From contig QZJF01000005.1 in NCBI GenBank assembly GCA_003599255.1, positions 32,985-96,984 of the forward strand: a DNA stretch of 64,000 nucleotides, in the 5' to 3' direction. Source of the DNA: a candidate division WWE3 bacterium. Its GTDB lineage: Bacteria > Patescibacteriota > WWE3 > UBA101185 > UBA10185. This document shows positions 1-64,000 of this stretch, piece after piece. Within the stretch, counting starts at the first letter, position 1, and the number at the start of each line of letters is the position of its first letter. The notes under the pieces were generated by a model that searched no databases, was not told the origin of the DNA, and was given only the letters and a program-made list of their open reading frames with translations. The translations under genes were made by a program, and so were the position numbers.

Positions 1-390
1 CTTTGGGATATTCAAGGTAACAAGTTTCACGAAATATTGTGGAAGATGTTACATATAGTCGACAACTATAATCCCGATATGACTGTAAAAGTCTTAGAAG
101 AAGGGTATGAAACCATTTCAATTTGGAATCAAGAGGATGTTAAAAGCATACAAAACAAACAATTAGTTGAAGATATAAATTTAAATTTACTCATTTTGAA
201 ATCCATGCATAGCGACCAATTTTGGTGGGCAAGTAATATGACCATCTATGATAAACATCTTTTTAGTCCATTAATGATCGAAAACTCCGTTAATATGTAC
301 AGAAAGATTGCACCTATGTTAAATAATGAAAATCTTTTTAATGAAATCACCGCATTATGTGATGAAGTATCTCTACTTTTGAAATCCTAA
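1..390 (+). CDS. 3' end of a gene entering from upstream of the window; likely C-terminal part of a GH57-family paralog
   Basis: The reading frame is open from nt 1 (LWDIQGNKFHEILWKM...), so the track ORF starting at M37 is the tail of a longer gene. The motif DQFWWASNMT matches DQYWWASAKPWW in the C-terminal helical domain of the adjacent GH57 ORF. Confidence 0.4.
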   Translation, partial: LWDIQGNKFHEILWKMLHIVDNYNPDMTVKVLEEGYETISIWNQEDVKSIQNKQLVEDINLNLLILKSMHSDQFWWASNMTIYDKHLFSPLMIENSVNMYRKIAPMLNNENLFNEITALCDEVSLLLKS

Positions 391-396
391 TTATCT

Positions 397-2013
397 ATGA
401 AAATAGCAGTTTTACTCCATTTTTATCAGCCGGTGAACCAACAATTGGATATTCTAAATAGAATCGTCCACGAGAGTTATTTGCCTTTAACAAGGGGATT
501 GCTTAAGTCCAAGAAGGGGAAGATTATTATTAATTTTAACGGATCCCTGGTCGATTTACTTAATGGTGACCTGTTCAAAGATACTGACACTGCGGGCATA
601 GACACTTCTGTGTATAAAGAAGTACTCGATAATATAAGAAAACTCTACGAAGACGGAAGAGTTGAGCTTACAGGGAGCGCAAAATATCATCCGTTTCTTC
701 CCTTAATTCCCGAAGAAGAAATACAAAATCAAATCAATATCAACAATAAAAGTAATATACAGGCGTTTGGTGCTCAATATAAGCCTACAGGATTCTTTTC
801 ACCGGAAATGGCTGTGTCCGATAAAGTTATGTCGGTTGTAAAAGAGCAGGGATATACATGGGTCGCAAGTCCGGAATTGTCATTTAAGAGTGATAACCCC
901 GACACGTATAAGATGTATAAGGATCGCAAATCGGGTCTAAAATTGTTGTTCAGGAATAAAAGAGTCAGTTCCATAATTTTGTCTTCTGTTTGTCGGGATG
1001 TTGAAGATCTTCTAAAAGAAACAAAGGATATATACGAGAAAGATAATTACTGGTTTTGTGTCATGGACGCCGAAACTTTTGGGCATCATAGGATAGGTCA
1101 TGAAAAATTCCTTTTTGAAATACTTGACAGCCCTTATTTTGAGCCGGTGACAGTTTCTGACATACTTTCTATGAACATGCCGGAAGAAGAAGTTGACATA
1201 AGACCCAGCACTTGGAGTAACGAGGAACAGGACTTCTGGTTGGACAGAGAAAGGAATGTACCTACAGAGGCACGTTCTTTCATATTATGGAGGGACCCGG
1301 AAAATCCTATTCACGCTCTTCAGTGGGAATTGACAAATAACGTCATAGATGTGCTTAAAAATCACAAAAATAAGGATTCCCCCGAGTACGTAGAAGCGCG
1401 TGAACTTATGGACAAGGCGATTGCTTCTGATCAGTATTGGTGGGCATCTGCAAAACCGTGGTGGAGCCTGGAGATGGTGGAACAGGGTGCCTATGAAACT
1501 AAAAAAGTTCTAGAAATTCTAAAAGCATCGCCCGACATACTGGAAAAAGCCGACAGAATATACAGAAATATTTTGGATTTGGCATTCGAGTGGCAGAGGG
1601 AGGGGATAATAAGAAAAAGACATTTGTCACACTCCGGTACATATTTGAAAGACACTTTCAAAAAACGTACTCCTCCGGATTGGTACAATCTTATGGTTCT
1701 GGAGCTTGAATTTGAAATGAAGGCATCTGCAGAACGGCGTGACTTTGAGAAAGCAATAAAGTGGAGAGATGCTCTAATAAAAATGGAAAACGGAAACGAT
1801 GTCTATGATGTACTTCATGTAGTCGATGAATTATGGTCTGCCAAACATCTTCCGACTATTAAAGCCTTTCTGCAGCATGATTGGGAGGAATTGAGCGATT
1901 TTTCTAAACAGTATTTTATTGACAGAGCCGGAAATAAAATAACACGCGAAGCGTTTGAGCTCTGGAAAAAAGAATTAGGCCATTTGTACGAGACAAAGAA
2001 GGAAGATAAATAG
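397..2013 (+). CDS. Glycoside hydrolase family 57 α-glucan enzyme (glycogen branching enzyme / 4-α-glucanotransferase-like)
   Basis: N-terminal LLHFYQP is the GH57 HQP signature. GFFSPEMAVS fits the motif-III nucleophile Glu and DAETFGHH the motif-IV acid/base. Length is 538 aa, and the gene sits directly upstream of glgA. Confidence 0.8.
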   Translation: MKIAVLLHFYQPVNQQLDILNRIVHESYLPLTRGLLKSKKGKIIINFNGSLVDLLNGDLFKDTDTAGIDTSVYKEVLDNIRKLYEDGRVELTGSAKYHPFLPLIPEEEIQNQININNKSNIQAFGAQYKPTGFFSPEMAVSDKVMSVVKEQGYTWVASPELSFKSDNPDTYKMYKDRKSGLKLLFRNKRVSSIILSSVCRDVEDLLKETKDIYEKDNYWFCVMDAETFGHHRIGHEKFLFEILDSPYFEPVTVSDILSMNMPEEEVDIRPSTWSNEEQDFWLDRERNVPTEARSFILWRDPENPIHALQWELTNNVIDVLKNHKNKDSPEYVEARELMDKAIASDQYWWASAKPWWSLEMVEQGAYETKKVLEILKASPDILEKADRIYRNILDLAFEWQREGIIRKRHLSHSGTYLKDTFKKRTPPDWYNLMVLELEFEMKASAERRDFEKAIKWRDALIKMENGNDVYDVLHVVDELWSAKHLPTIKAFLQHDWEELSDFSKQYFIDRAGNKITREAFELWKKELGHLYETKKEDK

Positions 2014-2049
2014 GTATCTATTTCAAATTTATCCATCTTTTGATAACCT

Positions 2050-3474
2050 GTGTATATGAAAGTATTGCTGCCCGCATCCGAAGTTGCGCCGATAATAAAA
2101 CTGGGGGGACTGGGGGACGTTGTAGGTTCCTTGCCTAAGGCTCTTGCAGAGCTTGGTGTCAACGTAGACGTAATTGTTCCTTTCTACCCATTTGCCAAAG
2201 TTGAGAATTTAAAACTCTATAAAAGTTTGGAGCTAAATGTCCCTTATGAGGGGACAAATGTTCCGGTAGAGGTTTATAAGACCAAACTCCCTGATTCTGA
2301 TGTAGATGTAATTTTGCTTAAGAATCATAAGTATTTTTCCGATTACGGAAAGAAAAAATCCGTTGGAGAAATTTCTGAGATTGATATGTTTTCCTTTTTT
2401 GACAGGGCAGTGGTTGAATATATTAAATCCGGGTTTAACACTTACGATCTGATTCACTGTAACGATTGGCACACAGGTATGATCACCCATTTACTTAGTG
2501 ATGAGCTTGAAAAATCGCGTCCCGCTACGCTTTTTACAGTACATAATCTTTTATATCAAGGCATAAGTTCCGCAGATTTGATCAATGATTTAGGAATAAT
2601 ACCCGGCATGCACCCCCTGATAGATTGGGACATCGCAGACGGAGATATAAACTTTATGCAGCAGGGAATCACCTCAAGTGACTTTGTAAACACTGTTTCT
2701 CCAACATATGCCAAGGAAATTCTTACGGAAGAATATGGCGGGAGTTTTGCCGATATTCTTAAAGCAAGAGAGGGGAGGCTCATGGGGATTTTAAATGGTA
2801 TAGACTACACCAGTTTCCCTAGAGAGTTTAATGAATCGAATTGGCAGGAAATTAAACCTAAATTAAAGTCGCGGCTCATTAAAGAGTTTGAACTTGATAA
2901 CGACGGGTCAAAACCCATAATTTCATTTGTAGGACGACTGGATCCCAACCAGAAAGGATTAGACATATTATGTGAAGCACTGCCAAATATCCTGGATCAA
3001 GACGTCAATTTTGTGTTACTGGGGGATGGAGATGACGTATGGAAACAGAAGTTGCTTGATATATCAAAGGAGACTAAATACAAAGGAAACCTTGGGCTAA
3101 AACTGGCATTCGATGTAGAACTTGCTAAATCAATATATTCCGGCAGTGACTTTCTTGTTGTTCCCTCCAAGTATGAACCTTGCGGGTTAATTCAGATGAT
3201 ATCAATGTGGTATGGTACTTTGCCAGTAGTTAGAGATACCGGAGGGCTGAAAGATAGTGTCAAAGACGGAAAGACAGGTATAAAATTCACTGACTATAAG
3301 TCGGAAAGCCTTTTTGATGCTGTTAAGAAAGCCAAAGACATATTTTATGGACCCGCCATGGTGGAAATGGTAAACGCTGCAATTCGTGAGGATTTTAGTT
3401 GGAAAAAAAGTGCGATGTCATATAGTGACCTGTATAAAAAAGTTGTTCAATTACGCCTAGATGCGTTGAAATAA
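2050..3474 (+). CDS. glgA: Glycogen/starch synthase (GT5)
   Basis: N-terminal EVAPIIKLGGLGDVVGSLPKAL is the K-x-GGL GT5 donor-binding motif. The protein is 474 aa and matches GlgA architecture. Confidence 0.85.
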   Translation: MYMKVLLPASEVAPIIKLGGLGDVVGSLPKALAELGVNVDVIVPFYPFAKVENLKLYKSLELNVPYEGTNVPVEVYKTKLPDSDVDVILLKNHKYFSDYGKKKSVGEISEIDMFSFFDRAVVEYIKSGFNTYDLIHCNDWHTGMITHLLSDELEKSRPATLFTVHNLLYQGISSADLINDLGIIPGMHPLIDWDIADGDINFMQQGITSSDFVNTVSPTYAKEILTEEYGGSFADILKAREGRLMGILNGIDYTSFPREFNESNWQEIKPKLKSRLIKEFELDNDGSKPIISFVGRLDPNQKGLDILCEALPNILDQDVNFVLLGDGDDVWKQKLLDISKETKYKGNLGLKLAFDVELAKSIYSGSDFLVVPSKYEPCGLIQMISMWYGTLPVVRDTGGLKDSVKDGKTGIKFTDYKSESLFDAVKKAKDIFYGPAMVEMVNAAIREDFSWKKSAMSYSDLYKKVVQLRLDALK

Positions 3475-3485
3475 AAGGAAAAAAC

Positions 3486-4433
3486 ATGAGCCAATTCATA
3501 TTTGATGAACTAACCGGAATACCTACCATACTTGCCTCGAAAAGAGCAAAGAGAACCGATCAAACAGGCGCTGTATCCAGCAAAGAAAAGAGTCCTGAAG
3601 AAAAAACAGTATGTTTTTTCTGCAAGGGCAACGAACATTTAACTCCACCGGCGACTTACCAAGATGCTGACGACTGGAATGTGCGGGTTTTTAAAAACAA
3701 ATTTCCTATAGTTGACGATCATGAAATAATCGTTCATTCGCCTGAGCATGACAAGGATTTGACGGAACTTCCGCAGGATCAAAACGTTAGATACATCAGG
3801 GCTATTCTTAATAGAGTCCATTACTACACATCCAGCGGTATGGAAGTGATGGTATTTAATAATAGGGGAGGCAAGGCGGGTGCCTCGATTTTGCACCCTC
3901 ACACCCAAATAATAGCATTGGCAGGGTTTCCCGGAATTTTGGAACTGGAAAAACACGAGGCGTTGCGATATTACAACGAGCATCATTCGTGTTACTGGTG
4001 CGACATGATAAAGTCCGAGGCGGTGATAGGCGAGCGGGTGGTTTATGAATCCAAACATTTTATAGTGCTCGTTCCTAAAGCCAGCCGTTGGAGTTATGAA
4101 ATGATTCTGGTTCCGAAATCTCACAAGCCCAATTTTGAGTTTGTAGATGAAATGGAGATTAACGACTTCGCGAGAATCCTCAAGGCCGCGCTGTATGCGT
4201 ACGATCAATTGTTTAATAGACCGGACAGGAACTTTTGGATTCACACTCAACGATATGATCCTTATCACTGGCATGTCGGATTTATACCTCACATTAAAGT
4301 TGTTGGCGGGTTGGAGCTGGGAGCCGGAGTATGGGTTAGTGACAGAGCAAGTCCGGAAGATGCCGCGTTGCAGCTGGAGCCTTACGTTAAACGTATGTAT
4401 GAGGAAGGCGACGGTATTAAAACACTTGCATAA
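3486..4433 (+). CDS. GalT-like HIT-family hexose-1-phosphate nucleotidyltransferase (galactose-1-P uridylyltransferase / ADP-glucose phosphorylase-like)
   Basis: SKRAKRTDQ near the N-terminus, the Zn-site CFFCKGNEHLTPP and the active-site HPHTQII (His-Pro-His) are class I GalT signatures. The gene is co-oriented with, and follows, GH57 and glgA. Confidence 0.7.
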   Translation: MSQFIFDELTGIPTILASKRAKRTDQTGAVSSKEKSPEEKTVCFFCKGNEHLTPPATYQDADDWNVRVFKNKFPIVDDHEIIVHSPEHDKDLTELPQDQNVRYIRAILNRVHYYTSSGMEVMVFNNRGGKAGASILHPHTQIIALAGFPGILELEKHEALRYYNEHHSCYWCDMIKSEAVIGERVVYESKHFIVLVPKASRWSYEMILVPKSHKPNFEFVDEMEINDFARILKAALYAYDQLFNRPDRNFWIHTQRYDPYHWHVGFIPHIKVVGGLELGAGVWVSDRASPEDAALQLEPYVKRMYEEGDGIKTLA

Positions 4434-4472
4434 AGCTCCGGATCATGAAGAAATAAACCTGTTAAGAAAAGG

Positions 4473-4498
4473 AAAAGCTCCCCAATTGGGGAGCTTTT
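4473..4498. terminator. Bidirectional intrinsic terminator between convergent GalT-like gene and rplL
   Basis: Perfect hairpin AAAAGCTCCCC-AATT-GGGGAGCTTTT. It is flanked by an A-run on the left and a T-run on the right, so it can act as a rho-independent terminator on both strands. Confidence 0.75.
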
Positions 4499-4522
4499 GT
4501 ATTCAATTTAAGTTAAGCAAAA

Positions 4523-4948
4523 TTACTTCAATTCTACTTTAGCGCCTGCTTCTTCTAGTTTCTTCTTGGCGTTATCTGCGTCCTCTTTCTTTGCACCTTC
4601 CAGAATTGCCTTGGGGGCCGATTCTACAAGATTTTTTGCTTCTACAAGACCCAGTGCAGGATTGATTTCCCTTACTGCCTTGATAACGGCGATTTTATTG
4701 TCACCGGCGGCTGCTAAAACTACGTCAAACTCTGTCTTTTCTTCCTGGGGTTCTGCGGCTTCACCGTTGCCTGCTGCTGCCGGCATTGCACCCATCATCA
4801 TAGGAGCGGCTGCTGTTACCCCAAATTTCTCTTCGAGAGCTTTGACCAAGTCATTAAGTTCAAGTACGGTCATTTCGCCGACTAATTCCATGACTTTTTC
4901 TGCGTTTTTGCTTAACTTTACTTCTTTTTCGTCTGCCATATCTAACAC
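4523..4948 (-). CDS. rplL: 50S ribosomal protein L7/L12
   Basis: [41 protein letters not shown], an Ala/Met/Pro hinge, then ...[57 protein letters not shown]. This is an unambiguous L12. Confidence 0.95.
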
Positions 4949-4969
4949 CTCCTTTAAATATCTTATAAA

Positions 4970-5500
4970 TTATTCGTTTTTGCTGTCAGCAATTGCCGAT
5001 AGGGCGTAAACAAATTTTCTCTGCACACCCGAGAAAGTGCTGACAATACCATTGATAGGTGATTTAAGGCCGCCTACAACCTGTGCAATCAATTGTTCTC
5101 TACCGGGTAGTTTGCTTATAACTTCCACTTCATCTGCGGTGCTGTATCTACCCTCGAATATTGCCGATTTAACCTTAGGTAACTCTAATTTGTTTATGTA
5201 ATCAAAGATGATCTTTATTGGTTTTACCGGGTCGCTGTACGCGAAGATTAGCGCAGTGGGACCCTCAAGATCCTTATTTAACTCTTCATTGCCCATTTTC
5301 TTCTCGTCCAGTGCCACCTTTACAAGGGTGTTTTTGATAACTTCAAGCTCTGCATCGTTTTCTTTTAATGTCTGTCTAAGTTCACCCAGATCGGATGCCT
5401 TAAGCCCAATATAGTCAGCAAAAGTTACTGCTCTGGCTTTTTCAAGTTTTTGTTTAATTTCGTCTACTATTTCTTTGTTTTTTTCTTTTATGGTTTGCAT
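4970..5500 (-). CDS. rplJ: 50S ribosomal protein L10
   Basis: 176 aa protein immediately upstream of rplL. AVTFADYIGLKASDLGELRQTLKE and the C-terminal L12-binding helix region are typical of L10. Confidence 0.9.
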   Translation of the reverse strand: MQTIKEKNKEIVDEIKQKLEKARAVTFADYIGLKASDLGELRQTLKENDAELEVIKNTLVKVALDEKKMGNEELNKDLEGPTALIFAYSDPVKPIKIIFDYINKLELPKVKSAIFEGRYSTADEVEVISKLPGREQLIAQVVGGLKSPINGIVSTFSGVQRKFVYALSAIADSKNE

Positions 5501-5752
5501 AAATTTTTAGTGAATATGCTATTGTTGCCGGAAATAGGCAACAAAGCACATTCTCTCCCGGGTAAAAAAATACCCACCAAAGACGGTGAGTATAAAACAG
5601 TTATGTCATTGCTAGAGCGATTAATTAAAATTGCATAGACTCATAGAATGACTTTGTTTACCTCGGCAAGATAATTAAGCTTGTCCGTTAGGGAGCAGCC
5701 CTTGCTGTCTTTGGTACAGATGCAAGTTTACTAGAATACCGCCCGTTGTCAA
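5501..5752 (-). promoter_or_regulatory. rplJ promoter and about 215-nt leader (candidate L10 autoregulatory leader)
   Basis: Read on the minus strand: TTGACA at 5752–5747 (revcomp TGTCAA on plus), a 16-nt spacer, then TAAACT at 5730–5725 (revcomp AGTTTA). This begins about 20 nt after the stop of giant gene 1. The long leader contains a perfect 8-bp hairpin TTGTTGCC-GGAAATA-GGCAACAA (5521–5544) about 20 nt before the rplJ ATG. Confidence 0.35.
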
Positions 5753-5770
5753 TAAGACACTTATATTGTT

Positions 5771-8700
5771 TTAATAACCGAAATTGACACTACCGGCGTT
5801 AAAGTCGGTTCTGATTTGGTCTGCGGTAAGAGGGTAGTTGTAAACTTTAACCTCGTCTACCAGTCCGTTAAAGAAATTTTGAGTAGTATTTAATGCCCCA
5901 ATAGTAAAAGGGGAAGTACTATCAAATATTGAACTAGGACATGTACCGGAGACAGAGGTAAATTGAGCTCGTCCATCGATATATACAATTGGGGTACTTG
6001 CATCGTAGGTAAAAGCAACATGATGCCAGTTTCCTACAACTAGCGGTGTTGTGGTTGTTGTAACCGTGCAACTAGTACCGGTGAAAGGGGCACCGTTGTC
6101 ATCGAGTAAAATGGCTACTCCGCCAAAGGGGTTAATATCAACAGAGTATGATACCTGATTGCCTCCTGCCACCCATTTGCCTATAATGCTTGCATATTCG
6201 AGGACCGTTGGATTAATCCAAGCAGTAATGGATCCCTTGGTGGTTATATCAAAAACGCTGTTATCAGTAACACTAACGTAATCATCGGTTCCGTCAAAAG
6301 CCAGTGACCCGTTTCTTTTACCGGAGGCACCATTGTACCAGGCATCTGAAGCTGACCCCGAACAAGTCCCTGCGGAGCTATGACTTCCGGATCCCCCGAT
6401 TGTAATTGTGCCATTATTGCCTCCGGACTCGTTGTTGGAAGTTCTCGAGGTATCGTTAGCTATGTCACCGCTGCATTCGTCCAATTTAAATTCCGCGACA
6501 GGTGCTCCTCTGTTGTATTCCCAAGCGATTTGTGCCGCAGTTCGAGGGTAGTTGTAGATTCTAACATCATCAAGTGTTCCGTTCAGTAAATTTGTTGAGG
6601 CTGCCTGAGCTCCAAGCAATACAGTAACGGCATTGGAGGAGGTTGTTGCGGGAATAGTACCGCTGAGAGTTAAAGCTTGTTCTTTTCCGTTGAGATAAAA
6701 CTTGAGCCTACTGGATGTTGCAAGGGAACCGTCGTATACCATGGTCCAAAGGTTCCATGTATCGGTTGTAAGTATATCGCCGGTAGTATAGCCATAGGCA
6801 GCACTTCCGTTGCTTAAGTACAGGACAACGTCATTGTTTCCACTTCCAACAGCTCCGGAACCGGCTTGCATTATTGTTCTGGCCGTGGAGTTTTGCGTTT
6901 TCGAGAAAACTGTAGCAAGGTCGGTGAGTGAATTCTGCTTTACCCATGCGGATACAGTGAATTGGGAAACACCGTCCAAATCATCGAGATCTGCAGTCGA
7001 AATGTATCCGGAAGAACCATCAAATTCGACAGCAGCTCCGATTTTACCCACCGTCCAGCTTGTTCCGGTTTGCAACGTGCCATTCTCGTTTCCGCTGTGT
7101 TCCTGCGCAATATTACTTGCTGTTGTACCTGTATTGTCATCAAGGGGCCAATGTGATATGGGGGCGGAACACGTATCAGAGCTTCCCGGCACACACATAC
7201 TTCTGCTGTCTGAGTAACTAGGTGAACCGGCGGCATCTGTTGATACTGCTCCCCAGGAAGCTGATTTCGCTCTATTAAATAGAAGTTTAATTTGGTCCGA
7301 GGTCAAAGCTGTGTCGTAGAAGGCAGTTTCGTCAATATTTCCGTTAAACTCATCTCCGTTGTCGGTTGCATCAAGGTCGCCAATTATCAGATTTGTGGCA
7401 CCGTCAAGTGAGGTTGTGGCGGAAATTGTAGTGTCGGAGTTTTGGAGTACTCCGTCCACATAAATATCTATTCGGGATGTTAAGGTTTTAACTGCTGTAA
7501 CCATGTGCCATTGGTTGTCGTAAAAATTGCGTGAGGTAGTAGCAGTGTCGTCCGGATTACATGTTGTATCGTCGTCTATTCCAAAGACCAGTTGCCCCGA
7601 AGTATTGAAATACAAAACATATCCTTTTGAGCCGGCAACACATCCTCGTCCTGCCAGATATTCGATAGACGCAGGGGCTGTAGAGGAAGACGACTTTACC
7701 CACATGTTTATGGTAAAACTTCCGGTTCCGAATGAGAATATTCCACTGGTGCTGACAGCCTTGTAAATTCCTGCCACATTATATGCTTTTCCGAATTTTC
7801 CTTCATTAGTCCAGTAACTACCGCTGGCCAAGTTATTCAAATTTAAATCCGCACTGTTTATACTTTCGTCGTAGGCAAGATTCCCGGTTCCCTCATCAAA
7901 TTTCCAATAGGCTATTGCAGATCCTACTGGAGAGCCGGGGACAGGGTGCCCGGCATTCATATCCTCAATTACTTGTGTAGATGTTCTGTCGTAATTATAA
8001 ATTTTAACTTCATCGACAGCTCCGGGCACGTAAGTTGTGTTGGCCCGGCCGATGTAGATATCCGATCCTGAGCCATCGGTTGCCGCTCCGGAAGGAGTCT
8101 GATTTTCCGTAATGGATTGCTTTACCCCGTTTATATAAATGGAAGGGTCATTGCTTGTAGAAGAAGCGTCGTAAGATACGGATATATGTGTCCAGGTTTC
8201 TTTTGGTATGTTGTATCCGGTGGTCCACTCTCCGGACACTGTCGCTCTGTCATAAGTAAAATCAATCCTCATATTATCTCCAGACTGGTCCGTATACCAC
8301 GTTCCTGCACCAGCTCCTAATATTGCCCTCGAGTTGGTATCTCCAAAATCATCCAATTTTACCCATGCAGATACCGTGCCGTTTGTGTAGTAGACGCTAT
8401 CAATTGTTGAGCCGCTTCCCACATTGATGTAGTCAGTACTTCCGTTTAGATCCAGCGCGTTTCCAAATTTACCGTTAATCCAACTCGGTGTGCCGTTTAG
8501 CGTTCCTGTATTTGAGTTTCCGCTGCTATCATAGGCAGTTGCTCCTGTTCCTTCGTCCATTTTCCAATGTCCGACAGGTCCCGGAGCCCAAAGGTATAAT
8601 TGATTTACCTCCCTTTGTGAAAGTAATCTGTTGTATACACGGACCTCATCAAGATTCCCAAGGAAAGTATCAGATGTGGAAGCGGAAAGTGAACCGATAA

Positions 8701-11700
8701 TTAAATCAGTAGTGTTTGCTACAGATCCGGTATTTCCAAAGGCTTCGTTGTCTAACAAGCCATCTATATAGATACGATGACTGCCTGTGGATTTTTCCCT
8801 GGTTAAAACCACATGGTGCCAAACTCCGTCATTGACGTCAGTGGCAGAAATAGCTGTAGTGCACGCACTACCGGATGTCCAAAAGTACACATTTCCGGAC
8901 CTGACATTTGCAAACCAATCCGACACACCGCTGCCGCAGCCTCCTAGGTCTTTGCTTATGAAGCTGTCATTAACAATATTCGTGTTGTTGGTAGTTGTGT
9001 TCATCCATAAGGAGACGGTAAAATCATCACCAAAATTTAAAGCAGAGGTTTGTGTTACAGAGATGTAATCTCCGGTTCCGTCATTGGATGTACCACGTCC
9101 ATGCTTACCAGATGTTGCCCCCACATTTCCGGCCCATGCTCCGTCATGGTTATTTCCGGAACTATCACAGGAATCATTTACACCTCCGGTACACGAGTCT
9201 GCCGCACTCTCATTCATTTTCCAATAACCTACCAGTCCATCTGTAGCAACATCATTATTAATATTTCCAAAATTTACCCCTGCTTGCGTTCCCAGTAAGT
9301 CCGTTGCTATTTGGTCTGCAGTTCTTTCGTAAGGATAAAAGACCAGCTCGTCTAAAGTTCCGGCCCAGGGATTTGATGTGGCATCACTGTCAATGCCTAC
9401 GTATAAATTACTATTAGAATCCATTGTCCCTGTTGAAACAATAGAAGTTTTGGAGTTGATCAAGACGCCGTCCATATAAATGTAAATAGTTGAAGTCCCG
9501 CTTTTTACAGCGGAGAAGTGGTGCCAGGTCGAGTCTGCGTAACTGCCATAAGTTGAAGTTGTACAAACCTCGTCATCGGGACTCCACGTTGAATCGTCAT
9601 CTACAGCAAAACATACATAACCGCTTGAGTTCATATAAATTTTGTATCCAGATGTGCCATATCTGGCCAGAATAGTATCTGTGCCCGATACTGTGGACGG
9701 GTGTCTAAACCATCCGGAAATTGTGAACGATGTGGTGCCAAAATTAAAATCACTATCTGCGTCCCTGTACAGATAGTCGTCTGTACCGTCAAATAGCAGA
9801 CTCAACGCGGTAATTCCTGTCTGACTTATGTTTGTGCGCTGCCATGTGGCTCCGGAAATGGTCAAGTCATTTTCATAAGTTGTGGAGTCGTGAGCTATAC
9901 TGCCATAGCCTTCATCAAAGTGCCATGTTGCAACGGGTTTTTGCCCCTTACCTGCAGGGAAGTAATCCACTTCGTATTGCACCTCAAATGAAACTAATCC
10001 GGCGTGGTAAGTATCTGTAACTTCAGCTTGGGAAAGTGCATCATCATAAATTCTCAGATCCGAAATGTGTGTATTTGAATGCGCAGCGTTAGTTTTATCT
10101 TGTCCTAAATAGAAGTTACCGGCTGATAGGGTAGGCGCGGAAAATGATCCACCGGTACCTGCGGCTGAGTCAACATAGATATCAAGCCCAGTTCCGGCAC
10201 TCCAGGTAGCTACAATGTGGTGCCATCCATGTTTGGTCCACGATGCCGTACTGCTTGTAGCAGAATTAGTCCCATCAGTGATTGCGATATTGTTTCCAGT
10301 TGTTTTATAGAGCTTTAGTGTTCCTGCAGATGTGTCGGCATCAAGAATTGTATGCTCAACTCCATCGTCGCCGTCCCATTCGGGATTTATCCAAACGCTT
10401 ATACTTCCTGCTGCGTCATCAATATTTGTGGAGGTTGTATAGTCAAGATCCGCTGCTGCCCTTGAGCTTGATGATTCATTTATTGTCCCGCTCCAAGTAT
10501 ATCCGGTGCCCAAGCTACCGTCCGCATAGGTTGTTGGTGCGGATTTTTCTTCCAGTACAAAGCCATCCACATAGAGGGTCTCTCCATCCGGAAGCCACAC
10601 ACCGTAATCTGCGGCCGATGCTGTACCGGTCCCGGTGTATGATAATCTCCACCATCCGCCGCCTACATTTTCGTATGTAGTGGAGCTTTGCGCGGTGCCC
10701 TGCCATACAGCTTGTGCCACCGTGTTGTCTATGGTTCCTCCTACATTTCCTGCAGTTCCTCGATATACATAAAAGGAAAATGTGTGCGTGTTGGTGTTCC
10801 CGGCATTTGTACTATGGACCAATGATGTGGCCGAACCTGCCGCCACTATTTTTGTGCTTCGGGAACCGAATTTTACATATGGTGCGCTGGTTTCTATTGT
10901 TTTAGTCAAATATTCAGGGGATTCAATTGCTGCAGCCAAAAACTTTTTACCAGATGCGGCCACGTTAGTGTAATTAGTTGTCCATCCGCTCGCAGTATCC
11001 ATAGAAACAAATGTGCCCGTGATACCGGTGGTTCCATCATCATTAGGCAAATTAACCGCTTGGTCGTCTGATAAAGTTTGGGCATTTACGGGAGATACTC
11101 CATCTTCATACGCCCAGTTGTTTGAGTAAGATTCGTTTGGATCAAAGACACTAAATCCAAAAGCTCCTGCGTTACCATCAGCGTAAGGAGTGTTCACTGC
11201 TTCTGTCATATTCTCCACTTGAAACACAAATTGTGGTGTAAATCCGGGGGCGGTTTCCGCATAATTACCGGTTGAGGTTGGAGTTGTATGAGTCCCAACC
11301 CAGGAGCTGGAAGAACTTACATCCAATGCAAGATAAAAGAAAGTGGCATTTGATGCTCCACCTGATCTTGTCGTGATAGTGAACCCGCTGGAGTCAAAAG
11401 CACTGAGCTCCCCATACCACACCAAATTTCCGTTTACCTGTGCACCGCCTACAATGCCTGTATCGATGTATCTGGTGGCCGGTGCTCCCTGGCTTGAAAT
11501 ATAAGTAAATCTGTTTGCCAATGCGTGTTGAGTTATTGTTGATCCGTTATATGTTGCCACCCCAAATGAGGAAAGATAAAATTGGGTACTTCCTACAGTA
11601 CCGTTAGTACCGAAAATTATGTCAGGCTGAAATCCCGGGGCAGTAATATCGAACGCGGAATCTTGAGTTGTTCCCAGACCCTGAGTTCCGGCATATGCCT

Positions 11701-13909
11701 GAAGTCCCGATCCTGCAAAAAGCACTACAGTTAGATGCCAGGCAGATGTAGGTGTAGTGGTCCAGTTAATTCTGACTCCGTTGGTTAAGAATTGAGTAAA
11801 TTCCGCAGTTCCAAGAGATGTTGTAGTTGAAGCAGTAGGGTCAATAATGTATACCGTTGCATCAGTACCGCCTCTTGCGTCGGTATTATCTGAGGTGAGA
11901 CCATTTTGTGTTTTAAATGCTGTGTACCATTCGTTTGTGGCTCCTGTAGCGGTGCCGTATGACATAGACACGCCGTCGGTTGCTGTATCGTCTACTGTTG
12001 TGGCAGTGGCAATAATCATTACGGCTTTAGGTGTGTTTCCACCTAAATTTGAATTTGTAATGTCCTGAGTTCCTCCGCCCGTGTTTGCGGTGGTTCTTGT
12101 CACTGCTATGACGGCACCCGAACCTGTACCCTCTACCCAGCCCGTGTCATAAGTTGTGTTTTCAAACGATGGGTTTTCTATCTTATTTGTAGTTGCTTCT
12201 TCGGTAAAAATGCCGTTGTGTGATGCAAAGGAATGTGAATGAACCCTGCCAAGATCGGGTGACAGTGTGTACAAATCACCGCTATCCCAATCGTTATCTG
12301 TACCTCCAGCAAGTGTGGCAGCGAGCGTGTTTGCGGTATTAGAAGTAATCACCCCATGTGACGCGTCCGTGGAATTTGAGAGAATGTATCCCACCCATTC
12401 ATTTGTTACCCACGACGCGTCGCTGTCTTCAAGAACAGATGAATTGCTCGTTCCCGTGTGGGAGCCAAATTCGGAAGGACCGTCGTGTCCAACAAATCCA
12501 ATAACGTAAACGCCGCCACTAAGTGTTGCGTGATTGTCATTGGCCGTTTCGTCAATAACTTTACCCGTCTGTCTTGAGTCATCTGCATCTTCGTCATAGT
12601 GATATAAGACATCGGTAAAAAAGTCATTGCTATGTGGAAAACCTGGTTCCACGAAATCCGATGTGTATCTAACGGTGTTTGAAATTCTAGTCTCGTCAAC
12701 TAGACCGGATAAATATGTATCCAAGGTTCCTGACGTGTTTTCTTTGGCACCAAGATAGAGCAGGGAAGCATTATCATCAATGGATGAGCCGGCTGATCCG
12801 ATTTGTACCGCGTCCTTTGTGCCGTTTACGTATAGGTCGATTGTCTGGGCGGATGCATCATAAACTCCTGCCACGTGATACCAGGCACTTTTTGTAATCG
12901 TAGTATTTGAGCCTGTTATTGTTACTACACTGGCAGATGTTCCGGCTGAAGAAACCGAGAATGCAAATTTGTTACCTGAGGTTACATACAATCTGTAGGA
13001 CCGGTCGTCGTTAGCGGTGGTCTCATCCCACTTTCCGATTATAGTCTGTTCGGCATCAAGGGCTCTGATTTTAACCCAAGTTTCAACAGTCAGGTCTCCG
13101 GTAACGGATAATGATGAACTGTCGGCAGCTGATGCGTAGTCATTAAAACCGTCAAACATAACTCCGCTTTTTAGGCCGGTGTATCTGAGAGATCCGCTCT
13201 CTGTATTTGCCGAAACGGAGCCACTGCCGTTTATACAGTCCGCTGTTCCTCTAAAAGGGCAGACAAATGTGGCAGTTGTCCCAGAAAAGTCAAATGCATC
13301 AACAGCTGTTGTAGTACGTGCACCTGCTTCTTTGTTTGAAAAGTATAAGTAATAGTCAGTTGTTGTTGAGCCGCTGTTAAGACCTGCCTGGAGCGGAAAA
13401 TATATCATTGTTGACTCACTTGTTGAACATGCACTGTTGTTTGGATATTCTAAATGGACAGACATCTCTGTGTTTGTTGAATCATTAGGTTGATACAATA
13501 CCCTGATATCGTCGCAATCCACCTGTGCTTTGCCTGAATCGTACAATTCTTTAGTATTTACTGATATTGCCACTGTTGTACTAGCTGCCAGGTTTTCCGA
13601 GCTTTGATTTGTAAGCGTAATTCTTTGTCTCTTTTCCCACTTGATGTGTCCCGGCGACCATAATGCTTCGACATCTTTTGAGTTTTTTAGCAAAATGAAG
13701 AAGAGAGGGATAAGTATAACCATTGTGCCTATGGCGAAGGGCACCAAGGGTCTTTTCCATTTTTTTATAAACTTAAAAGTTCTATCAAAAACCCCTAAAA
13801 GAAAATAACCCAGTTTGGTGACATATTTTGTAACCGGTCTTAGAAAAAAAAGGAATTTCGACGAAGTCCTTTTTAATATTTTTCTTATCTTTTCTTTGCT
13901 TTTTGCCAT
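5771..13909 (-). CDS. Giant surface protein 1 (2712 aa): basic N-tail, TM/extended signal peptide, shared juxtamembrane module, multiple LamG/ConA-like lectin domains
   Basis: Uninterrupted 8.1-kb ORF. The N-terminus has a K/R-rich tail, the hydrophobic stretch LVPFAIGTMVILIPLFFILL, then VEALWSP...WEKRQRITLTNQS...DCDDIRVLY, which resembles a DUF2341-like module. LamG (PF13385-type) signatures recur: LVDETRISNTVRYTSDF, LDEVRVYNRLLSQREV, VDEVKIYNYDRTSTQ, LDDVRIYNYPRTAAQI. The C-terminus is ...GSVNFGY. Confidence 0.85.
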   Translation of the reverse strand: MAKSKEKIRKILKRTSSKFLFFLRPVTKYVTKLGYFLLGVFDRTFKFIKKWKRPLVPFAIGTMVILIPLFFILLKNSKDVEALWSPGHIKWEKRQRITLTNQSSENLAASTTVAISVNTKELYDSGKAQVDCDDIRVLYQPNDSTNTEMSVHLEYPNNSACSTSESTMIYFPLQAGLNSGSTTTDYYLYFSNKEAGARTTTAVDAFDFSGTTATFVCPFRGTADCINGSGSVSANTESGSLRYTGLKSGVMFDGFNDYASAADSSSLSVTGDLTVETWVKIRALDAEQTIIGKWDETTANDDRSYRLYVTSGNKFAFSVSSAGTSASVVTITGSNTTITKSAWYHVAGVYDASAQTIDLYVNGTKDAVQIGSAGSSIDDNASLLYLGAKENTSGTLDTYLSGLVDETRISNTVRYTSDFVEPGFPHSNDFFTDVLYHYDEDADDSRQTGKVIDETANDNHATLSGGVYVIGFVGHDGPSEFGSHTGTSNSSVLEDSDASWVTNEWVGYILSNSTDASHGVITSNTANTLAATLAGGTDNDWDSGDLYTLSPDLGRVHSHSFASHNGIFTEEATTNKIENPSFENTTYDTGWVEGTGSGAVIAVTRTTANTGGGTQDITNSNLGGNTPKAVMIIATATTVDDTATDGVSMSYGTATGATNEWYTAFKTQNGLTSDNTDARGGTDATVYIIDPTASTTTSLGTAEFTQFLTNGVRINWTTTPTSAWHLTVVLFAGSGLQAYAGTQGLGTTQDSAFDITAPGFQPDIIFGTNGTVGSTQFYLSSFGVATYNGSTITQHALANRFTYISSQGAPATRYIDTGIVGGAQVNGNLVWYGELSAFDSSGFTITTRSGGASNATFFYLALDVSSSSSWVGTHTTPTSTGNYAETAPGFTPQFVFQVENMTEAVNTPYADGNAGAFGFSVFDPNESYSNNWAYEDGVSPVNAQTLSDDQAVNLPNDDGTTGITGTFVSMDTASGWTTNYTNVAASGKKFLAAAIESPEYLTKTIETSAPYVKFGSRSTKIVAAGSATSLVHSTNAGNTNTHTFSFYVYRGTAGNVGGTIDNTVAQAVWQGTAQSSTTYENVGGGWWRLSYTGTGTASAADYGVWLPDGETLYVDGFVLEEKSAPTTYADGSLGTGYTWSGTINESSSSRAAADLDYTTSTNIDDAAGSISVWINPEWDGDDGVEHTILDADTSAGTLKLYKTTGNNIAITDGTNSATSSTASWTKHGWHHIVATWSAGTGLDIYVDSAAGTGGSFSAPTLSAGNFYLGQDKTNAAHSNTHISDLRIYDDALSQAEVTDTYHAGLVSFEVQYEVDYFPAGKGQKPVATWHFDEGYGSIAHDSTTYENDLTISGATWQRTNISQTGITALSLLFDGTDDYLYRDADSDFNFGTTSFTISGWFRHPSTVSGTDTILARYGTSGYKIYMNSSGYVCFAVDDDSTWSPDDEVCTTSTYGSYADSTWHHFSAVKSGTSTIYIYMDGVLINSKTSIVSTGTMDSNSNLYVGIDSDATSNPWAGTLDELVFYPYERTADQIATDLLGTQAGVNFGNINNDVATDGLVGYWKMNESAADSCTGGVNDSCDSSGNNHDGAWAGNVGATSGKHGRGTSNDGTGDYISVTQTSALNFGDDFTVSLWMNTTTNNTNIVNDSFISKDLGGCGSGVSDWFANVRSGNVYFWTSGSACTTAISATDVNDGVWHHVVLTREKSTGSHRIYIDGLLDNEAFGNTGSVANTTDLIIGSLSASTSDTFLGNLDEVRVYNRLLSQREVNQLYLWAPGPVGHWKMDEGTGATAYDSSGNSNTGTLNGTPSWINGKFGNALDLNGSTDYINVGSGSTIDSVYYTNGTVSAWVKLDDFGDTNSRAILGAGAGTWYTDQSGDNMRIDFTYDRATVSGEWTTGYNIPKETWTHISVSYDASSTSNDPSIYINGVKQSITENQTPSGAATDGSGSDIYIGRANTTYVPGAVDEVKIYNYDRTSTQVIEDMNAGHPVPGSPVGSAIAYWKFDEGTGNLAYDESINSADLNLNNLASGSYWTNEGKFGKAYNVAGIYKAVSTSGIFSFGTGSFTINMWVKSSSSTAPASIEYLAGRGCVAGSKGYVLYFNTSGQLVFGIDDDTTCNPDDTATTSRNFYDNQWHMVTAVKTLTSRIDIYVDGVLQNSDTTISATTSLDGATNLIIGDLDATDNGDEFNGNIDETAFYDTALTSDQIKLLFNRAKSASWGAVSTDAAGSPSYSDSRSMCVPGSSDTCSAPISHWPLDDNTGTTASNIAQEHSGNENGTLQTGTSWTVGKIGAAVEFDGSSGYISTADLDDLDGVSQFTVSAWVKQNSLTDLATVFSKTQNSTARTIMQAGSGAVGSGNNDVVLYLSNGSAAYGYTTGDILTTDTWNLWTMVYDGSLATSSRLKFYLNGKEQALTLSGTIPATTSSNAVTVLLGAQAASTNLLNGTLDDVRIYNYPRTAAQIAWEYNRGAPVAEFKLDECSGDIANDTSRTSNNESGGNNGTITIGGSGSHSSAGTCSGSASDAWYNGASGKRNGSLAFDGTDDYVSVTDNSVFDITTKGSITAWINPTVLEYASIIGKWVAGGNQVSYSVDINPFGGVAILLDDNGAPFTGTSCTVTTTTTPLVVGNWHHVAFTYDASTPIVYIDGRAQFTSVSGTCPSSIFDSTSPFTIGALNTTQNFFNGLVDEVKVYNYPLTADQIRTDFNAGSVNFGY

Positions 13910-13965
13910 TATATAAATTCTAATTTACTGTTTTGTTTAATCCACTAATCCCTGCTGTAGTTCGG

Positions 13966-16900
13966 TTAGTCAAACCTTACGGCTCCGTAATTTATGATAT
14001 CTCTAATTTGCTCCACGGTTAGTGCATAATTAAACACTCTTATATCGTCAACTTGACCATTCGTTCCGTTTGCGGCTGCCGGATTGGAAACCGCAAATAC
14101 TTCTGAGTTGCTAAGATCTTCTAGAGATGTGTCCGAGTAAGAATTATCCAAGCTTCCGTCGACGTATATAAAGTGTCTTGAGGTATCTCTTCCGAATACG
14201 ATGTGATGCCAGTTTCCATCCGCCAAATTCGCTCTGACCTGGGTGTCGACTATGCCGGCAACCGGCTCATCCATTCTTAAAAACCATCCGGATGTGGGAG
14301 TCCTTCGAAATTCATACCCGGCAGCAGCCGCGCCTCTTTTTGAAATCAGGAACTGAGTAGTGTCAGTATCATCGGCTTTCATCCAAAACGATATTGAGAA
14401 AGTTTGGTCTGCGCCAAAGTCAAATATGCCGCTGGACGGATCACCCATGGTTACGTAATCATCATCCCCGTCAAAACCTAGTGATGAGTTTATTTTTCCA
14501 GAGGTGCCATCATTCCACATTTCAGTAGAAGTTCCGGATCCGCAGGTACCCGCGGAAGTATTGCCACTGGCGCCGGGTGTAATTGTACCGTTGTTGCCAT
14601 TTCCACTAGAGTCATATGCAGTTGTTCCCGAACATTCGTCAAATTTCCACCAACCTATCGGGCTGCCCTTGTTATATTCCCACGCGACCTGGGCAGGGGA
14701 ACGCGCGTAATCATAAAGTGTGACGTTATCAATTATCCCGTTCCAGTAGAAAGTGGAATTTTGTTGACCTATTCTTGACTCTGCGGACCCTCCATTTAGA
14801 CTGTTTGTTGCGGAGAAATCTGTGTCACTTGCGAGTAATTTTCCGTCAATATAGAGACTTACCGTAGTTCCACTAAATACAAGTGTGGCCATGTGCATTT
14901 TTCCGTCACTAAGACTTGTCGTAGTGTCAGTTAGGGTCTGAGCGGCCCCTCCGGAATCACGATAATCTACGCTTAAATACCGGCCGGAGTTTCTGGTTCC
15001 AAAGCCGAATCTTACATCTGAATTTGATGTTCCGGTCAGCACAAACAGTCTGCTTATGCCCGTACCTATTGAGTTATCTTTTAGCCAAAAGTTAAGAGTT
15101 GCTGCTGTATCGGTAGAGACGTAAAAGTTGCTTGATGTGCCTACATTTATATAATCACTGGAACCGTCTAAAAGTAGGCAACTGCCGGATTTACATGAGC
15201 CTGCATGACTCCATGAAGGATCGCTCGAATCAGAACCGGAAGTTGTACCAAGAGTTCCGTTATTACCACTACCGCTTGTGTCATAGGGAACTTGTCCCGT
15301 CTTTTCATCAAATTTCCACTCAGCAATTGGAGAGGTACAAGCCGACCCCTGACCCGGAGGACAGTACTCATTAGCAGACGACCATGTTGGATTGTTAGAT
15401 GAGTTGGTTCCGGTTGACCCAAAGACGGATACCATGCCTGCGTTGTGGGAAGTTTTTACCTGATCATCTGTCAGTGCAAATTTATATATCTTTGTTGAGT
15501 CGAGAAAACCGTCATAAAAATCACCTGTCACTGTAGTTTTATATGCGCCCAGGGTATCGTAAGCAGTGGTCAGGGTGCCCGCAGTGTAAAGTGTGTTTGT
15601 AAATGTAACGGACTGCGTTGTGGATAATATTCCGTCAACATAAATTTTTATTTGGTCGTTTTGAAAGTCCAATATACCAACGATATGGTGCCATTCAGTT
15701 GGATCCGAAAGGGCAGCAGTAGCTGTTTCCAAAGTTTCAGCAGCAACGCTTCTTCCTGCCACTTCTACACTGTTATCTCCATAAACACTAAGCAAAGCAC
15801 CGGAATTTCCGTCAGCCACATGAAGGCTTATCATACGTCCTCTGGAAGTCCCACCGGGATATGTCTGTGGTTTCATCCATGTTTCAAGTGTAATTGCAGA
15901 GGCTCCGTCTAGCTCGGTGGTTACGGCTCCTACTCCAAAATCAACAATAGAGTCCGAACCGTTAAAGGATAGAGCTTTGCCAAACTTTCCGCTATTTGAC
16001 CATGTAGCAGATGTGATTGTACCGTCCAGATCCGCTCCGCCGTTTCCTGAGTTATGTGCTGTACTGCCGTAACCCTCATCAAGTTTCCAATGCCCTAAAG
16101 CCGAACCTACAGGAGATCCTGGAGCAGGGTGTCCTGCGTTCATATCTTCTATTATCTGAGCACGTGTACGAGCGTAGTTGTATATCCGCACATCGTCAAT
16201 TCCACCATTTTGCATTTCCGATGATGTATCCTCTTCGCCAATGGTTATGTTATCCGAGTTAGACGCATCAGTTGTGGAAATTGATGTATCTGAGCCGTAG
16301 AGTATCCCGTCCACATAAAGATACAACCCTGCCAAGCCCGTTTTGTCACCGTCTCTATCTAAGACACATGCGATATGATGCCATTGACCGTCGTTAATAC
16401 CGGCACCTATATTGTTAGCCGTATCAAAGTTTGTTCCGTCCCCGATATAACAGTTGACTGCGCCCGCACCTCCGCCCTCGGTGTAATAGACCGTATATCC
16501 CGGTGCGTTCAATGCATCAGAGAAGCCCTTGTTTATTAGCTTTGTGCCGGCCTCGCTTTGTGTGATACGTGTCCATAATGTGTATGTGAAATCACTAGTA
16601 TCGGTTAAATCCAATAAGCCACTGGCCGGATCGGATATTGTGGTTACATCTTGAGCACCGTCCTGTGATGCCAGCATCGCAGACCCATACTTACCGAGCC
16701 CCCATCCGCTATTTGATAAAGTTCCGTTGTTCCCGTTTCCGGATGTGTCATATACTGTTGTGCCGGTATTTTCGTTAAAATTCCAGTATCCCGCGGGACC
16801 GGGTGTCCAAGCATAAAGATTCTCCACCTCATCATGGCTAACGGGTCTGTTGTATATTCTCACTTCGTCAATTTTTCCGTCAAATCTTTCGTCCTGACCC

Positions 16901-19900
16901 AGATTACTATTGCTTGAACCGTAGGATTTTCCAAAAATAAGATCCAGAGAAGAGTTATTTAACGTTAAACTTGTATCAACTGAGCTTTCTAGGATTCCGT
17001 TGATGTACAAACTTAATTTATAACCGTCATATGTGATTAGGGTGTGGTACCAGGTACCAGAGGTAAAGCTATCAGTTGTGGAAGAAATTATTTTGGTTAC
17101 ATCGGTGCCATATCTGAGAAAATGATCGTTTGAAGCTACGCCGCAAATATTGGCAACGTTGGTTGTAATTAACAGATCACCTTTCCACGATGAAATACTG
17201 TTGCTGCCATTATCGCTTGAGAAAGTACAGCCGATTGGATTGGTGAAGCTTGTACCGTCCCACATTGCGGTGCCGTCTGCCGTAGTATCTCCGCCCGCAT
17301 CTGAAAATCGACCGGTCAGCCATAACTTTCCCTGATGTACAGACATCTCCACTACATCTGGGCCTGATCCGGTTAGGGCAGCCTGTGCTCCTGTAGGCCA
17401 GCTCCATGAAGAACCGTTCCACATTGCAATGTAATTCGCATCTGCATCACCTCCGGCACTTGTAAATGTTCCCCCTGCATACAAGTTCCCGTCCCATGCT
17501 ATCATGGTTGTTACATCATTAGACAGTCCCATGCCTGTAGGCCACTCCCATGATGTTCCGTTCCATTTTGCAATTCTATCCGCATCTGCATCGCCTCCGG
17601 CATTAACAAATTTTCCTCCCACATATAACTCGCCTTTCCACGTAGCCAGATCATTTACTGTTTGGTTATTACCCAGGGTTTGTCCCGTGGGCCAGCTCCA
17701 GCTTGAACCGTCCCACTTTGCAATATAATCGGCATCAGCGTCACCGCCGGCATTTGTGAAATCACCCCCGGCATATAACTCATTATTCCAAACTATTAGA
17801 GCATTAACACTTGCGTTTAGTCCCATGCCGGTGGGCCATTCCCATGAGGTTCCGTTCCATTTTGCAATTCTATCCCCGTCAGTGTCCCCGCCGGCATCTA
17901 TAAAACTTCCGGCCGCGTATAATTCACCGTTCCATAATATTAAACTTCTGACATAACTGCTTAAGCTCTGCCCGGCGGGCCAGCTCCAGCTTGAACCGTC
18001 CCACTTTGCAATATTATCGGCATCTGTATTACCTCCGTAATCATCAAAAGATCCCCCAATGTACAAATTGCCTCCGAATTCTTGAGTGACATACACGTTA
18101 TCATAATCGAAGTCCGTGCTAGTTGCCCCTTCTACCAGAGTAAGAGATTTTGCTGAATCATCGTTGACAACAAACTTTATCTTACCGTCTGAATGATCTA
18201 AATAAAGTCTATAATCTCCCTTATCTAGAATGGTCTGAGGAAAATTACTGGAGCCGCTAAACGTACTGTCAGGATTTATCCATGCTGATATGGTGAATTG
18301 GTTAGTGGGGGATAGGCTTCCGTCATGAGGGATTGCAAGATAATCGTCAGCCCCGTCAATATCTCCCGCTTGACCGAATTTTCCTGTGGTTGTGGTGGTG
18401 ACTGCCGTACCTCCGCTGTCCATGGAGGATGTGCCGTCATTTGAATTAATTGAAGAGTCAGTGACCTCTCCCGATGTTCCGTTCCACGAACTTGAGTCCA
18501 TTTTCCAGTATCCGGTGAGACCGTGGGTTAAAGTATCAAAAGCCTGTGCTCCATATAGTTGTGCAATTTGTGATCCTAAATAGTCTTCCTTTACCTGCGA
18601 TTCATCTCTTGCATATGGATAAAAAACAATTTCATCGAGTTGGCCGGTCCAGAAATCAGAGCCATTTGAATCGGATCCCACGTATAAAGCGGATGTATTG
18701 CTCAACGTTCCGGTATTTCCTATTGTGGAATCAGTGGTTTTAAGATACCCGTCAATATAGATTTTTATTGATGTAGTAGCATCTTTTACGGCTTCAAAGT
18801 GGTGCCATTTAGAGTCCGCAAACGACTCAGTTGAACAGGCGATATCTCCGTCAAAGGTGGAATCTTGATCAATCCCAAAACATATTAACCCCCCGGCATT
18901 CATATACACCTTGTAACCTGCTTCGTTGTATTTTGAAACAATGGTATCCGTCCCGGATATTGTAGATGAATGCCTAAACCAGCCGGATATTGAAAATGAA
19001 CCGGTACCGAAATTCATTTCTTTGGATATTTGGGCCGAGGCGGATGCGTAGTCGTCTGTGCCGTCAAAGCTTAAATTTCTAGTTAATCTGCTGTACGCAT
19101 TTGCCGATTGTGTGCTCCATGTCGCTCCCGAAATTGTTAAGTCATTAGCATAAGTGGAGGAGTCGTGTGCCGTTGAACCATAACTCTCGTCGAAGTGGTA
19201 TATACCTACGGGGTTCTGTCCTTTATCGGTATCAAAAGCATCGGTTTCGTATGTACCGGAGTGGGAGACAAGACCGGCGTAGTAGAGGTCTGCCACTTCC
19301 GTGGCTGTAAGGGCAGAGTCTGTAATTCTGAAATCTGAAATAGAACCTCCGGCTTGAGTACCACCTCCATTTCCAATTTCAAAAGTGGAGGCATCCGGTG
19401 CAAAGGTCCAACTTTGCCCGGAACTGCCGGCAGTACCAGCCGCCGCATCAACATATAATTGGCACCCGTCGGCACCAGCTGAATTAGTCGTATATGTAAG
19501 TGTGATCATATGCCATTCATCTTCGTCTATGGACGGAGAAGGGTGATTTCCACAACTGCGGCTAGTTCCGCCATCGGTATAAAATTCTACGCGTAAATCA
19601 GGGTCTGTTGCATTTTGTAAGTACATATATATGTAATCTTGTGCCCCGAACCCGTCCCATTTAAACAATCTTGCATTTTGCTGTAAGTCTTGGTATTCAC
19701 GTTTATACCAAAAGGAAATAGTGCCATTTGTTGAAATGTTTCCGGAAGAGTTATATTGAATGTTTGTCCCGGTTCTTGTACTGCATTGTGTGTTCTGATC
19801 TCCTGTTTCATCTTCTCCTGCATCCAGAGTTCCATCGCAATCGTCATCCCAGAAGTAAGTGTCGGATCCTCCCGAGTCAGACTCCAAAGAACCATCAGCG

Positions 19901-22900
19901 TAAGTTGTTGTATAGGATTTGGCCTCCAACTGAAACCCATCCACATAAACCGTTTTTCCGCTTAATACATACAATCCATAAGTGTTTGAGGTGTCCGTTG
20001 TTGTGCCGGAGTAGGTGAGTCTCCACCAGCCCCCGCCCATGTCCGTGTAGGTTGTTGAGGATTGGTTTACACCCTCCCAGACAAGTTGTGCGACTGTGTT
20101 GTTTACTGTTCCTCCCACGTTTCCACTGGTGCCCTCGTATACATAAGCGGATATGGTATGCGATGATGCAGCGTTGGGGTCGATTGGAATATTAAAGTAC
20201 CCATTGCCACCACTGGCTGCCAAGGTTGCACTTTTTGCGCCGAATTTATAATAAGGAGCGGAAGAGTTTTCGGTTGCAGTTATGTCGGGTCCAAGTACCT
20301 GTGCCCATTTTATAATCCAGTTATGGGTGGTTCCGTCTACCCAAGTCAGGTAAATTCGTCCCGAGTCGCCGTAATTTGAGGAAAGCTCAGCATTGCTTTG
20401 TGAAGTGAGTCCTGTCTGAATGTTTGTTGTGGCCGCCCAGTCGCTAAGGGTAGAGCATTCCGAAGCTGCTGCAGATACATCGCATGTTGAATACATAACT
20501 GTATTTGTGTTCCAGTCATACCAGTGTCCGTACAAATCACCCGTGGAAGTATCTATCGAAATACTGGGATCCACCGCCTGGTCTCCCAGGTCCACGGCTG
20601 TCTGCCAGGTACCGTTTGTTCCTGTCCCATTGTCCCATCTGAAATATTGTGGTCCGGATGAATGCCCAACCAATAAGTGAACATCGTAGTTTGTTGTGTC
20701 GGAAACTGCTGAGGCAGGATAGCCTGTCCCTGCCGCTAGTATCAAGTCTTGATTGACACCGTTTGTACAGTCGTTGCCGCCGGAATCTTCCCATCTCCCG
20801 TCAGTTTGTGAGTCATAGAAACATCCATATGCAACAGTGCCTTCATAGTACACCGCATACACATCCCCGGAGTTTAAAGGCACTATCATGTTGACTGAAG
20901 TTACAGTACTTGTTCCTGTTCCGATATTTACAGAGGAGTTCCAAGTACTTGGGTCGTTGGTGTTCGTGCTACGTACAGCATATATGTCCATGTTACCGCC
21001 CGTGTACTCGTTGGCCGTTGCCCATAGATAATTATTTGAGTCTCTTGTAATATAGGGGCCATACCATGTGTTAGCCGTATCAAAGACTGTGTATTCGGTG
21101 CCCCATGTGAAGTTTGACCCGGGATATGACGTAGCACTTCTGGCCATAATATTTCCTCCTGTTTTGTACACAATGAACAGATTGCTCGAGTCCCCGTAAA
21201 CCGAATAATCCTGAACATTTGAGGTTAGCGCGGCTCCTGTGTTTTGCGTCCAGTTGATTCCATCCGAAGAATAAAAAAACAAGACATCACCATTACCGTA
21301 GTCATAATAGCCTGTCCAGTATCTTGTACCATCAAACCAGGTTTTTCTTTGGAAGCTCGAGCCGTTAGACTGTGTTCCAGCTGATGTTAAATTTTGTACT
21401 TCAAGATTTCCCTGGGCGTCCCAGTTGTTATTAAAAGTACTGTATTCAAATGAAGGGTTTGTGACTTTGTTTGTTGTACCTTCCTCGAGGAATATGCCCT
21501 CGTGTCCTGCATATGAGTTTCCGCCTCCGGCTTTTCCTGTCGTAGTAGAGTTGTTATCAACACCGATTAATCCGGCCACATACTTTGCTCCCGTAATCGT
21601 GCCGTGGTTAGCATTGCCTGAGTCATCAATAACCTTGCCTGTGTTTCTGGGGTCATCTCCGTTTTCGTCCAGATGGAGAAGTAGTTTCGTATACTCATCA
21701 CGAACAAAAGGGGACGTAGGAGGAGTGAAGCTTGAAGTGTATCGCACAATGTTAGATACTCTGATCTCATCCATATAGCCATGGTAATCGCGGACTTGGT
21801 TGTGTGAATTTCCAATATATAAATTGTAAGCTGCATCAGAATTTCTTGAACCCACGGCATCTTGCTTACTAGTGTAGGACACTTCAGTACCCCCAACGTA
21901 GACATGTACATTATCTGATTCTGTTGTTCCATCCCATGTTACTGTAATGTGCTGCCATGTCTCGTAGCTAATTGCGTTGCTAGCAGAAGTAACATTTAAG
22001 TCGGTTGTTGAATAGCCTACATTGAAGATCAATTGTTTAACTGAACTAATATATAATTGAATGTTATTGTTGTTAGGTGTGGCAAAGTTATCTCCTTTTA
22101 GAAATAATCGCGGTGAGCTGCTAGATCCCAAACCGTGTATATAAAACCAACCTTCAAATGTAAAGGGACCCAGATCGTCGATCGTACTTCCGGACCCGCC
22201 ATCAATATAATCGTCAGATCCGTCAAAACTAAGTGCACTCTTTTCTCCGGTATATCTGATTGCCCCGGTTTCAGTTGACGGAGTCTCGCCGGCTGCGCAT
22301 GTAGTGGTGCCATCAAATGAACATACAAGCAGAGCGTCTTTTGATGATATGTCAAACGCGTCATCCGCGCCCGATGGAGTTGCGGCGTTTTGATTATCGT
22401 AATACATGTAATACGTAGTGGCTGTTGAACCGTCGCTTAATGCCGATTGAAGTTTAAAGTAAACTTTGCTGGCTTCTGACGTTCCGCATGTACCCCCACC
22501 TGGATATGAAATGTATCTGTCCAGCTCTGTAGCGGTAGATCCTGATTGAAAAACAACGCGCAAATCGTCACAATCTGTCTGCAATTTTCCCTGATTGACA
22601 AGTTCTTTTGTATTAATCGTTACCGCAATTGTAGTCTCAGTTGCCAGACTGTCCCCACTATTGTTAGTGATATTCAATTGTTGCCTTTTGAGCCAGCCGG
22701 TACCGGATTCCTGATTTTGCCACCAGTCAGCTTGTACGTTACGGGCATTCCTGATTAAAAATATAAAAACGGGAATAAGGATTATGATCAGTCCCAGAAA
22801 GAAGGGGAGTAGAAGCTTTTTGGTGCGATTCAATACTCTTAACTTACTGAAAATCTTTTGAGCCGCAATTTTTAGCGGATTTAATAATTTTATTAAAAAT

Positions 22901-22929
22901 TTATGTATTTTTTTGAGCAGTTTCTTCAT
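13966..22929 (-). CDS. Giant surface protein 2 (2987 aa): paralog of gene 1 with LamG repeats plus a six-blade β-propeller repeat block
   Basis: It has the same N-terminal architecture: K-rich tail, LLLPFFLGLIIILIPVFIFLI, VQADWW...WLKRQQLNITNNS...DCDDLRVVF. LamG motifs include MDEIRVSNIVRYTSSF, IDEVRIYNRPVSHDEV, IDDVRIYNYARTRAQI and VDDIRVFNYALTVEQI. Six tandem repeats of about 50 aa follow the consensus GGDADADxIAKWxGSSWSWPTGxxL...LxxWxGELYAGGxF. The C-terminus is ...NYGAVRFD. Confidence 0.85.
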   Translation of the reverse strand: MKKLLKKIHKFLIKLLNPLKIAAQKIFSKLRVLNRTKKLLLPFFLGLIIILIPVFIFLIRNARNVQADWWQNQESGTGWLKRQQLNITNNSGDSLATETTIAVTINTKELVNQGKLQTDCDDLRVVFQSGSTATELDRYISYPGGGTCGTSEASKVYFKLQSALSDGSTATTYYMYYDNQNAATPSGADDAFDISSKDALLVCSFDGTTTCAAGETPSTETGAIRYTGEKSALSFDGSDDYIDGGSGSTIDDLGPFTFEGWFYIHGLGSSSSPRLFLKGDNFATPNNNNIQLYISSVKQLIFNVGYSTTDLNVTSASNAISYETWQHITVTWDGTTESDNVHVYVGGTEVSYTSKQDAVGSRNSDAAYNLYIGNSHNQVRDYHGYMDEIRVSNIVRYTSSFTPPTSPFVRDEYTKLLLHLDENGDDPRNTGKVIDDSGNANHGTITGAKYVAGLIGVDNNSTTTGKAGGGNSYAGHEGIFLEEGTTNKVTNPSFEYSTFNNNWDAQGNLEVQNLTSAGTQSNGSSFQRKTWFDGTRYWTGYYDYGNGDVLFFYSSDGINWTQNTGAALTSNVQDYSVYGDSSNLFIVYKTGGNIMARSATSYPGSNFTWGTEYTVFDTANTWYGPYITRDSNNYLWATANEYTGGNMDIYAVRSTNTNDPSTWNSSVNIGTGTSTVTSVNMIVPLNSGDVYAVYYEGTVAYGCFYDSQTDGRWEDSGGNDCTNGVNQDLILAAGTGYPASAVSDTTNYDVHLLVGHSSGPQYFRWDNGTGTNGTWQTAVDLGDQAVDPSISIDTSTGDLYGHWYDWNTNTVMYSTCDVSAAASECSTLSDWAATTNIQTGLTSQSNAELSSNYGDSGRIYLTWVDGTTHNWIIKWAQVLGPDITATENSSAPYYKFGAKSATLAASGGNGYFNIPIDPNAASSHTISAYVYEGTSGNVGGTVNNTVAQLVWEGVNQSSTTYTDMGGGWWRLTYSGTTTDTSNTYGLYVLSGKTVYVDGFQLEAKSYTTTYADGSLESDSGGSDTYFWDDDCDGTLDAGEDETGDQNTQCSTRTGTNIQYNSSGNISTNGTISFWYKREYQDLQQNARLFKWDGFGAQDYIYMYLQNATDPDLRVEFYTDGGTSRSCGNHPSPSIDEDEWHMITLTYTTNSAGADGCQLYVDAAAGTAGSSGQSWTFAPDASTFEIGNGGGTQAGGSISDFRITDSALTATEVADLYYAGLVSHSGTYETDAFDTDKGQNPVGIYHFDESYGSTAHDSSTYANDLTISGATWSTQSANAYSRLTRNLSFDGTDDYASASAQISKEMNFGTGSFSISGWFRHSSTISGTDTIVSKYNEAGYKVYMNAGGLICFGIDQDSTFDGDIACSTESFADSKWHHFEAVKDATTSIKIYIDGYLKTTDSTIGNTGTLSNTSALYVGSDSNGSDFWTGQLDEIVFYPYARDESQVKEDYLGSQIAQLYGAQAFDTLTHGLTGYWKMDSSSWNGTSGEVTDSSINSNDGTSSMDSGGTAVTTTTTGKFGQAGDIDGADDYLAIPHDGSLSPTNQFTISAWINPDSTFSGSSNFPQTILDKGDYRLYLDHSDGKIKFVVNDDSAKSLTLVEGATSTDFDYDNVYVTQEFGGNLYIGGSFDDYGGNTDADNIAKWDGSSWSWPAGQSLSSYVRSLILWNGELYAAGSFIDAGGDTDGDRIAKWNGTSWEWPTGMGLNASVNALIVWNNELYAGGDFTNAGGDADADYIAKWDGSSWSWPTGQTLGNNQTVNDLATWKGELYVGGKFVNAGGDADADRIAKWNGTSWEWPTGMGLSNDVTTMIAWDGNLYAGGTFTSAGGDADANYIAMWNGSSWSWPTGAQAALTGSGPDVVEMSVHQGKLWLTGRFSDAGGDTTADGTAMWDGTSFTNPIGCTFSSDNGSNSISSWKGDLLITTNVANICGVASNDHFLRYGTDVTKIISSTTDSFTSGTWYHTLITYDGYKLSLYINGILESSVDTSLTLNNSSLDLIFGKSYGSSNSNLGQDERFDGKIDEVRIYNRPVSHDEVENLYAWTPGPAGYWNFNENTGTTVYDTSGNGNNGTLSNSGWGLGKYGSAMLASQDGAQDVTTISDPASGLLDLTDTSDFTYTLWTRITQSEAGTKLINKGFSDALNAPGYTVYYTEGGGAGAVNCYIGDGTNFDTANNIGAGINDGQWHHIACVLDRDGDKTGLAGLYLYVDGILYGSDTSISTTDASNSDNITIGEEDTSSEMQNGGIDDVRIYNYARTRAQIIEDMNAGHPAPGSPVGSALGHWKLDEGYGSTAHNSGNGGADLDGTITSATWSNSGKFGKALSFNGSDSIVDFGVGAVTTELDGASAITLETWMKPQTYPGGTSRGRMISLHVADGNSGALLSVYGDNSVEVAGRSVAAETLETATAALSDPTEWHHIVGILDFQNDQIKIYVDGILSTTQSVTFTNTLYTAGTLTTAYDTLGAYKTTVTGDFYDGFLDSTKIYKFALTDDQVKTSHNAGMVSVFGSTGTNSSNNPTWSSANEYCPPGQGSACTSPIAEWKFDEKTGQVPYDTSGSGNNGTLGTTSGSDSSDPSWSHAGSCKSGSCLLLDGSSDYINVGTSSNFYVSTDTAATLNFWLKDNSIGTGISRLFVLTGTSNSDVRFGFGTRNSGRYLSVDYRDSGGAAQTLTDTTTSLSDGKMHMATLVFSGTTVSLYIDGKLLASDTDFSATNSLNGGSAESRIGQQNSTFYWNGIIDNVTLYDYARSPAQVAWEYNKGSPIGWWKFDECSGTTAYDSSGNGNNGTITPGASGNTSAGTCGSGTSTEMWNDGTSGKINSSLGFDGDDDYVTMGDPSSGIFDFGADQTFSISFWMKADDTDTTQFLISKRGAAAAGYEFRRTPTSGWFLRMDEPVAGIVDTQVRANLADGNWHHIVFGRDTSRHFIYVDGSLDNSYSDTSLEDLSNSEVFAVSNPAAANGTNGQVDDIRVFNYALTVEQIRDIINYGAVRFD
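17150..18070 (-). repeat. Six tandem coding repeats of about 150 nt (β-propeller blades) inside giant gene 2
   Basis: On the plus strand, the sequence ccattttgcaat / ccactttgcaat followed by gcatc(a/t)gc recurs about every 150 nt. The protein repeats read ...IAKW(D/N)G(S/T)SW(S/E)WPTG.... Confidence 0.7.
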
Positions 22930-23092
22930 TGTTAGATCCCTATTTTTCGTCAGTAAATTGTCCCATTTTTAACAAATATGAACAAGCAATTTTGCTTGAT
23001 TTCACGCCAAATAACTGAACATATAATGTGTTCGATTGCATTAAAACGTATGTTTTCAACACTTCCGCTACTTGAACACAAAAGATGTACAT

Positions 23093-26000
23093 TTAATCAT
23101 ATCCAAAGTTAACAGCCCCAGAACTATATTCGCTCCTTACCTGGTTTTCAGTCATGGCATAATTAAAGATTCTTATGTTATCTATTAGTCCACCGAAGAA
23201 GTTTCTGTAACCGTTATTGTTTATGTTTCTGGTTGCACCTATTATCAAATTATTATTTGATGCTACAACATCGACTGTACCGGTTGCTTTTAAATTTCCG
23301 TTTACATAGATATAGCTTGTAGATCCGTTGGTTATTCCTACAATATGCGTCCATGTATCATTTAAAATAGATTCGGTAGTGTCCAAACAACTGCCCCCAA
23401 ATCCGCCCAAACTGACATTTCCGCCATCGTTAATAAACAATCCCCAGCCTTCAGTTCCATTGCACGGATCGTCTGCAAGTCCGCGGGCCACTATAGCCTT
23501 ATTTCCTGTTAAATCAGTGGTTTTTACCCACGCAGATATTGTCACAGGATTTAAATCCAAATCAAGTTTGCTCGAGGCACCAGCTGTGACGGATACATAA
23601 TCATCTGTTTCGTCAAACCCAAGGGAGGCACTATGCTTACCGGTTGTACCATCGTTCCACATTTCCGTAGAAGTGCCGGAGCCACATGTACCCGCAGATG
23701 TATTTCCAGAGGCCCCGGGGGTAATGGTTCCGTTTAGTCCGTTTCCGCTGGAGTCATTGGCGGTTGTTCCGCTGCACTCGTCGAATTTCCACCAAGCTAC
23801 CGGCTCGCCGCGGCTGTATTCCCAGGCAATTTGCTCAGCGGATCGGGCGTAATTGTATAGGCGGACTTCATCAATCTTTCCTGCCCACCATTCCGAAAAA
23901 CTATCAGTTCCGCTGTCATAAACACCCACATCCAGATCCTGTGTATTTTCAGACACTCCACCGTATGTGTAATTAAGGGAAGAATTATCGACCGTACCGT
24001 TAATATATAGGTACATGTTGTCGTTAGAAGTACCGGTGGTTTCATCCATAGTAAACACAACGTGATACCACTGATTCAAATTAAGTGACGTATTAGAGGT
24101 CAGGCATGCCATGCCTATGCAGGCACTCAAGTTTTCCGAACTATCTACAGCAATATAATAGTTAGGCCCCCCGCCTTTACTCAGTACTGTTTTATATCCG
24201 GATGTGATATCAGTATCAAGATAAATCCATGTGGCTATGGTAATATCACCTGTAATATCCAGATCGCTGTCGTCAGCAAATGCAACACGGCTACTTGTAC
24301 CATTAAAGTTAAGGGCAGTCCCAGTTTTTCCGGGAGTCCAACTTGCTCCAGTAACAGTGCCGTTTGCAGTTGTATCTGCTACATTTACAACATATACGTC
24401 TGAATTCTCATCAAAGTTTGCATGAAATACAGGTGGTGTACAAGTCGAACCTTGTCCGGACGGGCAGTATGTATTGGCAGATGCCCAGGTGGGGTTGCCA
24501 GAAGAATCGGTCCCGGTTGCTCCGAAGACCTGAGCTTTGCCTTGCGCATACTCGACTTTTGCTTGTTCGGCTGTTAACACAAAATTGTATATTTTGACTT
24601 CGTCAATATGCCCATCAAATGTTTGTGTGCCTCCAACTTGGTTGTTGCCGATAGTGATGGTGCTGGTGCTGTCATCCAGCGGGGATCCGGCACCTTCCGT
24701 AGCTGTATCATGGCCGACTTCTAAGCCGTTAACATAAAAATGCACTCCCGACGAGGCTGTACCTCCGTCCCAGGTTACCATGACGTGCTGCCATTCATTA
24801 AAAGTTATTGAATTAACGGCTGAAGCCACTGTTAGATCTGTAGTGCCAAGCATTTTTCTAAAAGACATATTGCTGGCACCAGCGCTGTTGTTTATTGCCC
24901 ATCTGAATCCGTCAGTACCGGGTGTTGTTTTTGCCATGATAAAAGCAAAGTCGAATTCTCCAGCACTTTGGGGATTGATCCAAGCCGATAAAGTAAATTC
25001 TGTCATGTTATCTACACTTGACGAAGCCCCCATACGAACCACGTCATCGTTTGTGCCTGATGTTCCTCCTGCAGGCCCTTCAAATTCCAATGCTCTGTCA
25101 AATTTTCCATCATTTCTCCACTGAGGGCAGTCTGTGGTTCCGGATTGAGGACAAGTTAAGCTGCTATCTCCCAGATCCCCATCAAGTGCGCTACCGGCAG
25201 ACCCTGAATTTCTTGCTGTATCTCCATAGCCTTCGTCAAATTTCCACCACGCTACAGCGGAACCGATGGGGGAGCCCGGTGCGGGGTGGGAGGCGTTCAT
25301 ATCCTGTACAATCTGTGCCGGTGTCCTGGTGTAGTTGTAGATCTTTACGTCGTCCATAATTCCGTCCACGGCGTTGCTTGTACTTTGCTGGGCATTACCG
25401 ATAGCAAAGCTGTCGCTGTTAGTCCAGGTCTGTGCGGATGTATCGGTTGATTTTAAATTTCCGTTCACATACAAGGAGTAGGTGGTGCCGGATTTTGTAA
25501 CTGCCACATGCTGCCAGGTTTTTGTAGTCAGTGTTACGTTGTCGACCTCAAACAAACTATCGGCATTACTCTCACCAATGTTCATCAATATTTCACTTGA
25601 TGCGTAGCCCATGCACCAGTCCATGGTGGAATAAGAAAATCTCTTGCACAAGAATCCATCTACTCCCAGAGTATTTGGATATACCCAAAACATGAATGAA
25701 AAGTTATCAGTGTCATCAGTCATAAAATTTGTGGAATCCTCAATGGTTATGTAGTCATCTGTATTGTCAAACTCACAGCCGGTACCGAACTTTCCCGGTG
25801 TATTGCACTTCATGCCCGAATCGTTGGCACCGTCATATGTTGTGGCCGGATTTCCGTTTCCACTGGAGTCTTTTAGAGTTACACCGTTTCCTGCTGAGTT
25901 TTCATCCATTTTCCAGTATCCTGCGGGCCCCGGTGCCCAGTTGTGTAGATCCCTCACTTCGGAAGAAGAGAGCGCACGATTGTAAATACGGACTTCATCA

Positions 26001-29000
26001 ACTTGACCATTAAATGATCTTCCTGATATACCAGGATCATCTCCGATACTAATATCATCATCATTGGATGCAACTGACGTAGTGTTGTCATCCCCGGTGC
26101 TTATTAACTCACCGTCTATGTACAAGTAAACTTTATCGGTGTTTGTGTTCCGAACACCTACAGCATGGTGCCAGTTACCGTCGTTATATGCACCTGAACT
26201 TTCCGCATATCCCGCATTGCCTCCATAGATTCTAAATGCAACACGTTCTGTACTGTTAGTTATCATAAGCCAGAATGGGTAGGCAGGACCATTTGCGTTT
26301 TTATTTACAATAGTTCCGTTATCCGTATATTCCGCGCTGGTATTAAACCAAGCTGAAACTGTATATGAATCGTCTGTAGCACCTAAGTCGGTGGATGCTG
26401 TTTCGGCAACTCTGACCCCGTCATCTGTGCCGTCAAAACTCAAGGAGCTTCCGTACTTGCCGGTTGCCCAGCCGGTGTCACCGCTCCAAGTTGTTGAATT
26501 ATTGCTATTTCCGCTGGAATCACTAACGGATGTTCCGGTATTTTCATCCATGTCCCAGTGTGCAACTAAACCCTGTTCAAGCTGATTATATATATTCATG
26601 CCAAATGCCTGTGAAATTGGTGTTGAAGTTATATCGCCTTTGACCTGGTTCTCGGTTTTTGCATAAGGATAAATTGAGACCTCATCTATGTCAGCATCCC
26701 ATGGGTTGGAGGTTCCGTCTGAATCTATTCCTATGTATAATTTTGCGTTAGCACTCAAAGAACCCAATGTTACAGATCCTGTTTGTGCGATTTGTGATCC
26801 GTCAATAAATAATGTGATCGTTGACGTATCTTTGACAGCATCGAAATGATGCCAGGTTGAGTCAGCGTAGGAAGTAGGGGAGCATACAGAGTAATCCGGT
26901 CCCCATGAAGAATCGTCATCGACTCCAAAACATATATTTCCGGTGCTGTTCATATACACTTTCCACCCGGCCGTTCCGTACCGGGCTATCAGAGTATCGG
27001 TGCCGGTTATTGACGATGGATGTTGAAACCAGCCCTGAACCGTAAAACCTTCTGTCCCAAAGTCAAAATCACGATCCCAATCCTGATAAACATAATCGTC
27101 GGTTGCGTCAAAGTGCAAATGATTTACCGTAAGCGCGTTGGGATTTGGAGAAACTGCATGCCACTCGGCTCCTGAAACTGTCAGATGATTACCGTATTGT
27201 GATGAGTCATGTGCTGTGGTGCCGCAGCATTCATCAAAGTGCCAATAGCCCACCGGGTCTTGGCCTTTATCACCGCTGAACCGGTCGACTTCAATATTGT
27301 CAGAGCGGGAAACTAGCCCGGAATAGTATATATCAGCTGCCTGGGTTGAAGTAAGAGCAGTGTCAAAGATACGCAGGTCGCTGTATGACCAGAATTCATC
27401 CGTACTGTATTGATCCCCAAGCTCAATATTACCTATGCTGGGCGGCTCAGTTATATCCGAGTTTGTAGTACCTATAGCGCCATTGCCATATAGAGAAATT
27501 CCGTTTGTTGTATCCCAGGTAGCAACAAGGTGTACCCAAGTGTCTGCAGACAGAGAAGAAGGATTATATATTGCAGTGTAGTTTGTAGTGCAATCGATCC
27601 ATTTCTGAATCTCAAATCTGTCCCCATATCCCGGGCTTGAATACCTTAGCATGAACCCTTCGCAGTTGTTTCGCATAGAAATAATATTGTAATTGTGGTT
27701 CGATTCCATAGTGGAATCTCCTAGCATAGGTTTCACCCAAATGCTAAGTGAGCCAGAAGTTGTTGATACATTGCCTGTCTTTGTGTATGTTAGATCGGTG
27801 TCCGCTCGGGTGCTGGTGCTGTCATGTTCCGTTCCGGTCCACGCATAACCTGTTCCAATTGAGCCGTCGGTGTATGTTGTGGCGTGTTCTTTTTCTTCAA
27901 GTTGAAAGCCGTCTACATATATAACTTTTCCGGGTTCCACAGAAATTCCAAACTCTTGAACACCGGAAGCAGCCGCTCCTGTATAGCTCAACCTCCACCA
28001 ACCGCCTCCCATGTCCTTGTAAGTTGTGGTCTGTTCTGTGCCGTTAAATATTAGAGAGGCCACTGACGAACTTACGTCATATCCATAAAACAAAAAAGTA
28101 GTGCCTGAAATAACATTCGATTGACTATACACGTATGCGGATAGAGTATGGGTGTTGGTATTTCCTGCATCCACTGAGAAAGTTAAAGTCATGGGATTTG
28201 AGTCAATGATGGAGAAAATATAATCGTAGCTTGCAGTAGGTGTCCACACATTGGATTCGTTCATTCGCGTATAGGTGCCGTTTGGATATGTCGCTGAAGT
28301 ATAGTCATACAACCATTTCACAGTGCTATCAGAGTCCAAGACAGCTTGTTCAATTGTTCCATCTACGTCGGTGTACGCTATCAGAACAATGTAGTACTGA
28401 GTCCCGCTTGTTAAAGATGGCGATGAAGCAAAGCTAAATGTTACATCGGTGTAAGAGGTGAATGAGGATACCAACACTGCCTCGCTCTGACCGTTAGTAA
28501 TAGGTGTTCCGGACGGCGATCCGCCGGAGTCAGACTGTATCTCAACACGCATAGAAACGGTTGTATAGCTTGAACCAGACTTAAACATGGGCAAAATTAT
28601 TGATGAAGCCGAAGTACTCGAAGAAACCTGAAAACCCTGGGCAAGTCTTTTGGAGCTTGTATCCAGGTACAACCCTGAATATACCTGCTGTGCATTATCA
28701 AACCCATAACCCTCAACATATCCACTGAGCTTGGCGCTCTTATTGCCAAATCTTGAAAAGTTTGAAGTTGAATTCTCATTTTCAGTTAGACCTGATCCTG
28801 CCGTCCAGTCATTGACATAACTCGAGTGCTCAAATGAGGGATTAGTTATCTTGTTGGTTGTAACCTCTTCAATAAATATTCCCTCGTGACCTGAATATGT
28901 GTTTCCTCCGGCTGATTTGCCGGTATTTGTCGCCGATGCATCTACTCCCACAAGCCCTGAAATGTATCCCGGATCTGTGTTTTCTACTGCTGTAGTACTA

Positions 29001-30307
29001 CCCAGAGTTCCGTGATTGCCATTGCCTGAATCGTCGAAAACTTTTCCGGTCTGTCTGGGATCATTTCGATTTTCATCAAAGTGTAGCAACAGCTTAGTAT
29101 AATCGTCCCTTAAATAGGGGATGGTCTGAGGAGTAAAATTTGAATCATAGCGGGCGATGTTCGATATTCTGAATTCATCCATTAGTCCGCGGTAAAACCC
29201 GGTTTGACAAGCAACTGAGCCGATCCTGAAGGTGTCCGCGTCACCATTATACGCACCGACTCCAGCCGTTTGAGTAGAATATGATGCTTCGGTTCCGTTG
29301 ATAAACACTCTTCCAGTTTTATTTGAAGAAGTATAGACAATTGCCACATGGGTCCATTGATTGCCGCTCACAGTGGTGCTTGTCGTTGTAACTGTATCCG
29401 TTGTGGCGTTTTCAACGCGTAACGTGATTGCCCCACCGGATATGTCGGCACGAAATCCATCAATAGTACAGCCGTATGTACCAAAAATAAACTGTGCCGG
29501 CCCGTAGGAAATATTATTGTAATTAAGCCACATCTCTACCGTGAAGTCTCCTTCAGGCAGATTGTCCAATGTAGTGTAAGAAGTTCCAAAAAGGACAAAG
29601 TCATTTGCCCCGTCAAAGTTGAGAGCCGACTTGGATCCTGTATATCTCCCAGCCCCCGTATCCGTGGTAGGTTCTTCCAGTCCATCCCCGTTAATACAGT
29701 CCGTCGTTCCATCAAACGGGCAAATGAGAAGAGCGTTAGTCGATCCGACATCGAATGTATCCACGTTGTTTGCCGTTATTGCATCTTTATTTCCATAATA
29801 CAAATAGTAATCGTCAGCTGACGCGCCGTTTGTCAGAGCTGCCTGAAGTTTGAAATATACTTTGGCAATTCCGGATGTGTGGCACGTACCCCCACCCGAT
29901 GGCGATGTGTAACTATCCAGTTCCGTATGTGATGTGTCGTCTGTGGTATAAACAATTCTTATGTCCTCACAGTTTTCTTTAAGAACGCCTCTGTTAGCCA
30001 TACTCAACGTATCGACGGTAACTGCGACGGTTGTACCCGAGGCCAATTCATCTCCGGAATTGTTAGTTATATTAAGTTTTTGTCTCTTTTCCCAGGCTGT
30101 GTGAGCGGGGGACCATTGTGCTTCTACGGGTTTAGAGTGTCGTGCAAGATAGATAAAGATTGGGACGGTGATGATAAGTAATCCCAGCGCAAAAGGAGCC
30201 AGTACTTTTTGATACTTTTTAAAATATTTTTTTAAAATCTTTAGGCGGTGCACTTGGCTCAGGCCCTTTTTTATTATTTTATTCAACATTGAGAATCCAC
30301 CAGTCAA
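23093..30307 (-). CDS. Giant surface protein 3 (2404 aa): paralog of genes 1 and 2, LamG/ConA-like multidomain
   Basis: The track start at 30307 is a TTG codon; the first ATG is at 30289 (MLNKIIKK...). It carries the same module: VLAPFALGLLIITVPIFIYLARHSKPVEAQWSP...WEKRQKLNITNNS...NCEDIRIVY. LamG motifs include MDEFRISNIARYDSNF, VDEVRIYNRALSSSEV, IDEVKIYNFVLTAEQA and IDEVRLYNYARSAEQI. The C-terminus is ...SGAVNFGYD. Its start overlaps the stop of gene 4 by 11–29 nt. Confidence 0.85.
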   Translation of the reverse strand: MTGGFSMLNKIIKKGLSQVHRLKILKKYFKKYQKVLAPFALGLLIITVPIFIYLARHSKPVEAQWSPAHTAWEKRQKLNITNNSGDELASGTTVAVTVDTLSMANRGVLKENCEDIRIVYTTDDTSHTELDSYTSPSGGGTCHTSGIAKVYFKLQAALTNGASADDYYLYYGNKDAITANNVDTFDVGSTNALLICPFDGTTDCINGDGLEEPTTDTGAGRYTGSKSALNFDGANDFVLFGTSYTTLDNLPEGDFTVEMWLNYNNISYGPAQFIFGTYGCTIDGFRADISGGAITLRVENATTDTVTTTSTTVSGNQWTHVAIVYTSSNKTGRVFINGTEASYSTQTAGVGAYNGDADTFRIGSVACQTGFYRGLMDEFRISNIARYDSNFTPQTIPYLRDDYTKLLLHFDENRNDPRQTGKVFDDSGNGNHGTLGSTTAVENTDPGYISGLVGVDASATNTGKSAGGNTYSGHEGIFIEEVTTNKITNPSFEHSSYVNDWTAGSGLTENENSTSNFSRFGNKSAKLSGYVEGYGFDNAQQVYSGLYLDTSSKRLAQGFQVSSSTSASSIILPMFKSGSSYTTVSMRVEIQSDSGGSPSGTPITNGQSEAVLVSSFTSYTDVTFSFASSPSLTSGTQYYIVLIAYTDVDGTIEQAVLDSDSTVKWLYDYTSATYPNGTYTRMNESNVWTPTASYDYIFSIIDSNPMTLTFSVDAGNTNTHTLSAYVYSQSNVISGTTFLFYGYDVSSSVASLIFNGTEQTTTYKDMGGGWWRLSYTGAAASGVQEFGISVEPGKVIYVDGFQLEEKEHATTYTDGSIGTGYAWTGTEHDSTSTRADTDLTYTKTGNVSTTSGSLSIWVKPMLGDSTMESNHNYNIISMRNNCEGFMLRYSSPGYGDRFEIQKWIDCTTNYTAIYNPSSLSADTWVHLVATWDTTNGISLYGNGAIGTTNSDITEPPSIGNIELGDQYSTDEFWSYSDLRIFDTALTSTQAADIYYSGLVSRSDNIEVDRFSGDKGQDPVGYWHFDECCGTTAHDSSQYGNHLTVSGAEWHAVSPNPNALTVNHLHFDATDDYVYQDWDRDFDFGTEGFTVQGWFQHPSSITGTDTLIARYGTAGWKVYMNSTGNICFGVDDDSSWGPDYSVCSPTSYADSTWHHFDAVKDTSTITLFIDGSQIAQTGSVTLGSLSANAKLYIGIDSDGTSNPWDADIDEVSIYPYAKTENQVKGDITSTPISQAFGMNIYNQLEQGLVAHWDMDENTGTSVSDSSGNSNNSTTWSGDTGWATGKYGSSLSFDGTDDGVRVAETASTDLGATDDSYTVSAWFNTSAEYTDNGTIVNKNANGPAYPFWLMITNSTERVAFRIYGGNAGYAESSGAYNDGNWHHAVGVRNTNTDKVYLYIDGELISTGDDNTTSVASNDDDISIGDDPGISGRSFNGQVDEVRIYNRALSSSEVRDLHNWAPGPAGYWKMDENSAGNGVTLKDSSGNGNPATTYDGANDSGMKCNTPGKFGTGCEFDNTDDYITIEDSTNFMTDDTDNFSFMFWVYPNTLGVDGFLCKRFSYSTMDWCMGYASSEILMNIGESNADSLFEVDNVTLTTKTWQHVAVTKSGTTYSLYVNGNLKSTDTSAQTWTNSDSFAIGNAQQSTSNAVDGIMDDVKIYNYTRTPAQIVQDMNASHPAPGSPIGSAVAWWKFDEGYGDTARNSGSAGSALDGDLGDSSLTCPQSGTTDCPQWRNDGKFDRALEFEGPAGGTSGTNDDVVRMGASSSVDNMTEFTLSAWINPQSAGEFDFAFIMAKTTPGTDGFRWAINNSAGASNMSFRKMLGTTDLTVASAVNSITFNEWQHVMVTWDGGTASSGVHFYVNGLEVGHDTATEGAGSPLDDSTSTITIGNNQVGGTQTFDGHIDEVKIYNFVLTAEQAKVEYAQGKAQVFGATGTDSSGNPTWASANTYCPSGQGSTCTPPVFHANFDENSDVYVVNVADTTANGTVTGASWTPGKTGTALNFNGTSSRVAFADDSDLDITGDITIATWIYLDTDITSGYKTVLSKGGGPNYYIAVDSSENLSACIGMACLTSNTSLNLNQWYHVVFTMDETTGTSNDNMYLYINGTVDNSSLNYTYGGVSENTQDLDVGVYDSGTDSFSEWWAGKIDEVRLYNYARSAEQIAWEYSRGEPVAWWKFDECSGTTANDSSGNGLNGTITPGASGNTSAGTCGSGTSTEMWNDGTTGKHSASLGFDETDDYVSVTAGASSKLDLDLNPVTISAWVKTTDLTGNKAIVARGLADDPCNGTEGWGLFINDGGNVSLGGFGGSCLDTTESILNDTWTHIVGITNGSTSYIYVNGNLKATGTVDVVASNNNLIIGATRNINNNGYRNFFGGLIDNIRIFNYAMTENQVRSEYSSGAVNFGYD

Positions 30308-33300
30308 AACTTATATCCTGGAAGTGGGGGACATCCAGGCCAACCTTAAATGAAGTTCCATCTATCTTTTCTTTTACGATTAAAGCCTGGCCGTTTGTAC
30401 TGGATGTAGCGGTTACAAATATCTTTGATCCGGCCTTAACATTGGTATTAGCTATCAGGACTTCTGTTTGTCCTGCAGTTATTGTTCCGCTTCCTACCAA
30501 GGTCGAGGTACCTTTTACCGAGAACTCGTCTGCTACCACTTTCTCAGCATTTATAGTTCCATCAACAGTTAGTGTTCCGTTTGGTTCGAGAACAATCTTG
30601 CCATCAAATATATCCAGATTGCCTGAGAGTTCTTTTTGCAGATACAGAGTCTGTGCTTCACACAGAACCTGATTGGTTGTTCCAAGTGTTTCGTTGTAGC
30701 AGCTGGGTCCGACTATTCCAATGGAGTTGCTTAATGAATCTATTTCCACCAGTCCCGCCATCAGATCTCCGGTTACCACTAAGTTGGAAAGCGTGGTATC
30801 TCCGGTGACGTTAAGATCCGTAGTTACTGCCAGCTGACCGTCGTTGTTTTGTAATCCAAGTTCGCTGACCATGTCCTTGAAATCGTTGTAAAGGGTCTCG
30901 ATTTGGTTCAATATGCCCATTGGATCAGTGAGTAAAGTAAGCAGGTTAAATGATTCTGTTGATTCGGTAGATTCAGTTGACTCTGTCGATTCGGTGCTTT
31001 GAGTGCTAGAACCCATGCCTAGCAATTCCTTTATTAGCGCTACGTCGTTTTTTACGTTATCAACCTCTTCTTCCAGTGTGATAAAGTCATTTCCTAGGTT
31101 GTCATAGTTTTGGGTCAATTGAGCAAATTCTGATTCCAATGTGGTGATTCTTGTATCAAAACCGACCGTTGTGTCGGTTACTTGTTGATATGTATCCTGT
31201 ACGTCTGTTTGAAGTTGGGTGGTTATACCCATAACATCGCCAAAGCTGTCGATTTGAATCTGCTGTTCTTGTAGCGCTCCCAGAAGTACGACTCCTAGCC
31301 TGTCGTATTTCACACCCTTTGGTGTAATACCGTCTGCCTCATAGCTCACTAAGAATGGCATTACCTGTTCAACCTGTTCGGCGATCAAACCGAAGTCTTC
31401 CACATCAGGTGTAACTGTTGTGCTATTCCATTTAAAGGTTACGGGGTTGAGTTGTAGCACTGAATCAAGATTTATGTCCAGATCGCTTATATCTTTTTTG
31501 AATCTTTCGCTTGATGAAAGCTGAATCAGCTGATTGTTTGAATCAAAGTAGAGTGCCGTACCTGTTCCTGTAGGAATGTTGGAAACTCGGGCTGTTCCGT
31601 TTACATCCAATGTGTAACCGGGTTCAGAAGTTCCGATTCCTACATTTCCGCTCACAATCAGACCGTTGGTGGGTGCTGTGCTGACTCCTGCGTATGTGCC
31701 GAATGCGGCGTTTCCAAATACATCCAGTGTGTTTTGAGGTGTAGTGGTTCCGATTCCTATTCTGTCATTGGTTGTATCAAGATTTAACAGGTTGTTTCCA
31801 AAGTTCAAAGCCGTGGTGGAGGTGGCAAGTGACCACGCCTGTGCCTGATTTAGTGTCACTCCGCCTGCAGCATCAAGTACTACATCACCACTGTTGAATG
31901 TCCTTAGGGTAAGATTATTGCTTTCATGAGATTCTCCTACTTCAAGGTAGAGCGGTGCATAAGTTTTGATATAGCTGGAGGATTGACCGGTGAATTGAAT
32001 GTCATTTGCTATTGAAACATCTCCTGCTGCAGCGAAAGAGTGGGGGAGATAAGAAGTAATAACAGTCTGATTAATTGTAAACAGCTCACTATTGTCGTCG
32101 TATACGCCAAAGAGATTACCTCCATCAAGAGTGCCGTTTGATCCTATATTAATTTTGAACAGATCTCCGGTAGCGGTTGAAGAAGAGATAGGCGACCAGT
32201 CTATACTTGTTAGTGCCCCTGCCAGTGTGGTTGAAGTCGAAGATACCGATAGTCCTGTTCCCGTGGTCAGCCCGTCGAATGAGAATAGTGCGCCTGTACC
32301 TGTAGTTACGTTGTCTGCGAACACGCCTAGTGCACCTTGTGTAGTAGCGCTTCTAACATCAAGCTGGTAGCCAACTGCGGTGGTACCGATTCCCACATTT
32401 CCACTGACAAGCAACCCGTTTGCAGGAGCGGTGTCGGTTCCTGCATATGAACCGATTACAGCATTTCCTGATATATCGAGTTTGTTTTGTGGAGTAACTG
32501 TTCCTATCCCAACTCTTGCATTAGTGGTATCAAAGTTCATTAGTCCGGATTCAATATTAAGTGCCGTTGTTGAAGCTGCCAGATTAAGGCTCGCAGTATT
32601 TGAAGATATCCAGGTTCCTGCGTTTAGAGTAAGTGTGTCTGATGAGTCATCACCAAGTGTTGTGTCTCCGTTGACGTTGAGACCGTAATTAAAGGTAGAG
32701 TCATTTGTTCCTGATCCAATATTAAATATACTTCCGAACTGATCTCTAAAGTCGTAGGAAAGCCCATTAGTACCGTCTGCAAAGAATCTCATGGTACCGC
32801 TTCCAACACCAAGTGAATAAGTATCTATGGAAGTGTAGCTAGAATATCCGGATTCCTGAATTCGAAACCCGCCATTTATGTGAAGGGTATCCTGCGGACT
32901 TGAGTTTCCGATTCCCATTCTGGAGTTGATATTGTCCCAATAGAAATCCTGCGATGATGCCAGGGATGAACTTCCATCCCAGAATGATACTCTTCCTGCT
33001 ACACCTGTACCGGTAATTGTTCCACTGCCTGCTTCCGGAGAGCATTTCCAGACTTGCTGCGAAGAATCCCAGGTAAGAAGTTCTCCGTTACCGCAGCCAC
33101 CGAGTAATCTGAGTCCGTCTGCGGCAACCTCAAGTCCCGAATTTGATGCTGTGGTTGAAGTAGTAGACGTAGTAGCTACATCCAGTGACAAAGCCGTACC
33201 AGAAAGTATGAGTCCGTTTCCTACAAAATCTCCTATGGTTTCTCCTCCGAGTCTGATAGTTCCATTTACATCAAGTGTGGCTGCAGGGTTTGTTGTTCCG

Positions 33301-36300
33301 ATTCCAATGTTACCTGAAGTATTAATTACAAAGAATGGATTGGTTCCGGATGAAAGACCGTCTCCTATTGCAAATATGTCGTCATCTGTGCTGTCTGAGT
33401 CTTCCAGCACGCCCATCCAGAAATCGGTATCAGTACCGCTTTCTACATCGAACAACAATGTAGGATCATTGTCGTAAAGTACAAAATTGCCTCCCAAATC
33501 TGCTACGATATCTCCGGATCCGTAAGTTCTTAAGGTCAGATCATTATTTTCAAAACTCTCACCCGCAATTATTGTGAATGGTCCGTAACTTTCAATCTGG
33601 GAAGAAGTCTGATTTGTAAATATGGCATCGTAGGAGAACGATACGTCACCTGCTGAAGAGAAAGTATGTGGCAAGTAGGAGGTTATTTGCGACTGTGTAA
33701 TCGTGAACAATGGAGAATTGTCATCATAAACTGCAAACAGGTTTCCGGTAAGTGAGCCGTTTGATCCTATGTTTATACTGAACAGATCTCCGGATGCTGT
33801 GGCCGATGATAACGGTGACCAGTCAACTGCCGCCAGAGTTCCGGTTGAGAATGCAGTTGAAGTAGAGCTTATTGATAGACCGGTTCCTGTTGTCAGCCCG
33901 TCAAAAGAGAATAGAGCTCCGGTTCCTGTGGTTACAGAATCTGCAAATACTCCCAGGCCCCCTGTAGTTGACCCGCTGAACACTTCGAGCATATATGACG
34001 GATTGGTTGTTCCCACACCTACATTGGTTCCGTCGTCATAAAGAATGCCTGTGGAAAGGGTATTGTTATCGGTCCACCTCGCTACGTAATTAGCAATTCC
34101 GGTTCCGTCCGTGATATTGAGAAGGGGAGCAGTGGAGGCGGAAGTAAGTCTTCCTTCGGCATCTACGGTTACTATCGGAATTCCCGTAGTAGATCCGTAT
34201 GTTCCGGCTGCTACTCCGGTATCAGAAAGATCAATGGTTCCGGTAGAGTCGATTGTTGCATCTCCGCCCATGGCCTTAACATTCCATCCGGTTCCGGTTC
34301 CGATCAGAAGTGAACCCGATGGAGCGGTTGAAGTATCAAGTCCCGTACCTCCGTTAGTAGTTCCCAAAACATTGCTTACATTTAATGAACTGGAAAGATC
34401 GATTGCGCTTTGGGTTAGGACCTGCGATCCATCCAACGAAAGGTATGTAGCGGTGCCGGCCAGCTGAAGGGCAGGATGTGTGTCCGATGCTAAAGAGTAG
34501 TTTAAGAAATTAGCGTCCAAGTCATTAAGCACCGCCTGCACATTTGTGCTGTTTGAAAAATCGAATTCATCATTAACTCCTACTAAATATGCGCCGGAAG
34601 TTGTTGGAGCGGAAGTGCTACTCAGTCCGATCGAACCTATCAATAGATCGGAGCCCGAGGCTATTCTAATATCACCGTTTACGTCCAGAGTGAACGCAGG
34701 TGCGGTTGTTCCAAGTCCTAATCTGCCGGTACTGGTATCCCAGAAGAAACTGTCGCTGCCCGTTATTGAGGAAGTTCCATCCCAGAAAGCAACTTGTCCT
34801 ATTGAGCCCGATCCTGTAAGCCCGGCTGCAACAGATGAACATTTCCAAACTTCCTGTGAAGTATCCCAGGTTAGTGCTTCCCCGTTTGAACAGCCACCCA
34901 GTAATCTGAGTCCATCCGCGGTTACTTCGAGCCCTGAGTTTGAAGCTGTTGTAGAGGTTGTAGAAGTTGTTGTCACATCCAGTGACAGGGCAGTACCGGA
35001 CACTATTAAACCGTCACCGACAAAGTCTCCTATAGATTCTCCGCCGATATCAATTTGCCCTAATGAAGCAGTGTTTCCGTAAATAGTCCCGTCAATTTCC
35101 AGGTTTCCAAACACGTATAAATCTTCAGCTGCTGAAGCATTGTCAAACGTGTATCCCGAATCGGGGGCAACATAGAGATCCCCGCCAACGGCATGAAGTA
35201 TCGCATCCGGTGCCGTTGTACCGAGTCCCAATCTGCTTGTTCCGCTATCCCAGAATAAACTATCGTTGCCTGTTAGCGATGTAGAGCCGTCCCAAAAAGC
35301 GACTTGTCCCGCAGTTCCTGAGCCGGAAAGTCCTGCGGCAACCGCTGTACAATCCCAAACCTCTCTTGATGAATCCCAAATAAGGGCTTCTCCGTCAGCG
35401 CATCCACCTAATAATCTTAGTCCATCCGCTGTTACCTCAAGACCGGAGTTTGCCGCAGTAGTGGAGGTGGTGGAAGTTGTTGTCACATCCAATGACAGGG
35501 CAGTACCGGACACTATTAAACCGCTTCCTACAAAATCACCTATGGTTTCACCCCCGAGTCTGATCGCCCCGTTAATTTCAAGTTTTGCTGCAGGATTGGT
35601 TGTTCCTATACCTATATCACCGGAGGTTGTAATAGCAAAGAATGGATTGGTGCCCGATGAGGTTCCGTCGCCGATTACCAGCAAGTCGTTGTCGGTGTTA
35701 TCCGAATTTTCAAGTATTCCCATCCAGAAGTCGGTATCTGTTGCGGTTTCTGTGTCAAAGACTAAGGTTGGATCGTTGTCGTAAAGTACAAAATTACCTC
35801 CAAGGTCGGCAATAATGTTTCCGGTGCCGTAAGTTCTTAGAGTTAAATTATTGCTTTCAAAGCTTTCACCGGCAATTATGGAGAACGGGCCGTAGCTTTC
35901 TATCTGAGCAGAAGTCTGATTTGTAAATATTGCGTCATAGGAGAACGAAACATCCCCTGCCGCAGTAAACACGTGGGGAACCGCAGATTCAATCTGATTT
36001 TGTTGAACGGTAAATACTGCAGCACCGTCGTCGTAAACCGCAAATAAGTTTCCGGTTAATGAGCCGTTGGACCCAATGTTTATGCTAAACAGATCTCCGG
36101 ATGCTGTAGCGGAGGACAATGGCGACCAGTCAACTGCAGCAAGAGTGCCGGTTGAAAAACTGGAAGAGGTAGAACTGATGGATAGTCCTGTACCGGTTGT
36201 CAGGCCATCAAATGAGAAGAGTGCTCCAGTGCCTGTTGTTACTGAATCGGCAAACACACCAAGCCCCCCTGTTGTTGATCCGCTGTAAACATCGAGAATG

Positions 36301-39300
36301 TAGGCTGGGTTGGTGGTGCCGACACCAACGTTTGTGCCATTGTCATAAAGAATTCCTGTGGAGAGTGTATTTTCATCAGTCCACCTCGCAACATAATTTG
36401 TTATACCTGTTCCGTCGGTAACATTGAGAAGGGGAGCAGTGGACGCGGAGGTAAGTCTACCTTCAGCATCTACGGTTATTATTGGAATGCCGGTTGCAGA
36501 TCCATAGGTTCCTGCTCCAACGCCTGTATCTGAAAGGTCCAATGTACCGGTACTGTCTATTGTGGCATCACCGCCCATAGCTTTTACATTCCATCCGGTT
36601 CCTGTGCCAAGTAAAATGGAGCCTGATGGTGCGGTAGATGTATCAAGACCTGTGCCGCCGTAGGCGACTCCGAGTTGATTTGAAACATTTGAAGTATTTG
36701 ATAAATCTATAGCGCTTTGAGTCAATATCTGTGAAGCCGCGCTCAATGAAAGGTAGTTGGCGGTTCCTGCAAGCTGAAGCGCCGGATGTGTATCTCCTGC
36801 AAGTGAGTAATTTAAGAAATTCGCATCAAGATCATTGAGAACAGCTTGTACATTAGTACTATTTGAGAAGTCAAACTCATCGTTGACCCCGATAATATAT
36901 GCACCGGAAGTAGTTGGGGCAGAAGTGCTGCTTAACCCAATTGATCCAACAAAGAAATCCGAACCGGATGCAACCCTTACATCACCGTTCACATCAAGTG
37001 TGAATGCCGGTGCGGTTGTTCCAAGGCCGAGTCTGCTGGTATTGCTGTCCCAGAAGAAGCTATCGCTACCAGTTATTGAGGAGGTTCCATCCCAGAAAGC
37101 AACTTGACCTATTGTACCTGCGCCAGTGAGCCCTGCTGCAACCGAGGAGCATTTCCACACTTGCAGGGTAGTGTCCCAGGTAAGTGCTTCACCGTTCGAA
37201 CAGCCGCCCAGAAGTCTAAGACCATCTGCTGTTACTTCTAATCCGGAATTTGATGCAGTAACTGATGTTGTTCCGGTTGTTGTTGCGTCGATCGTTATGT
37301 CATTGGCGTTTACCGTTATTCCGTCTCCGGCCCCTATGTCCAGGGTAAGTACTCCTGTTGTCCCGCCACCGGTCAATCCGGATCCTGCGGTAACGCCGGT
37401 AGTTGCGTAGGTACTAACGTTTGACGAGTCTACTATGACATCAGATCCCCAGTACAAGTCACCGGTAGGTGAGCCTGCTGCTGCGGAAGTGTTCAATATA
37501 TTATTTGTACCCGCAGTACCAAGTCTTATTCCACCGCTTACATCCAGTCTCTCAACAGGGTTTGTGGTACCTATTCCTACATACCCGCTGCCATCGATAA
37601 GAAGTCTTTTAAGAGTAGATTGGCCATCAGAAATCCAGAATTCACCCTGTGTTGTGGCGGTACCGGACCCATCGACCCCTAAATTCCAGGTTCTGATATT
37701 GCTTCTAAGCGCTATGTCGATACCGGTTGTTTGGTTAAACCCATCAGCCAGTATGGCAGTTCCAACTCCAACCACATGAAGTTCTTGATTGGGGTTTGTT
37801 GTACCGATTCCGAAGTAAGTGCCAGTGTCATATGCAATTCCTGTAGATAAAGTATTGCTATCAATCCATCTGGCAACGTAATTGGCAATACCACTGCCAT
37901 CTGTGATATTAAGCAAAGGTGAGGTTGATGCGGCAGTAAGCCTGCCTTCGGAATCTACAGTGATTACTGGTATTCCGGTTGCAGATCCATATGTACCTGC
38001 TCCCACTCCTGTATCGGAAAGATCCAGAGTTCCTGTTGAGTCTATCGTTGCGTCTCCGCCCATAGCCTTAACATTCCATCCTGTTCCTGTACCTATGAGT
38101 AATGTTCCTGAAGGAGCGGTTGAAGTATCAAGTCCGGTACCACCGTAAGCTACTCCCAATTGATTTGAAACGTTAGACGTGTTTGAAAGGTCAATGGCGC
38201 TTTGAGTCAGCACCTGCGACCCATTAAGTGAAAGGTAATTGGCAGTACCTGCGAGCTGAAGAGCAGGGTGTGTGTCAGCAGCCAAAGAGTAGTTTAAGAA
38301 GTTGGCATCAAAGTCATTTAGAACGGCCTGAACATTTGTGCTATTCGAGAAATCGAATTCATCATTTACCCCTATTAAATACGCACCAGATGTTGTTGGG
38401 GCGGAAGTGCTGCTAAGTCCAATTGAGCCAACAAAGAAATCTGATCCGGATGCAACCCTTACATCACCATTAACATCGAGTTTGAATGCAGGGGCTGTTG
38501 TTCCGAGTCCTAATAGTGTTCCTGTATCGTAGAGAAGCCCTGTGGATAATGTATTGTCATCGGTCCATCTGGCAACGTAATTTGCAATGCCGCTTCCGTC
38601 AGTAATATTAAGAAGGGGAGCGGTGGACGCGGAGGTAAGCCTGCCTTCGGCATCTACAGTGAAAACAGGTATTCCTGTGGATGATCCATATGTTCCTGCA
38701 CCTACTCCGGTATCGGAAAGGTCCAGTGTTCCTGTTGAGTCTATTGTTGCGTCTCCGCCCATGGCTTTTACATTCCATCCGGTTCCGGTCCCGATCAAGA
38801 GAGTTCCTGAAGGAGCGGTTGAAGTATCAAGTCCTGTACCTCCGTAAGCTACTCCAAGCTGGTTAGTGACATTTGAGGTGTTCGAAAGATCTATCGCACT
38901 TTGTGTCAATATTTGTGAAGCGGCGTCCAATGAAAGGTAGTTGGCGGTGCCGGCTAGTTGAAGGGCAGGATGTGTATCTCCTGCGAGAGAGTAGTTTAAG
39001 AAATTGGCGTCCAGGTCATTCAATACTGCCTGCACATTTGTACTGTTCGAGAAATCAAACTCATCATTAACTCCTACTAAATATGCACCTGAGGTGGTTG
39101 GAGCAGAAGTGCTGCTTAATCCAATTGAACCTACAAAGAAGTCTGAGCCTGAAGCAACTCTAACATCGCCATTCACATCAAGAGCAAATGCCGGTGCTGT
39201 GGTACCAATTCCAAGTCTGTTTAGAGATGAATCCCAGAAAAAGCTATCACTTCCGGTCAAAGAAGAAGTTCCATTCCAGAATGTTACCTGGCCGATAGCT

Positions 39301-42300
39301 CCCGATCCGCTAACTGCACCAACACCTGAAACGGAGTTGCACTCCCACCTGTCAGCTCCTGCGTTCCAGACCAATAGCTCATTGTCTGAACATCCGCCAA
39401 GAAGTCTAAGTCCGTCCGCTGTTACTTCAAGACCCGAATTTGAGGCTGTTGTTGAGGTTGTTCCTGTGGTAGTTGCATCTATAGTTATGTCATCTGTATT
39501 AACAGTTATCCCATCCCCGGCGCCGACATTAAGGGTTAATGACCCCGGACCTGTTCCGACATTTGTCAGTCCGTCACCCCCAAACACCGAGGTTACTGCA
39601 TAAGAAGATACATTGTTACTGTCAACCAAAGTGCCTGATCTACCTTGTAGCAGATTTAGTTCTGAAGTAGTAATAAGTGCGCCGTTAAGAATATTTATTT
39701 CGGATGCGTCTGCCGTAACTTGAGTTCCGTTTAGATAGAGCGAGGTCATGTTGACGGCTCCGTTAACGTCCAAAGTATAAGAAGAGCCCGGATTGGTAGT
39801 GCCAATTCCGACTCTGGTTCCGTTGTCATAAATAACACCTGTGGAAAGTGTGTTTTCATCGATCCATCTGGCCACATAATTTGTAATACCGGTTCCGTCA
39901 GTGAAGTTAAGTATCGGAGCTGTTGAGGCAGCTGTTAATCTCCCTTCGGCGTCGACTGTGAATACCGGAATGCCTGTTGATGATCCGTATGTACCTGCGC
40001 CTACTCCGGTATCGGAAAGGTCCAGTGTTCCCGTTGAGTCTATAGTTGCGTCGCCGCCCATGGCTTTGACGTTCCATCCTGTGCCTGTGCCAATTAATAA
40101 TGTTCCGGATGGTGCAGTCGAGGTATCAAGACCGGTACCGCCGTATGCAACTCCAAGCTGATTTGAAACGTTAGAGGTATTGGACAAATCTATGGCACTC
40201 TGGGTCAAAACCTGTGATGCTGCATTCAAAGAAAGATAGTTGGCTGTACCTGCTAACTGAAGTGCAGGATGTGTGTCCGATGCTAAAGAGTAGTTTAAGA
40301 AATTGGCGTCCAGGTCATTTAGTACTGCCTGAACATTTGTGCTGTTCGAGAAATCAAACTCATCATTAACTCCCACTAAATATGCACCGGATGTGGTTGG
40401 AGCGGAAGTGCTGCTGAGACCTATGGAACCTACCAGGAAGTCCGAACCTGATGCAACCCTTACATCACCGTTTACATCAAGTGCAAAAGCCGGCGCTGTA
40501 GTACCTATACCCAGTCTGCTAAGCGTTGAATCCCAGAAGAAATTATCGCTTCCGGTTAATGACGATGTACCGTTCCAGAAAGTAACTTGTCCTGCAGATC
40601 CCGATCCGCTTACCGCACCCACGCCTGAAACGGAGTTGCATTCCCATCTGTCAGCACCAGCATTCCAGACTAACAACTCGTTGTTTGAACATCCCCCCAG
40701 TAGTCTGAGACCACTTGCAGTAACTTCCAACCCTGAGTTTGATGCAGTTGTTGAGGTTGTTCCGGTCGTAGTTGCATCTATTGTTATGTCATCTGCGTTT
40801 ACTGTGATGCCGTCTCCCGCACCTACGTTCAAAGTTAATGATCCCGGTCCTGTACCAACATTTGTTAAGCCATTTCCGCCCAAAACTGATGTGACAGCAT
40901 AAGAAGAAACATTGTTGCTATCCAGCAATGTGCCTGATCTTCCCTGTAAAAGATTAAGTTCGGTTACGGTAATCAGTGCGCCGTCCAGTATGTTCAATTC
41001 GGCCGCAGTTGAGGTAACCTGTGACCCGTTGAGATACAAAGCAGTAGTGTTTACGGCACCGTTCACATCCAAAGCGTATGTTGCCCCGGGGTTTGTAGTG
41101 CCGATTCCAACTCTGGTTCCGGTGTCATATATAACTCCGGTTGCGAGAGTATTGTTGTCGGTCCATCTGGCAACATAATTTGCAAGTCCCGTTCCGTCTA
41201 CAATATTCAGGAGTGGGGAAGTGGTCACGGATGTTAATCGTCCTTTTGAATCAACCGTGATTACGGGAACACTTGTTGAGGATCCGTAGGTTGCAGCTGT
41301 AACACCTGTATTGGCTAATGTCAGAGTACCTGTTGAATCTATTGTTGCATCTCCTCCCATGGCTTTAACGTTCCATCCGGTTCCGGTACCAAGCAGAAGT
41401 GTTCCGGAAGGAGCTGTAGAAGTATCAAGTCCGGTACCGCCGTAAGCAACACCAAGCTGATTAGAAACATTTGAAGTATTAGAAAGATCAATGGCATTTT
41501 GAGTTAAAACCTGAGAAGGGCCGTTCAAAGAAAGATAATTTGCCGTTCCTGCAAGTTGTAATGCAGGATGTGAATCTCCGGCCAAAGTACCGAACTGAGC
41601 GTCCAGATCATTAAGCACTGCCTGTACATTTGTTGAATCTGAGTAAGTAAATTCATCATTTACACCGATGAGATAGGCACCGGAAGTGGTTGGTGCAGAA
41701 GTGCTGCTTAGTCCAATTGAGCCTATCAATAAATCGGAGCCTGCGGCAATTCTAATATCGCCGTTTACGTCCAGAGCGAAGGCAGGAGCGGTTGTGCCTA
41801 ATCCAAGTCTGTTTGTGTTGTTGTCCCAGAAGAAGCTGTCGCTGCCGGTTATTGATGAGGTTCCATTCCAGAACGTCACTTGTCCGGTTGCTCCTGATCC
41901 GTTGACAGCGCCAATTCCTGAAACTGAGTTGCATTCCCATCTGTCTGCTCCGGCGTTCCATACTAAGAGCTCACTGTTAGAGCATCCGCCGAGTAATCTA
42001 AGTCCGTCTGCAGTCACTTCCAATCCTGAATTTGATGCAGTAGTTGAGGTTGTTCCGGTTGTGGTCGCATCGATTGTAATGTCATCAGCATTAACGGTGA
42101 TGCCGTTGCCCGCACCGACATTTAGTGTCAGAGATCCCGGACCTGTTCCTGCATTTGTTAATCCACTGCCGCCAAGGACAGAGGTTACAGCATAGGAAGA
42201 CACATTGTTGCTATCGAGTAAAGTACCGGAGCGGCCTTGCAATAGATTGAGTTCGGAAGTCGTAATTAAAGCACCGTCCAAAATGTTGAGTTCTGCCGCC

Positions 42301-45300
42301 GATGAGGTAACCTGTGAACCGGAAAGATATAAGGAAGTCGTATTTATTGCTCCGTTTACATCTAAAGCATATGTGCTATTAGGGCTTGTGGTTCCTATAC
42401 CGACAACGCCGTTTGTATCTATGACAAAGGGTGTTAAATCTCCAGCCGAATCATTAACCAGAAAAGCGTATCCCGAAGGAGCTGTACTCGTAATAGTGAA
42501 TAATCCGCCATCTACATCAAAGAAGAATGGGGAAGTGCTGTCTTCGCCGCCGATTGCTACATCATCCGTGGTAGCTGTTAAAAATGTTATTGCGCCGTTG
42601 TCAGTCCATTTGGAAGCTCCTGCACCTATTGCTGCGTCCAAGTCATTGAGAACAGCTTGTACATTTGTAGCGTTGCTGTTATTAAATTCATCAAAGACTC
42701 CTACGACATAAGCGCCGGATGCAGTAGCACTGGCCGAGTCACCGATACCGATATTTCCGATTATGAAGTCGGAACCTGATGCAACCCTCACATCTCCGTT
42801 TACGTCAACTGCATATGCAGGAGCAGTGGTTCCTATGCCCAGTCTGCTAAGAGTTGAATCCCAGAAAAAGTTATCACTTCCGGTTAAGGACGATGTACCG
42901 TTCCAGAAAGTAACCTGCCCTGTTGCTCCGGATCCGTTGACTGCACCGACACCTGATACAGAATTGCATTCCCATCTATCGGCAAGTGCGTTCCAGACTA
43001 ACAGTTCGTTATTTGAACATCCTCCGATCATTCTTAAACCGGAAGCTGTTACTTCCAACCCCGAATTCGAAGCAGTTGTAGAAGTTGCACCGGTTGTAGT
43101 TGCGTCTATGGTGATGTCATTAGCATTAACGGTAATCCCGTCACCTGCGCCGATGTCGAGAGTTAATGCCCCTGTGGTGCCGCCGCCGGTTAAACCTGAT
43201 CCTGCAGTTACTGCGGTTGTAGCATAAGAACTGACATTGGACGAATCCACCAAGGTTCTTGTGCCCCAGAACAGATCTCCGGTGGGGGATCCTGCGGCTG
43301 CTGATGTATTTAAAACATTGTTTAGTCCTGCTGTCCCCAGTCTGATCGCTCCTGTTACGTCAAGTATTTCAGAAGGACTTGATGTTCCCACACCTACACT
43401 TGTGCCATTGTCAAAAAGTATTCCTGTGGAAAGATTTGTGGGGTCAGTCCATCGCGCTACATAATTTGCGATTCCTGTTCCGCCTAAAGATTGTGATATA
43501 GGGGCCGTGCTGGCAGAAGTAATTCGACCTTTTGCATCTACTGTTATGACAGGAATACCTGTAGTGGATCCGTAGGTTGCCGCGGAGACTCCGGTATTTG
43601 CAAGAGTAAGTGTGCCGGTAGAGTCAATGGCTGCATCTCCGCCCATTGCTTTTACATTCCAACCTGTGCCTGTGCCGATTAAAAGAGTTCCGGACGGTGC
43701 AGTGGAGGTATCAAGACCTGTACCACCGTATGCAACACCGAGTTGATTTGAAACATTAGACGTATTGGAAAGATCTATTGCACTTTGAGTTAGAACTTGT
43801 GACGCTGCGTTAAGTGATAAATAGTTTGCGGTGCCTGCTAATTGAAGTGCAGGGTGCGTATCCCCGGATAGAGTAGAGAGCTGCGCATCCAGATCGTCCA
43901 GCACATCCTGAACTGTGGTACCTGCGGAATAAGTAAATTCATCAAAGACTCCTACTCTTGACGCACCCGAGTCTGTATTTGAAGTGCCTGTATCGTTGAG
44001 TCCGATTGTCCCTATGTATAGATCCGAGCCGGAGGCAATTCTTATGTCTCCGTTCACATCAAGTGCGTAAGCGGGAGCCGTTGTACCGATACCAAGTCTG
44101 CTGGTGTTGCTGTCCCAGAAGAATGCGTCAGTTCCTGTTACAGATGAAGTGCCGTTCCAATAGGTTACCTGACCGGCTGATCCGGACCCGCTTACTGCTC
44201 CCACTCCTGAAACCGAGTTGCATTCCCATCTGTCGGCACCCGCGTTCCATACGAGCAGCTGGTTATTTGCGCATCCTCCCAGCATTCTTAAACCTGATGC
44301 TGTCACTTCCAGCCCTGAATTAGATGCTGTAGTTGAAGTTGCACCGGTCGTGGTCGCGTCAATCGTTATGTCGTCCGCGTTGACTGTTATGCCGTTTCCG
44401 GCTCCCACATTAAGAGTTAAAGATCCGGGGCCGGTTCCTACATTTGTTAAACCATTTCCGCCTAAAACCGAGGTTACTGCGTACGATGCAATGTTATTGT
44501 TATCCAGAAGTGTTCCCGTACGACCGGAAAGGAGATTGAGTTCCGATGTGGTAACAAGTGCGCCGTCAAGAATGTTCAATTCCGAAGCATCCGCAGTAAT
44601 CTGGGAATCATTCAGGTAGAGTGCAGTCATGTTTACCGGTCCATTTACATCAAGTGTGTAGGTAGGGTCAGGACTAGTTGTACCGATACCAACTGTTGTG
44701 CCGTTGTCATAGATGATGCCTGTTGTCAGAGAATTGCTGTCTGTCCATCTTGCCACATAGTTTGTTAGCCCGGTTCCGTCAACTATGTTTATAAGAGGGG
44801 AAGTGGCTGCGGAAGTTATTCTTCCCTCAGCATCAACTGTAACTACCGGTATACCTGTTGATGATCCGTATGTACCCGCTGCGACTCCGGTATCGGAAAG
44901 ATCCAGTGTTCCGGTATTGTCTATTGTCGCGTCACCTCCCATGGCTTTCACATTCCAACCGGTTCCGGTGCCGATCAGGAGAGTTCCCGAAGGGGCGGTT
45001 GATGTGTTAAGGCCGGTACCCCCGTATGCTACACCCAATTGGTTGGAGACATTTGAAGTATTTGAAAGATCTATGGCGCTTTGAGTTAGCACCTGTGAAG
45101 CTGCGTTAAGCGACAGATAATTTGCGGTGCCCGCCAACTGCAGTGCCGGGTGTGTATCTCCCGACAGAGTAGAGAGTTGTGCATCTAAATCGTCAAGTAC
45201 ATCTTGAACATTCGCACCGTTTGAGTAAGTAAATTCATCATTTGTGCCTACCAGATATGCTCCGGATGTTGTCGGGGAAGCGGTGTCTGTTAGACCGATT

Positions 45301-47555
45301 GACCCTATATGTAAATCCGAGCCGGAGGCAACCCTCACATTGCCGTTAACATCAAGAGAATACTGTGGATTTGTTGTTCCAATACCCACATTCCCCGAAC
45401 CATCTATGACAAAGGGTGTCGTATCAGCTGAACTATCGTTCACTCTAAACGAAAAACCGGATGTTGTGTTTGTCAGCGTTAATAGTTCATTTGTTATATC
45501 CAGGAAAAACGGAGAGCCCGGTTCACTTCCGCCTATCGATAAGTTTTGTGAGGTGGACACCGGGTGAATTGTCCCTGAGGTTACTGTCCATATTCCGCTT
45601 CCACCGCCGATTGCTGCGTTGTATGCGGTATTTATTGCGTCTACTATAGCTGTGTCTCCGCTGTCAAAATCTGTGTCAATATCTGTCATGGTGATTGGGG
45701 AGGTAAGTGTCGCGTCGTCGAAAGTAAGTGTGGTACCGCTTATACTTATTGCGTCTCCACCATCACCCAGATTAACTGGGCCGTTTGCTACAAGTGCTCC
45801 GGAAGAAATGGTCACGCCACCGCCTATTGTCATCCATTGGGAGAAAGTAGATGTGCCGTTTACGGTTAAAAGTTCGGTTCCCGGGTTCCATGTTATTTGA
45901 GTATCATCGTTTGTCAGTGTTCCGGCACTATCGGCAAAGAAAACTCCGTATGGATCAAATCCCGTGGTTGTAATAGGTCCAATGACCGATCCGTAAATTG
46001 TTCCCCCAACTTCCAGACTACCTTCGATGTATTGACTTTCTGACATACCTCCAACATAAGTAGGTGCTGTTGAGCCGTCCCCGATGTGAAGGGTTGTCAC
46101 GGGGCTTGTTGTTGAAATACCTACCCTTCCTGTTTCAGTAATCCTTAATCTCGTTATGTCGTTAGTTCTAAATGAAAGTCCTACATTGTCAGTGGTACCG
46201 ATAAAGTCTACATCGGGATCCGATCCGGCATTTCCTGCCAGAAGCCAGGAAATATCTCCAAAAAAAGTGGAAGTATTGGACCACTCCGGGGTTGTGCCAT
46301 CAGATGTCAAAATGTATCCGTTTGTTCCGGTTATTGAAATTACGGATAAGGTGTTAGAAGCCGAAGCGTACAAAAGATCCCCGGTTGTGTACGATGTCAA
46401 CCCAGTTCCTCCATTTTCAGGAGCTATTTCTGTACCTTGCCATACACCCGTGGTTATTGTGCCAAGTTGTGTAATTTCAGTCTGAGGTACGCTGGTCCAA
46501 TCACCATCAACTGCCATAATTATATTGTCATCATCTGTCGATAAGTCTCCAAAGGTGGCACCGTTAATGCTGACAACAGTTACATTACCCAGTCCGGTAC
46601 CTTCCACATCCCCACCGATATCAAGAGCTTCCTCTAAAGTTGTTTCGGTGACTTCATTGATAGCTCCCAAGTTGTTCAATGCCGCCGTTCCGATAAAGTT
46701 TACTTCTCCGGCGGTTATGGCTCCGGTTCCAAAATTCGCATCGGCGTTGTTTGTAGTAATGCCGCCTAGGAGAGAGGACAATTCATTAACAGTCAGGTCT
46801 TTTTCAAGTGTAATTGTCTCTCTAAATATCCCGGGCACACTAAGTCTGAACACAAAGTTTGCGTTTCGATCAACCGCAGCCAGAACATTGTCATAGAATG
46901 ACATCTTACCGGACTGCGGTACTTCTTTTCTTTGCGCAAATGCGCCTGATATTACGTGTACAAAATTATCTTTAAAACCCATGAAGGTTAGCAATCCAAA
47001 TGCAAAAACGATGAATATTATAATGCCCCCTATCTTTGTGAGTTTAGGATTTATGTGTATATGACTAAGAATGACGGATTTTCGTTTAATATCATTTAAC
47101 TTTGTCACTTCTTCAGGAATACTAGTGTCAGTCTTTGTCGCATTGATTTCATGATCAGCTTTTGTTTGTGCACCTAAATCCTGTTTCAATTTATTTTGCG
47201 AAAGAGCTTTCAATGTTCCTGTAAGGTTTAAAAGATCCGCTCTTGGAGACGCTTGAGGAACAGGAATGGAAGTAGTGGAAGAGTTAGTATTTTTTTTGAG
47301 ATCGGCTTTTTGATTGTTTAAATCCGTTTTCAGATTTAAAACATCACTGCGTTTAAACATTCTATACCCGTTAGGTTGTCGGATGGAGTTTACTTTATTC
47401 TCGCTTTCAAATCTGCGGAGAGTTGAAGAAGATACGCCTAATAACTTAGCTGCCTCGGAAACATTTAAAAGTTGTTTGGTAGATATGCTTGAAGAACTAT
47501 GTGATTTACTTGCAGGTTTTTTTCGTCTTTTTCTTTGGGCAGAAACTGAGCTCAT
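30279..47555 (-). CDS. Giant tail-fibre-like surface protein 4 (5758 aa): N-terminal Xis/MerR-type HTH, TM helix, reiterated fibre modules, C-terminal peptidase S74 intramolecular-chaperone domain, coiled-coil/(STE)5 tail
   Basis: Uninterrupted 17.3-kb ORF preceded by an AAGGA RBS. Residues 27–76 (LLNVSEAAKLLGVSSSTLRRFESENKVNSIRQPNGYRMFKRSDVL) match the excisionase/MerR-type HTH_17 pattern. The TM helix is IGGIIIFIVFAFGLLTFMGF at residues 175–194. About 5000 aa follow, made of three module types with recurrent GIGTT(S/N/A)Px..LDVNG motifs. Near the C-terminus LSSSERFKKDISDLDINLDSVLQLNPVTFKWN...FGLIAEQVEQVMPFLV matches the S74/endosialidase chaperone domain. Confidence 0.85.
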   Translation of the reverse strand: MSSVSAQRKRRKKPASKSHSSSSISTKQLLNVSEAAKLLGVSSSTLRRFESENKVNSIRQPNGYRMFKRSDVLNLKTDLNNQKADLKKNTNSSTTSIPVPQASPRADLLNLTGTLKALSQNKLKQDLGAQTKADHEINATKTDTSIPEEVTKLNDIKRKSVILSHIHINPKLTKIGGIIIFIVFAFGLLTFMGFKDNFVHVISGAFAQRKEVPQSGKMSFYDNVLAAVDRNANFVFRLSVPGIFRETITLEKDLTVNELSSLLGGITTNNADANFGTGAITAGEVNFIGTAALNNLGAINEVTETTLEEALDIGGDVEGTGLGNVTVVSINGATFGDLSTDDDNIIMAVDGDWTSVPQTEITQLGTITTGVWQGTEIAPENGGTGLTSYTTGDLLYASASNTLSVISITGTNGYILTSDGTTPEWSNTSTFFGDISWLLAGNAGSDPDVDFIGTTDNVGLSFRTNDITRLRITETGRVGISTTSPVTTLHIGDGSTAPTYVGGMSESQYIEGSLEVGGTIYGSVIGPITTTGFDPYGVFFADSAGTLTNDDTQITWNPGTELLTVNGTSTFSQWMTIGGGVTISSGALVANGPVNLGDGGDAISISGTTLTFDDATLTSPITMTDIDTDFDSGDTAIVDAINTAYNAAIGGGSGIWTVTSGTIHPVSTSQNLSIGGSEPGSPFFLDITNELLTLTNTTSGFSFRVNDSSADTTPFVIDGSGNVGIGTTNPQYSLDVNGNVRVASGSDLHIGSIGLTDTASPTTSGAYLVGTNDEFTYSNGANVQDVLDDLDAQLSTLSGDTHPALQLAGTANYLSLNAASQVLTQSAIDLSNTSNVSNQLGVAYGGTGLNTSTAPSGTLLIGTGTGWNVKAMGGDATIDNTGTLDLSDTGVAAGTYGSSTGIPVVTVDAEGRITSAATSPLINIVDGTGLTNYVARWTDSNSLTTGIIYDNGTTVGIGTTSPDPTYTLDVNGPVNMTALYLNDSQITADASELNILDGALVTTSELNLLSGRTGTLLDNNNIASYAVTSVLGGNGLTNVGTGPGSLTLNVGAGNGITVNADDITIDATTTGATSTTASNSGLEVTASGLRMLGGCANNQLLVWNAGADRWECNSVSGVGAVSGSGSAGQVTYWNGTSSVTGTDAFFWDSNTSRLGIGTTAPAYALDVNGDIRIASGSDLYIGTIGLNDTGTSNTDSGASRVGVFDEFTYSAGTTVQDVLDDLDAQLSTLSGDTHPALQLAGTANYLSLNAASQVLTQSAIDLSNTSNVSNQLGVAYGGTGLDTSTAPSGTLLIGTGTGWNVKAMGGDAAIDSTGTLTLANTGVSAATYGSTTGIPVITVDAKGRITSASTAPISQSLGGTGIANYVARWTDPTNLSTGILFDNGTSVGVGTSSPSEILDVTGAIRLGTAGLNNVLNTSAAAGSPTGDLFWGTRTLVDSSNVSSYATTAVTAGSGLTGGGTTGALTLDIGAGDGITVNANDITIDATTTGATSTTASNSGLEVTASGLRMIGGCSNNELLVWNALADRWECNSVSGVGAVNGSGATGQVTFWNGTSSLTGSDNFFWDSTLSRLGIGTTAPAYAVDVNGDVRVASGSDFIIGNIGIGDSASATASGAYVVGVFDEFNNSNATNVQAVLNDLDAAIGAGASKWTDNGAITFLTATTDDVAIGGEDSTSPFFFDVDGGLFTITSTAPSGYAFLVNDSAGDLTPFVIDTNGVVGIGTTSPNSTYALDVNGAINTTSLYLSGSQVTSSAAELNILDGALITTSELNLLQGRSGTLLDSNNVSSYAVTSVLGGSGLTNAGTGPGSLTLNVGAGNGITVNADDITIDATTTGTTSTTASNSGLEVTADGLRLLGGCSNSELLVWNAGADRWECNSVSGIGAVNGSGATGQVTFWNGTSSITGSDSFFWDNNTNRLGLGTTAPAFALDVNGDIRIAAGSDLLIGSIGLSSTSAPTTSGAYLIGVNDEFTYSDSTNVQAVLNDLDAQFGTLAGDSHPALQLAGTANYLSLNGPSQVLTQNAIDLSNTSNVSNQLGVAYGGTGLDTSTAPSGTLLLGTGTGWNVKAMGGDATIDSTGTLTLANTGVTAATYGSSTSVPVITVDSKGRLTSVTTSPLLNIVDGTGLANYVARWTDNNTLATGVIYDTGTRVGIGTTNPGATYALDVNGAVNTTALYLNGSQVTSTAAELNILDGALITVTELNLLQGRSGTLLDSNNVSSYAVTSVLGGNGLTNVGTGPGSLTLNVGAGDGITVNADDITIDATTTGTTSTTASNSGLEVTASGLRLLGGCSNNELLVWNAGADRWECNSVSGVGAVSGSGSAGQVTFWNGTSSLTGSDNFFWDSTLSRLGIGTTAPAFALDVNGDVRVASGSDFLVGSIGLSSTSAPTTSGAYLVGVNDEFDFSNSTNVQAVLNDLDANFLNYSLASDTHPALQLAGTANYLSLNAASQVLTQSAIDLSNTSNVSNQLGVAYGGTGLDTSTAPSGTLLIGTGTGWNVKAMGGDATIDSTGTLDLSDTGVGAGTYGSSTGIPVFTVDAEGRLTAASTAPILNFTDGTGITNYVARWIDENTLSTGVIYDNGTRVGIGTTNPGSSYTLDVNGAVNMTSLYLNGTQVTADASEINILNGALITTSELNLLQGRSGTLVDSNNVSSYAVTSVFGGDGLTNVGTGPGSLTLNVGAGDGITVNTDDITIDATTTGTTSTTASNSGLEVTADGLRLLGGCSDNELLVWNAGADRWECNSVSGVGAVSGSGAIGQVTFWNGTSSLTGSDSFFWDSSLNRLGIGTTAPAFALDVNGDVRVASGSDFFVGSIGLSSTSAPTTSGAYLVGVNDEFDFSNSTNVQAVLNDLDANFLNYSLAGDTHPALQLAGTANYLSLDAASQILTQSAIDLSNTSNVTNQLGVAYGGTGLDTSTAPSGTLLIGTGTGWNVKAMGGDATIDSTGTLDLSDTGVGAGTYGSSTGIPVFTVDAEGRLTSASTAPLLNITDGSGIANYVARWTDDNTLSTGLLYDTGTLLGLGTTAPAFKLDVNGDVRVASGSDFFVGSIGLSSTSAPTTSGAYLIGVNDEFDFSNSTNVQAVLNDFDANFLNYSLAADTHPALQLAGTANYLSLNGSQVLTQSAIDLSNTSNVSNQLGVAYGGTGLDTSTAPSGTLLIGTGTGWNVKAMGGDATIDSTGTLDLSDTGVGAGTYGSATGIPVITVDSEGRLTAASTSPLLNITDGSGIANYVARWIDSNTLSTGIAYDTGTYFGIGTTNPNQELHVVGVGTAILADGFNQTTGIDIALRSNIRTWNLGVDGSGTATTQGEFWISDGQSTLKRLLIDGSGYVGIGTTNPVERLDVSGGIRLGTAGTNNILNTSAAAGSPTGDLYWGSDVIVDSSNVSTYATTGVTAGSGLTGGGTTGVLTLDIGAGDGITVNANDITIDATTTGTTSVTASNSGLEVTADGLRLLGGCSNGEALTWDTTLQVWKCSSVAAGLTGAGTIGQVAFWDGTSSITGSDSFFWDSNTSRLGLGTTAPAFTLDVNGDVRVASGSDFFVGSIGLSSTSAPTTSGAYIIGVNDEFDFSNSTNVQAVLNDLDANFLNYSLAGDTHPALQLAGTANYLSLSAASQILTQSAIDLSNTSNVSNQLGVAYGGTGLDTSTAPSGSILLGTGTGWNVKAMGGDATIDSTGTLDLSDTGVGAGTYGSATGIPIITVDAEGRLTSASTAPLLNVTDGTGITNYVARWTDENTLSTGILYDNGTNVGVGTTNPAYILDVYSGSTTGGLGVFADSVTTGTGALFSFDGLTTGTGLSISSTSSSFSTGTLAAVDWSPLSSATASGDLFSINIGSNGSLTGNLFAVYDDGAAVFTVQQNQIESAVPHVFTAAGDVSFSYDAIFTNQTSAQIESYGPFSIIAGESFESNNLTLRTYGTGNIIADLGGNFVLYDNDPTLVFDTETATDTDFWMGILENSDNTDNDLLVIGDGTSSGTNPFFAITTSGDIGIGTTNPAAKLEINGAIRLGGETIGDFVGSGLIVSGTALSLDVTTTSTTSTTAANSGLEVTADGLRLLGGCADGEALIWDSSREVWDCTAVAAGLSGSGTAGQVAFWDGSTSLTGNDSLFWDSGTSRLGLGTTAPDAILHAVGGDLYVAPDSGYTFDNASAAEDLYVFGNLEIDGTIYGNTASLGQIDIGGESIGDFVGDGLIVSGTALSLDVTTTSTTSTTASNSGLEVTADGLRLLGGCSNGEALTWDTSQEVWKCSSVAAGLTGSGSIGQVAFWDGTSSITGSDSFFWDTSTGRLGLGTTAPAFTLDVNGDIRIASGSDLLIGSIGLSSTSAPTTSGAYLVGVNDEFDFSNSTNVQAVLNDLDANFLNYSLASDTHPALQLAGTATYLSLDGSQVLTQSAIDLSSSLNVSNVLGTTNGGTGLDTSTAPSGSLLIGTGTGWNVKAMGGDATIDSTGTIDLSDTGVAAGTYGSTTGIPIVTVDAEGRLTSASTAPLLNITDGTGIANYVARWTDNNTLSTGILYDDGTNVGVGTTNPSYMLEVFSGSTTGGLGVFADSVTTGTGALFSFDGLTTGTGLSISSTSTAFSTGTLAAVDWSPLSSATASGDLFSINIGSNGSLTGNLFAVYDDNSPLFTITQSQITSYLPHTFSSAGDVSFSYDAIFTNQTSSQIESYGPFTIIAGESFENNDLTLRTYGSGDIVADLGGNFVLYDNDPTLLFDVESGTDTDFWMGVLEDSDSTDDDIFAIGDGLSSGTNPFFVINTSGNIGIGTTNPAATLDVNGTIRLGGETIGDFVGNGLILSGTALSLDVATTSTTSTTASNSGLEVAADGLRLLGGCGNGELLTWDSSQQVWKCSPEAGSGTITGTGVAGRVSFWDGSSSLASSQDFYWDNINSRMGIGNSSPQDTLHINGGFRIQESGYSSYTSIDTYSLGVGSGTMRFFADGTNGLSYDFRDQFGSIFNIGSGTNDSTFNYGLNVNGDTTLGDDSSDTLTLNAGTWISSNTASLNLAASTTALNIESGLMNFDTTNARVGIGTVTPQNKLDISGNAVIGSYAGTDTAPANGLLVSGNVGIGTTAVGYQLDVRSATTQGALGVFADNVTTGTGALFSFDGLTTGTGLSVSSTSTTLAGALTSIDWSPISSSTATGDLFKINIGSNGTLDGGNLFGVYDDNSELFTINQTVITSYLPHSFAAAGDVSIANDIQFTGQSSSYIKTYAPLYLEVGESHESNNLTLRTFNSGDVVLDAAGGVTLNQAQAWSLATSTTALNFGNNLLNLDTTNDRIGIGTTTPQNTLDVFGNAAFGTYAGVSTAPTNGLIVSGNVGIGTSEPGYTLDVNGTARVSNIPTGTGTALYFDSNNQLIQLSSSERFKKDISDLDINLDSVLQLNPVTFKWNSTTVTPDVEDFGLIAEQVEQVMPFLVSYEADGITPKGVKYDRLGVVLLGALQEQQIQIDSFGDVMGITTQLQTDVQDTYQQVTDTTVGFDTRITTLESEFAQLTQNYDNLGNDFITLEEEVDNVKNDVALIKELLGMGSSTQSTESTESTESTESTESFNLLTLLTDPMGILNQIETLYNDFKDMVSELGLQNNDGQLAVTTDLNVTGDTTLSNLVVTGDLMAGLVEIDSLSNSIGIVGPSCYNETLGTTNQVLCEAQTLYLQKELSGNLDIFDGKIVLEPNGTLTVDGTINAEKVVADEFSVKGTSTLVGSGTITAGQTEVLIANTNVKAGSKIFVTATSSTNGQALIVKEKIDGTSFKVGLDVPHFQDISFDWWILNVE
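32000..45500 (-). repeat. Large intragenic tandem repeats in giant gene 4 (about 0.65–2.3 kb units, at least 8 copies of modules A/B and 3 copies of module C)
   Basis: Opposite-strand shadow ORFs with near-identical translations recur at 34546, 36835, 38338, 39004, 40339, 41686, 42763 and 44218 (MLFEKSNSSLTPTKYAPEVVGAEVLL...). A second shadow series appears at 33151 and 35266. Protein blocks such as TSTTASNSGLEVTA(S/D)GLRLLGGCSNNELLVWNAGADRWECNSVSG are repeated at least 6 times with about 85–95% identity. Confidence 0.8.
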
Positions 47556-47582
47556 TTTTTATCCTTTTCAAATGTTGTTATA

Positions 47583-47632
47583 AAAACATTTGATAATGTT
47601 TTAATGATATGAAACACAGGTTTATGTGTCAA
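47583..47632 (-). promoter_or_regulatory. Sigma70-like promoter of giant gene 4 with an overlapping palindromic operator-like element
   Basis: Read on the minus strand: TTGACA at 47632–47627, a 17-nt spacer, then TATCAT at 47609–47604. Just downstream lies AAAACATT-tgat-AATGTTTT (47583–47602), with a further inverted copy CAAATGTT at 47569–47576 between the predicted TSS and the RBS. Confidence 0.4.
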
Positions 47633-48335
47633 CACTTTTCGAAGGTTGGAATATGTTGTTGTTACAATATATAATGCCTGTCAATGTGTATTGATAAACG
47701 TGAATATTTTTTTTGTTGTTACAGCAATAAAAGATAACCTTTATTTTTAATATAAATTCCTGCAAAAATCGAGTAAACTTTGTCCGGAATTATTTGACCT
47801 GTGACTTTGAAAATTATTTAAAAAATATTGTAAATTTTGCGATACTGTTGTCATATATTTTCCTAGTGACTTCTTTTCTCTAAGTTTTTGTGTTTCGTTT
47901 GTCCGGTTAATTGATTTGTAAAAAATTTGAAACAGTTTTAAACTTAGATTTCAAAGGTCATTAATTTTAGACATAGATTTTCATATAACCATGCCTGGGT
48001 AAAAAAGTAGTTCATTTGTTAATCTTTTAGATATCTCAAGGATGCACTGCGAACTTACATATTTTCTATTTAACCCATGTAACTCTCAAGTTTACTTAAT
48101 ACTTTAAAAAATTTTTAATTTCTGTAGAATTTTATTAACGGCTTTTACCTTTAATCTACATTTTTTAATTACGGCTTATTGCTCGGACAGCGTAGTGAGT
48201 TAAGATCCAGCTTGACGTCAATGGAGATTATTATAATGACCGTTAGAGTAGTGATGTTTTTAATGTTTACCAAATGCCGTCGATACAGCATTTAACAATG
48301 TATATTTGTTTAAATATTCTGGTTGTATCGTGTAG

Positions 48336-49124
<789 letters not shown>

Positions 49125-49153
49125 ATGAGTTTTTAGTGTGATAAACTAATTTT

Positions 49154-49888
49154 ATGCAATTACTGCCCTTGGATTTAGCTGCATTCTTGTCAAAATATCT
49201 TTATCTGATAATCACTTTTGTGATGATTCAGGGTTCGTTGACTTTTGTACTTTTATTTTTATTCATAGATAAAATTACCAGCTCCAGAAAAGTTAAGACG
49301 CAGGAATTGCTGGCAAAACAGGACGCATATGAAGAATCCTTACGTATTCTAAACGATTCCAAAGCACAATCATCCAAGCTCATCCTTGCAGCGCAGGAGC
49401 AGTCTGCCAAAATAATTCAGGGGACAAATTTTCTCAATGATTCATTTAAAGAAAAATTTGCAGAAGAGTTAAAAAGTCTTGTAGATCGTCAGGAGAGCGT
49501 TTTCAAAAATGTTGCGGATGAATTATCCAAGCAATACCAACAGGCTTTTGAGCAGGAAAAGATAACGACGCTGAGCGAACTTACCAAGGTCTCCGATACT
49601 TTACGTTCCGATATGCTGACAAAAGTTGACGAATTTAAATCTGTGTTAGAAAAAAATACTGTGGAGGCAGAGACGGAACTTAAAGGGAGAATTCAACAGG
49701 ATTATGATGAACTTAGTAAAAGGATGAAAGAGTACGAAACCATAAAAATTCAGAAAATAGATGAGAAGATATTTCTTATACTTACCCAAGTTACTAAAGA
49801 CATATTAGGATCGGCTCTTACCATAAATGAACAGGAAGAACTGGTATTTAAGGTGCTAAGTGATGCAAAAGTTAGACAAGGTATCTGA
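49154..49888 (+). CDS. atpF: F-type ATP synthase subunit b-like (N-terminal TM helix plus long coiled coil)
   Basis: One N-terminal TM helix (YLYLIITFVMIQGSLTFVLLFLFI) is followed by about 200 aa of charged heptad-rich helix. The gene lies immediately upstream of delta and alpha. Confidence 0.55.
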   Translation: MQLLPLDLAAFLSKYLYLIITFVMIQGSLTFVLLFLFIDKITSSRKVKTQELLAKQDAYEESLRILNDSKAQSSKLILAAQEQSAKIIQGTNFLNDSFKEKFAEELKSLVDRQESVFKNVADELSKQYQQAFEQEKITTLSELTKVSDTLRSDMLTKVDEFKSVLEKNTVEAETELKGRIQQDYDELSKRMKEYETIKIQKIDEKIFLILTQVTKDILGSALTINEQEELVFKVLSDAKVRQGI

Positions 49889-50402
49889 TATGTACACTTT
49901 AGATTCCCAAACAAAGCAAATAATTCTGGATACTTTAATGACACAATCTGCTGCTTTCGAGCTAATTGAGGAATTGTCATATGCTAATTCATTACTATAC
50001 AAATCTGAGCCTGATAGCGAGTCTACTTATGGTAAAGCGGTAAACAATGTGAAATATTCTGACTTATTGAATCAACTTTTTGCATCCGATGTTCAATCGG
50101 TAAGCCGACCTGAGGAATTATCCAGATTTGTCGAGGAGATCCATAACTGGTTGAAGGATATCGAGCCGGTTAGATACACTGTAGCTTTTAAGCCCGGGAT
50201 GGAGTTTACAAAAAACATGTACAAATGGACAAAAGAAAATATAAGTGGTCAGCACTTAATTGAAATAGAGACAAAGTCTGAAATTATTGGAGGAGTTATC
50301 ATCTCTGCAAATGGACGATATCACGATTTTTCTCTTGAAAAGATTATCAACCAATATTTTTCCTTAAACAAAGATGCAATCTTATCAATACTACAAAAAT
50401 GA
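49860..50402 (+). CDS. atpH: F-type ATP synthase delta (OSCP)-like subunit
   Basis: 180 aa protein between the b and alpha genes. The call rests on size and position; sequence similarity is weak. Confidence 0.45.
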   Translation: MMQKLDKVSDMYTLDSQTKQIILDTLMTQSAAFELIEELSYANSLLYKSEPDSESTYGKAVNNVKYSDLLNQLFASDVQSVSRPEELSRFVEEIHNWLKDIEPVRYTVAFKPGMEFTKNMYKWTKENISGQHLIEIETKSEIIGGVIISANGRYHDFSLEKIINQYFSLNKDAILSILQK

Positions 50403-51870
50403 ATACAACAAATGTCTGGAACTAACGGGCGAGACAGGCTATGTTGAAAGCGTGGTGCCCCCGATAGTTTATATAAATGGTCTTCCCGGAGTTCGATTTG
50501 GGGAAGTGGTTTATTTTGAAACCGGAGAAATGGGAATTGTAATATCTCTCGATTCAGATAGCGCGGAAGTATTGCTTTTTTCACGAAATCCTATTGTGGT
50601 AGGAACCCAAGCCGCCCGATCCGGCATGCCTTTAAAAATGCCCGTGGGAGGGGAGTATGTCGGACATTCTATTGATCCACTTGGAAGAAGTACCAGCGAG
50701 TCGGTTTATATTCCCAGGCCAACGGAATATCGTATATTGGACCGTCCTGCCCCCGGTATAGATATGAGGGAGAAGATAACACAGAGTTTTGAGACGGGAG
50801 TCGCCGTTGTAGATTTAATGATACCTTTGGGTAAAGGACAACGTGAGTTAGTGCTCGGGGACAGAAAGACAGGTAAAACGGAATTTCTGATGCAAGTATT
50901 ATTAACCCAGGCTAAACAAGGCAGTATATGTATTTATACGGGCATAGGAAAGAAAAAAGTTGATATCAAAAGAGCGGAAGAATTCGTACTTCGTCATAAT
51001 TTGACTCAAAATACTATTATTCTTTCAACAAGTTCAACCGATCCTCTTGGCTTAATTTATATCACGCCGTATGCAGCAATGACCCTGGCAGAGTACTTTA
51101 GAGACCAGGGCAGGGACGTTTGTATTATATTGGACGATTTATCTACACACGCGAAATTCTATAGAGAAATTTCATTAATTGGCAAAAGATTTCCGGGAAG
51201 AAACTCGTATCCGGGAGATATTTTTTATGCCCATTCCCGCTTACTTGAAAGAGCAGGAAACTTTAGGACGCAGCACGGTGTTGGGTCCGTAACATGTTTG
51301 CCGGTTGCAGAAACAATAGAAAGTGATATTTCAGGGTATATACAGACAAATCTTATGTCAATTACTGACGGTCATGTGTACTTCGACCATGAATTGTTTG
51401 AACAAGGAAGAAGACCTTCAGTAAATTATTTTTTATCAGTAACTAGGGTTGGTAGACAGACCCAAAGTAAGGTCCGTTGGGGAATTAACAGAGAACTTAG
51501 TAGTTTCTTAACATTGTATGAAAAAACTCAGCGATTTATACACTTTGGAGCGGAACTTAATGAAGGAATTAAGTCAACACTAAGCATGGGAACAAGAATT
51601 TTAAATTTCTTTGATCAGCCCATGGGACATACGGTCGGCATGGACATTCAGATATTAATTTTTTGTTTAATTTGGATAGGAGCAATTCCTGAAGAAGATT
51701 CCGCAAGACTACAATATATTACTAGTAAGTGCATGACATTGTATGACAGTAATGAGCAATTTAAAGACTTAGTTGGTAAGTTAATAGATGAAAGTAACGA
51801 TTTTAATGTGTTACTTGGGCGTATTAGTAGTCAATCGAAGCAAATAATGGAAATTATCGATAAAGGTTAA
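50374..51870 (+). CDS. atpA: F-type ATP synthase alpha subunit
   Basis: The P-loop [10 protein letters not shown] matches alpha [19 protein letters not shown] matches [43 protein letters not shown] matches [34 protein letters not shown]. Confidence 0.85.
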   Translation: [498 protein letters not shown]

Positions 51871-51880
51871 ATGAAGTAAT

Positions 51881-52756
51881 ATGCAGAATAAGAAAGAATT
51901 ATTAGACGAAATAGCAACATTAACCAGCTTAAAAAACATAGTCGAGTCGTACGAAGAAATAGCTGCTTTAAGAATGAGAAAAGTTAAAAAATCTGTTCTT
52001 CAAAACAGAGAATTCTTAACCGGACTTGATGATTTATATCAAAGAGTTATGTTTACCTATAAGTCTTATATTGAGCAGAAAAAAACTGATAAAGACAAAA
52101 AAACATGGTTACCTCTTAACACTAATGGAAAGACTGTATCCGTATTAATATCTTCAAACACAGGATTATATGGCGAAATAATTAGGACATCGTTTGATTA
52201 TTTTATTGACAATATACGAAATAAAAGTACAGATGTTGTCATATGTGGAAGAATAGGCAAACAATTATATGATTCTCTTATTTCCACAGGAAACAGTTTA
52301 CCCGAGTATCAATTCTTTGACCTTCAGGATTCAGGTGTAAATCAAAATGAATTAAAGAAAATTCTTGATTTTATATTAAATTATTCAAATGTCGTAGTGT
52401 ATCATGGATTATATGTCAGTGTTTTGAGTCAGCAACCTACGGCAACTTTTGTTACAGGAAAAGCACTTGAAGTCCAGAGTGCAGATAAAGCAAACGAGTT
52501 GAAATGCATTATTGAGCCTTCTGTACTGGAAGTTACCGAATTCTTTGAAAAACAAATTTTGTCTTCAATTTTCGAACAATCAGTCTACGAAGCTAGTTTA
52601 AGTAAATTTGCATCCAGGATGGTCAGTTTAGATCTTGCCAACGAAAATATTTCGGAGCAAATAAAAAAAGTTAATTTTAAAAAGTTAAAAGTAAAGCACA
52701 ATGATGACAATCTTCAGCAAATAGAAAGGTTGTCCGGTATATCTTTGTGGTCTTAG
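51881..52756 (+). CDS. atpG: F-type ATP synthase gamma subunit
   Basis: 291 aa protein between alpha and beta. LKNIVESYEEIAALRMRKVKKSVLQNREF corresponds to the gamma N-terminal helix ([26 protein letters not shown]). Confidence 0.6.
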   Translation: MQNKKELLDEIATLTSLKNIVESYEEIAALRMRKVKKSVLQNREFLTGLDDLYQRVMFTYKSYIEQKKTDKDKKTWLPLNTNGKTVSVLISSNTGLYGEIIRTSFDYFIDNIRNKSTDVVICGRIGKQLYDSLISTGNSLPEYQFFDLQDSGVNQNELKKILDFILNYSNVVVYHGLYVSVLSQQPTATFVTGKALEVQSADKANELKCIIEPSVLEVTEFFEKQILSSIFEQSVYEASLSKFASRMVSLDLANENISEQIKKVNFKKLKVKHNDDNLQQIERLSGISLWS

Positions 52757-52765
52757 AATTAATAG

Positions 52766-54431
<1,666 letters not shown>

Positions 54432-54434
54432 CAA

Positions 54435-55088
54435 CTAGAGCTGATTTATGTCTACTAAGAACGATGGACCCATTGTTGAACATACATAAATGCTTTTGAT
54501 CCATTCAGCCTTTGCCTTGGCTGGTTTGTTCTGTTTTAGAGTGTTATACACTTCAAAAAAATTCTCTGTTAGTTGCTTATCGCTGAAGCTTTTCTTACCA
54601 ATGATAGTGTGAATAACGGGGGAGTCTTTCTCGGTCTTTATTTCAACTTTGCCCTTTTTAATCTGTTCTACGGCTGTTTGCACATCTTCAGTTACAGTAC
54701 CGGTCTTTGGGTTGGGCATTACACCCGCAGGTCCCAGTATTTTGGCTACTTTGGCTAATTTTGGCATGAATTTTGGCTCAGCAACTAATACTTCAAAGTC
54801 CACTTTAGGTCTTAATTTTCCTTTTTCAATGTTTTCGATGTCCGATTCACTAAGTTCAAGGTCAGCGTTGGTGACTTTTTTGGATGCTAACACGGCAACT
54901 TTTTTGGTTTTCCCTGTGCCATGGGGGAGTGTTGTAGAAAACCTCACCGACTGTTCTCCTGCCTTGGCATCCTTAATAAGATTAATATGAATCTCTATTG
55001 TTGAATCAAAAGCCGTCTTGGAAGTTTCCTGTGCTTTCTTAATGGCGGTTTCTACTGTATATAAATTCATATCTTTGTTTTTTTTCAT
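54435..55088 (-). CDS. rplA: 50S ribosomal protein L1
   Basis: 217 aa. FDSTIEIHINLIKDAKAGEQSVRFSTTLPHGTGKTKKVAVL is typical of L1, and the gene is directly downstream of rplK. Confidence 0.9.
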   Translation of the reverse strand: MKKNKDMNLYTVETAIKKAQETSKTAFDSTIEIHINLIKDAKAGEQSVRFSTTLPHGTGKTKKVAVLASKKVTNADLELSESDIENIEKGKLRPKVDFEVLVAEPKFMPKLAKVAKILGPAGVMPNPKTGTVTEDVQTAVEQIKKGKVEIKTEKDSPVIHTIIGKKSFSDKQLTENFFEVYNTLKQNKPAKAKAEWIKSIYVCSTMGPSFLVDINQL

Positions 55089-55093
55089 ATGTT

Positions 55094-55537
55094 TTATTTT
55101 TCAACCTCTACACCCATTGAACGGGCGATACCTGCAATAATTCTGCTTGCTTGACTCAGATCTTTTGTATTAAGATCCGGCATTTTGGCCTGAGCTATTT
55201 CTTCAATTTGTTTTTTTGTAAGTTTTCCGACTTTTTGCTTGTTGGGGACTGCAGAACCCTTGTCAATTTTCAGAGCCTTTTTAATCAAGTGGGATGCTAC
55301 CGGAGTCTTGGTTATAAAATTGAAGGATCTGTCTTCGTACACTGTAAGTATTACTGGAATGACGTCATCTCCCATTTGCGCAGTTTTAGCATTAAACTCT
55401 TTGCAGAAATCCATTATAGCTACACCATGTTGTCCAAGTGCGGGTCCGATCGGAGGTGCGGGGTTGGCTTTACCGGCTGGTATTGCCAACTTAACGATTG
55501 CTTTAATTTTCTTTCCTTTTTTTGGTTTTACTGCCAT
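55094..55537 (-). CDS. rplK: 50S ribosomal protein L11
   Basis: [52 protein letters not shown] is a canonical L11 N-terminal domain. Confidence 0.95.
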
Positions 55538-55549
55538 ATATTTTAATAA

Positions 55550-56155
55550 TTAAAGCCTGGAAATTTGTGTGAAATCCAATTCTACAGGCGTTTCTCTTCC
55601 AAAAACTGATACAAGGACCTTGACTTTGCCTTGTTCCTCGTTCACTTCGTCAACTTTGCCCAGGAAGTCCCTGAAAGGTCCGTCCGAAATTTTTACCGAA
55701 TCTCCTACAGAGAACTTGGCTTCAAACTTAGGAGCTTCCATTTTAGCAAATTTCATCAATGTTTTGACCTCTGACTCCGGAAGGGGAGTAGGTGCTGATC
55801 CCATGCCTACAAATCCGGTTACACCGGGAGTGGATCGTACAACATACCATGCGTCATCATCCATTATCATTTGCACCATAAGATATCCGGGAAAAAGTTT
55901 TTCTTCGGTAGACCTTTTCTTTCCCTCTGTAACAACTATTTTCTGTTGCTGAGGGATAAACATCTTAAAAATTCTGTCGGTAAAGCCTCCGATTTCAGCT
56001 CTTTGCTTAAGTGTAGCGGCAACTTTATTTTCATGCCCGGAATAGGTATGCACAACATACCATTTGGCTTCCAACGGTATATCGGAATTAACGATAATAA
56101 CGCCGTCTTCCTTAGTTATATCTTTATCTATTGTGTTACTTTTACTGTTTGCCAT
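55550..56155 (-). CDS. nusG: Transcription termination/antitermination factor NusG
   Basis: KWYVVHTYSGHENKV in the NGN domain and the C-terminal KOW GDSVKISDGPFRDFLGKVDEVNEEQGKVKVLVSVFGRETPVEL. The gene sits between secE and rplK. Confidence 0.9.
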   Translation of the reverse strand: MANSKSNTIDKDITKEDGVIIVNSDIPLEAKWYVVHTYSGHENKVAATLKQRAEIGGFTDRIFKMFIPQQQKIVVTEGKKRSTEEKLFPGYLMVQMIMDDDAWYVVRSTPGVTGFVGMGSAPTPLPESEVKTLMKFAKMEAPKFEAKFSVGDSVKISDGPFRDFLGKVDEVNEEQGKVKVLVSVFGRETPVELDFTQISRL

Positions 56156-56160
56156 AAAAA

Positions 56161-56343
56161 TTAACCAATTAGACCGGTAAGGATTTCTTTAAATATATAA
56201 TCAAATCCGGTCACGAACAAGCCAACGACTAAACTAACACCAATAACATAGGCAGTCAAGCGAATAGTCTCATCTCTTGAAGGCCACTTAATGCGTTTTA
56301 ACTCTTCATATGACTCTCTGACAAAGTTTACTACTCTATTCAC
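56161..56343 (-). CDS. secE: Preprotein translocase subunit SecE
   Basis: 60 aa with a single TM helix. VRESYEELKRIKWPSRDETIRLTAYVIGVSLVVGLFV is SecE-like, and the gene lies upstream of nusG. Confidence 0.85.
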   Translation of the reverse strand: MNRVVNFVRESYEELKRIKWPSRDETIRLTAYVIGVSLVVGLFVTGFDYIFKEILTGLIG

Positions 56344-56426
56344 GTAGTGGATTCTAGCATTTTTTTTGATTGCAGCAAAGACTTTCGGGCATTTTCCGGA
56401 GGTAATGTTATAATATTCCGAGCCTT

Positions 56427-57032
56427 ATGTTTATTAGTCTTTTATTACAAAATCCGCTTATTTTTGTTCTGGTAGCCGCTGCGTTGATCGTTTCCATAAC
56501 TTTTCATGAATTCGCCCACGCGTTTTCAGCTGACAAACTGGGGGATCCCACCGCCAGATACCTTGGAAGGGTTTCACTTAATCCTGTAAAACATCTTGAT
56601 CCCATAGGAACAATGCTTCTTTTATTCGTGGGTTTCGGATGGGGGAGACCTGTGCCATTTAATCCGATAAATTTACAAAATCCAAAGAGGGATTCAGCAA
56701 TAATTTCTTTTGCCGGGCCGCTTTCAAATTTTGTACTTGCTTTTGTATTTGCGCTGTTGTTTAGGTTTGTCGGTGGAGTTGGGCTAATCGGTGATTTTCT
56801 GTATTTAAGTACATTTTATAATCTTCTTTTGGGATTTTTTAACTTATTTCCATTTCACCCGCTTGACGGATTCAAGGTTGTTTACGGACTACTCCCTATG
56901 AATTTGGCGTATCAGTGGCTACAGATGCAATCCTACGGAATGTACATTCTGCTTTTTATGATAATTACAGGTACAACCGGATCTATCATGGGTCCCTTAG
57001 TGAGTTTTTCTTTGAGATTGTTAGGTTTCTGA
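56427..57032 (+). CDS. Site-2-protease-family (M50-like) membrane metalloprotease
   Basis: HEFAHA (an HExxH motif inside a TM helix) plus NLFPFHPLDGFKV, the S2P LDG motif. The protein has about 6 TM segments and is 201 aa long. Confidence 0.6.
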   Translation: MFISLLLQNPLIFVLVAAALIVSITFHEFAHAFSADKLGDPTARYLGRVSLNPVKHLDPIGTMLLLFVGFGWGRPVPFNPINLQNPKRDSAIISFAGPLSNFVLAFVFALLFRFVGGVGLIGDFLYLSTFYNLLLGFFNLFPFHPLDGFKVVYGLLPMNLAYQWLQMQSYGMYILLFMIITGTTGSIMGPLVSFSLRLLGF

Positions 57033-57302
57033 ATAAGTCGTTAAACCGGAGTCATTTGACTGAAAGATGCGTTTTGTTAGAATGGAATAGATGGAGTTAC
57101 ATCCACTCCTGGTGTGCGCGTTCAATCTGAAGGCAAAGAATCACCTCAGCTGATTCTGAGATCAGACAACCCAGATCTTTATCCCACGGGATAAAAGGCA
57201 AGGTGTCTACTTCTAAACGAACGGGGTTTCTGCTTCAGGCCCGGCACATCGGGATGCATTTATTGCAAGTATAAAAGGTTCCGCCGAAAGGCGGAACTTT
57301 TT
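57033..57302 (+). promoter_or_regulatory. Candidate structured leader (riboswitch/attenuator or small ncRNA) ending in an intrinsic terminator immediately 5' of folD
   Basis: About 270 nt with no ORF. Local hairpins are AGTCA-ttt-TGACT, GGAGT-tacatcc-ACTCC, CTGAT-tctgag-ATCAG and ATCCC-acg-GGGAT. It ends in the perfect hairpin GGTTCCGCC-GAAA-GGCGGAAC plus TTTTT (57277–57302), 2–20 nt before the folD start. Confidence 0.35.
57277..57302 (+). terminator. Intrinsic terminator (hairpin plus U-tract) directly upstream of folD
   Basis: GGTTCCGCC GAAA GGCGGAAC TTTTT: a 9-bp GC-rich stem, a GNRA-like loop and a T-run. Confidence 0.65.
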
Positions 57303-57303
57303 A

Positions 57304-58131
57304 GTGGTGTATAATTCATCGATGGAAATTTTTAACGGTAATAGTCATGCAAAAGAGCTTGATAAGGTAATTGCCGAAAATATTAGATTGGTCAAAAGTT
57401 CGGATATTATGGCCATAGTTCAAATAGGGGATAACGAGGTTTCAGAATCCTATGTAAATCTTAAACTCCGATACTGTCGTAAAATGGGGCTTAACGCCAA
57501 GTTTTTTAAGTTCGACGCCTCATTGTCGGATAAAGAAATCTCAAAACAGGTTTCAAACATCTTTAGCGAAAAAAATGTCCGGGGAGGAATTATACAACTT
57601 CCGCTACCCAGAAAGAGTCTAAATAGTATCCTAAATCAGATTCCGCTAAACAAAGATATAGATAGGCTTTCGAGTACTTCATGGACCCAATCGGATACAA
57701 CTAGTGGGGTAGGATTATCACCGGTTGTCCGTGCGTTTAAGTTTTTTCTGAACACATATTCCATAGATATTCACAACATTTCAATTAAAATCATAGGTAG
57801 AGGTCCGCTTGTAGGAGTGCCAATAGAGGATTATTTGCTATCACGAGGGGTAAAACCGGGGTTTTTGGATAGCTATGTTGAGGGAATCCCTATTAGCGCG
57901 GACTTGGTGGTGACTTCGACAGGTATACCAAACCTAATAAAAGGATCTGACATACAATCGGGATGCGATGTTATTGACTTCGGTTCGGCCAAATTACACG
58001 GAAAAACCGTGGGCGATCTTGATTTGAATTCAGGGCTTGATCATCTGGCCAGAATTTCTCCTTCTCCCGGGGGTATGGGGCCGTTGGTTATAAGATTTCT
58101 TGTACTGAATTATCTTGGTGTTAATTTGTGA
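57304..58131 (+). CDS. folD: Bifunctional methylenetetrahydrofolate dehydrogenase/cyclohydrolase (probable true start at M57322)
   Basis: IDGKA-like N-terminus (FNGNSHAKELDKVIAENI), then AIVQIGDNEVSESYVNLKLRYCRKMGL, IQLPLPRK and the C-terminal GGMGPLVIRFLVLN. These match the FolD pattern. Confidence 0.8.
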   Translation: MVYNSSMEIFNGNSHAKELDKVIAENIRLVKSSDIMAIVQIGDNEVSESYVNLKLRYCRKMGLNAKFFKFDASLSDKEISKQVSNIFSEKNVRGGIIQLPLPRKSLNSILNQIPLNKDIDRLSSTSWTQSDTTSGVGLSPVVRAFKFFLNTYSIDIHNISIKIIGRGPLVGVPIEDYLLSRGVKPGFLDSYVEGIPISADLVVTSTGIPNLIKGSDIQSGCDVIDFGSAKLHGKTVGDLDLNSGLDHLARISPSPGGMGPLVIRFLVLNYLGVNL

Positions 58132-59137
58132 GTTTCAGTTTTTCCGCGAGTTCGACAACCTTTTCAACTACATCCTTCGGGGAGCTTGCTTTCATATTAA
58201 AACCTGCAGCCATTTTATGCCCGCCGCCGCCCATTAATTTTGCTAGCTGCGAAACATCTATGTGTTCGTAATGTGATCTTAGACTTACGTTATACATGTT
58301 ATTTTCGTCTTTAAGCTCGGTTACAACAAACACGAAGTTTGCGTTTCTGAGTCTCTTTATAATGTCAGCCGGAGGGTAGACTGTTTCATTAAGATTGATG
58401 TTGCGCTCCTCAAGATGTTTTTGCGTCAGGATTACATACGCCAATTTTCTTGCAGTATCCACTTCCATGTTAGTAAACACCAGACCCTTTAGTTTCATAT
58501 CTTCGTAATCTTCATTAAAATTCAATTTCCAAATAAGTTCGTATAGGCTAACACCCATATCCATATAGTCCGCTGCGGCCCGGAGATCTTCGGTTGTTGT
58601 AGTGTTGTACTGAAAAAACCCGTTGTCTGTAATGTTGCCCAGCAACAGGATCTTTGCGATGTCTTTGTCAATCTTAATGTTCATTTCCTTCAATAGTTCG
58701 TACAACACCGTGCAAGCCGACCCAAAGACCTTCACATAATTCAGGTCTCCATAATGAGAATTGGAGTCATGATGATCAATGTTCAGGATGGGTATTTTTA
58801 CATTTGGTGTAAAAGTTTGTGATTCTGCGATGTGTCCCAATTGTCCCGCGTCCAGTACAATTAACAAGTCATGTTTGGAGAAATCAAGGTTGTTTGGGTC
58901 AACATTCTCTTCTATCCCGCTGATATCGAAAATGTCATTAACAATTTCTCTTGTCCGTCCGCTAAATGCTCCGGTTCTGGTAATCCTTAAATCTATATCA
59001 AAATGTTTCTTTAAGACCTTTTGCAAGGCAACAGGAGCGCATAACGCATCAAAGTCAAACCTTGAGTCCATACATACTACGGGCTTTTTTGTTTTTTTCA
59101 GAAGTTCCAGAATTCTTTCCGGTGCATCATTATTCAT
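58121..59137 (-). CDS. DHH/DHHA1 phosphoesterase (NrnA-like oligoribonuclease / pAp phosphatase)
   Basis: DHH motifs VVCMDSRFDFDAL, LIVLDAGQ and NIDHHDSNSH, plus the DHHA1 motif GGGGHKMAAGF. Confidence 0.8.
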   Translation of the reverse strand: MNNDAPERILELLKKTKKPVVCMDSRFDFDALCAPVALQKVLKKHFDIDLRITRTGAFSGRTREIVNDIFDISGIEENVDPNNLDFSKHDLLIVLDAGQLGHIAESQTFTPNVKIPILNIDHHDSNSHYGDLNYVKVFGSACTVLYELLKEMNIKIDKDIAKILLLGNITDNGFFQYNTTTTEDLRAAADYMDMGVSLYELIWKLNFNEDYEDMKLKGLVFTNMEVDTARKLAYVILTQKHLEERNINLNETVYPPADIIKRLRNANFVFVVTELKDENNMYNVSLRSHYEHIDVSQLAKLMGGGGHKMAAGFNMKASSPKDVVEKVVELAEKLKLTN

Positions 59138-59156
59138 ACTTGGTTATTTTACTATA

Positions 59157-60434
59157 CTAGTTGATACTTCGATGACATGTAATTTCGGAGATTCCGGTTA
59201 AAATAGAGTTTTCATCCTCTTTTTGTTTCTCTGCCTCCTCCCAATCAAAATCACCGCGCACGTATGTCCTGGTATCTTTGTTACCCGCAACAGGGGGGAG
59301 GTTTCTCATTCCTATCTCATCCCCATAATATAGAATGTGCGCTCCGGGTAAATCGAAAAGTTTCCGATATGCTGAAAGGATTCTTCTTTTGTCACCGTTA
59401 AAAATTTCACCCACTCTTACGGATGTTTTGGAAGCAGGTTTCAGCGAATATTTATAATCGGGATCCATCCATTTACTCAGTCTTTTCTTGGTTTCGGGAT
59501 CCAACAGATACAAGGCATGCGAGTCGTGGTTATTCAGAAAAGTTGCCCATGAACAGGAATCAGGAATTCCTGAACTCTGATCGATTGCTGATTGTAGTTT
59601 ATCCTGAGAGTCTCCCATGAGTGAAAGCCACAGTTGTAACCCCAATACAAAATTCAGTCCTACGTGGCATTCATCGCCATTTCCGAAATACTTTTTAGCC
59701 TCATTTATTGGCAGATCATTTTCGGCCACAAGTATTGTTTCACTGCTTTTTTTCTCAATGTGCTTACGGATTTTACGCACTACATCATGTACTTTAGGTA
59801 AATTTACGCAGCTGGTCCCTTCTTCTTTGATAATGCGGGGGATAGAGTCTAGTCTAAATCCATCAACTCCCATGTCGATCCAGAAATCCAAAATTTTGAG
59901 CATTTCTTCAAGAACTGCGGGATTCTCCCAGTTCAGATCCGGTTGTTGAGGGTAAAAAGTTGCAAAATAATAATCGTTTGTATGTGTGTTTGGTATCCAA
60001 TTACTTGTTTTGATGTTACTGAAAGGATTTTCAGCCAGCAGCAGTTCTTTGCCTGTGTTGCTCCATATGTAGTAATCCCTGTAAGAACTCCTCAAGTCTT
60101 TTGAGGCATTTTCGAACCATATATGTTGGTTTGAAGTATGGTTAAGTGTTATGTCTATAATAACTTTAATATCCAGCACATGGGCTTCTGTAACGAATTT
60201 TTCGAAGTCATTTAGTGTTCCTAGTTCGCTTCTTACATTCAGGAAATCAGTAATGTCATATCCACCGTCAATCATTGGAGAAGGGTAGTGTGGAAGAAGC
60301 CATATCGCATCTATCCCCAGATTTTGAAGATAAGATAACTTGTCTGTTAAATTGATAAAGTTGCCTGCGAACTTATCTAAATACAGAGAATAAAATGTCG
60401 CATCTTTCCACCAATATTTTTTATCAGTATTCAC
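59157..60434 (-). CDS. GH13 α-amylase-family enzyme (α-glucosidase / trehalose-synthase-like catalytic domain only)
   Basis: All four GH13 regions are present: DITLNHTS (I), GFRLDSIPRI with the nucleophile Asp (II), ILVAENDL with the acid/base Glu (III) and FLNNHDSHA (IV). The N-terminal WWKDATFYSLY...GIDAIWLLPHYPSP...DGGYDITDF is typical. Confidence 0.8.
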   Translation of the reverse strand: MNTDKKYWWKDATFYSLYLDKFAGNFINLTDKLSYLQNLGIDAIWLLPHYPSPMIDGGYDITDFLNVRSELGTLNDFEKFVTEAHVLDIKVIIDITLNHTSNQHIWFENASKDLRSSYRDYYIWSNTGKELLLAENPFSNIKTSNWIPNTHTNDYYFATFYPQQPDLNWENPAVLEEMLKILDFWIDMGVDGFRLDSIPRIIKEEGTSCVNLPKVHDVVRKIRKHIEKKSSETILVAENDLPINEAKKYFGNGDECHVGLNFVLGLQLWLSLMGDSQDKLQSAIDQSSGIPDSCSWATFLNNHDSHALYLLDPETKKRLSKWMDPDYKYSLKPASKTSVRVGEIFNGDKRRILSAYRKLFDLPGAHILYYGDEIGMRNLPPVAGNKDTRTYVRGDFDWEEAEKQKEDENSILTGISEITCHRSIN

Positions 60435-60533
60435 ATTAGTATTTTAACAGTTGCAGGGGATTTATTTGAAACTATCAGAACGAGAGAGGAAGTGATATCC
60501 AAACTCGTTCTGATTGATTAAGAGCTTGCTGCT

Positions 60534-60797
60534 CTATCGACCGTGACTCTTGCGAGAAATCCGTTCGTCCCATTTGCGTTTGCGCGATTCATCAGAAACT
60601 GCCGCAGCAACGATGAGGACGCCTGAAACAATAGCCGGAAGCAGGGTAAACTTAAGAAGACCCGCCCAGCTCATTGCGATCATCCTGAAATATTCATTTG
60701 CGGAATAGTTCAGGGTCAGGGCCGACAGGACCATCAGCACGATTTGTGCGATGATAATGCCGAAACCAAGCGTAAGCTTTACATTGAATGGCATCAT
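60534..60797 (-). CDS. Small 2-TM membrane protein, unknown function
   Basis: 87 aa with two hydrophobic helices and a basic C-terminal tail. I recognise no motif. Confidence 0.3.
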   Translation of the reverse strand: MMPFNVKLTLGFGIIIAQIVLMVLSALTLNYSANEYFRMIAMSWAGLLKFTLLPAIVSGVLIVAAAVSDESRKRKWDERISRKSHGR

Positions 60798-60870
60798 GGT
60801 TCACCTTTCCTTTTTTAGGGTTTGTTGTTGATGTAGAAGATTTTACTACCGTTTTTATAAGTAGACAAAC

Positions 60871-62793
60871 TCAGTCTTTGACGTAAAGAGTAAGTATGGT
60901 TTGATCCAGGACTTCACCTGCAGTGTTCTCGGCAGTTAGCAATATATCAAAAGGGCCGGTTCCGTAAGTCAGCCATTCGTCGAACTCAATTTTTAATTGT
61001 TTAAAGTTTCCTGTTGAGTCATTTTTCATTTCAACTTCACCAAGCACATTTACGTTTAGTGTCATTTTGTACTGGTCCAGAGGAAGATCCTCTATATATG
61101 CTTTGATTTTCTTTTCTCCCGAGACCACAGAATTATTTTCCGGATAATTTATAACTATTTTGTATTCGGTTCCGGTTACTACGTTGTTAAGGTCGGGTTC
61201 CGGTTGGGGTGGCGCTGGGTTTGGTGTGGGGGAGGGCTCCTGGGTCTGGCCTGTATCCGTTTGAGTACCAGCCTGAGTTGCCGGTTGAAGTGATGCGGAT
61301 TCCGATATGAAAACAATGTAGTTGCTGCCGGCACCGCTTGCCGGACTTGTCATGTTCCCGCCTAAAACCACAGTCCCTGCCTGGAGTGATTTTGAATAGA
61401 TCTTAAAATTGGTATCATTTGTCTTTAAAACTCCTGTAGTAAGAGTCCAATCGGATAGCCATGCCGGTATAGTATCGGCTCTTTCATCGTAACCTATGAA
61501 AATAGTTGCAGGATTACTTATTTCGAAATTTATGTAACTAACGGAATTTATATTTTTATCCGAATTCCTTCCTTTGATATATTCAGCTCCGGACACCTCA
61601 ACCGGTATATCGGTAAATACGTATGCTCTGTCGGCATAGACGGACTTGGAGATATTTAAGATATCGGTTGAAAAACCCCCTGTCGCGCCTGTTAAATTAA
61701 TGAAAAGACTGGAAGTGAGGGTGTTAACTACAGGCGTCGGCAGACTCGTACCGGTGTCTGCTGTTGCAAAATAGTTTTTCACCGTATTTTCGGCGGTTTT
61801 ATTTTCTATAGTATAGTTTTTATCGTTAGGGCCACCGGAGTTTGGATCAACTTCCCATTCCCAAAAGTGAACACCAGCGAAATACGACTTATCTTTCCAG
61901 TATTCAAAGAAAGCGGTGTAAAGATCGCTTTGTTCCTGCATATCTACATTTGCGTTATATCCGTAATCCCAGGGTCTTGTAGATGCACCGTCTACACTTC
62001 TGTATCCGATTTCCGTAAAGATGACGGGTTTTCCGAATCTTTGTACAGCTGGAGTAACATAAGTCTGATCCAATGATTCCCACCTACTTATCATAGAAGA
62101 AACAGTCGGATTAGTAGTAGATGACAGCGGTCTGTACATTGACATACCAATCAGATCTAGTCTGTTTCCGAAAGGCAGATTAGTTTCATTATAAGAACCT
62201 GAGTCAGCGTTGGCGCTGTAGGTCAACTTTCCGGAATATACATTTCTGACATTGTCGATAAGACTGGTCCAGTAGGGAAGGTTGGCAGTATTCTGCGTTA
62301 GTGTGATAAGCTCGGCGCCTATGCTTAGCATCTCAATATTATTTTGTTGTGCCATGTTTGCATAATGCAAAATCATGTTCGAGTAATTCTGGAAAAAGCG
62401 GTTTTTATCGGACGGATTTAAGTTGGCTCTCCATGAACCTCCCTTAATATCCAGGTGGGGTTTAATCATAATTCCCATTCCCAACGAATGCGCTTTATTT
62501 ATTGTATATACCATCAGAGAATCAGAAGGGGTTCTGCTTTTCCTATCCACGTTTGACGATGTTCTGGAGTCTGTTATCCATCCGGGAGTGATAGTAACGA
62601 AATTTACTCCGATCGAATTCAATTCACTCAAGGTGACGTCGACTTCAGAATAAGACTGATCGATTAAACGTATTGTAAATCCTTTTTGCCAATCAGAAAT
62701 AGCCGCGGAAGATGTATTTTGCAGTATGAAAAAGGAAAATAAGAAAACGAGTACAGCTTGAATGGCAGGTTTAAGCATCTGTGAATTATACAA
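60871..62793 (-). CDS. Secreted clan GH-A (TIM-barrel) glycoside hydrolase with Pro/Thr linker and C-terminal β-sandwich domain
   Basis: Signal peptide; an acid/base-like IGAELITL; the nucleophile motif PVIFTEIGY; then the linker TQEPSPTPNPAPPQPEPDL followed by an Ig-like C-terminal domain. Confidence 0.5.
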   Translation of the reverse strand: MYNSQMLKPAIQAVLVFLFSFFILQNTSSAAISDWQKGFTIRLIDQSYSEVDVTLSELNSIGVNFVTITPGWITDSRTSSNVDRKSRTPSDSLMVYTINKAHSLGMGIMIKPHLDIKGGSWRANLNPSDKNRFFQNYSNMILHYANMAQQNNIEMLSIGAELITLTQNTANLPYWTSLIDNVRNVYSGKLTYSANADSGSYNETNLPFGNRLDLIGMSMYRPLSSTTNPTVSSMISRWESLDQTYVTPAVQRFGKPVIFTEIGYRSVDGASTRPWDYGYNANVDMQEQSDLYTAFFEYWKDKSYFAGVHFWEWEVDPNSGGPNDKNYTIENKTAENTVKNYFATADTGTSLPTPVVNTLTSSLFINLTGATGGFSTDILNISKSVYADRAYVFTDIPVEVSGAEYIKGRNSDKNINSVSYINFEISNPATIFIGYDERADTIPAWLSDWTLTTGVLKTNDTNFKIYSKSLQAGTVVLGGNMTSPASGAGSNYIVFISESASLQPATQAGTQTDTGQTQEPSPTPNPAPPQPEPDLNNVVTGTEYKIVINYPENNSVVSGEKKIKAYIEDLPLDQYKMTLNVNVLGEVEMKNDSTGNFKQLKIEFDEWLTYGTGPFDILLTAENTAGEVLDQTILTLYVKD

Positions 62794-62817
62794 AAAAGAT
62801 TATAGGTTGTATAGAGA

Positions 62818-63954
62818 TTAGTTAAACAAAGGTTTTGCAGTATCCCAAAAATAGGGATTATTGTTCACGTCTTTTTCCCATAACCACCATTCAGCACCCC
62901 AGAAGTAGATATCTTTAAAACCCGCTTTTTGTGCATAATTAATTGTGCCAATGAAGTCTTGTCGGGACATTGTCTGATCTTTATCCTCCTGAGTGAGTTT
63001 TGAATTAATTCCGGGCCCCCATGGTTCAGCCTGAAGTTCGGTCACAATAATTTTTTCATAGGGAACCTGGACTAAATCGGCCTTTATCTTGTAGGTCCAG
63101 TGGGCTAGGGGATACTGGAAATAGATAAATCTTCCAAGAAACACTCCCCAAAAGTCATACCAGATTTTTCTGTACATTGAAATTGCCAGATAGTCTCCAA
63201 TTTCGTAACTAGGCTTCCAGAAACCGCCTTCTCCGCTGTCCTGTATCAAAATCGGTCTGTTATCCAGAGTTCGTACAATTTTAACTTCATTTTCAACCAC
63301 CGATTTTTTTATTTCCGTGCAAACGCCAAATGGAAAGAAAGGCTCGTTTTCAACCTGCCACATCTTAATTGACGTGTAACCCCGAAGCTCAACTATTGCA
63401 TCGGTTACGTATTGGTAAAGCTCGTCATTTCTAAACTCTTCAATACTGATATCTTTCCACCATTGCGGCTCAAAGCACTCGGGAAACCTGGGAACTTTTC
63501 TGCCGACTGTCATAATTACATTTACGTTTCTTTTTTCCGCCTCGTCTAATTGCCACTTAATATCCTCAAAGTCATATTCGTCCTTTATCTTTTCTACATC
63601 GTCCCAGTAGGCTACAAGTCTGAGATTCTTTGCACCCAGATCGTCAAGAATCTGTATATAAGTTTCCTTCCAATCCATGCCAAGTTCCTCGGAATACTTT
63701 CTGCTGAAATTAACACCATAATTAATGTCTTTTTGCGGAACAGGCCTAAGGAATATGAAAAGTATAAAAGGGGAAACAATGATTAAGAATATCATCCCCA
63801 TAATAATTCTAAAAAGCCTTAGTTCGAACAGATGTTTTAGTAAAACAATAATCCTGTCAAAAGGCCTTAAAAATGACAAAGCGGTCCTTATTAAAAAGAT
63901 AGGAAAAGGATTTTCTTTTATATGTGTAAAATATTTAAGAGATTTCTTGCCCAT
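62818..63954 (-). CDS. Membrane-anchored clan GH-A glycoside hydrolase (GH5-like)
   Basis: N-terminal TM helix, the acid/base motif WQVENEPFF (an NEP motif) and the nucleophile-like IIVTELQAEPWG. The call is tentative. Confidence 0.5.
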   Translation of the reverse strand: MGKKSLKYFTHIKENPFPIFLIRTALSFLRPFDRIIVLLKHLFELRLFRIIMGMIFLIIVSPFILFIFLRPVPQKDINYGVNFSRKYSEELGMDWKETYIQILDDLGAKNLRLVAYWDDVEKIKDEYDFEDIKWQLDEAEKRNVNVIMTVGRKVPRFPECFEPQWWKDISIEEFRNDELYQYVTDAIVELRGYTSIKMWQVENEPFFPFGVCTEIKKSVVENEVKIVRTLDNRPILIQDSGEGGFWKPSYEIGDYLAISMYRKIWYDFWGVFLGRFIYFQYPLAHWTYKIKADLVQVPYEKIIVTELQAEPWGPGINSKLTQEDKDQTMSRQDFIGTINYAQKAGFKDIYFWGAEWWLWEKDVNNNPYFWDTAKPLFN

Positions 63955-64000
63955 TACACTTCAATTCTACCATTCACGCATATGTCAGCGTAGTAGTAAA

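Follow-up and report, generated by a model that had tools for sequence, protein, structure and literature searches.

Palindromic DNA lies directly past the predicted promoter of a giant gene (gene 4) in the 64-kb stretch of candidate division WWE3 DNA analyzed here, hereafter the window. Does it serve as an operator, as an earlier note proposed for a dimeric HTH repressor in a classic roadblock position, or does it act after transcription, in the mRNA? Comparison with related loci points to a palindrome that this note did not describe, and we tentatively favor its action as a protective stem-loop at the 5' end of the transcript.

Four co-oriented giant genes, encoding proteins of 2404–5758 aa, occupy positions 5771–47555. 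Together they span about 42 kb, of which gene 4 alone takes 17 kb. Gene 3 carries Laminin_G_3 repeats, and its start (30307) overlaps the end of gene 4 (30279). The neighbors are housekeeping genes, with a divergent F-type ATP synthase operon, nusG-rplK-rplA on one side and the L10 leader with rplJ-rplL on the other. This L10 leader (RF00557, 5556–5732) is the sole Rfam match in the window at gathering thresholds, and positions 47450–48400 gave zero matches even at an E-value of up to 1. No tRNA or tmRNA genes were found in the window, nor any convincing small ORFs in the 789-nt intergenic region upstream of gene 4.

For comparison, nine further loci encoding the same kind of protein, with a MerR-like HTH, one membrane helix and a very large extracellular part, were used, representing eight distinct lineages; three of them come from WWE3 genomes (CPR bacteria). 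A metagenome scan added one locus only, a duplicate of the L003 lineage. The promoter of the earlier note, TTGACA-17-TATCAT, is correct in sequence; it is an 11/12 promoter match and the top promoter-like site within 46500–49000. The motif TTGAC[AT]-16/18-TAnnnT recurs 76–89 nt upstream of the ATG in 8/8 related loci with enough upstream sequence, and was thus found in the window and in L001/L004, L003/L006/L009, L002, L007, L008, L011, L012 and L013 (for L010, a partial leader was available). The 16–18 nt between the two hexamers differ wholly from lineage to lineage, a sign that change has reached saturation at neutral positions. Upstream of the -35 box, 18 nt of the A-rich block (CTTCGAAAAGTGTTGACA) are identical in L002, L012 has AAAAAGTGTTGACA, and L001, L003, L007 and L008 share AAAGT(A/T)TTGAC. 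Conservation thus supports the assignment of a putative sigma-70-type promoter to gene 4. Past TATCAT the minus strand reads TAAAACATTATCAAATGTTTTTATAACAACATTTGAAAAGGATAAAAA, followed by the ATG at 47555. The AAGGA that had been named as the ribosome-binding site was confirmed (47566–47562, minus strand), and AAGG stands at the equivalent alignment columns in L012, L013, L011 and L008. No comparable promoter-like site was detected upstream of genes 3, 2 and 1, and no similar motif in the minus-strand gaps upstream of giant genes 2 and 1 (22880–23130 and 13880–14000). The gene 4 promoter presumably serves all four giant genes as one operon. The features of the locus are collected in Table 1.

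Table 1. Features at the start of gene 4, in window coordinates.
Feature	Position	Strand	Remarks
-35 hexamer TTGACA	47627-47632	-	From the sequence; TTGAC[AT] at the same position in eight loci
-10 hexamer TATCAT	47604-47609	-	TATCAT or TATTAT kept in relatives
A-rich block CTTCGAAAAGTG, UP-element-like	47633-47644	-	Abuts the -35 hexamer upstream
Predicted transcription start	A47597	-	7 nt past the -10 box, preceded by C; from promoter geometry only
Palindrome A, AAAACATT-atca-AATGTTTT, perfect 8-4-8 dyad	47583-47602		Spans about -5 to +15
Third half-site CAAATGTT	47569-47576	+	
Palindrome/hairpin B, TCAAATGTT-N8-AACATTTGA	47565-47596	-	Formed from the middle and third half-sites
Shine-Dalgarno-like AAGGA	47562-47566	-	6 nt upstream of ATG, directly 3' of hairpin B
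Gene 4 start codon	47553-47555	-	N-terminus MSxxSAQ aligns with family members
Gene 4, 5758 aa	30279-47555	-	First of four co-oriented giant genes
Short MerR-like winged HTH plus one helix	47280-47471	-	Residues 29-92 of gene 4
Predicted membrane helix	46977-47039	-	Residues ~173-193, hydrophobic IGGIIIFIVFAFGLLTFMGF; model helix 173-193; putative membrane role

Dyad A is present exactly as the earlier note claimed (47583–47602), and so are the third half-site at 47569–47576 and the AACATT hexamers of alternating orientation, at 47571–76 on the minus, 47585–90 on the plus and 47595–600 on the minus strand. Its placement of the palindromes between the predicted start and the ribosome-binding site is likewise supported, with A itself reaching back to about -5. 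The full dyad occurs a single time in the 64-kb window, with no convincing second copy, and AACATT is not enriched there (66 seen vs. 66 expected). When perfect inverted repeats with arms of at least 8 and a spacer of up to 10 are counted, the 789-nt intergenic region contains two distinct ones against 0.41 expected, both in the gene 4 leader. Two such repeats with centers at most 20 nt apart arose in 230 of 20,000 dinucleotide shuffles (1.15%). The arrangement is therefore moderately unlikely by chance, and conservation in relatives provides the stronger evidence. Across nine leaders, 63.9% of the cells of dyad A are paired (slid controls, 25–49%), two pairs are changed on both sides, the covariation score is 0.094 (slid, up to 0.174), and 120 of 500 shuffles pair as well. 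Only the window has the dyad in perfect form; L012, the closest leader, retains it at 7/8 positions (TATACATT-atca-AATGTTTA) with a both-sided change at the outermost pair. Judged from these leaders, dyad A belongs to the window/L012 subclade and is not the key element that it had been taken for.

The palindrome that the earlier note overlooked, B, is according to the same alignment the conserved element. Its core comprises UCAAAUGUU (47593–47585), the loop UUUAUAAC (47584–47577) and AACAUUUGA (47576–47568). A repeat finder extends the arms to 16 nt, of which 14/16 positions are complementary. A B-type quasi-palindrome of about 40 nt lies on a common axis in 9/9 aligned leaders, the window included, in an alignment that is gap-free inside over some 40 columns past the -10 box. 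RNAalifold gave a consensus structure for a six-sequence alignment and none for the nine-sequence alignment. The consensus of the six leaders, extended inward, was therefore scored by explicit pair counting. Over 16 pairs and nine leaders, 80.6% of the cells are paired vs. 30–47% when the partners are slid, seven pairs are changed on both sides vs. 0–3, and the covariation score is 0.281 vs. at most 0.108; 0–1 of 500 shuffles reach the observed values. Columns 15-16/39-40, for example, form the compensatory series TC/GA, CC/GG and CT/AG. Such compensatory pairing is kept across the nine sequences, and pairing at the DNA level would leave the same signal. Complementarity runs unbroken, with up to 16 pairs, to a variable 8-nt loop, whose closing pair is kept in 9/9 leaders and the next pair in 8/9. 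An element of about 40 nt with unbroken complementarity would exceed the usual reach of a single HTH dimer and is typical of a hairpin.

The position of B is informative as well. Its symmetry axis lies 23.5–27.5 nt past the -10 box (a range of 4 nt) vs. 22.5–35.5 nt upstream of the ATG (a range of 13 nt), which ties B to the start of the transcript rather than to the start codon. The outer pairs (columns 8–11) are kept in 15/20 cells where their distance from the -10 box should allow them to be transcribed vs. 7/16 where they would lie upstream of the predicted start. Besides the pairing, the arms retain the consensus TTAYCAAAT, with invariant column pairs 12-13/42-43 and 17/38, next to a promoter spacer saturated with changes. 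Conservation beyond pairing may point to a protein that recognizes the sequence. A k-mer search for a motif common to all upstream regions returned nothing but AT-rich words and fragments of the hairpin arms. Further motif copies, which the earlier note had proposed to look for, were sought with the full dyad, the AACATT hexamer, the B half-site TTATCAAATGTT and both inverted-repeat patterns, and this revealed no enrichment and no second copy in the 64-kb window or in 13 fetched loci.

Hairpin B is the minimum-energy fold of the window leader RNA (-7.5 kcal/mol, z = -3.1). The equivalent hairpin is the minimum-energy fold in L002 (-13.3 kcal/mol, z = -4.8), L012 (-9.6 kcal/mol, z = -3.1), L001 (-9.3 kcal/mol, z = -2.9), L003 (-9.3 kcal/mol, z = -2.3), L011 (-10.6 kcal/mol, z = -1.75), L013 (-6.3 kcal/mol, z = -1.1) and L007 (-6.8 kcal/mol, z = -0.5). 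The partial leader of L010 has it at -10.5 kcal/mol (z = -4.0), and L008 is the exception, with a different, shifted register (-9.2 kcal/mol, z = -1.1). The hairpins are AU-rich and of modest stability, with z-scores weaker than -2 in four leaders; combined by hand with Stouffer's method, the nine independent leader z-scores give about -7. Among sliding 45-nt segments of the 300 nt upstream, the leader has the strongest structure in 4/6 loci (window, L002, L001 and L003). Among the TTGAC[AT]-type promoter-like sites of the window, only that of gene 4 precedes a strongly structured segment (z = -3.4). Counted from A47597, the core stem begins at +5 and the extended stem at +2, and in the relatives the stem starts 3–7 nt past the -10 box. 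In the window fold AAGGA is unpaired. The strand asymmetry expected of selection on RNA was not seen: G·U and A·C cells are equally frequent in B (8 vs. 8 in nine leaders, a low-power test), and the minimum-energy folds of the two strands have about the same stability. Dyad A folds as RNA at -3.9 kcal/mol; most of its upstream arm precedes the predicted start, so that A would not form in this RNA. For these reasons, and since A is not conserved, a switch between alternative hairpins A and B was dropped. A terminator or attenuator was rejected too: no terminator-like site falls on the palindromes, both stems are AU-rich and no U-run follows B.

The gene behind this leader encodes an unusual protein. 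As the earlier note stated, its N-terminus holds an HTH, which Pfam identifies as MerR-type (residues 31–77; PF00376, 2.9e-08; PF13411, 4e-07), and no other HTH protein was found among the window ORFs scanned. An AlphaFold2 model is confident for the HTH region only (pLDDT 81–94, residues 31–90) and consists of beta-alpha-alpha-beta-beta and a 24-residue helix (69–92), then disorder and then the predicted membrane helix. A low-complexity linker joins the HTH to this hydrophobic helix, beyond which the huge remainder follows. With residues ~29–80 as the query, Foldseek placed BldC (6AMA/6AMK; rmsd 1.4 Å, 31% identity), RacA (5I44) and Pukovnik Xis (4J2N) on top, followed by the DNA-binding heads of SoxR, CueR and CadR. 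An exhaustive profile search yielded at least 37 family clusters at an E-value of 1e-30 or better, many with members of 2,000–7,185 residues. The clusters can be aligned at their N-termini from the first residue, across the HTH and the membrane helix, as far as the first extracellular motif, and share the signature M..(S/P)AQ...VSEAAKLLG.S.STLRR.E..GKI.S.R..NGYR.F. These shared N-termini indicate that the joining of an HTH to a giant surface protein is a real and recurrent arrangement. Near the other end, gene 4 carries a Peptidase_S74 domain (~residues 5348–5403, found in 30282–33281 on the minus strand; 4.9e-12), some 355 residues before the C-terminus; Peptidase_S74 is the intramolecular chaperone of endosialidase and tail-spike proteins. 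In the L001 homologue (3899–5488) the HTH-membrane-helix protein stops at 529 aa and a separate gene comes next, and L009, of the L003 lineage, has an apparently frameshifted 118-aa version of the HTH protein. Some family members may be split, or such cases may reflect giant genes altered by assembly errors or frameshifts.

We read B, with a probability that we place somewhat short of even, as a 5'-terminal leader stem-loop that protects the ~42-kb mRNA of the giant genes. The start site, the action as RNA and the effect on mRNA stability are all three what we infer. Transcription would begin near A47597 from the conserved sigma-70-type promoter, and the first ~30 nt of the mRNA would fold into a stem-loop that starts 1–4 nt from the 5' end and ends just before the ribosome-binding site. 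Such a paired 5' end may hinder decay, which would proceed by RppH-type pyrophosphate removal and then attack by RNase J or an RNase E-type enzyme, and the very long transcript could thereby survive until it is completed and translated. The free ribosome-binding site just downstream of the stem would act as a second protective element. Stem-loops at the 5' terminus stabilize the E. coli ompA and papA mRNAs and the B. subtilis aprE leader mRNA, and RppH of B. subtilis requires at least two unpaired 5' nucleotides (PMC3997798). B shares with these stabilizers a hairpin at or within a few nucleotides of the predicted 5' end and, behind it, an exposed ribosome-binding site; its transcript, too, would have to be long-lived. 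It differs from them in that there is no homology, the stem is AU-rich, weaker and unusually conserved in sequence, the host is a CPR bacterium and the start is a predicted one. Dyad A is left unexplained by the stem-loop reading; the chance of an extra perfect 8-bp arm beside B is about 1e-3 by a rough estimate from base composition.

An operator in the DNA stays a serious rival, given the conserved arm sequences and a G·U count no higher than that of A·C, even if we consider it unlikely on balance. A repressor bound to the palindromic DNA, from about -5 to +40, would then block RNA polymerase, and its site could be dyad A in the window or, family-wide, the two TTAYCAAAT half-sites of B. The claim of a roadblock operator was right about the position, the promoter and the presence of an HTH gene. 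Both A and B are dyad-symmetric and sit just past the -10 box, at the place of lacO-type sites, and the perfect 8-4-8 geometry of A resembles the mer operator of MerR, which is a 7-4-7 dyad. The L012 variant of A, with its both-sided change, fits an operator as well. That the arms of B are conserved in nine leaders next to a randomized spacer, with G·U as frequent as A·C, makes a DNA-level site possible, perhaps for the HTH of gene 4. What the claim did not foresee is that A is unconserved beyond the window and L012, that B is hairpin-like and that the HTH is of the short BldC/RacA/Xis type. B measures about 40 bp, with complementarity into its center and compensatory changes, neither of which a pair of fixed half-sites needs, and the cores of its half-sites are ~23 bp apart, too distant for a compact MerR-type dimer. 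Classical MerR operators sit inside a promoter spacer of 19–20 bp, whereas the spacer here is 17 bp in the window and 16–18 bp in relatives and is not palindromic. According to the model, the HTH of gene 4 would also lack the long antiparallel coiled-coil for dimerization and the effector-binding region of classical MerR proteins. RacA, one of the close structural matches, binds GC-rich dyads. BldC, likewise among them, is without the MerR dimerization helix and binds direct repeats rather than dyads (PMC5859096). The lack of a second motif copy in the window and the fetched loci counts against an operator too.

The repressor itself could be a trans-acting regulator or, with only a slight chance in our estimate, the cytoplasmic HTH of gene 4 in a ToxR-like manner. 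The leader always comes with this conserved, confidently folded domain, which lacks another obvious target, and no second HTH gene was met among the ORFs scanned. As in ToxR, CadC and TcpP, a cytoplasmic N-terminal domain, one membrane helix and an extracytoplasmic part are predicted. Those proteins are DNA-binding regulators, with an OmpR-type winged helix where gene 4 has a MerR-like one, and the likeness of gene 4, whose outside part runs to thousands of residues, is one of predicted topology. BldC and Xis are small and soluble and RacA is a coiled-coil protein, while the HTH of gene 4 would form the cytoplasmic tip of a membrane-anchored protein of 5758 residues. An N-terminal HTH on a membrane protein may have a partner other than DNA; that of RodZ binds MreB. 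Instead of protecting the mRNA, the leader hairpin could also tune translation by pairing in part with the ribosome-binding site or be recognized by a processivity factor over the ~42-kb operon, which we consider improbable. Columns 42–45, the outer 3' arm, read AAGG in the window and in L012, L013, L011 and L008; these bases are the ribosome-binding site, paired in the consensus structure with CnTT of the 5' arm. The stem is conserved in sequence beyond what pairing needs, as expected for an RNA recognized by a protein. Leaders of very long operons frequently contain signals for processive antitermination, and LoaP and the EAR element are cases in which leader hairpins serve polymerase processivity. 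Against such roles, AAGGA is free in the window fold, the arm is without a ribosome-binding site in L002, L007, L001 and L003, and the distance of B is fixed to the promoter and not to the ATG. Nor did Rfam recognize the element, and the sole NusG gene of the window is the housekeeping copy beside rplK. Least probable of all appears the absence of any function, with the palindromes as by-products of AT-rich composition and shared ancestry. The shuffles produce two neighboring perfect repeats at a frequency that is not vanishingly low, AACATT is at its expected count and several leaders have weak z-scores. Yet composition and ancestry do not account for a common-axis palindrome in nine leaders with unrelated promoter spacers, or for its seven compensatory pairs and a pairing far above that of the slid controls.

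The protective leader hairpin is thus more likely than autoregulation by the gene 4 HTH. What makes B interesting is its tie to the giant genes of CPR bacteria and to an HTH at the tip of the protein. A transcript of 17–42 kb takes many minutes to complete and must therefore avoid being degraded or terminated early. Part of this problem would find a simple answer in a leader element kept throughout a family of giant surface-protein genes of CPR bacteria, and B would join a very small number of cis-regulatory elements known from these uncultivated bacteria. Should the gene 4 HTH nonetheless bind the palindrome of its own leader, it would tether the locus to the membrane during synthesis and export and stop further initiation. 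We think this doubtful; if true, it would be a new kind of membrane-tethered autoregulation, a self-anchoring and self-limiting giant-gene circuit conserved in a CPR protein family.

Other repeats surround the promoter. TAACAACA occurs three times on the minus strand within 150 nt (47714–47721, 47657–47664 and 47573–47580), out of five copies in 64 kb, and its third copy overlaps both the loop and the 3' arm of B. The 11-mer TGTAACAACAA is present twice, 57 nt apart, upstream of the -35 box, and related words are found upstream in L002, L003 and L007. The repeats may mark a protein site of the direct-repeat type. In L002 a second inverted repeat, GCTAAATATTG-ctataa-CAATGTTTAGC, lies at 540–570, immediately before the -35 box (z about -3.7); it aligns with ATATTGTAACAACAACATAT of the window, where there is no clear palindrome.

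In the wider neighborhood, the usual nusG-rplK-rplA-rplJ-rplL cluster is split (4523–5732 and 54435–56155, minus strand), with some 48 kb between rplA and the L10 leader/rplJ; this interval holds the ATP synthase operon on the opposite strand and the four giant genes. L007 resembles the window in that secE-nusG-rplK-rplA is followed by a divergent gene and then by the HTH gene. In the window, the ORF divergent from gene 4 encodes 259 aa (48345–49124, plus strand) and has no Pfam match, and a divergent gene of 236–267 aa adjoins the HTH gene in L001, L007, L011, L012 and L013. The intergenic region between the two is unusually long for a small genome, at 789 nt in the window and about 1 kb in L001.

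Follow-up and report, generated by a model that had tools for sequence, protein, structure and literature searches.

A probable divergent 6S RNA (SsrS) gene upstream of folD in a candidate division WWE3 bacterium

Introduction

6S RNA (SsrS) is a rod-shaped RNA of about 200 nt, built from a closing stem, a central bubble and an apical stem, in this order (PMC8876501). Conserved G-C pairs lie on either side of the bubble (PMC4064990). The family is represented in Rfam by the model RF00013 and includes E. coli SsrS, B. subtilis 6S-1 and the 6S RNA of A. aeolicus. The E. coli RNA is 184 nt long, that of Aquifex about 158 nt and the Ms1 RNA of Actinobacteria about 300 nt, and the start of B. subtilis 6S-1 reads ...GUCCUGAUGUG.... 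According to one report, Ms1 RNA is related in structure to 6S RNA and binds the RNA polymerase core (PMC9130861).

In the E. coli locus, ssrS is located directly upstream of fau/ygfA, the gene of 5-formyl-THF cyclo-ligase. The ssrS-ygfA linkage is conserved in many bacteria, and the 6S gene has been placed in the 5' UTR of ygfA (PMC4064990). Structured RNAs with a terminator upstream of a one-carbon gene are also known from the ZTP (pfl, RF01750) and THF (RF01831, RF02977) riboswitches, and this is the likeness that these elements bear to the locus described below. In the literature searched, we found no link of 6S RNA with the CPR/Patescibacteria or with WWE3.

Here we describe a conserved RNA encoded ahead of folD in a 64-kb stretch of DNA from a candidate division WWE3 bacterium (hereafter the window, covering the whole stretch analyzed), together with its homologues, its structure and its relationship to 6S RNA.

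Results

The spacer between the M50 peptidase gene and folD

A small gene encoding a 201-aa M50-family membrane peptidase (56427-57032, + strand; Pfam PF02163, E = 2.9e-14) is followed on the same strand by folD (57322-58131), which encodes the bifunctional methylene-THF dehydrogenase / methenyl-THF cyclohydrolase, a 269-aa protein with matches to Pfam PF00763 and PF02882. The products of folD and of ygfA both act on methenyl-THF. The ORF finder had called GTG 57304 as the start of folD, a call that we rejected since a database protein (P0001, 269 aa), 100% identical to the predicted product, begins at ATG 57322. With folD starting at ATG 57322, the spacer between both genes spans positions 57033-57321 and has a length of 289 nt, and the T-run of the terminator described below ends 19 nt ahead of the start codon.

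The initial annotation had pointed to a structured, non-coding spacer of about 270 nt that ends in a terminator 2-20 nt before folD. The structure, the lack of coding capacity and the strong terminator (57273-57302) were all borne out, but the length has to be corrected to 289 nt and the distance to folD to 19 nt. Spacers elsewhere in the window had been given as 3-60 nt; based on intergenic distances taken from a rough ORF map of the window, the median is indeed 15 nt, but gaps of 789, 436, 270, 163, and 132 nt are also present, the 270-nt one holding an L10 leader. The predicted fold of positions 57088-57305 (+ strand) has a minimum free energy (MFE) of -82 kcal/mol, compared to -56.6 +/- 4.2 kcal/mol for dinucleotide shuffles (z = -6.1), and none of 200 shuffles was as good. 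A coding function of the element was rejected, since its relatives share no frame that stays open across the conserved core. The spacer is therefore confirmed as a real feature.

Homologues of the element in WWE3 genomes

The nearest relatives of the FolD protein (at most 57% identity) are encoded in metagenome-assembled genomes (MAGs) of candidate division WWE3 and other Patescibacteria, and the protein used as a single query against species genomes found no close relative. Homologues of the spacer element were gathered from the contigs of FolD homologues and with a degenerate DNA pattern built from the conserved blocks. In every contig reached through a FolD homologue the gene order is the same, with L1-L11-NusG-SecE on one strand, the M50 gene, a gap of 300-400 nt, and folD. 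Alignment of these gaps revealed the conserved blocks CCUGRUGUGnnCG...CYGAR... and ...AACGGRG...CGnCACAYYGGG, a terminator whose sequence differs by clade, and a TATAAT hexamer just 5' of the folD start.

The pattern scan covered 185,579 species genomes and yielded 38 stretches. Of these, 23 are true copies, all of them in MAGs labelled WWE3 or Patescibacteria, the complete genome CP006914.1 among them. The other 15 arose by chance in different genomes, most of which have a higher GC content: 11 were tested with the covariance model R1, which matched none, and four were rejected by sequence alone. In total, 25 distinct homologues were obtained, all from WWE3/Patescibacteria. In the 64-kb window, model R1 produced a single match at positions 57106-57255 (97.6 bits). 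A leave-out model, R2, built with the window copy and its closest relative omitted, also produced a single match, at the same positions (61.4 bits, E = 3.4e-13). The copy in the window belongs to this WWE3 RNA family.

A rod-shaped core supported by covariation

The conserved core of the RNA, as delimited by models R1 and R2, is about 150 nt long (57106-57255, + strand). Based on covariation counts, the covariance model alignment, and alignments A3/A4, the 5' strand of its closing stem extends from 57108 to 57147 and is made of P1 (CCUGGUGUG, 57108-57116), P1b (57118-57120), which is followed by the internal loop UUCAAU, P2 (CUGAAG(g)CA, 57127-57135), and P3 (GAA(uc)ACCUC, 57138-57147). Next comes the 5' strand of a central bubble, 16 nt in length (AGCUGAUUCUGAGAUC, 57148-57163) and unpaired in the covariation-supported consensus. 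An apical stem-loop (57164-57208), supported by both the fold and covariation, is composed of P4 (AGACA.CC / GG.UGUCU) and P5 (UUUAUCC / GGAUAAA) and is capped by a 4-nt loop, which in relatives is mostly C-GAAA-G. The 14-nt 3' strand of the bubble (ACUUCUAAACGAAC, 57209-57222; alignments A3/A4) reads (CCC)ACCUnnAnnnAAAC in most relatives. Finally, the 3' strand of the closing stem (57223-57253) carries GGGGU-UUC (P3), UG-CUUCAG (P2), the loop GCC, CGG (P1b), and CACAUCGGG (P1), all on the + strand.

This structure was derived from alignment A3, which contains 25 distinct sequences. RNAalifold applied to A3 gave P1, part of P2, P4, and P5, and the extensions of P2 as well as helix P3 were added by comparison between clades. 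P3 reads GAA-uc-ACCUC/GGGGU-UUC in the window copy, GAU-uu-CCUC/GGGG-AUC in L012, GAG-auuu-CCUC/GAGG-g-CUC in L016, and UGA-uu-UCUC/GGGA-u-UCA in L038; its outer pairs were read from the sequences, and its inner pairs, like P4, were counted in the covariation test. The initial annotation had proposed a search for covariation in homologous leaders, and such covariation was found: across the 25 homologues, 91.5% of the cells of the 37-pair structure are paired, and 19 of the 37 pairs changed on both sides, including three pairs in P4 and six in P5. No measure was reached by any of 500 shuffles, and slid partners pair in 36-48% of cells.

The pairs that flank the bubble are conserved, with C44-G126 being C-G in 23 of 25 sequences, and G64-C111 and G65-C110 being G-C in the same proportion (23/25). 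The window copy has a C-G pair at the closing side of the bubble, and A-U/G-C pairs at the apical side (AGACA/UGUCU). The comparative evidence thus supports a core that would fold into a rod, with an irregular closing stem (P1-P3), a large 16 x 14 nt bubble, and an apical stem-loop (P4-P5). The MFE prediction for the window copy, a multi-branch fold, was rejected in favor of the rod, since P3 and P4 are backed by changes between clades and the local hairpins are not conserved. Local hairpins can be drawn within the 5' bubble strand (e.g., CUCAG/CUGAG in the window), a point that speaks against the 6S reading presented below.

Predicted promoter, terminator, and transcript

A consensus scan identified a candidate promoter for the RNA at 57056-57083 (+ strand), with a -35 element TTGACT (57056-57061), a 16-nt spacer, and an extended -10 element TGtTAGAAT (57075-57083). 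It matches the sigma-70 consensus at 10 of 12 positions and has the additional TG. A TTGnnn-16..18-TAnnnT arrangement ending 23-31 nt 5' of the core is present in 22 of the 25 distinct homologues. Transcription is predicted to start near 57089-57090, just ahead of a short 5' hairpin (P0, UGGA / UCCA; 57092-57105, + strand) that was identified by folding. A hairpin is found at the P0 position in every clade, with a clade-specific sequence (e.g., GCUCaaacGAGC, GAUAUCguaaGAUAUC, CAUUAGCgaaaGCUAAUG).

At the other end, sequence, fold, and homologues all point to an intrinsic terminator, AAAA-GGUUCCGCC-GAAA-GGCGGAAC-UUUUU (57273-57302, + strand), whose hairpin GGTTCCGCC-GAAA-GGCGGAAC, with the TTTTT that follows, occupies positions 57277-57302. 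Every homologue has a GC-rich hairpin and a U-run 10-35 nt 3' of the core, and the stem sequences are unrelated between clades. The promoter at 57056-57083 and the terminator ending at 57302 imply a predicted primary transcript of about 213 nt (approximately 57090-57302). Its 5' hairpin and terminator might be removed by trimming, or might lend stability to the RNA. The element is thus most likely a stand-alone small-RNA gene on the + strand, with its own putative sigma-70 promoter and intrinsic terminator.

The position of the RNA, always on the same strand as the M50 gene and with its core 90-110 nt 3' of it in each of the 24 loci with upstream DNA available, would also suit a 3'-UTR or processing element that is co-transcribed with the M50 peptidase mRNA and acts on M50. 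However, 22 of the 25 homologues have a suitably positioned sigma-70 promoter downstream of the M50 stop codon and ahead of the RNA, and an M50 element leaves the similarity to 6S RNA described below unexplained; we therefore consider it highly improbable that the RNA is part of the M50 mRNA.

Similarity to 6S RNA

The 6S hypothesis had been set down before RF00013 was tested. The RF00013 scans covered the 64-kb window and the homologous loci, with representatives of five clades, and the comparison included 4227 Rfam families; a better 6S candidate may lie elsewhere in a WWE3 genome. In narrow scans, RF00013 scored 25.4 bits in L038 (E = 0.0014), 21.7 bits in L033 (E = 0.011; E = 0.58 in a permissive scan of six small loci, 13 kb), and 17.0 bits in L049 (E = 0.14). 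The homology among these three copies means that the E-values cannot be treated as independent. L032 and the window copy had no RF00013 match even at E <= 10. None of the copies tested reached the RF00013 gathering score of 46.4 bits, so that under the Rfam rule the RNA is not a member of the family, and we read it as a divergent homologue.

Despite these low scores, the similarity is specific. RF00013 is the only family with a full-length match (model positions 1-187) in L038, L033, and L049, on the right strand and with ends within 4 nt of those of the core. In these alignments, P1/P1b coincide with the closing stem of the model, P3 with its second closing helix, and P4 with the GGG/CCC start of its apical stem. 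The 16-nt 5' bubble and the 14-nt 3' bubble of the model fall on the corresponding bubble strands of the WWE3 RNA. The most conserved letters of the model (ccCUgcgguGUUCG, GGG, CCCACCU, and CGGCac..GGg) coincide with the near-invariant blocks of the WWE3 family, whose CCUG..GUG(U/C)UCG, GGG, (C)CCAC(C/U)U, and CG(G/A)CAC..GGG align with capital-letter positions of RF00013. The 3' bubble strand of the homologues also matches the consensus 'CCCACCUgg.aAcagCa', and in L033 about 29 of 41 visible conserved positions are identical. The window copy deviates at the CCCAC block, where it has GUCUAC instead.

Further features described for 6S RNA are found in the family. The shape described for 6S RNA, a closing stem, a large bubble, and an apical stem-loop (PMC8876501), is present here in five covariation-backed helices, and the G-C pairs expected on both sides of the bubble (PMC4064990) occur in 23 of 25 sequences. 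With a core of 150 nt and a predicted transcript of about 213 nt, the RNA also agrees with the size of a stand-alone 6S RNA (about 150-200 nt). The closing stems of E. coli 6S RNA (CUCUGAGAUGUUCGC...GGCAUCUCGGAG) and of the WWE3 RNA (CCUGAUGUGCUCG...CGACACAUCGGG) look alike by eye, and the remainder is too different. A 20-kb locus that contains E. coli ssrS (L051:9984-10166) gave no match to the WWE3 models. This outcome lends no support to homology, but given how few positions are identical in both RNAs it does not refute homology either. Complementarity that could collapse the bubble as in B. subtilis 6S-1, pairing the 5' bubble with the 3' side of P3 (GAUCUUC/GGAGAUC), was marginal in the L020 clade (z -1.1 to -2.6), and was no better than in shuffles in the window and the other clades. 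Not being general, it was left aside as evidence, and no conserved collapse helix or 3'-bubble hairpin that would serve as a pRNA-induced refolding element could be demonstrated.

Taken together, these features suggest that the RNA is probably a divergent 6S RNA (SsrS) encoded by this WWE3 (Patescibacteria) bacterium. A lineage-specific structured RNA with another function, for instance a protein-sequestering or trans-acting one whose likeness to 6S RNA arose by convergence or chance, is unlikely. In its favor, the RF00013 scores are far under the gathering score, two of five clades have no match, E. coli 6S RNA escapes the WWE3 models, and the nearly invariant P1 sequence could mark a specific protein site. 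In addition, rod-like RNAs may outscore random sequence against a low-information model such as RF00013. Against a chance likeness stands the fact that, among 4227 families, RF00013 alone aligns full-length, on the right strand and within 4 nt of the core ends in three clades, and that the shared blocks are found at the places that they occupy in the 6S consensus structure, with matching bubble sizes and flanking G-C pairs.

Other housekeeping RNAs were also considered. The gene is conserved, has one copy in the DNA examined, and encodes a rod-like RNA as 4.5S RNA is, which would suit an SRP (4.5S) RNA, RNase P RNA, or tmRNA. However, none of these families matched at E <= 10 (RF00169 and RF01854 for SRP), and ARAGORN found no tRNA or tmRNA. 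The SRP domain IV motif is a helix that is capped by a GNRA loop and carries conserved symmetric as well as asymmetric loops; the apical stem of the WWE3 RNA is a plain covarying A-U helix closed by C-GAAA-G, which we take to lack the domain IV loops. RNase P RNA is recognized by the motifs GAGGAAAGUCC and ACAGAAnCCGGCUUA, both absent from the sequence of the element. SRP RNA, RNase P RNA, tmRNA, Y RNA, and 5S rRNA were accordingly rejected on the basis of absent Rfam matches and motifs, and we regard it as extremely improbable that the element is the SRP RNA, RNase P RNA, or tmRNA of this bacterium. As a fallback, the initial annotation had proposed a separate small RNA, naming 4.5S and 6S as examples; the 6S half of this proposal gained support from the rod, the covariation, and the RF00013 similarity, and the 4.5S/SRP half found no support, as there was no match and the apical motif was not seen.

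Relationship of the RNA to folD

The element had first been proposed to be a transcription-attenuating riboswitch or attenuator in the folD leader, where an aptamer of the ZTP, THF, or a new class would sense a ligand and the terminator would set how much transcription continues into folD. Several observations are in line with such a leader: a structured RNA and a terminator lie 19 nt ahead of a gene of one-carbon metabolism, and the adjacency of RNA and folD is kept in most relatives. Moreover, the E. coli 6S gene precedes a folate gene and has been placed in its 5' UTR (PMC4064990), which makes some read-through into folD conceivable.

Rfam searches gave no support to a riboswitch. A scan of the whole 64-kb window at gathering thresholds found only the L10 leader (5556-5732). 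The search for ZTP, THF, THF-II, SRP, and 6S that had been suggested as a check was carried out on the spacer at E <= 10 and returned only spurious matches to the terminator hairpin, and none to these five families. ZTP, THF, and THF-II (RF01750, RF01831, RF02977) had no match in the window or in six homologous loci. The string GCGCGUUCAAUCUG, which had been likened to the THF aptamer, turned out to be part of the closing stem and the internal loop of the core, with no THF, THF-II, or ZTP match at E <= 10.

The arrangement of the locus also argues against control of folD by the terminator. A TATAAT hexamer (57310-57315, + strand), the putative -10 element of a folD promoter, ends 6 nt 5' of the start codon, and a TATAAT-like hexamer ends 6 nt (5-7 nt) before the folD start in 22 of 23 relatives, including L013; L021 fits by eye. 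This placement implies that folD probably has its own promoter and a leaderless or near-leaderless mRNA. In most relatives, the end of the core is 56-182 nt from the folD start, and the distance from the terminator to folD ranges from about 20 to about 100 nt (alignment A2). In L013, an unrelated gene of 185 aa is located between the RNA and folD, which are 700 nt apart; in L021, they are separated by an unrelated gene of 343 aa; and in L025, no folD was found within 5.3 kb downstream of the RNA. The hexamer of folD and these separations suggest that the terminator belongs to the RNA gene and not to an expression platform of folD. An attenuator would require a terminator that excludes a conserved antiterminator, and a fixed link to the controlled gene with no promoter between them. 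With terminator stems that are unrelated between clades next to a 3' P1 strand that hardly varies, a conserved antiterminator would not be possible.

The riboswitch/attenuator reading is thus largely refuted, and we consider it very improbable that the element senses a ligand on behalf of folD: even at E <= 10 no riboswitch family matched, the terminator varies freely in stem sequence and widely in its distance to folD next to a conserved strand, a separate -10 hexamer precedes folD in 22 of 23 relatives, and the RNA is parted from folD in L013 and L021 and has no folD downstream in L025. In contrast to ZTP and THF riboswitches, the WWE3 RNA has no model match, a predicted promoter of its own, a terminator that is uncoupled from the core, and a link to folD that is broken in three relatives. 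On comparative grounds, folD is a neighbor of the RNA gene and presumably not its target, the adjacency being one of synteny and not of cis-regulation.

Discussion

The probable 6S RNA of WWE3 has the same rod as E. coli SsrS, B. subtilis 6S-1, and A. aeolicus 6S RNA, with a bubble of 16 + 14 nt, the lengths of the Rfam consensus. It also shares with RF00013 the blocks CCUG..GUGUUCG, GGG, CCCACCU, and CGGCAC..GGG, the G-C pairs that border the bubble, and the organization as a stand-alone gene. It differs from RF00013 in that the WWE3 homologues score only 17-25 bits (cut-off 46.4) and the window copy has no match; from E. coli 6S RNA in its shorter core (about 150 nt compared to 184 nt), which is nearer to the length of about 158 nt of Aquifex 6S RNA; and, in addition, it has an extra 5' hairpin and its own Rho-independent terminator. 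Compared with Ms1 RNA, the WWE3 RNA is shorter and keeps the conserved 6S blocks.

By analogy with characterized 6S RNAs, we infer that the RNA would mimic an open promoter and bind the housekeeping sigma-70-type RNA polymerase holoenzyme, and that it would sequester the polymerase under nutrient scarcity. Release of the 6S-like RNA would follow once the polymerase, using the 5' bubble as template and moving into the closing stem, has made a short product RNA (pRNA). Following the analogy with U44 of E. coli, this product may start near C57150 with a sequence of approximately 5'-GCUGAGGUGAUUC, antisense to about 57138-57150.

The location of the gene is also reminiscent of other bacteria. Both E. 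coli ssrS and the 6S-like RNA of WWE3 are found directly upstream of a gene of folate one-carbon metabolism, although the neighbor in WWE3 is folD and not the 5-formyl-THF cyclo-ligase gene, and the arrangement echoes the unexplained ssrS-ygfA linkage of Proteobacteria. One could speculate that the adjacency in very distant phyla is not a coincidence but reflects an old functional coupling between the sequestration of polymerase by 6S RNA and the formyl-/methenyl-folate pool; if true, the coupling would concern the supply of purines and fMet-tRNA on leaving starvation, and incomplete termination at the end of the 6S gene might be its basis. We hold such a coupling to be quite doubtful. The adjacency of the 6S-like RNA and folD is probably coincidental, because WWE3 bacteria share the order of a whole neighborhood of ten genes, and three relatives have lost the link.

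The analysis removes a false riboswitch lead. The known 6S family most likely gains a new and divergent member from a lineage that is under-annotated, an ordinary type of gene in an unusual group of bacteria. The covariation-supported alignment of 25 sequences could extend 6S annotation in the reduced and uncultured bacteria of the candidate phyla radiation, where the Rfam model stays below threshold. A 6S RNA in WWE3 would also indicate that even bacteria with very small genomes still keep a global regulator of RNA polymerase.

Other features of the window

The minus strand carries a head-to-tail series of four very large ORFs between positions 5771 and 47555 of the window, at 5771-13909 (2712 aa), 13966-22929 (2987 aa), 23093-30307 (2404 aa) and 30279-47555 (5758 aa), with a combined span of approximately 42 kb, which corresponds to two thirds of the window. 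The sole Rfam match at gathering score in the window was a ribosomal protein L10 leader (RF00557; minus strand, 5556-5732; 63.5 bits, E = 9e-8), located in a 270-nt gap upstream of a 176 amino acid ORF (4970-5500). Two further long stretches were free of ORFs in our rough ORF map (47556-48344, 789 nt; and 60435-60870, 436 nt), and neither gave an Rfam match at gathering score.

A possible alternative helix in the 6S-like RNA

Analysis of the alignment of RNA homologues (A4, columns 50-60) identified the motif GAUCUUC within the 5' strand of the central bubble in a clade comprising L020, L008, L013, L015, L025 and related loci. This motif is a near-repeat of AUCUUC, the 5' strand of P3 (the inner helix of the closing stem), and its full length is complementary to GGAGAUC, the 3' strand of P3. 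Both segments may form an alternative ("collapse") helix in this clade, where the complementarity showed a marginal gain over shuffled sequences (z about -2); this helix was not found in other clades.

Start and end of folD

A TATAAT-like hexamer precedes the folD start codon (hexamer and start codon, window 57310-57324). Among the folD starts in loci L001-L049, this hexamer ends exactly 6 nt (range 5-7) ahead of the ATG or GTG in 22 of the 23 WWE3 relatives, a gap too short to accommodate a Shine-Dalgarno sequence, which implies that the folD mRNA would be leaderless and conserved as such in these relatives. At its opposite end, folD (plus strand) overlaps by 11 nt (58121-58131) the 3' end of a convergent DHH/DHHA1 phosphoesterase gene (minus strand, 58121-59137), leaving no space for a terminator between both genes.

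Genomic neighborhood of the 6S-like RNA

The RNA and the WWE3-type M50-RNA-folD synteny are also present in several MAGs whose record title is "uncultured Candidatus Saccharibacteria bacterium" (L020, L021, L023, L024, L030, L031, L033, and L038). Since this locus is common to these MAGs and to WWE3 genomes, their Saccharibacteria labels look doubtful. The link between the RNA and folD is broken in L013, L021, and L025.

In WWE3, the 6S-like RNA is encoded immediately 5' of folD (window 57106-58131), an arrangement like that of E. coli, where the 6S RNA gene is located immediately 5' of a folate one-carbon gene (ssrS-fau/ygfA; L051, positions 9984-10790). Both enzymes, the E. coli fau/ygfA product and WWE3 FolD, act on 5,10-methenyl-THF.
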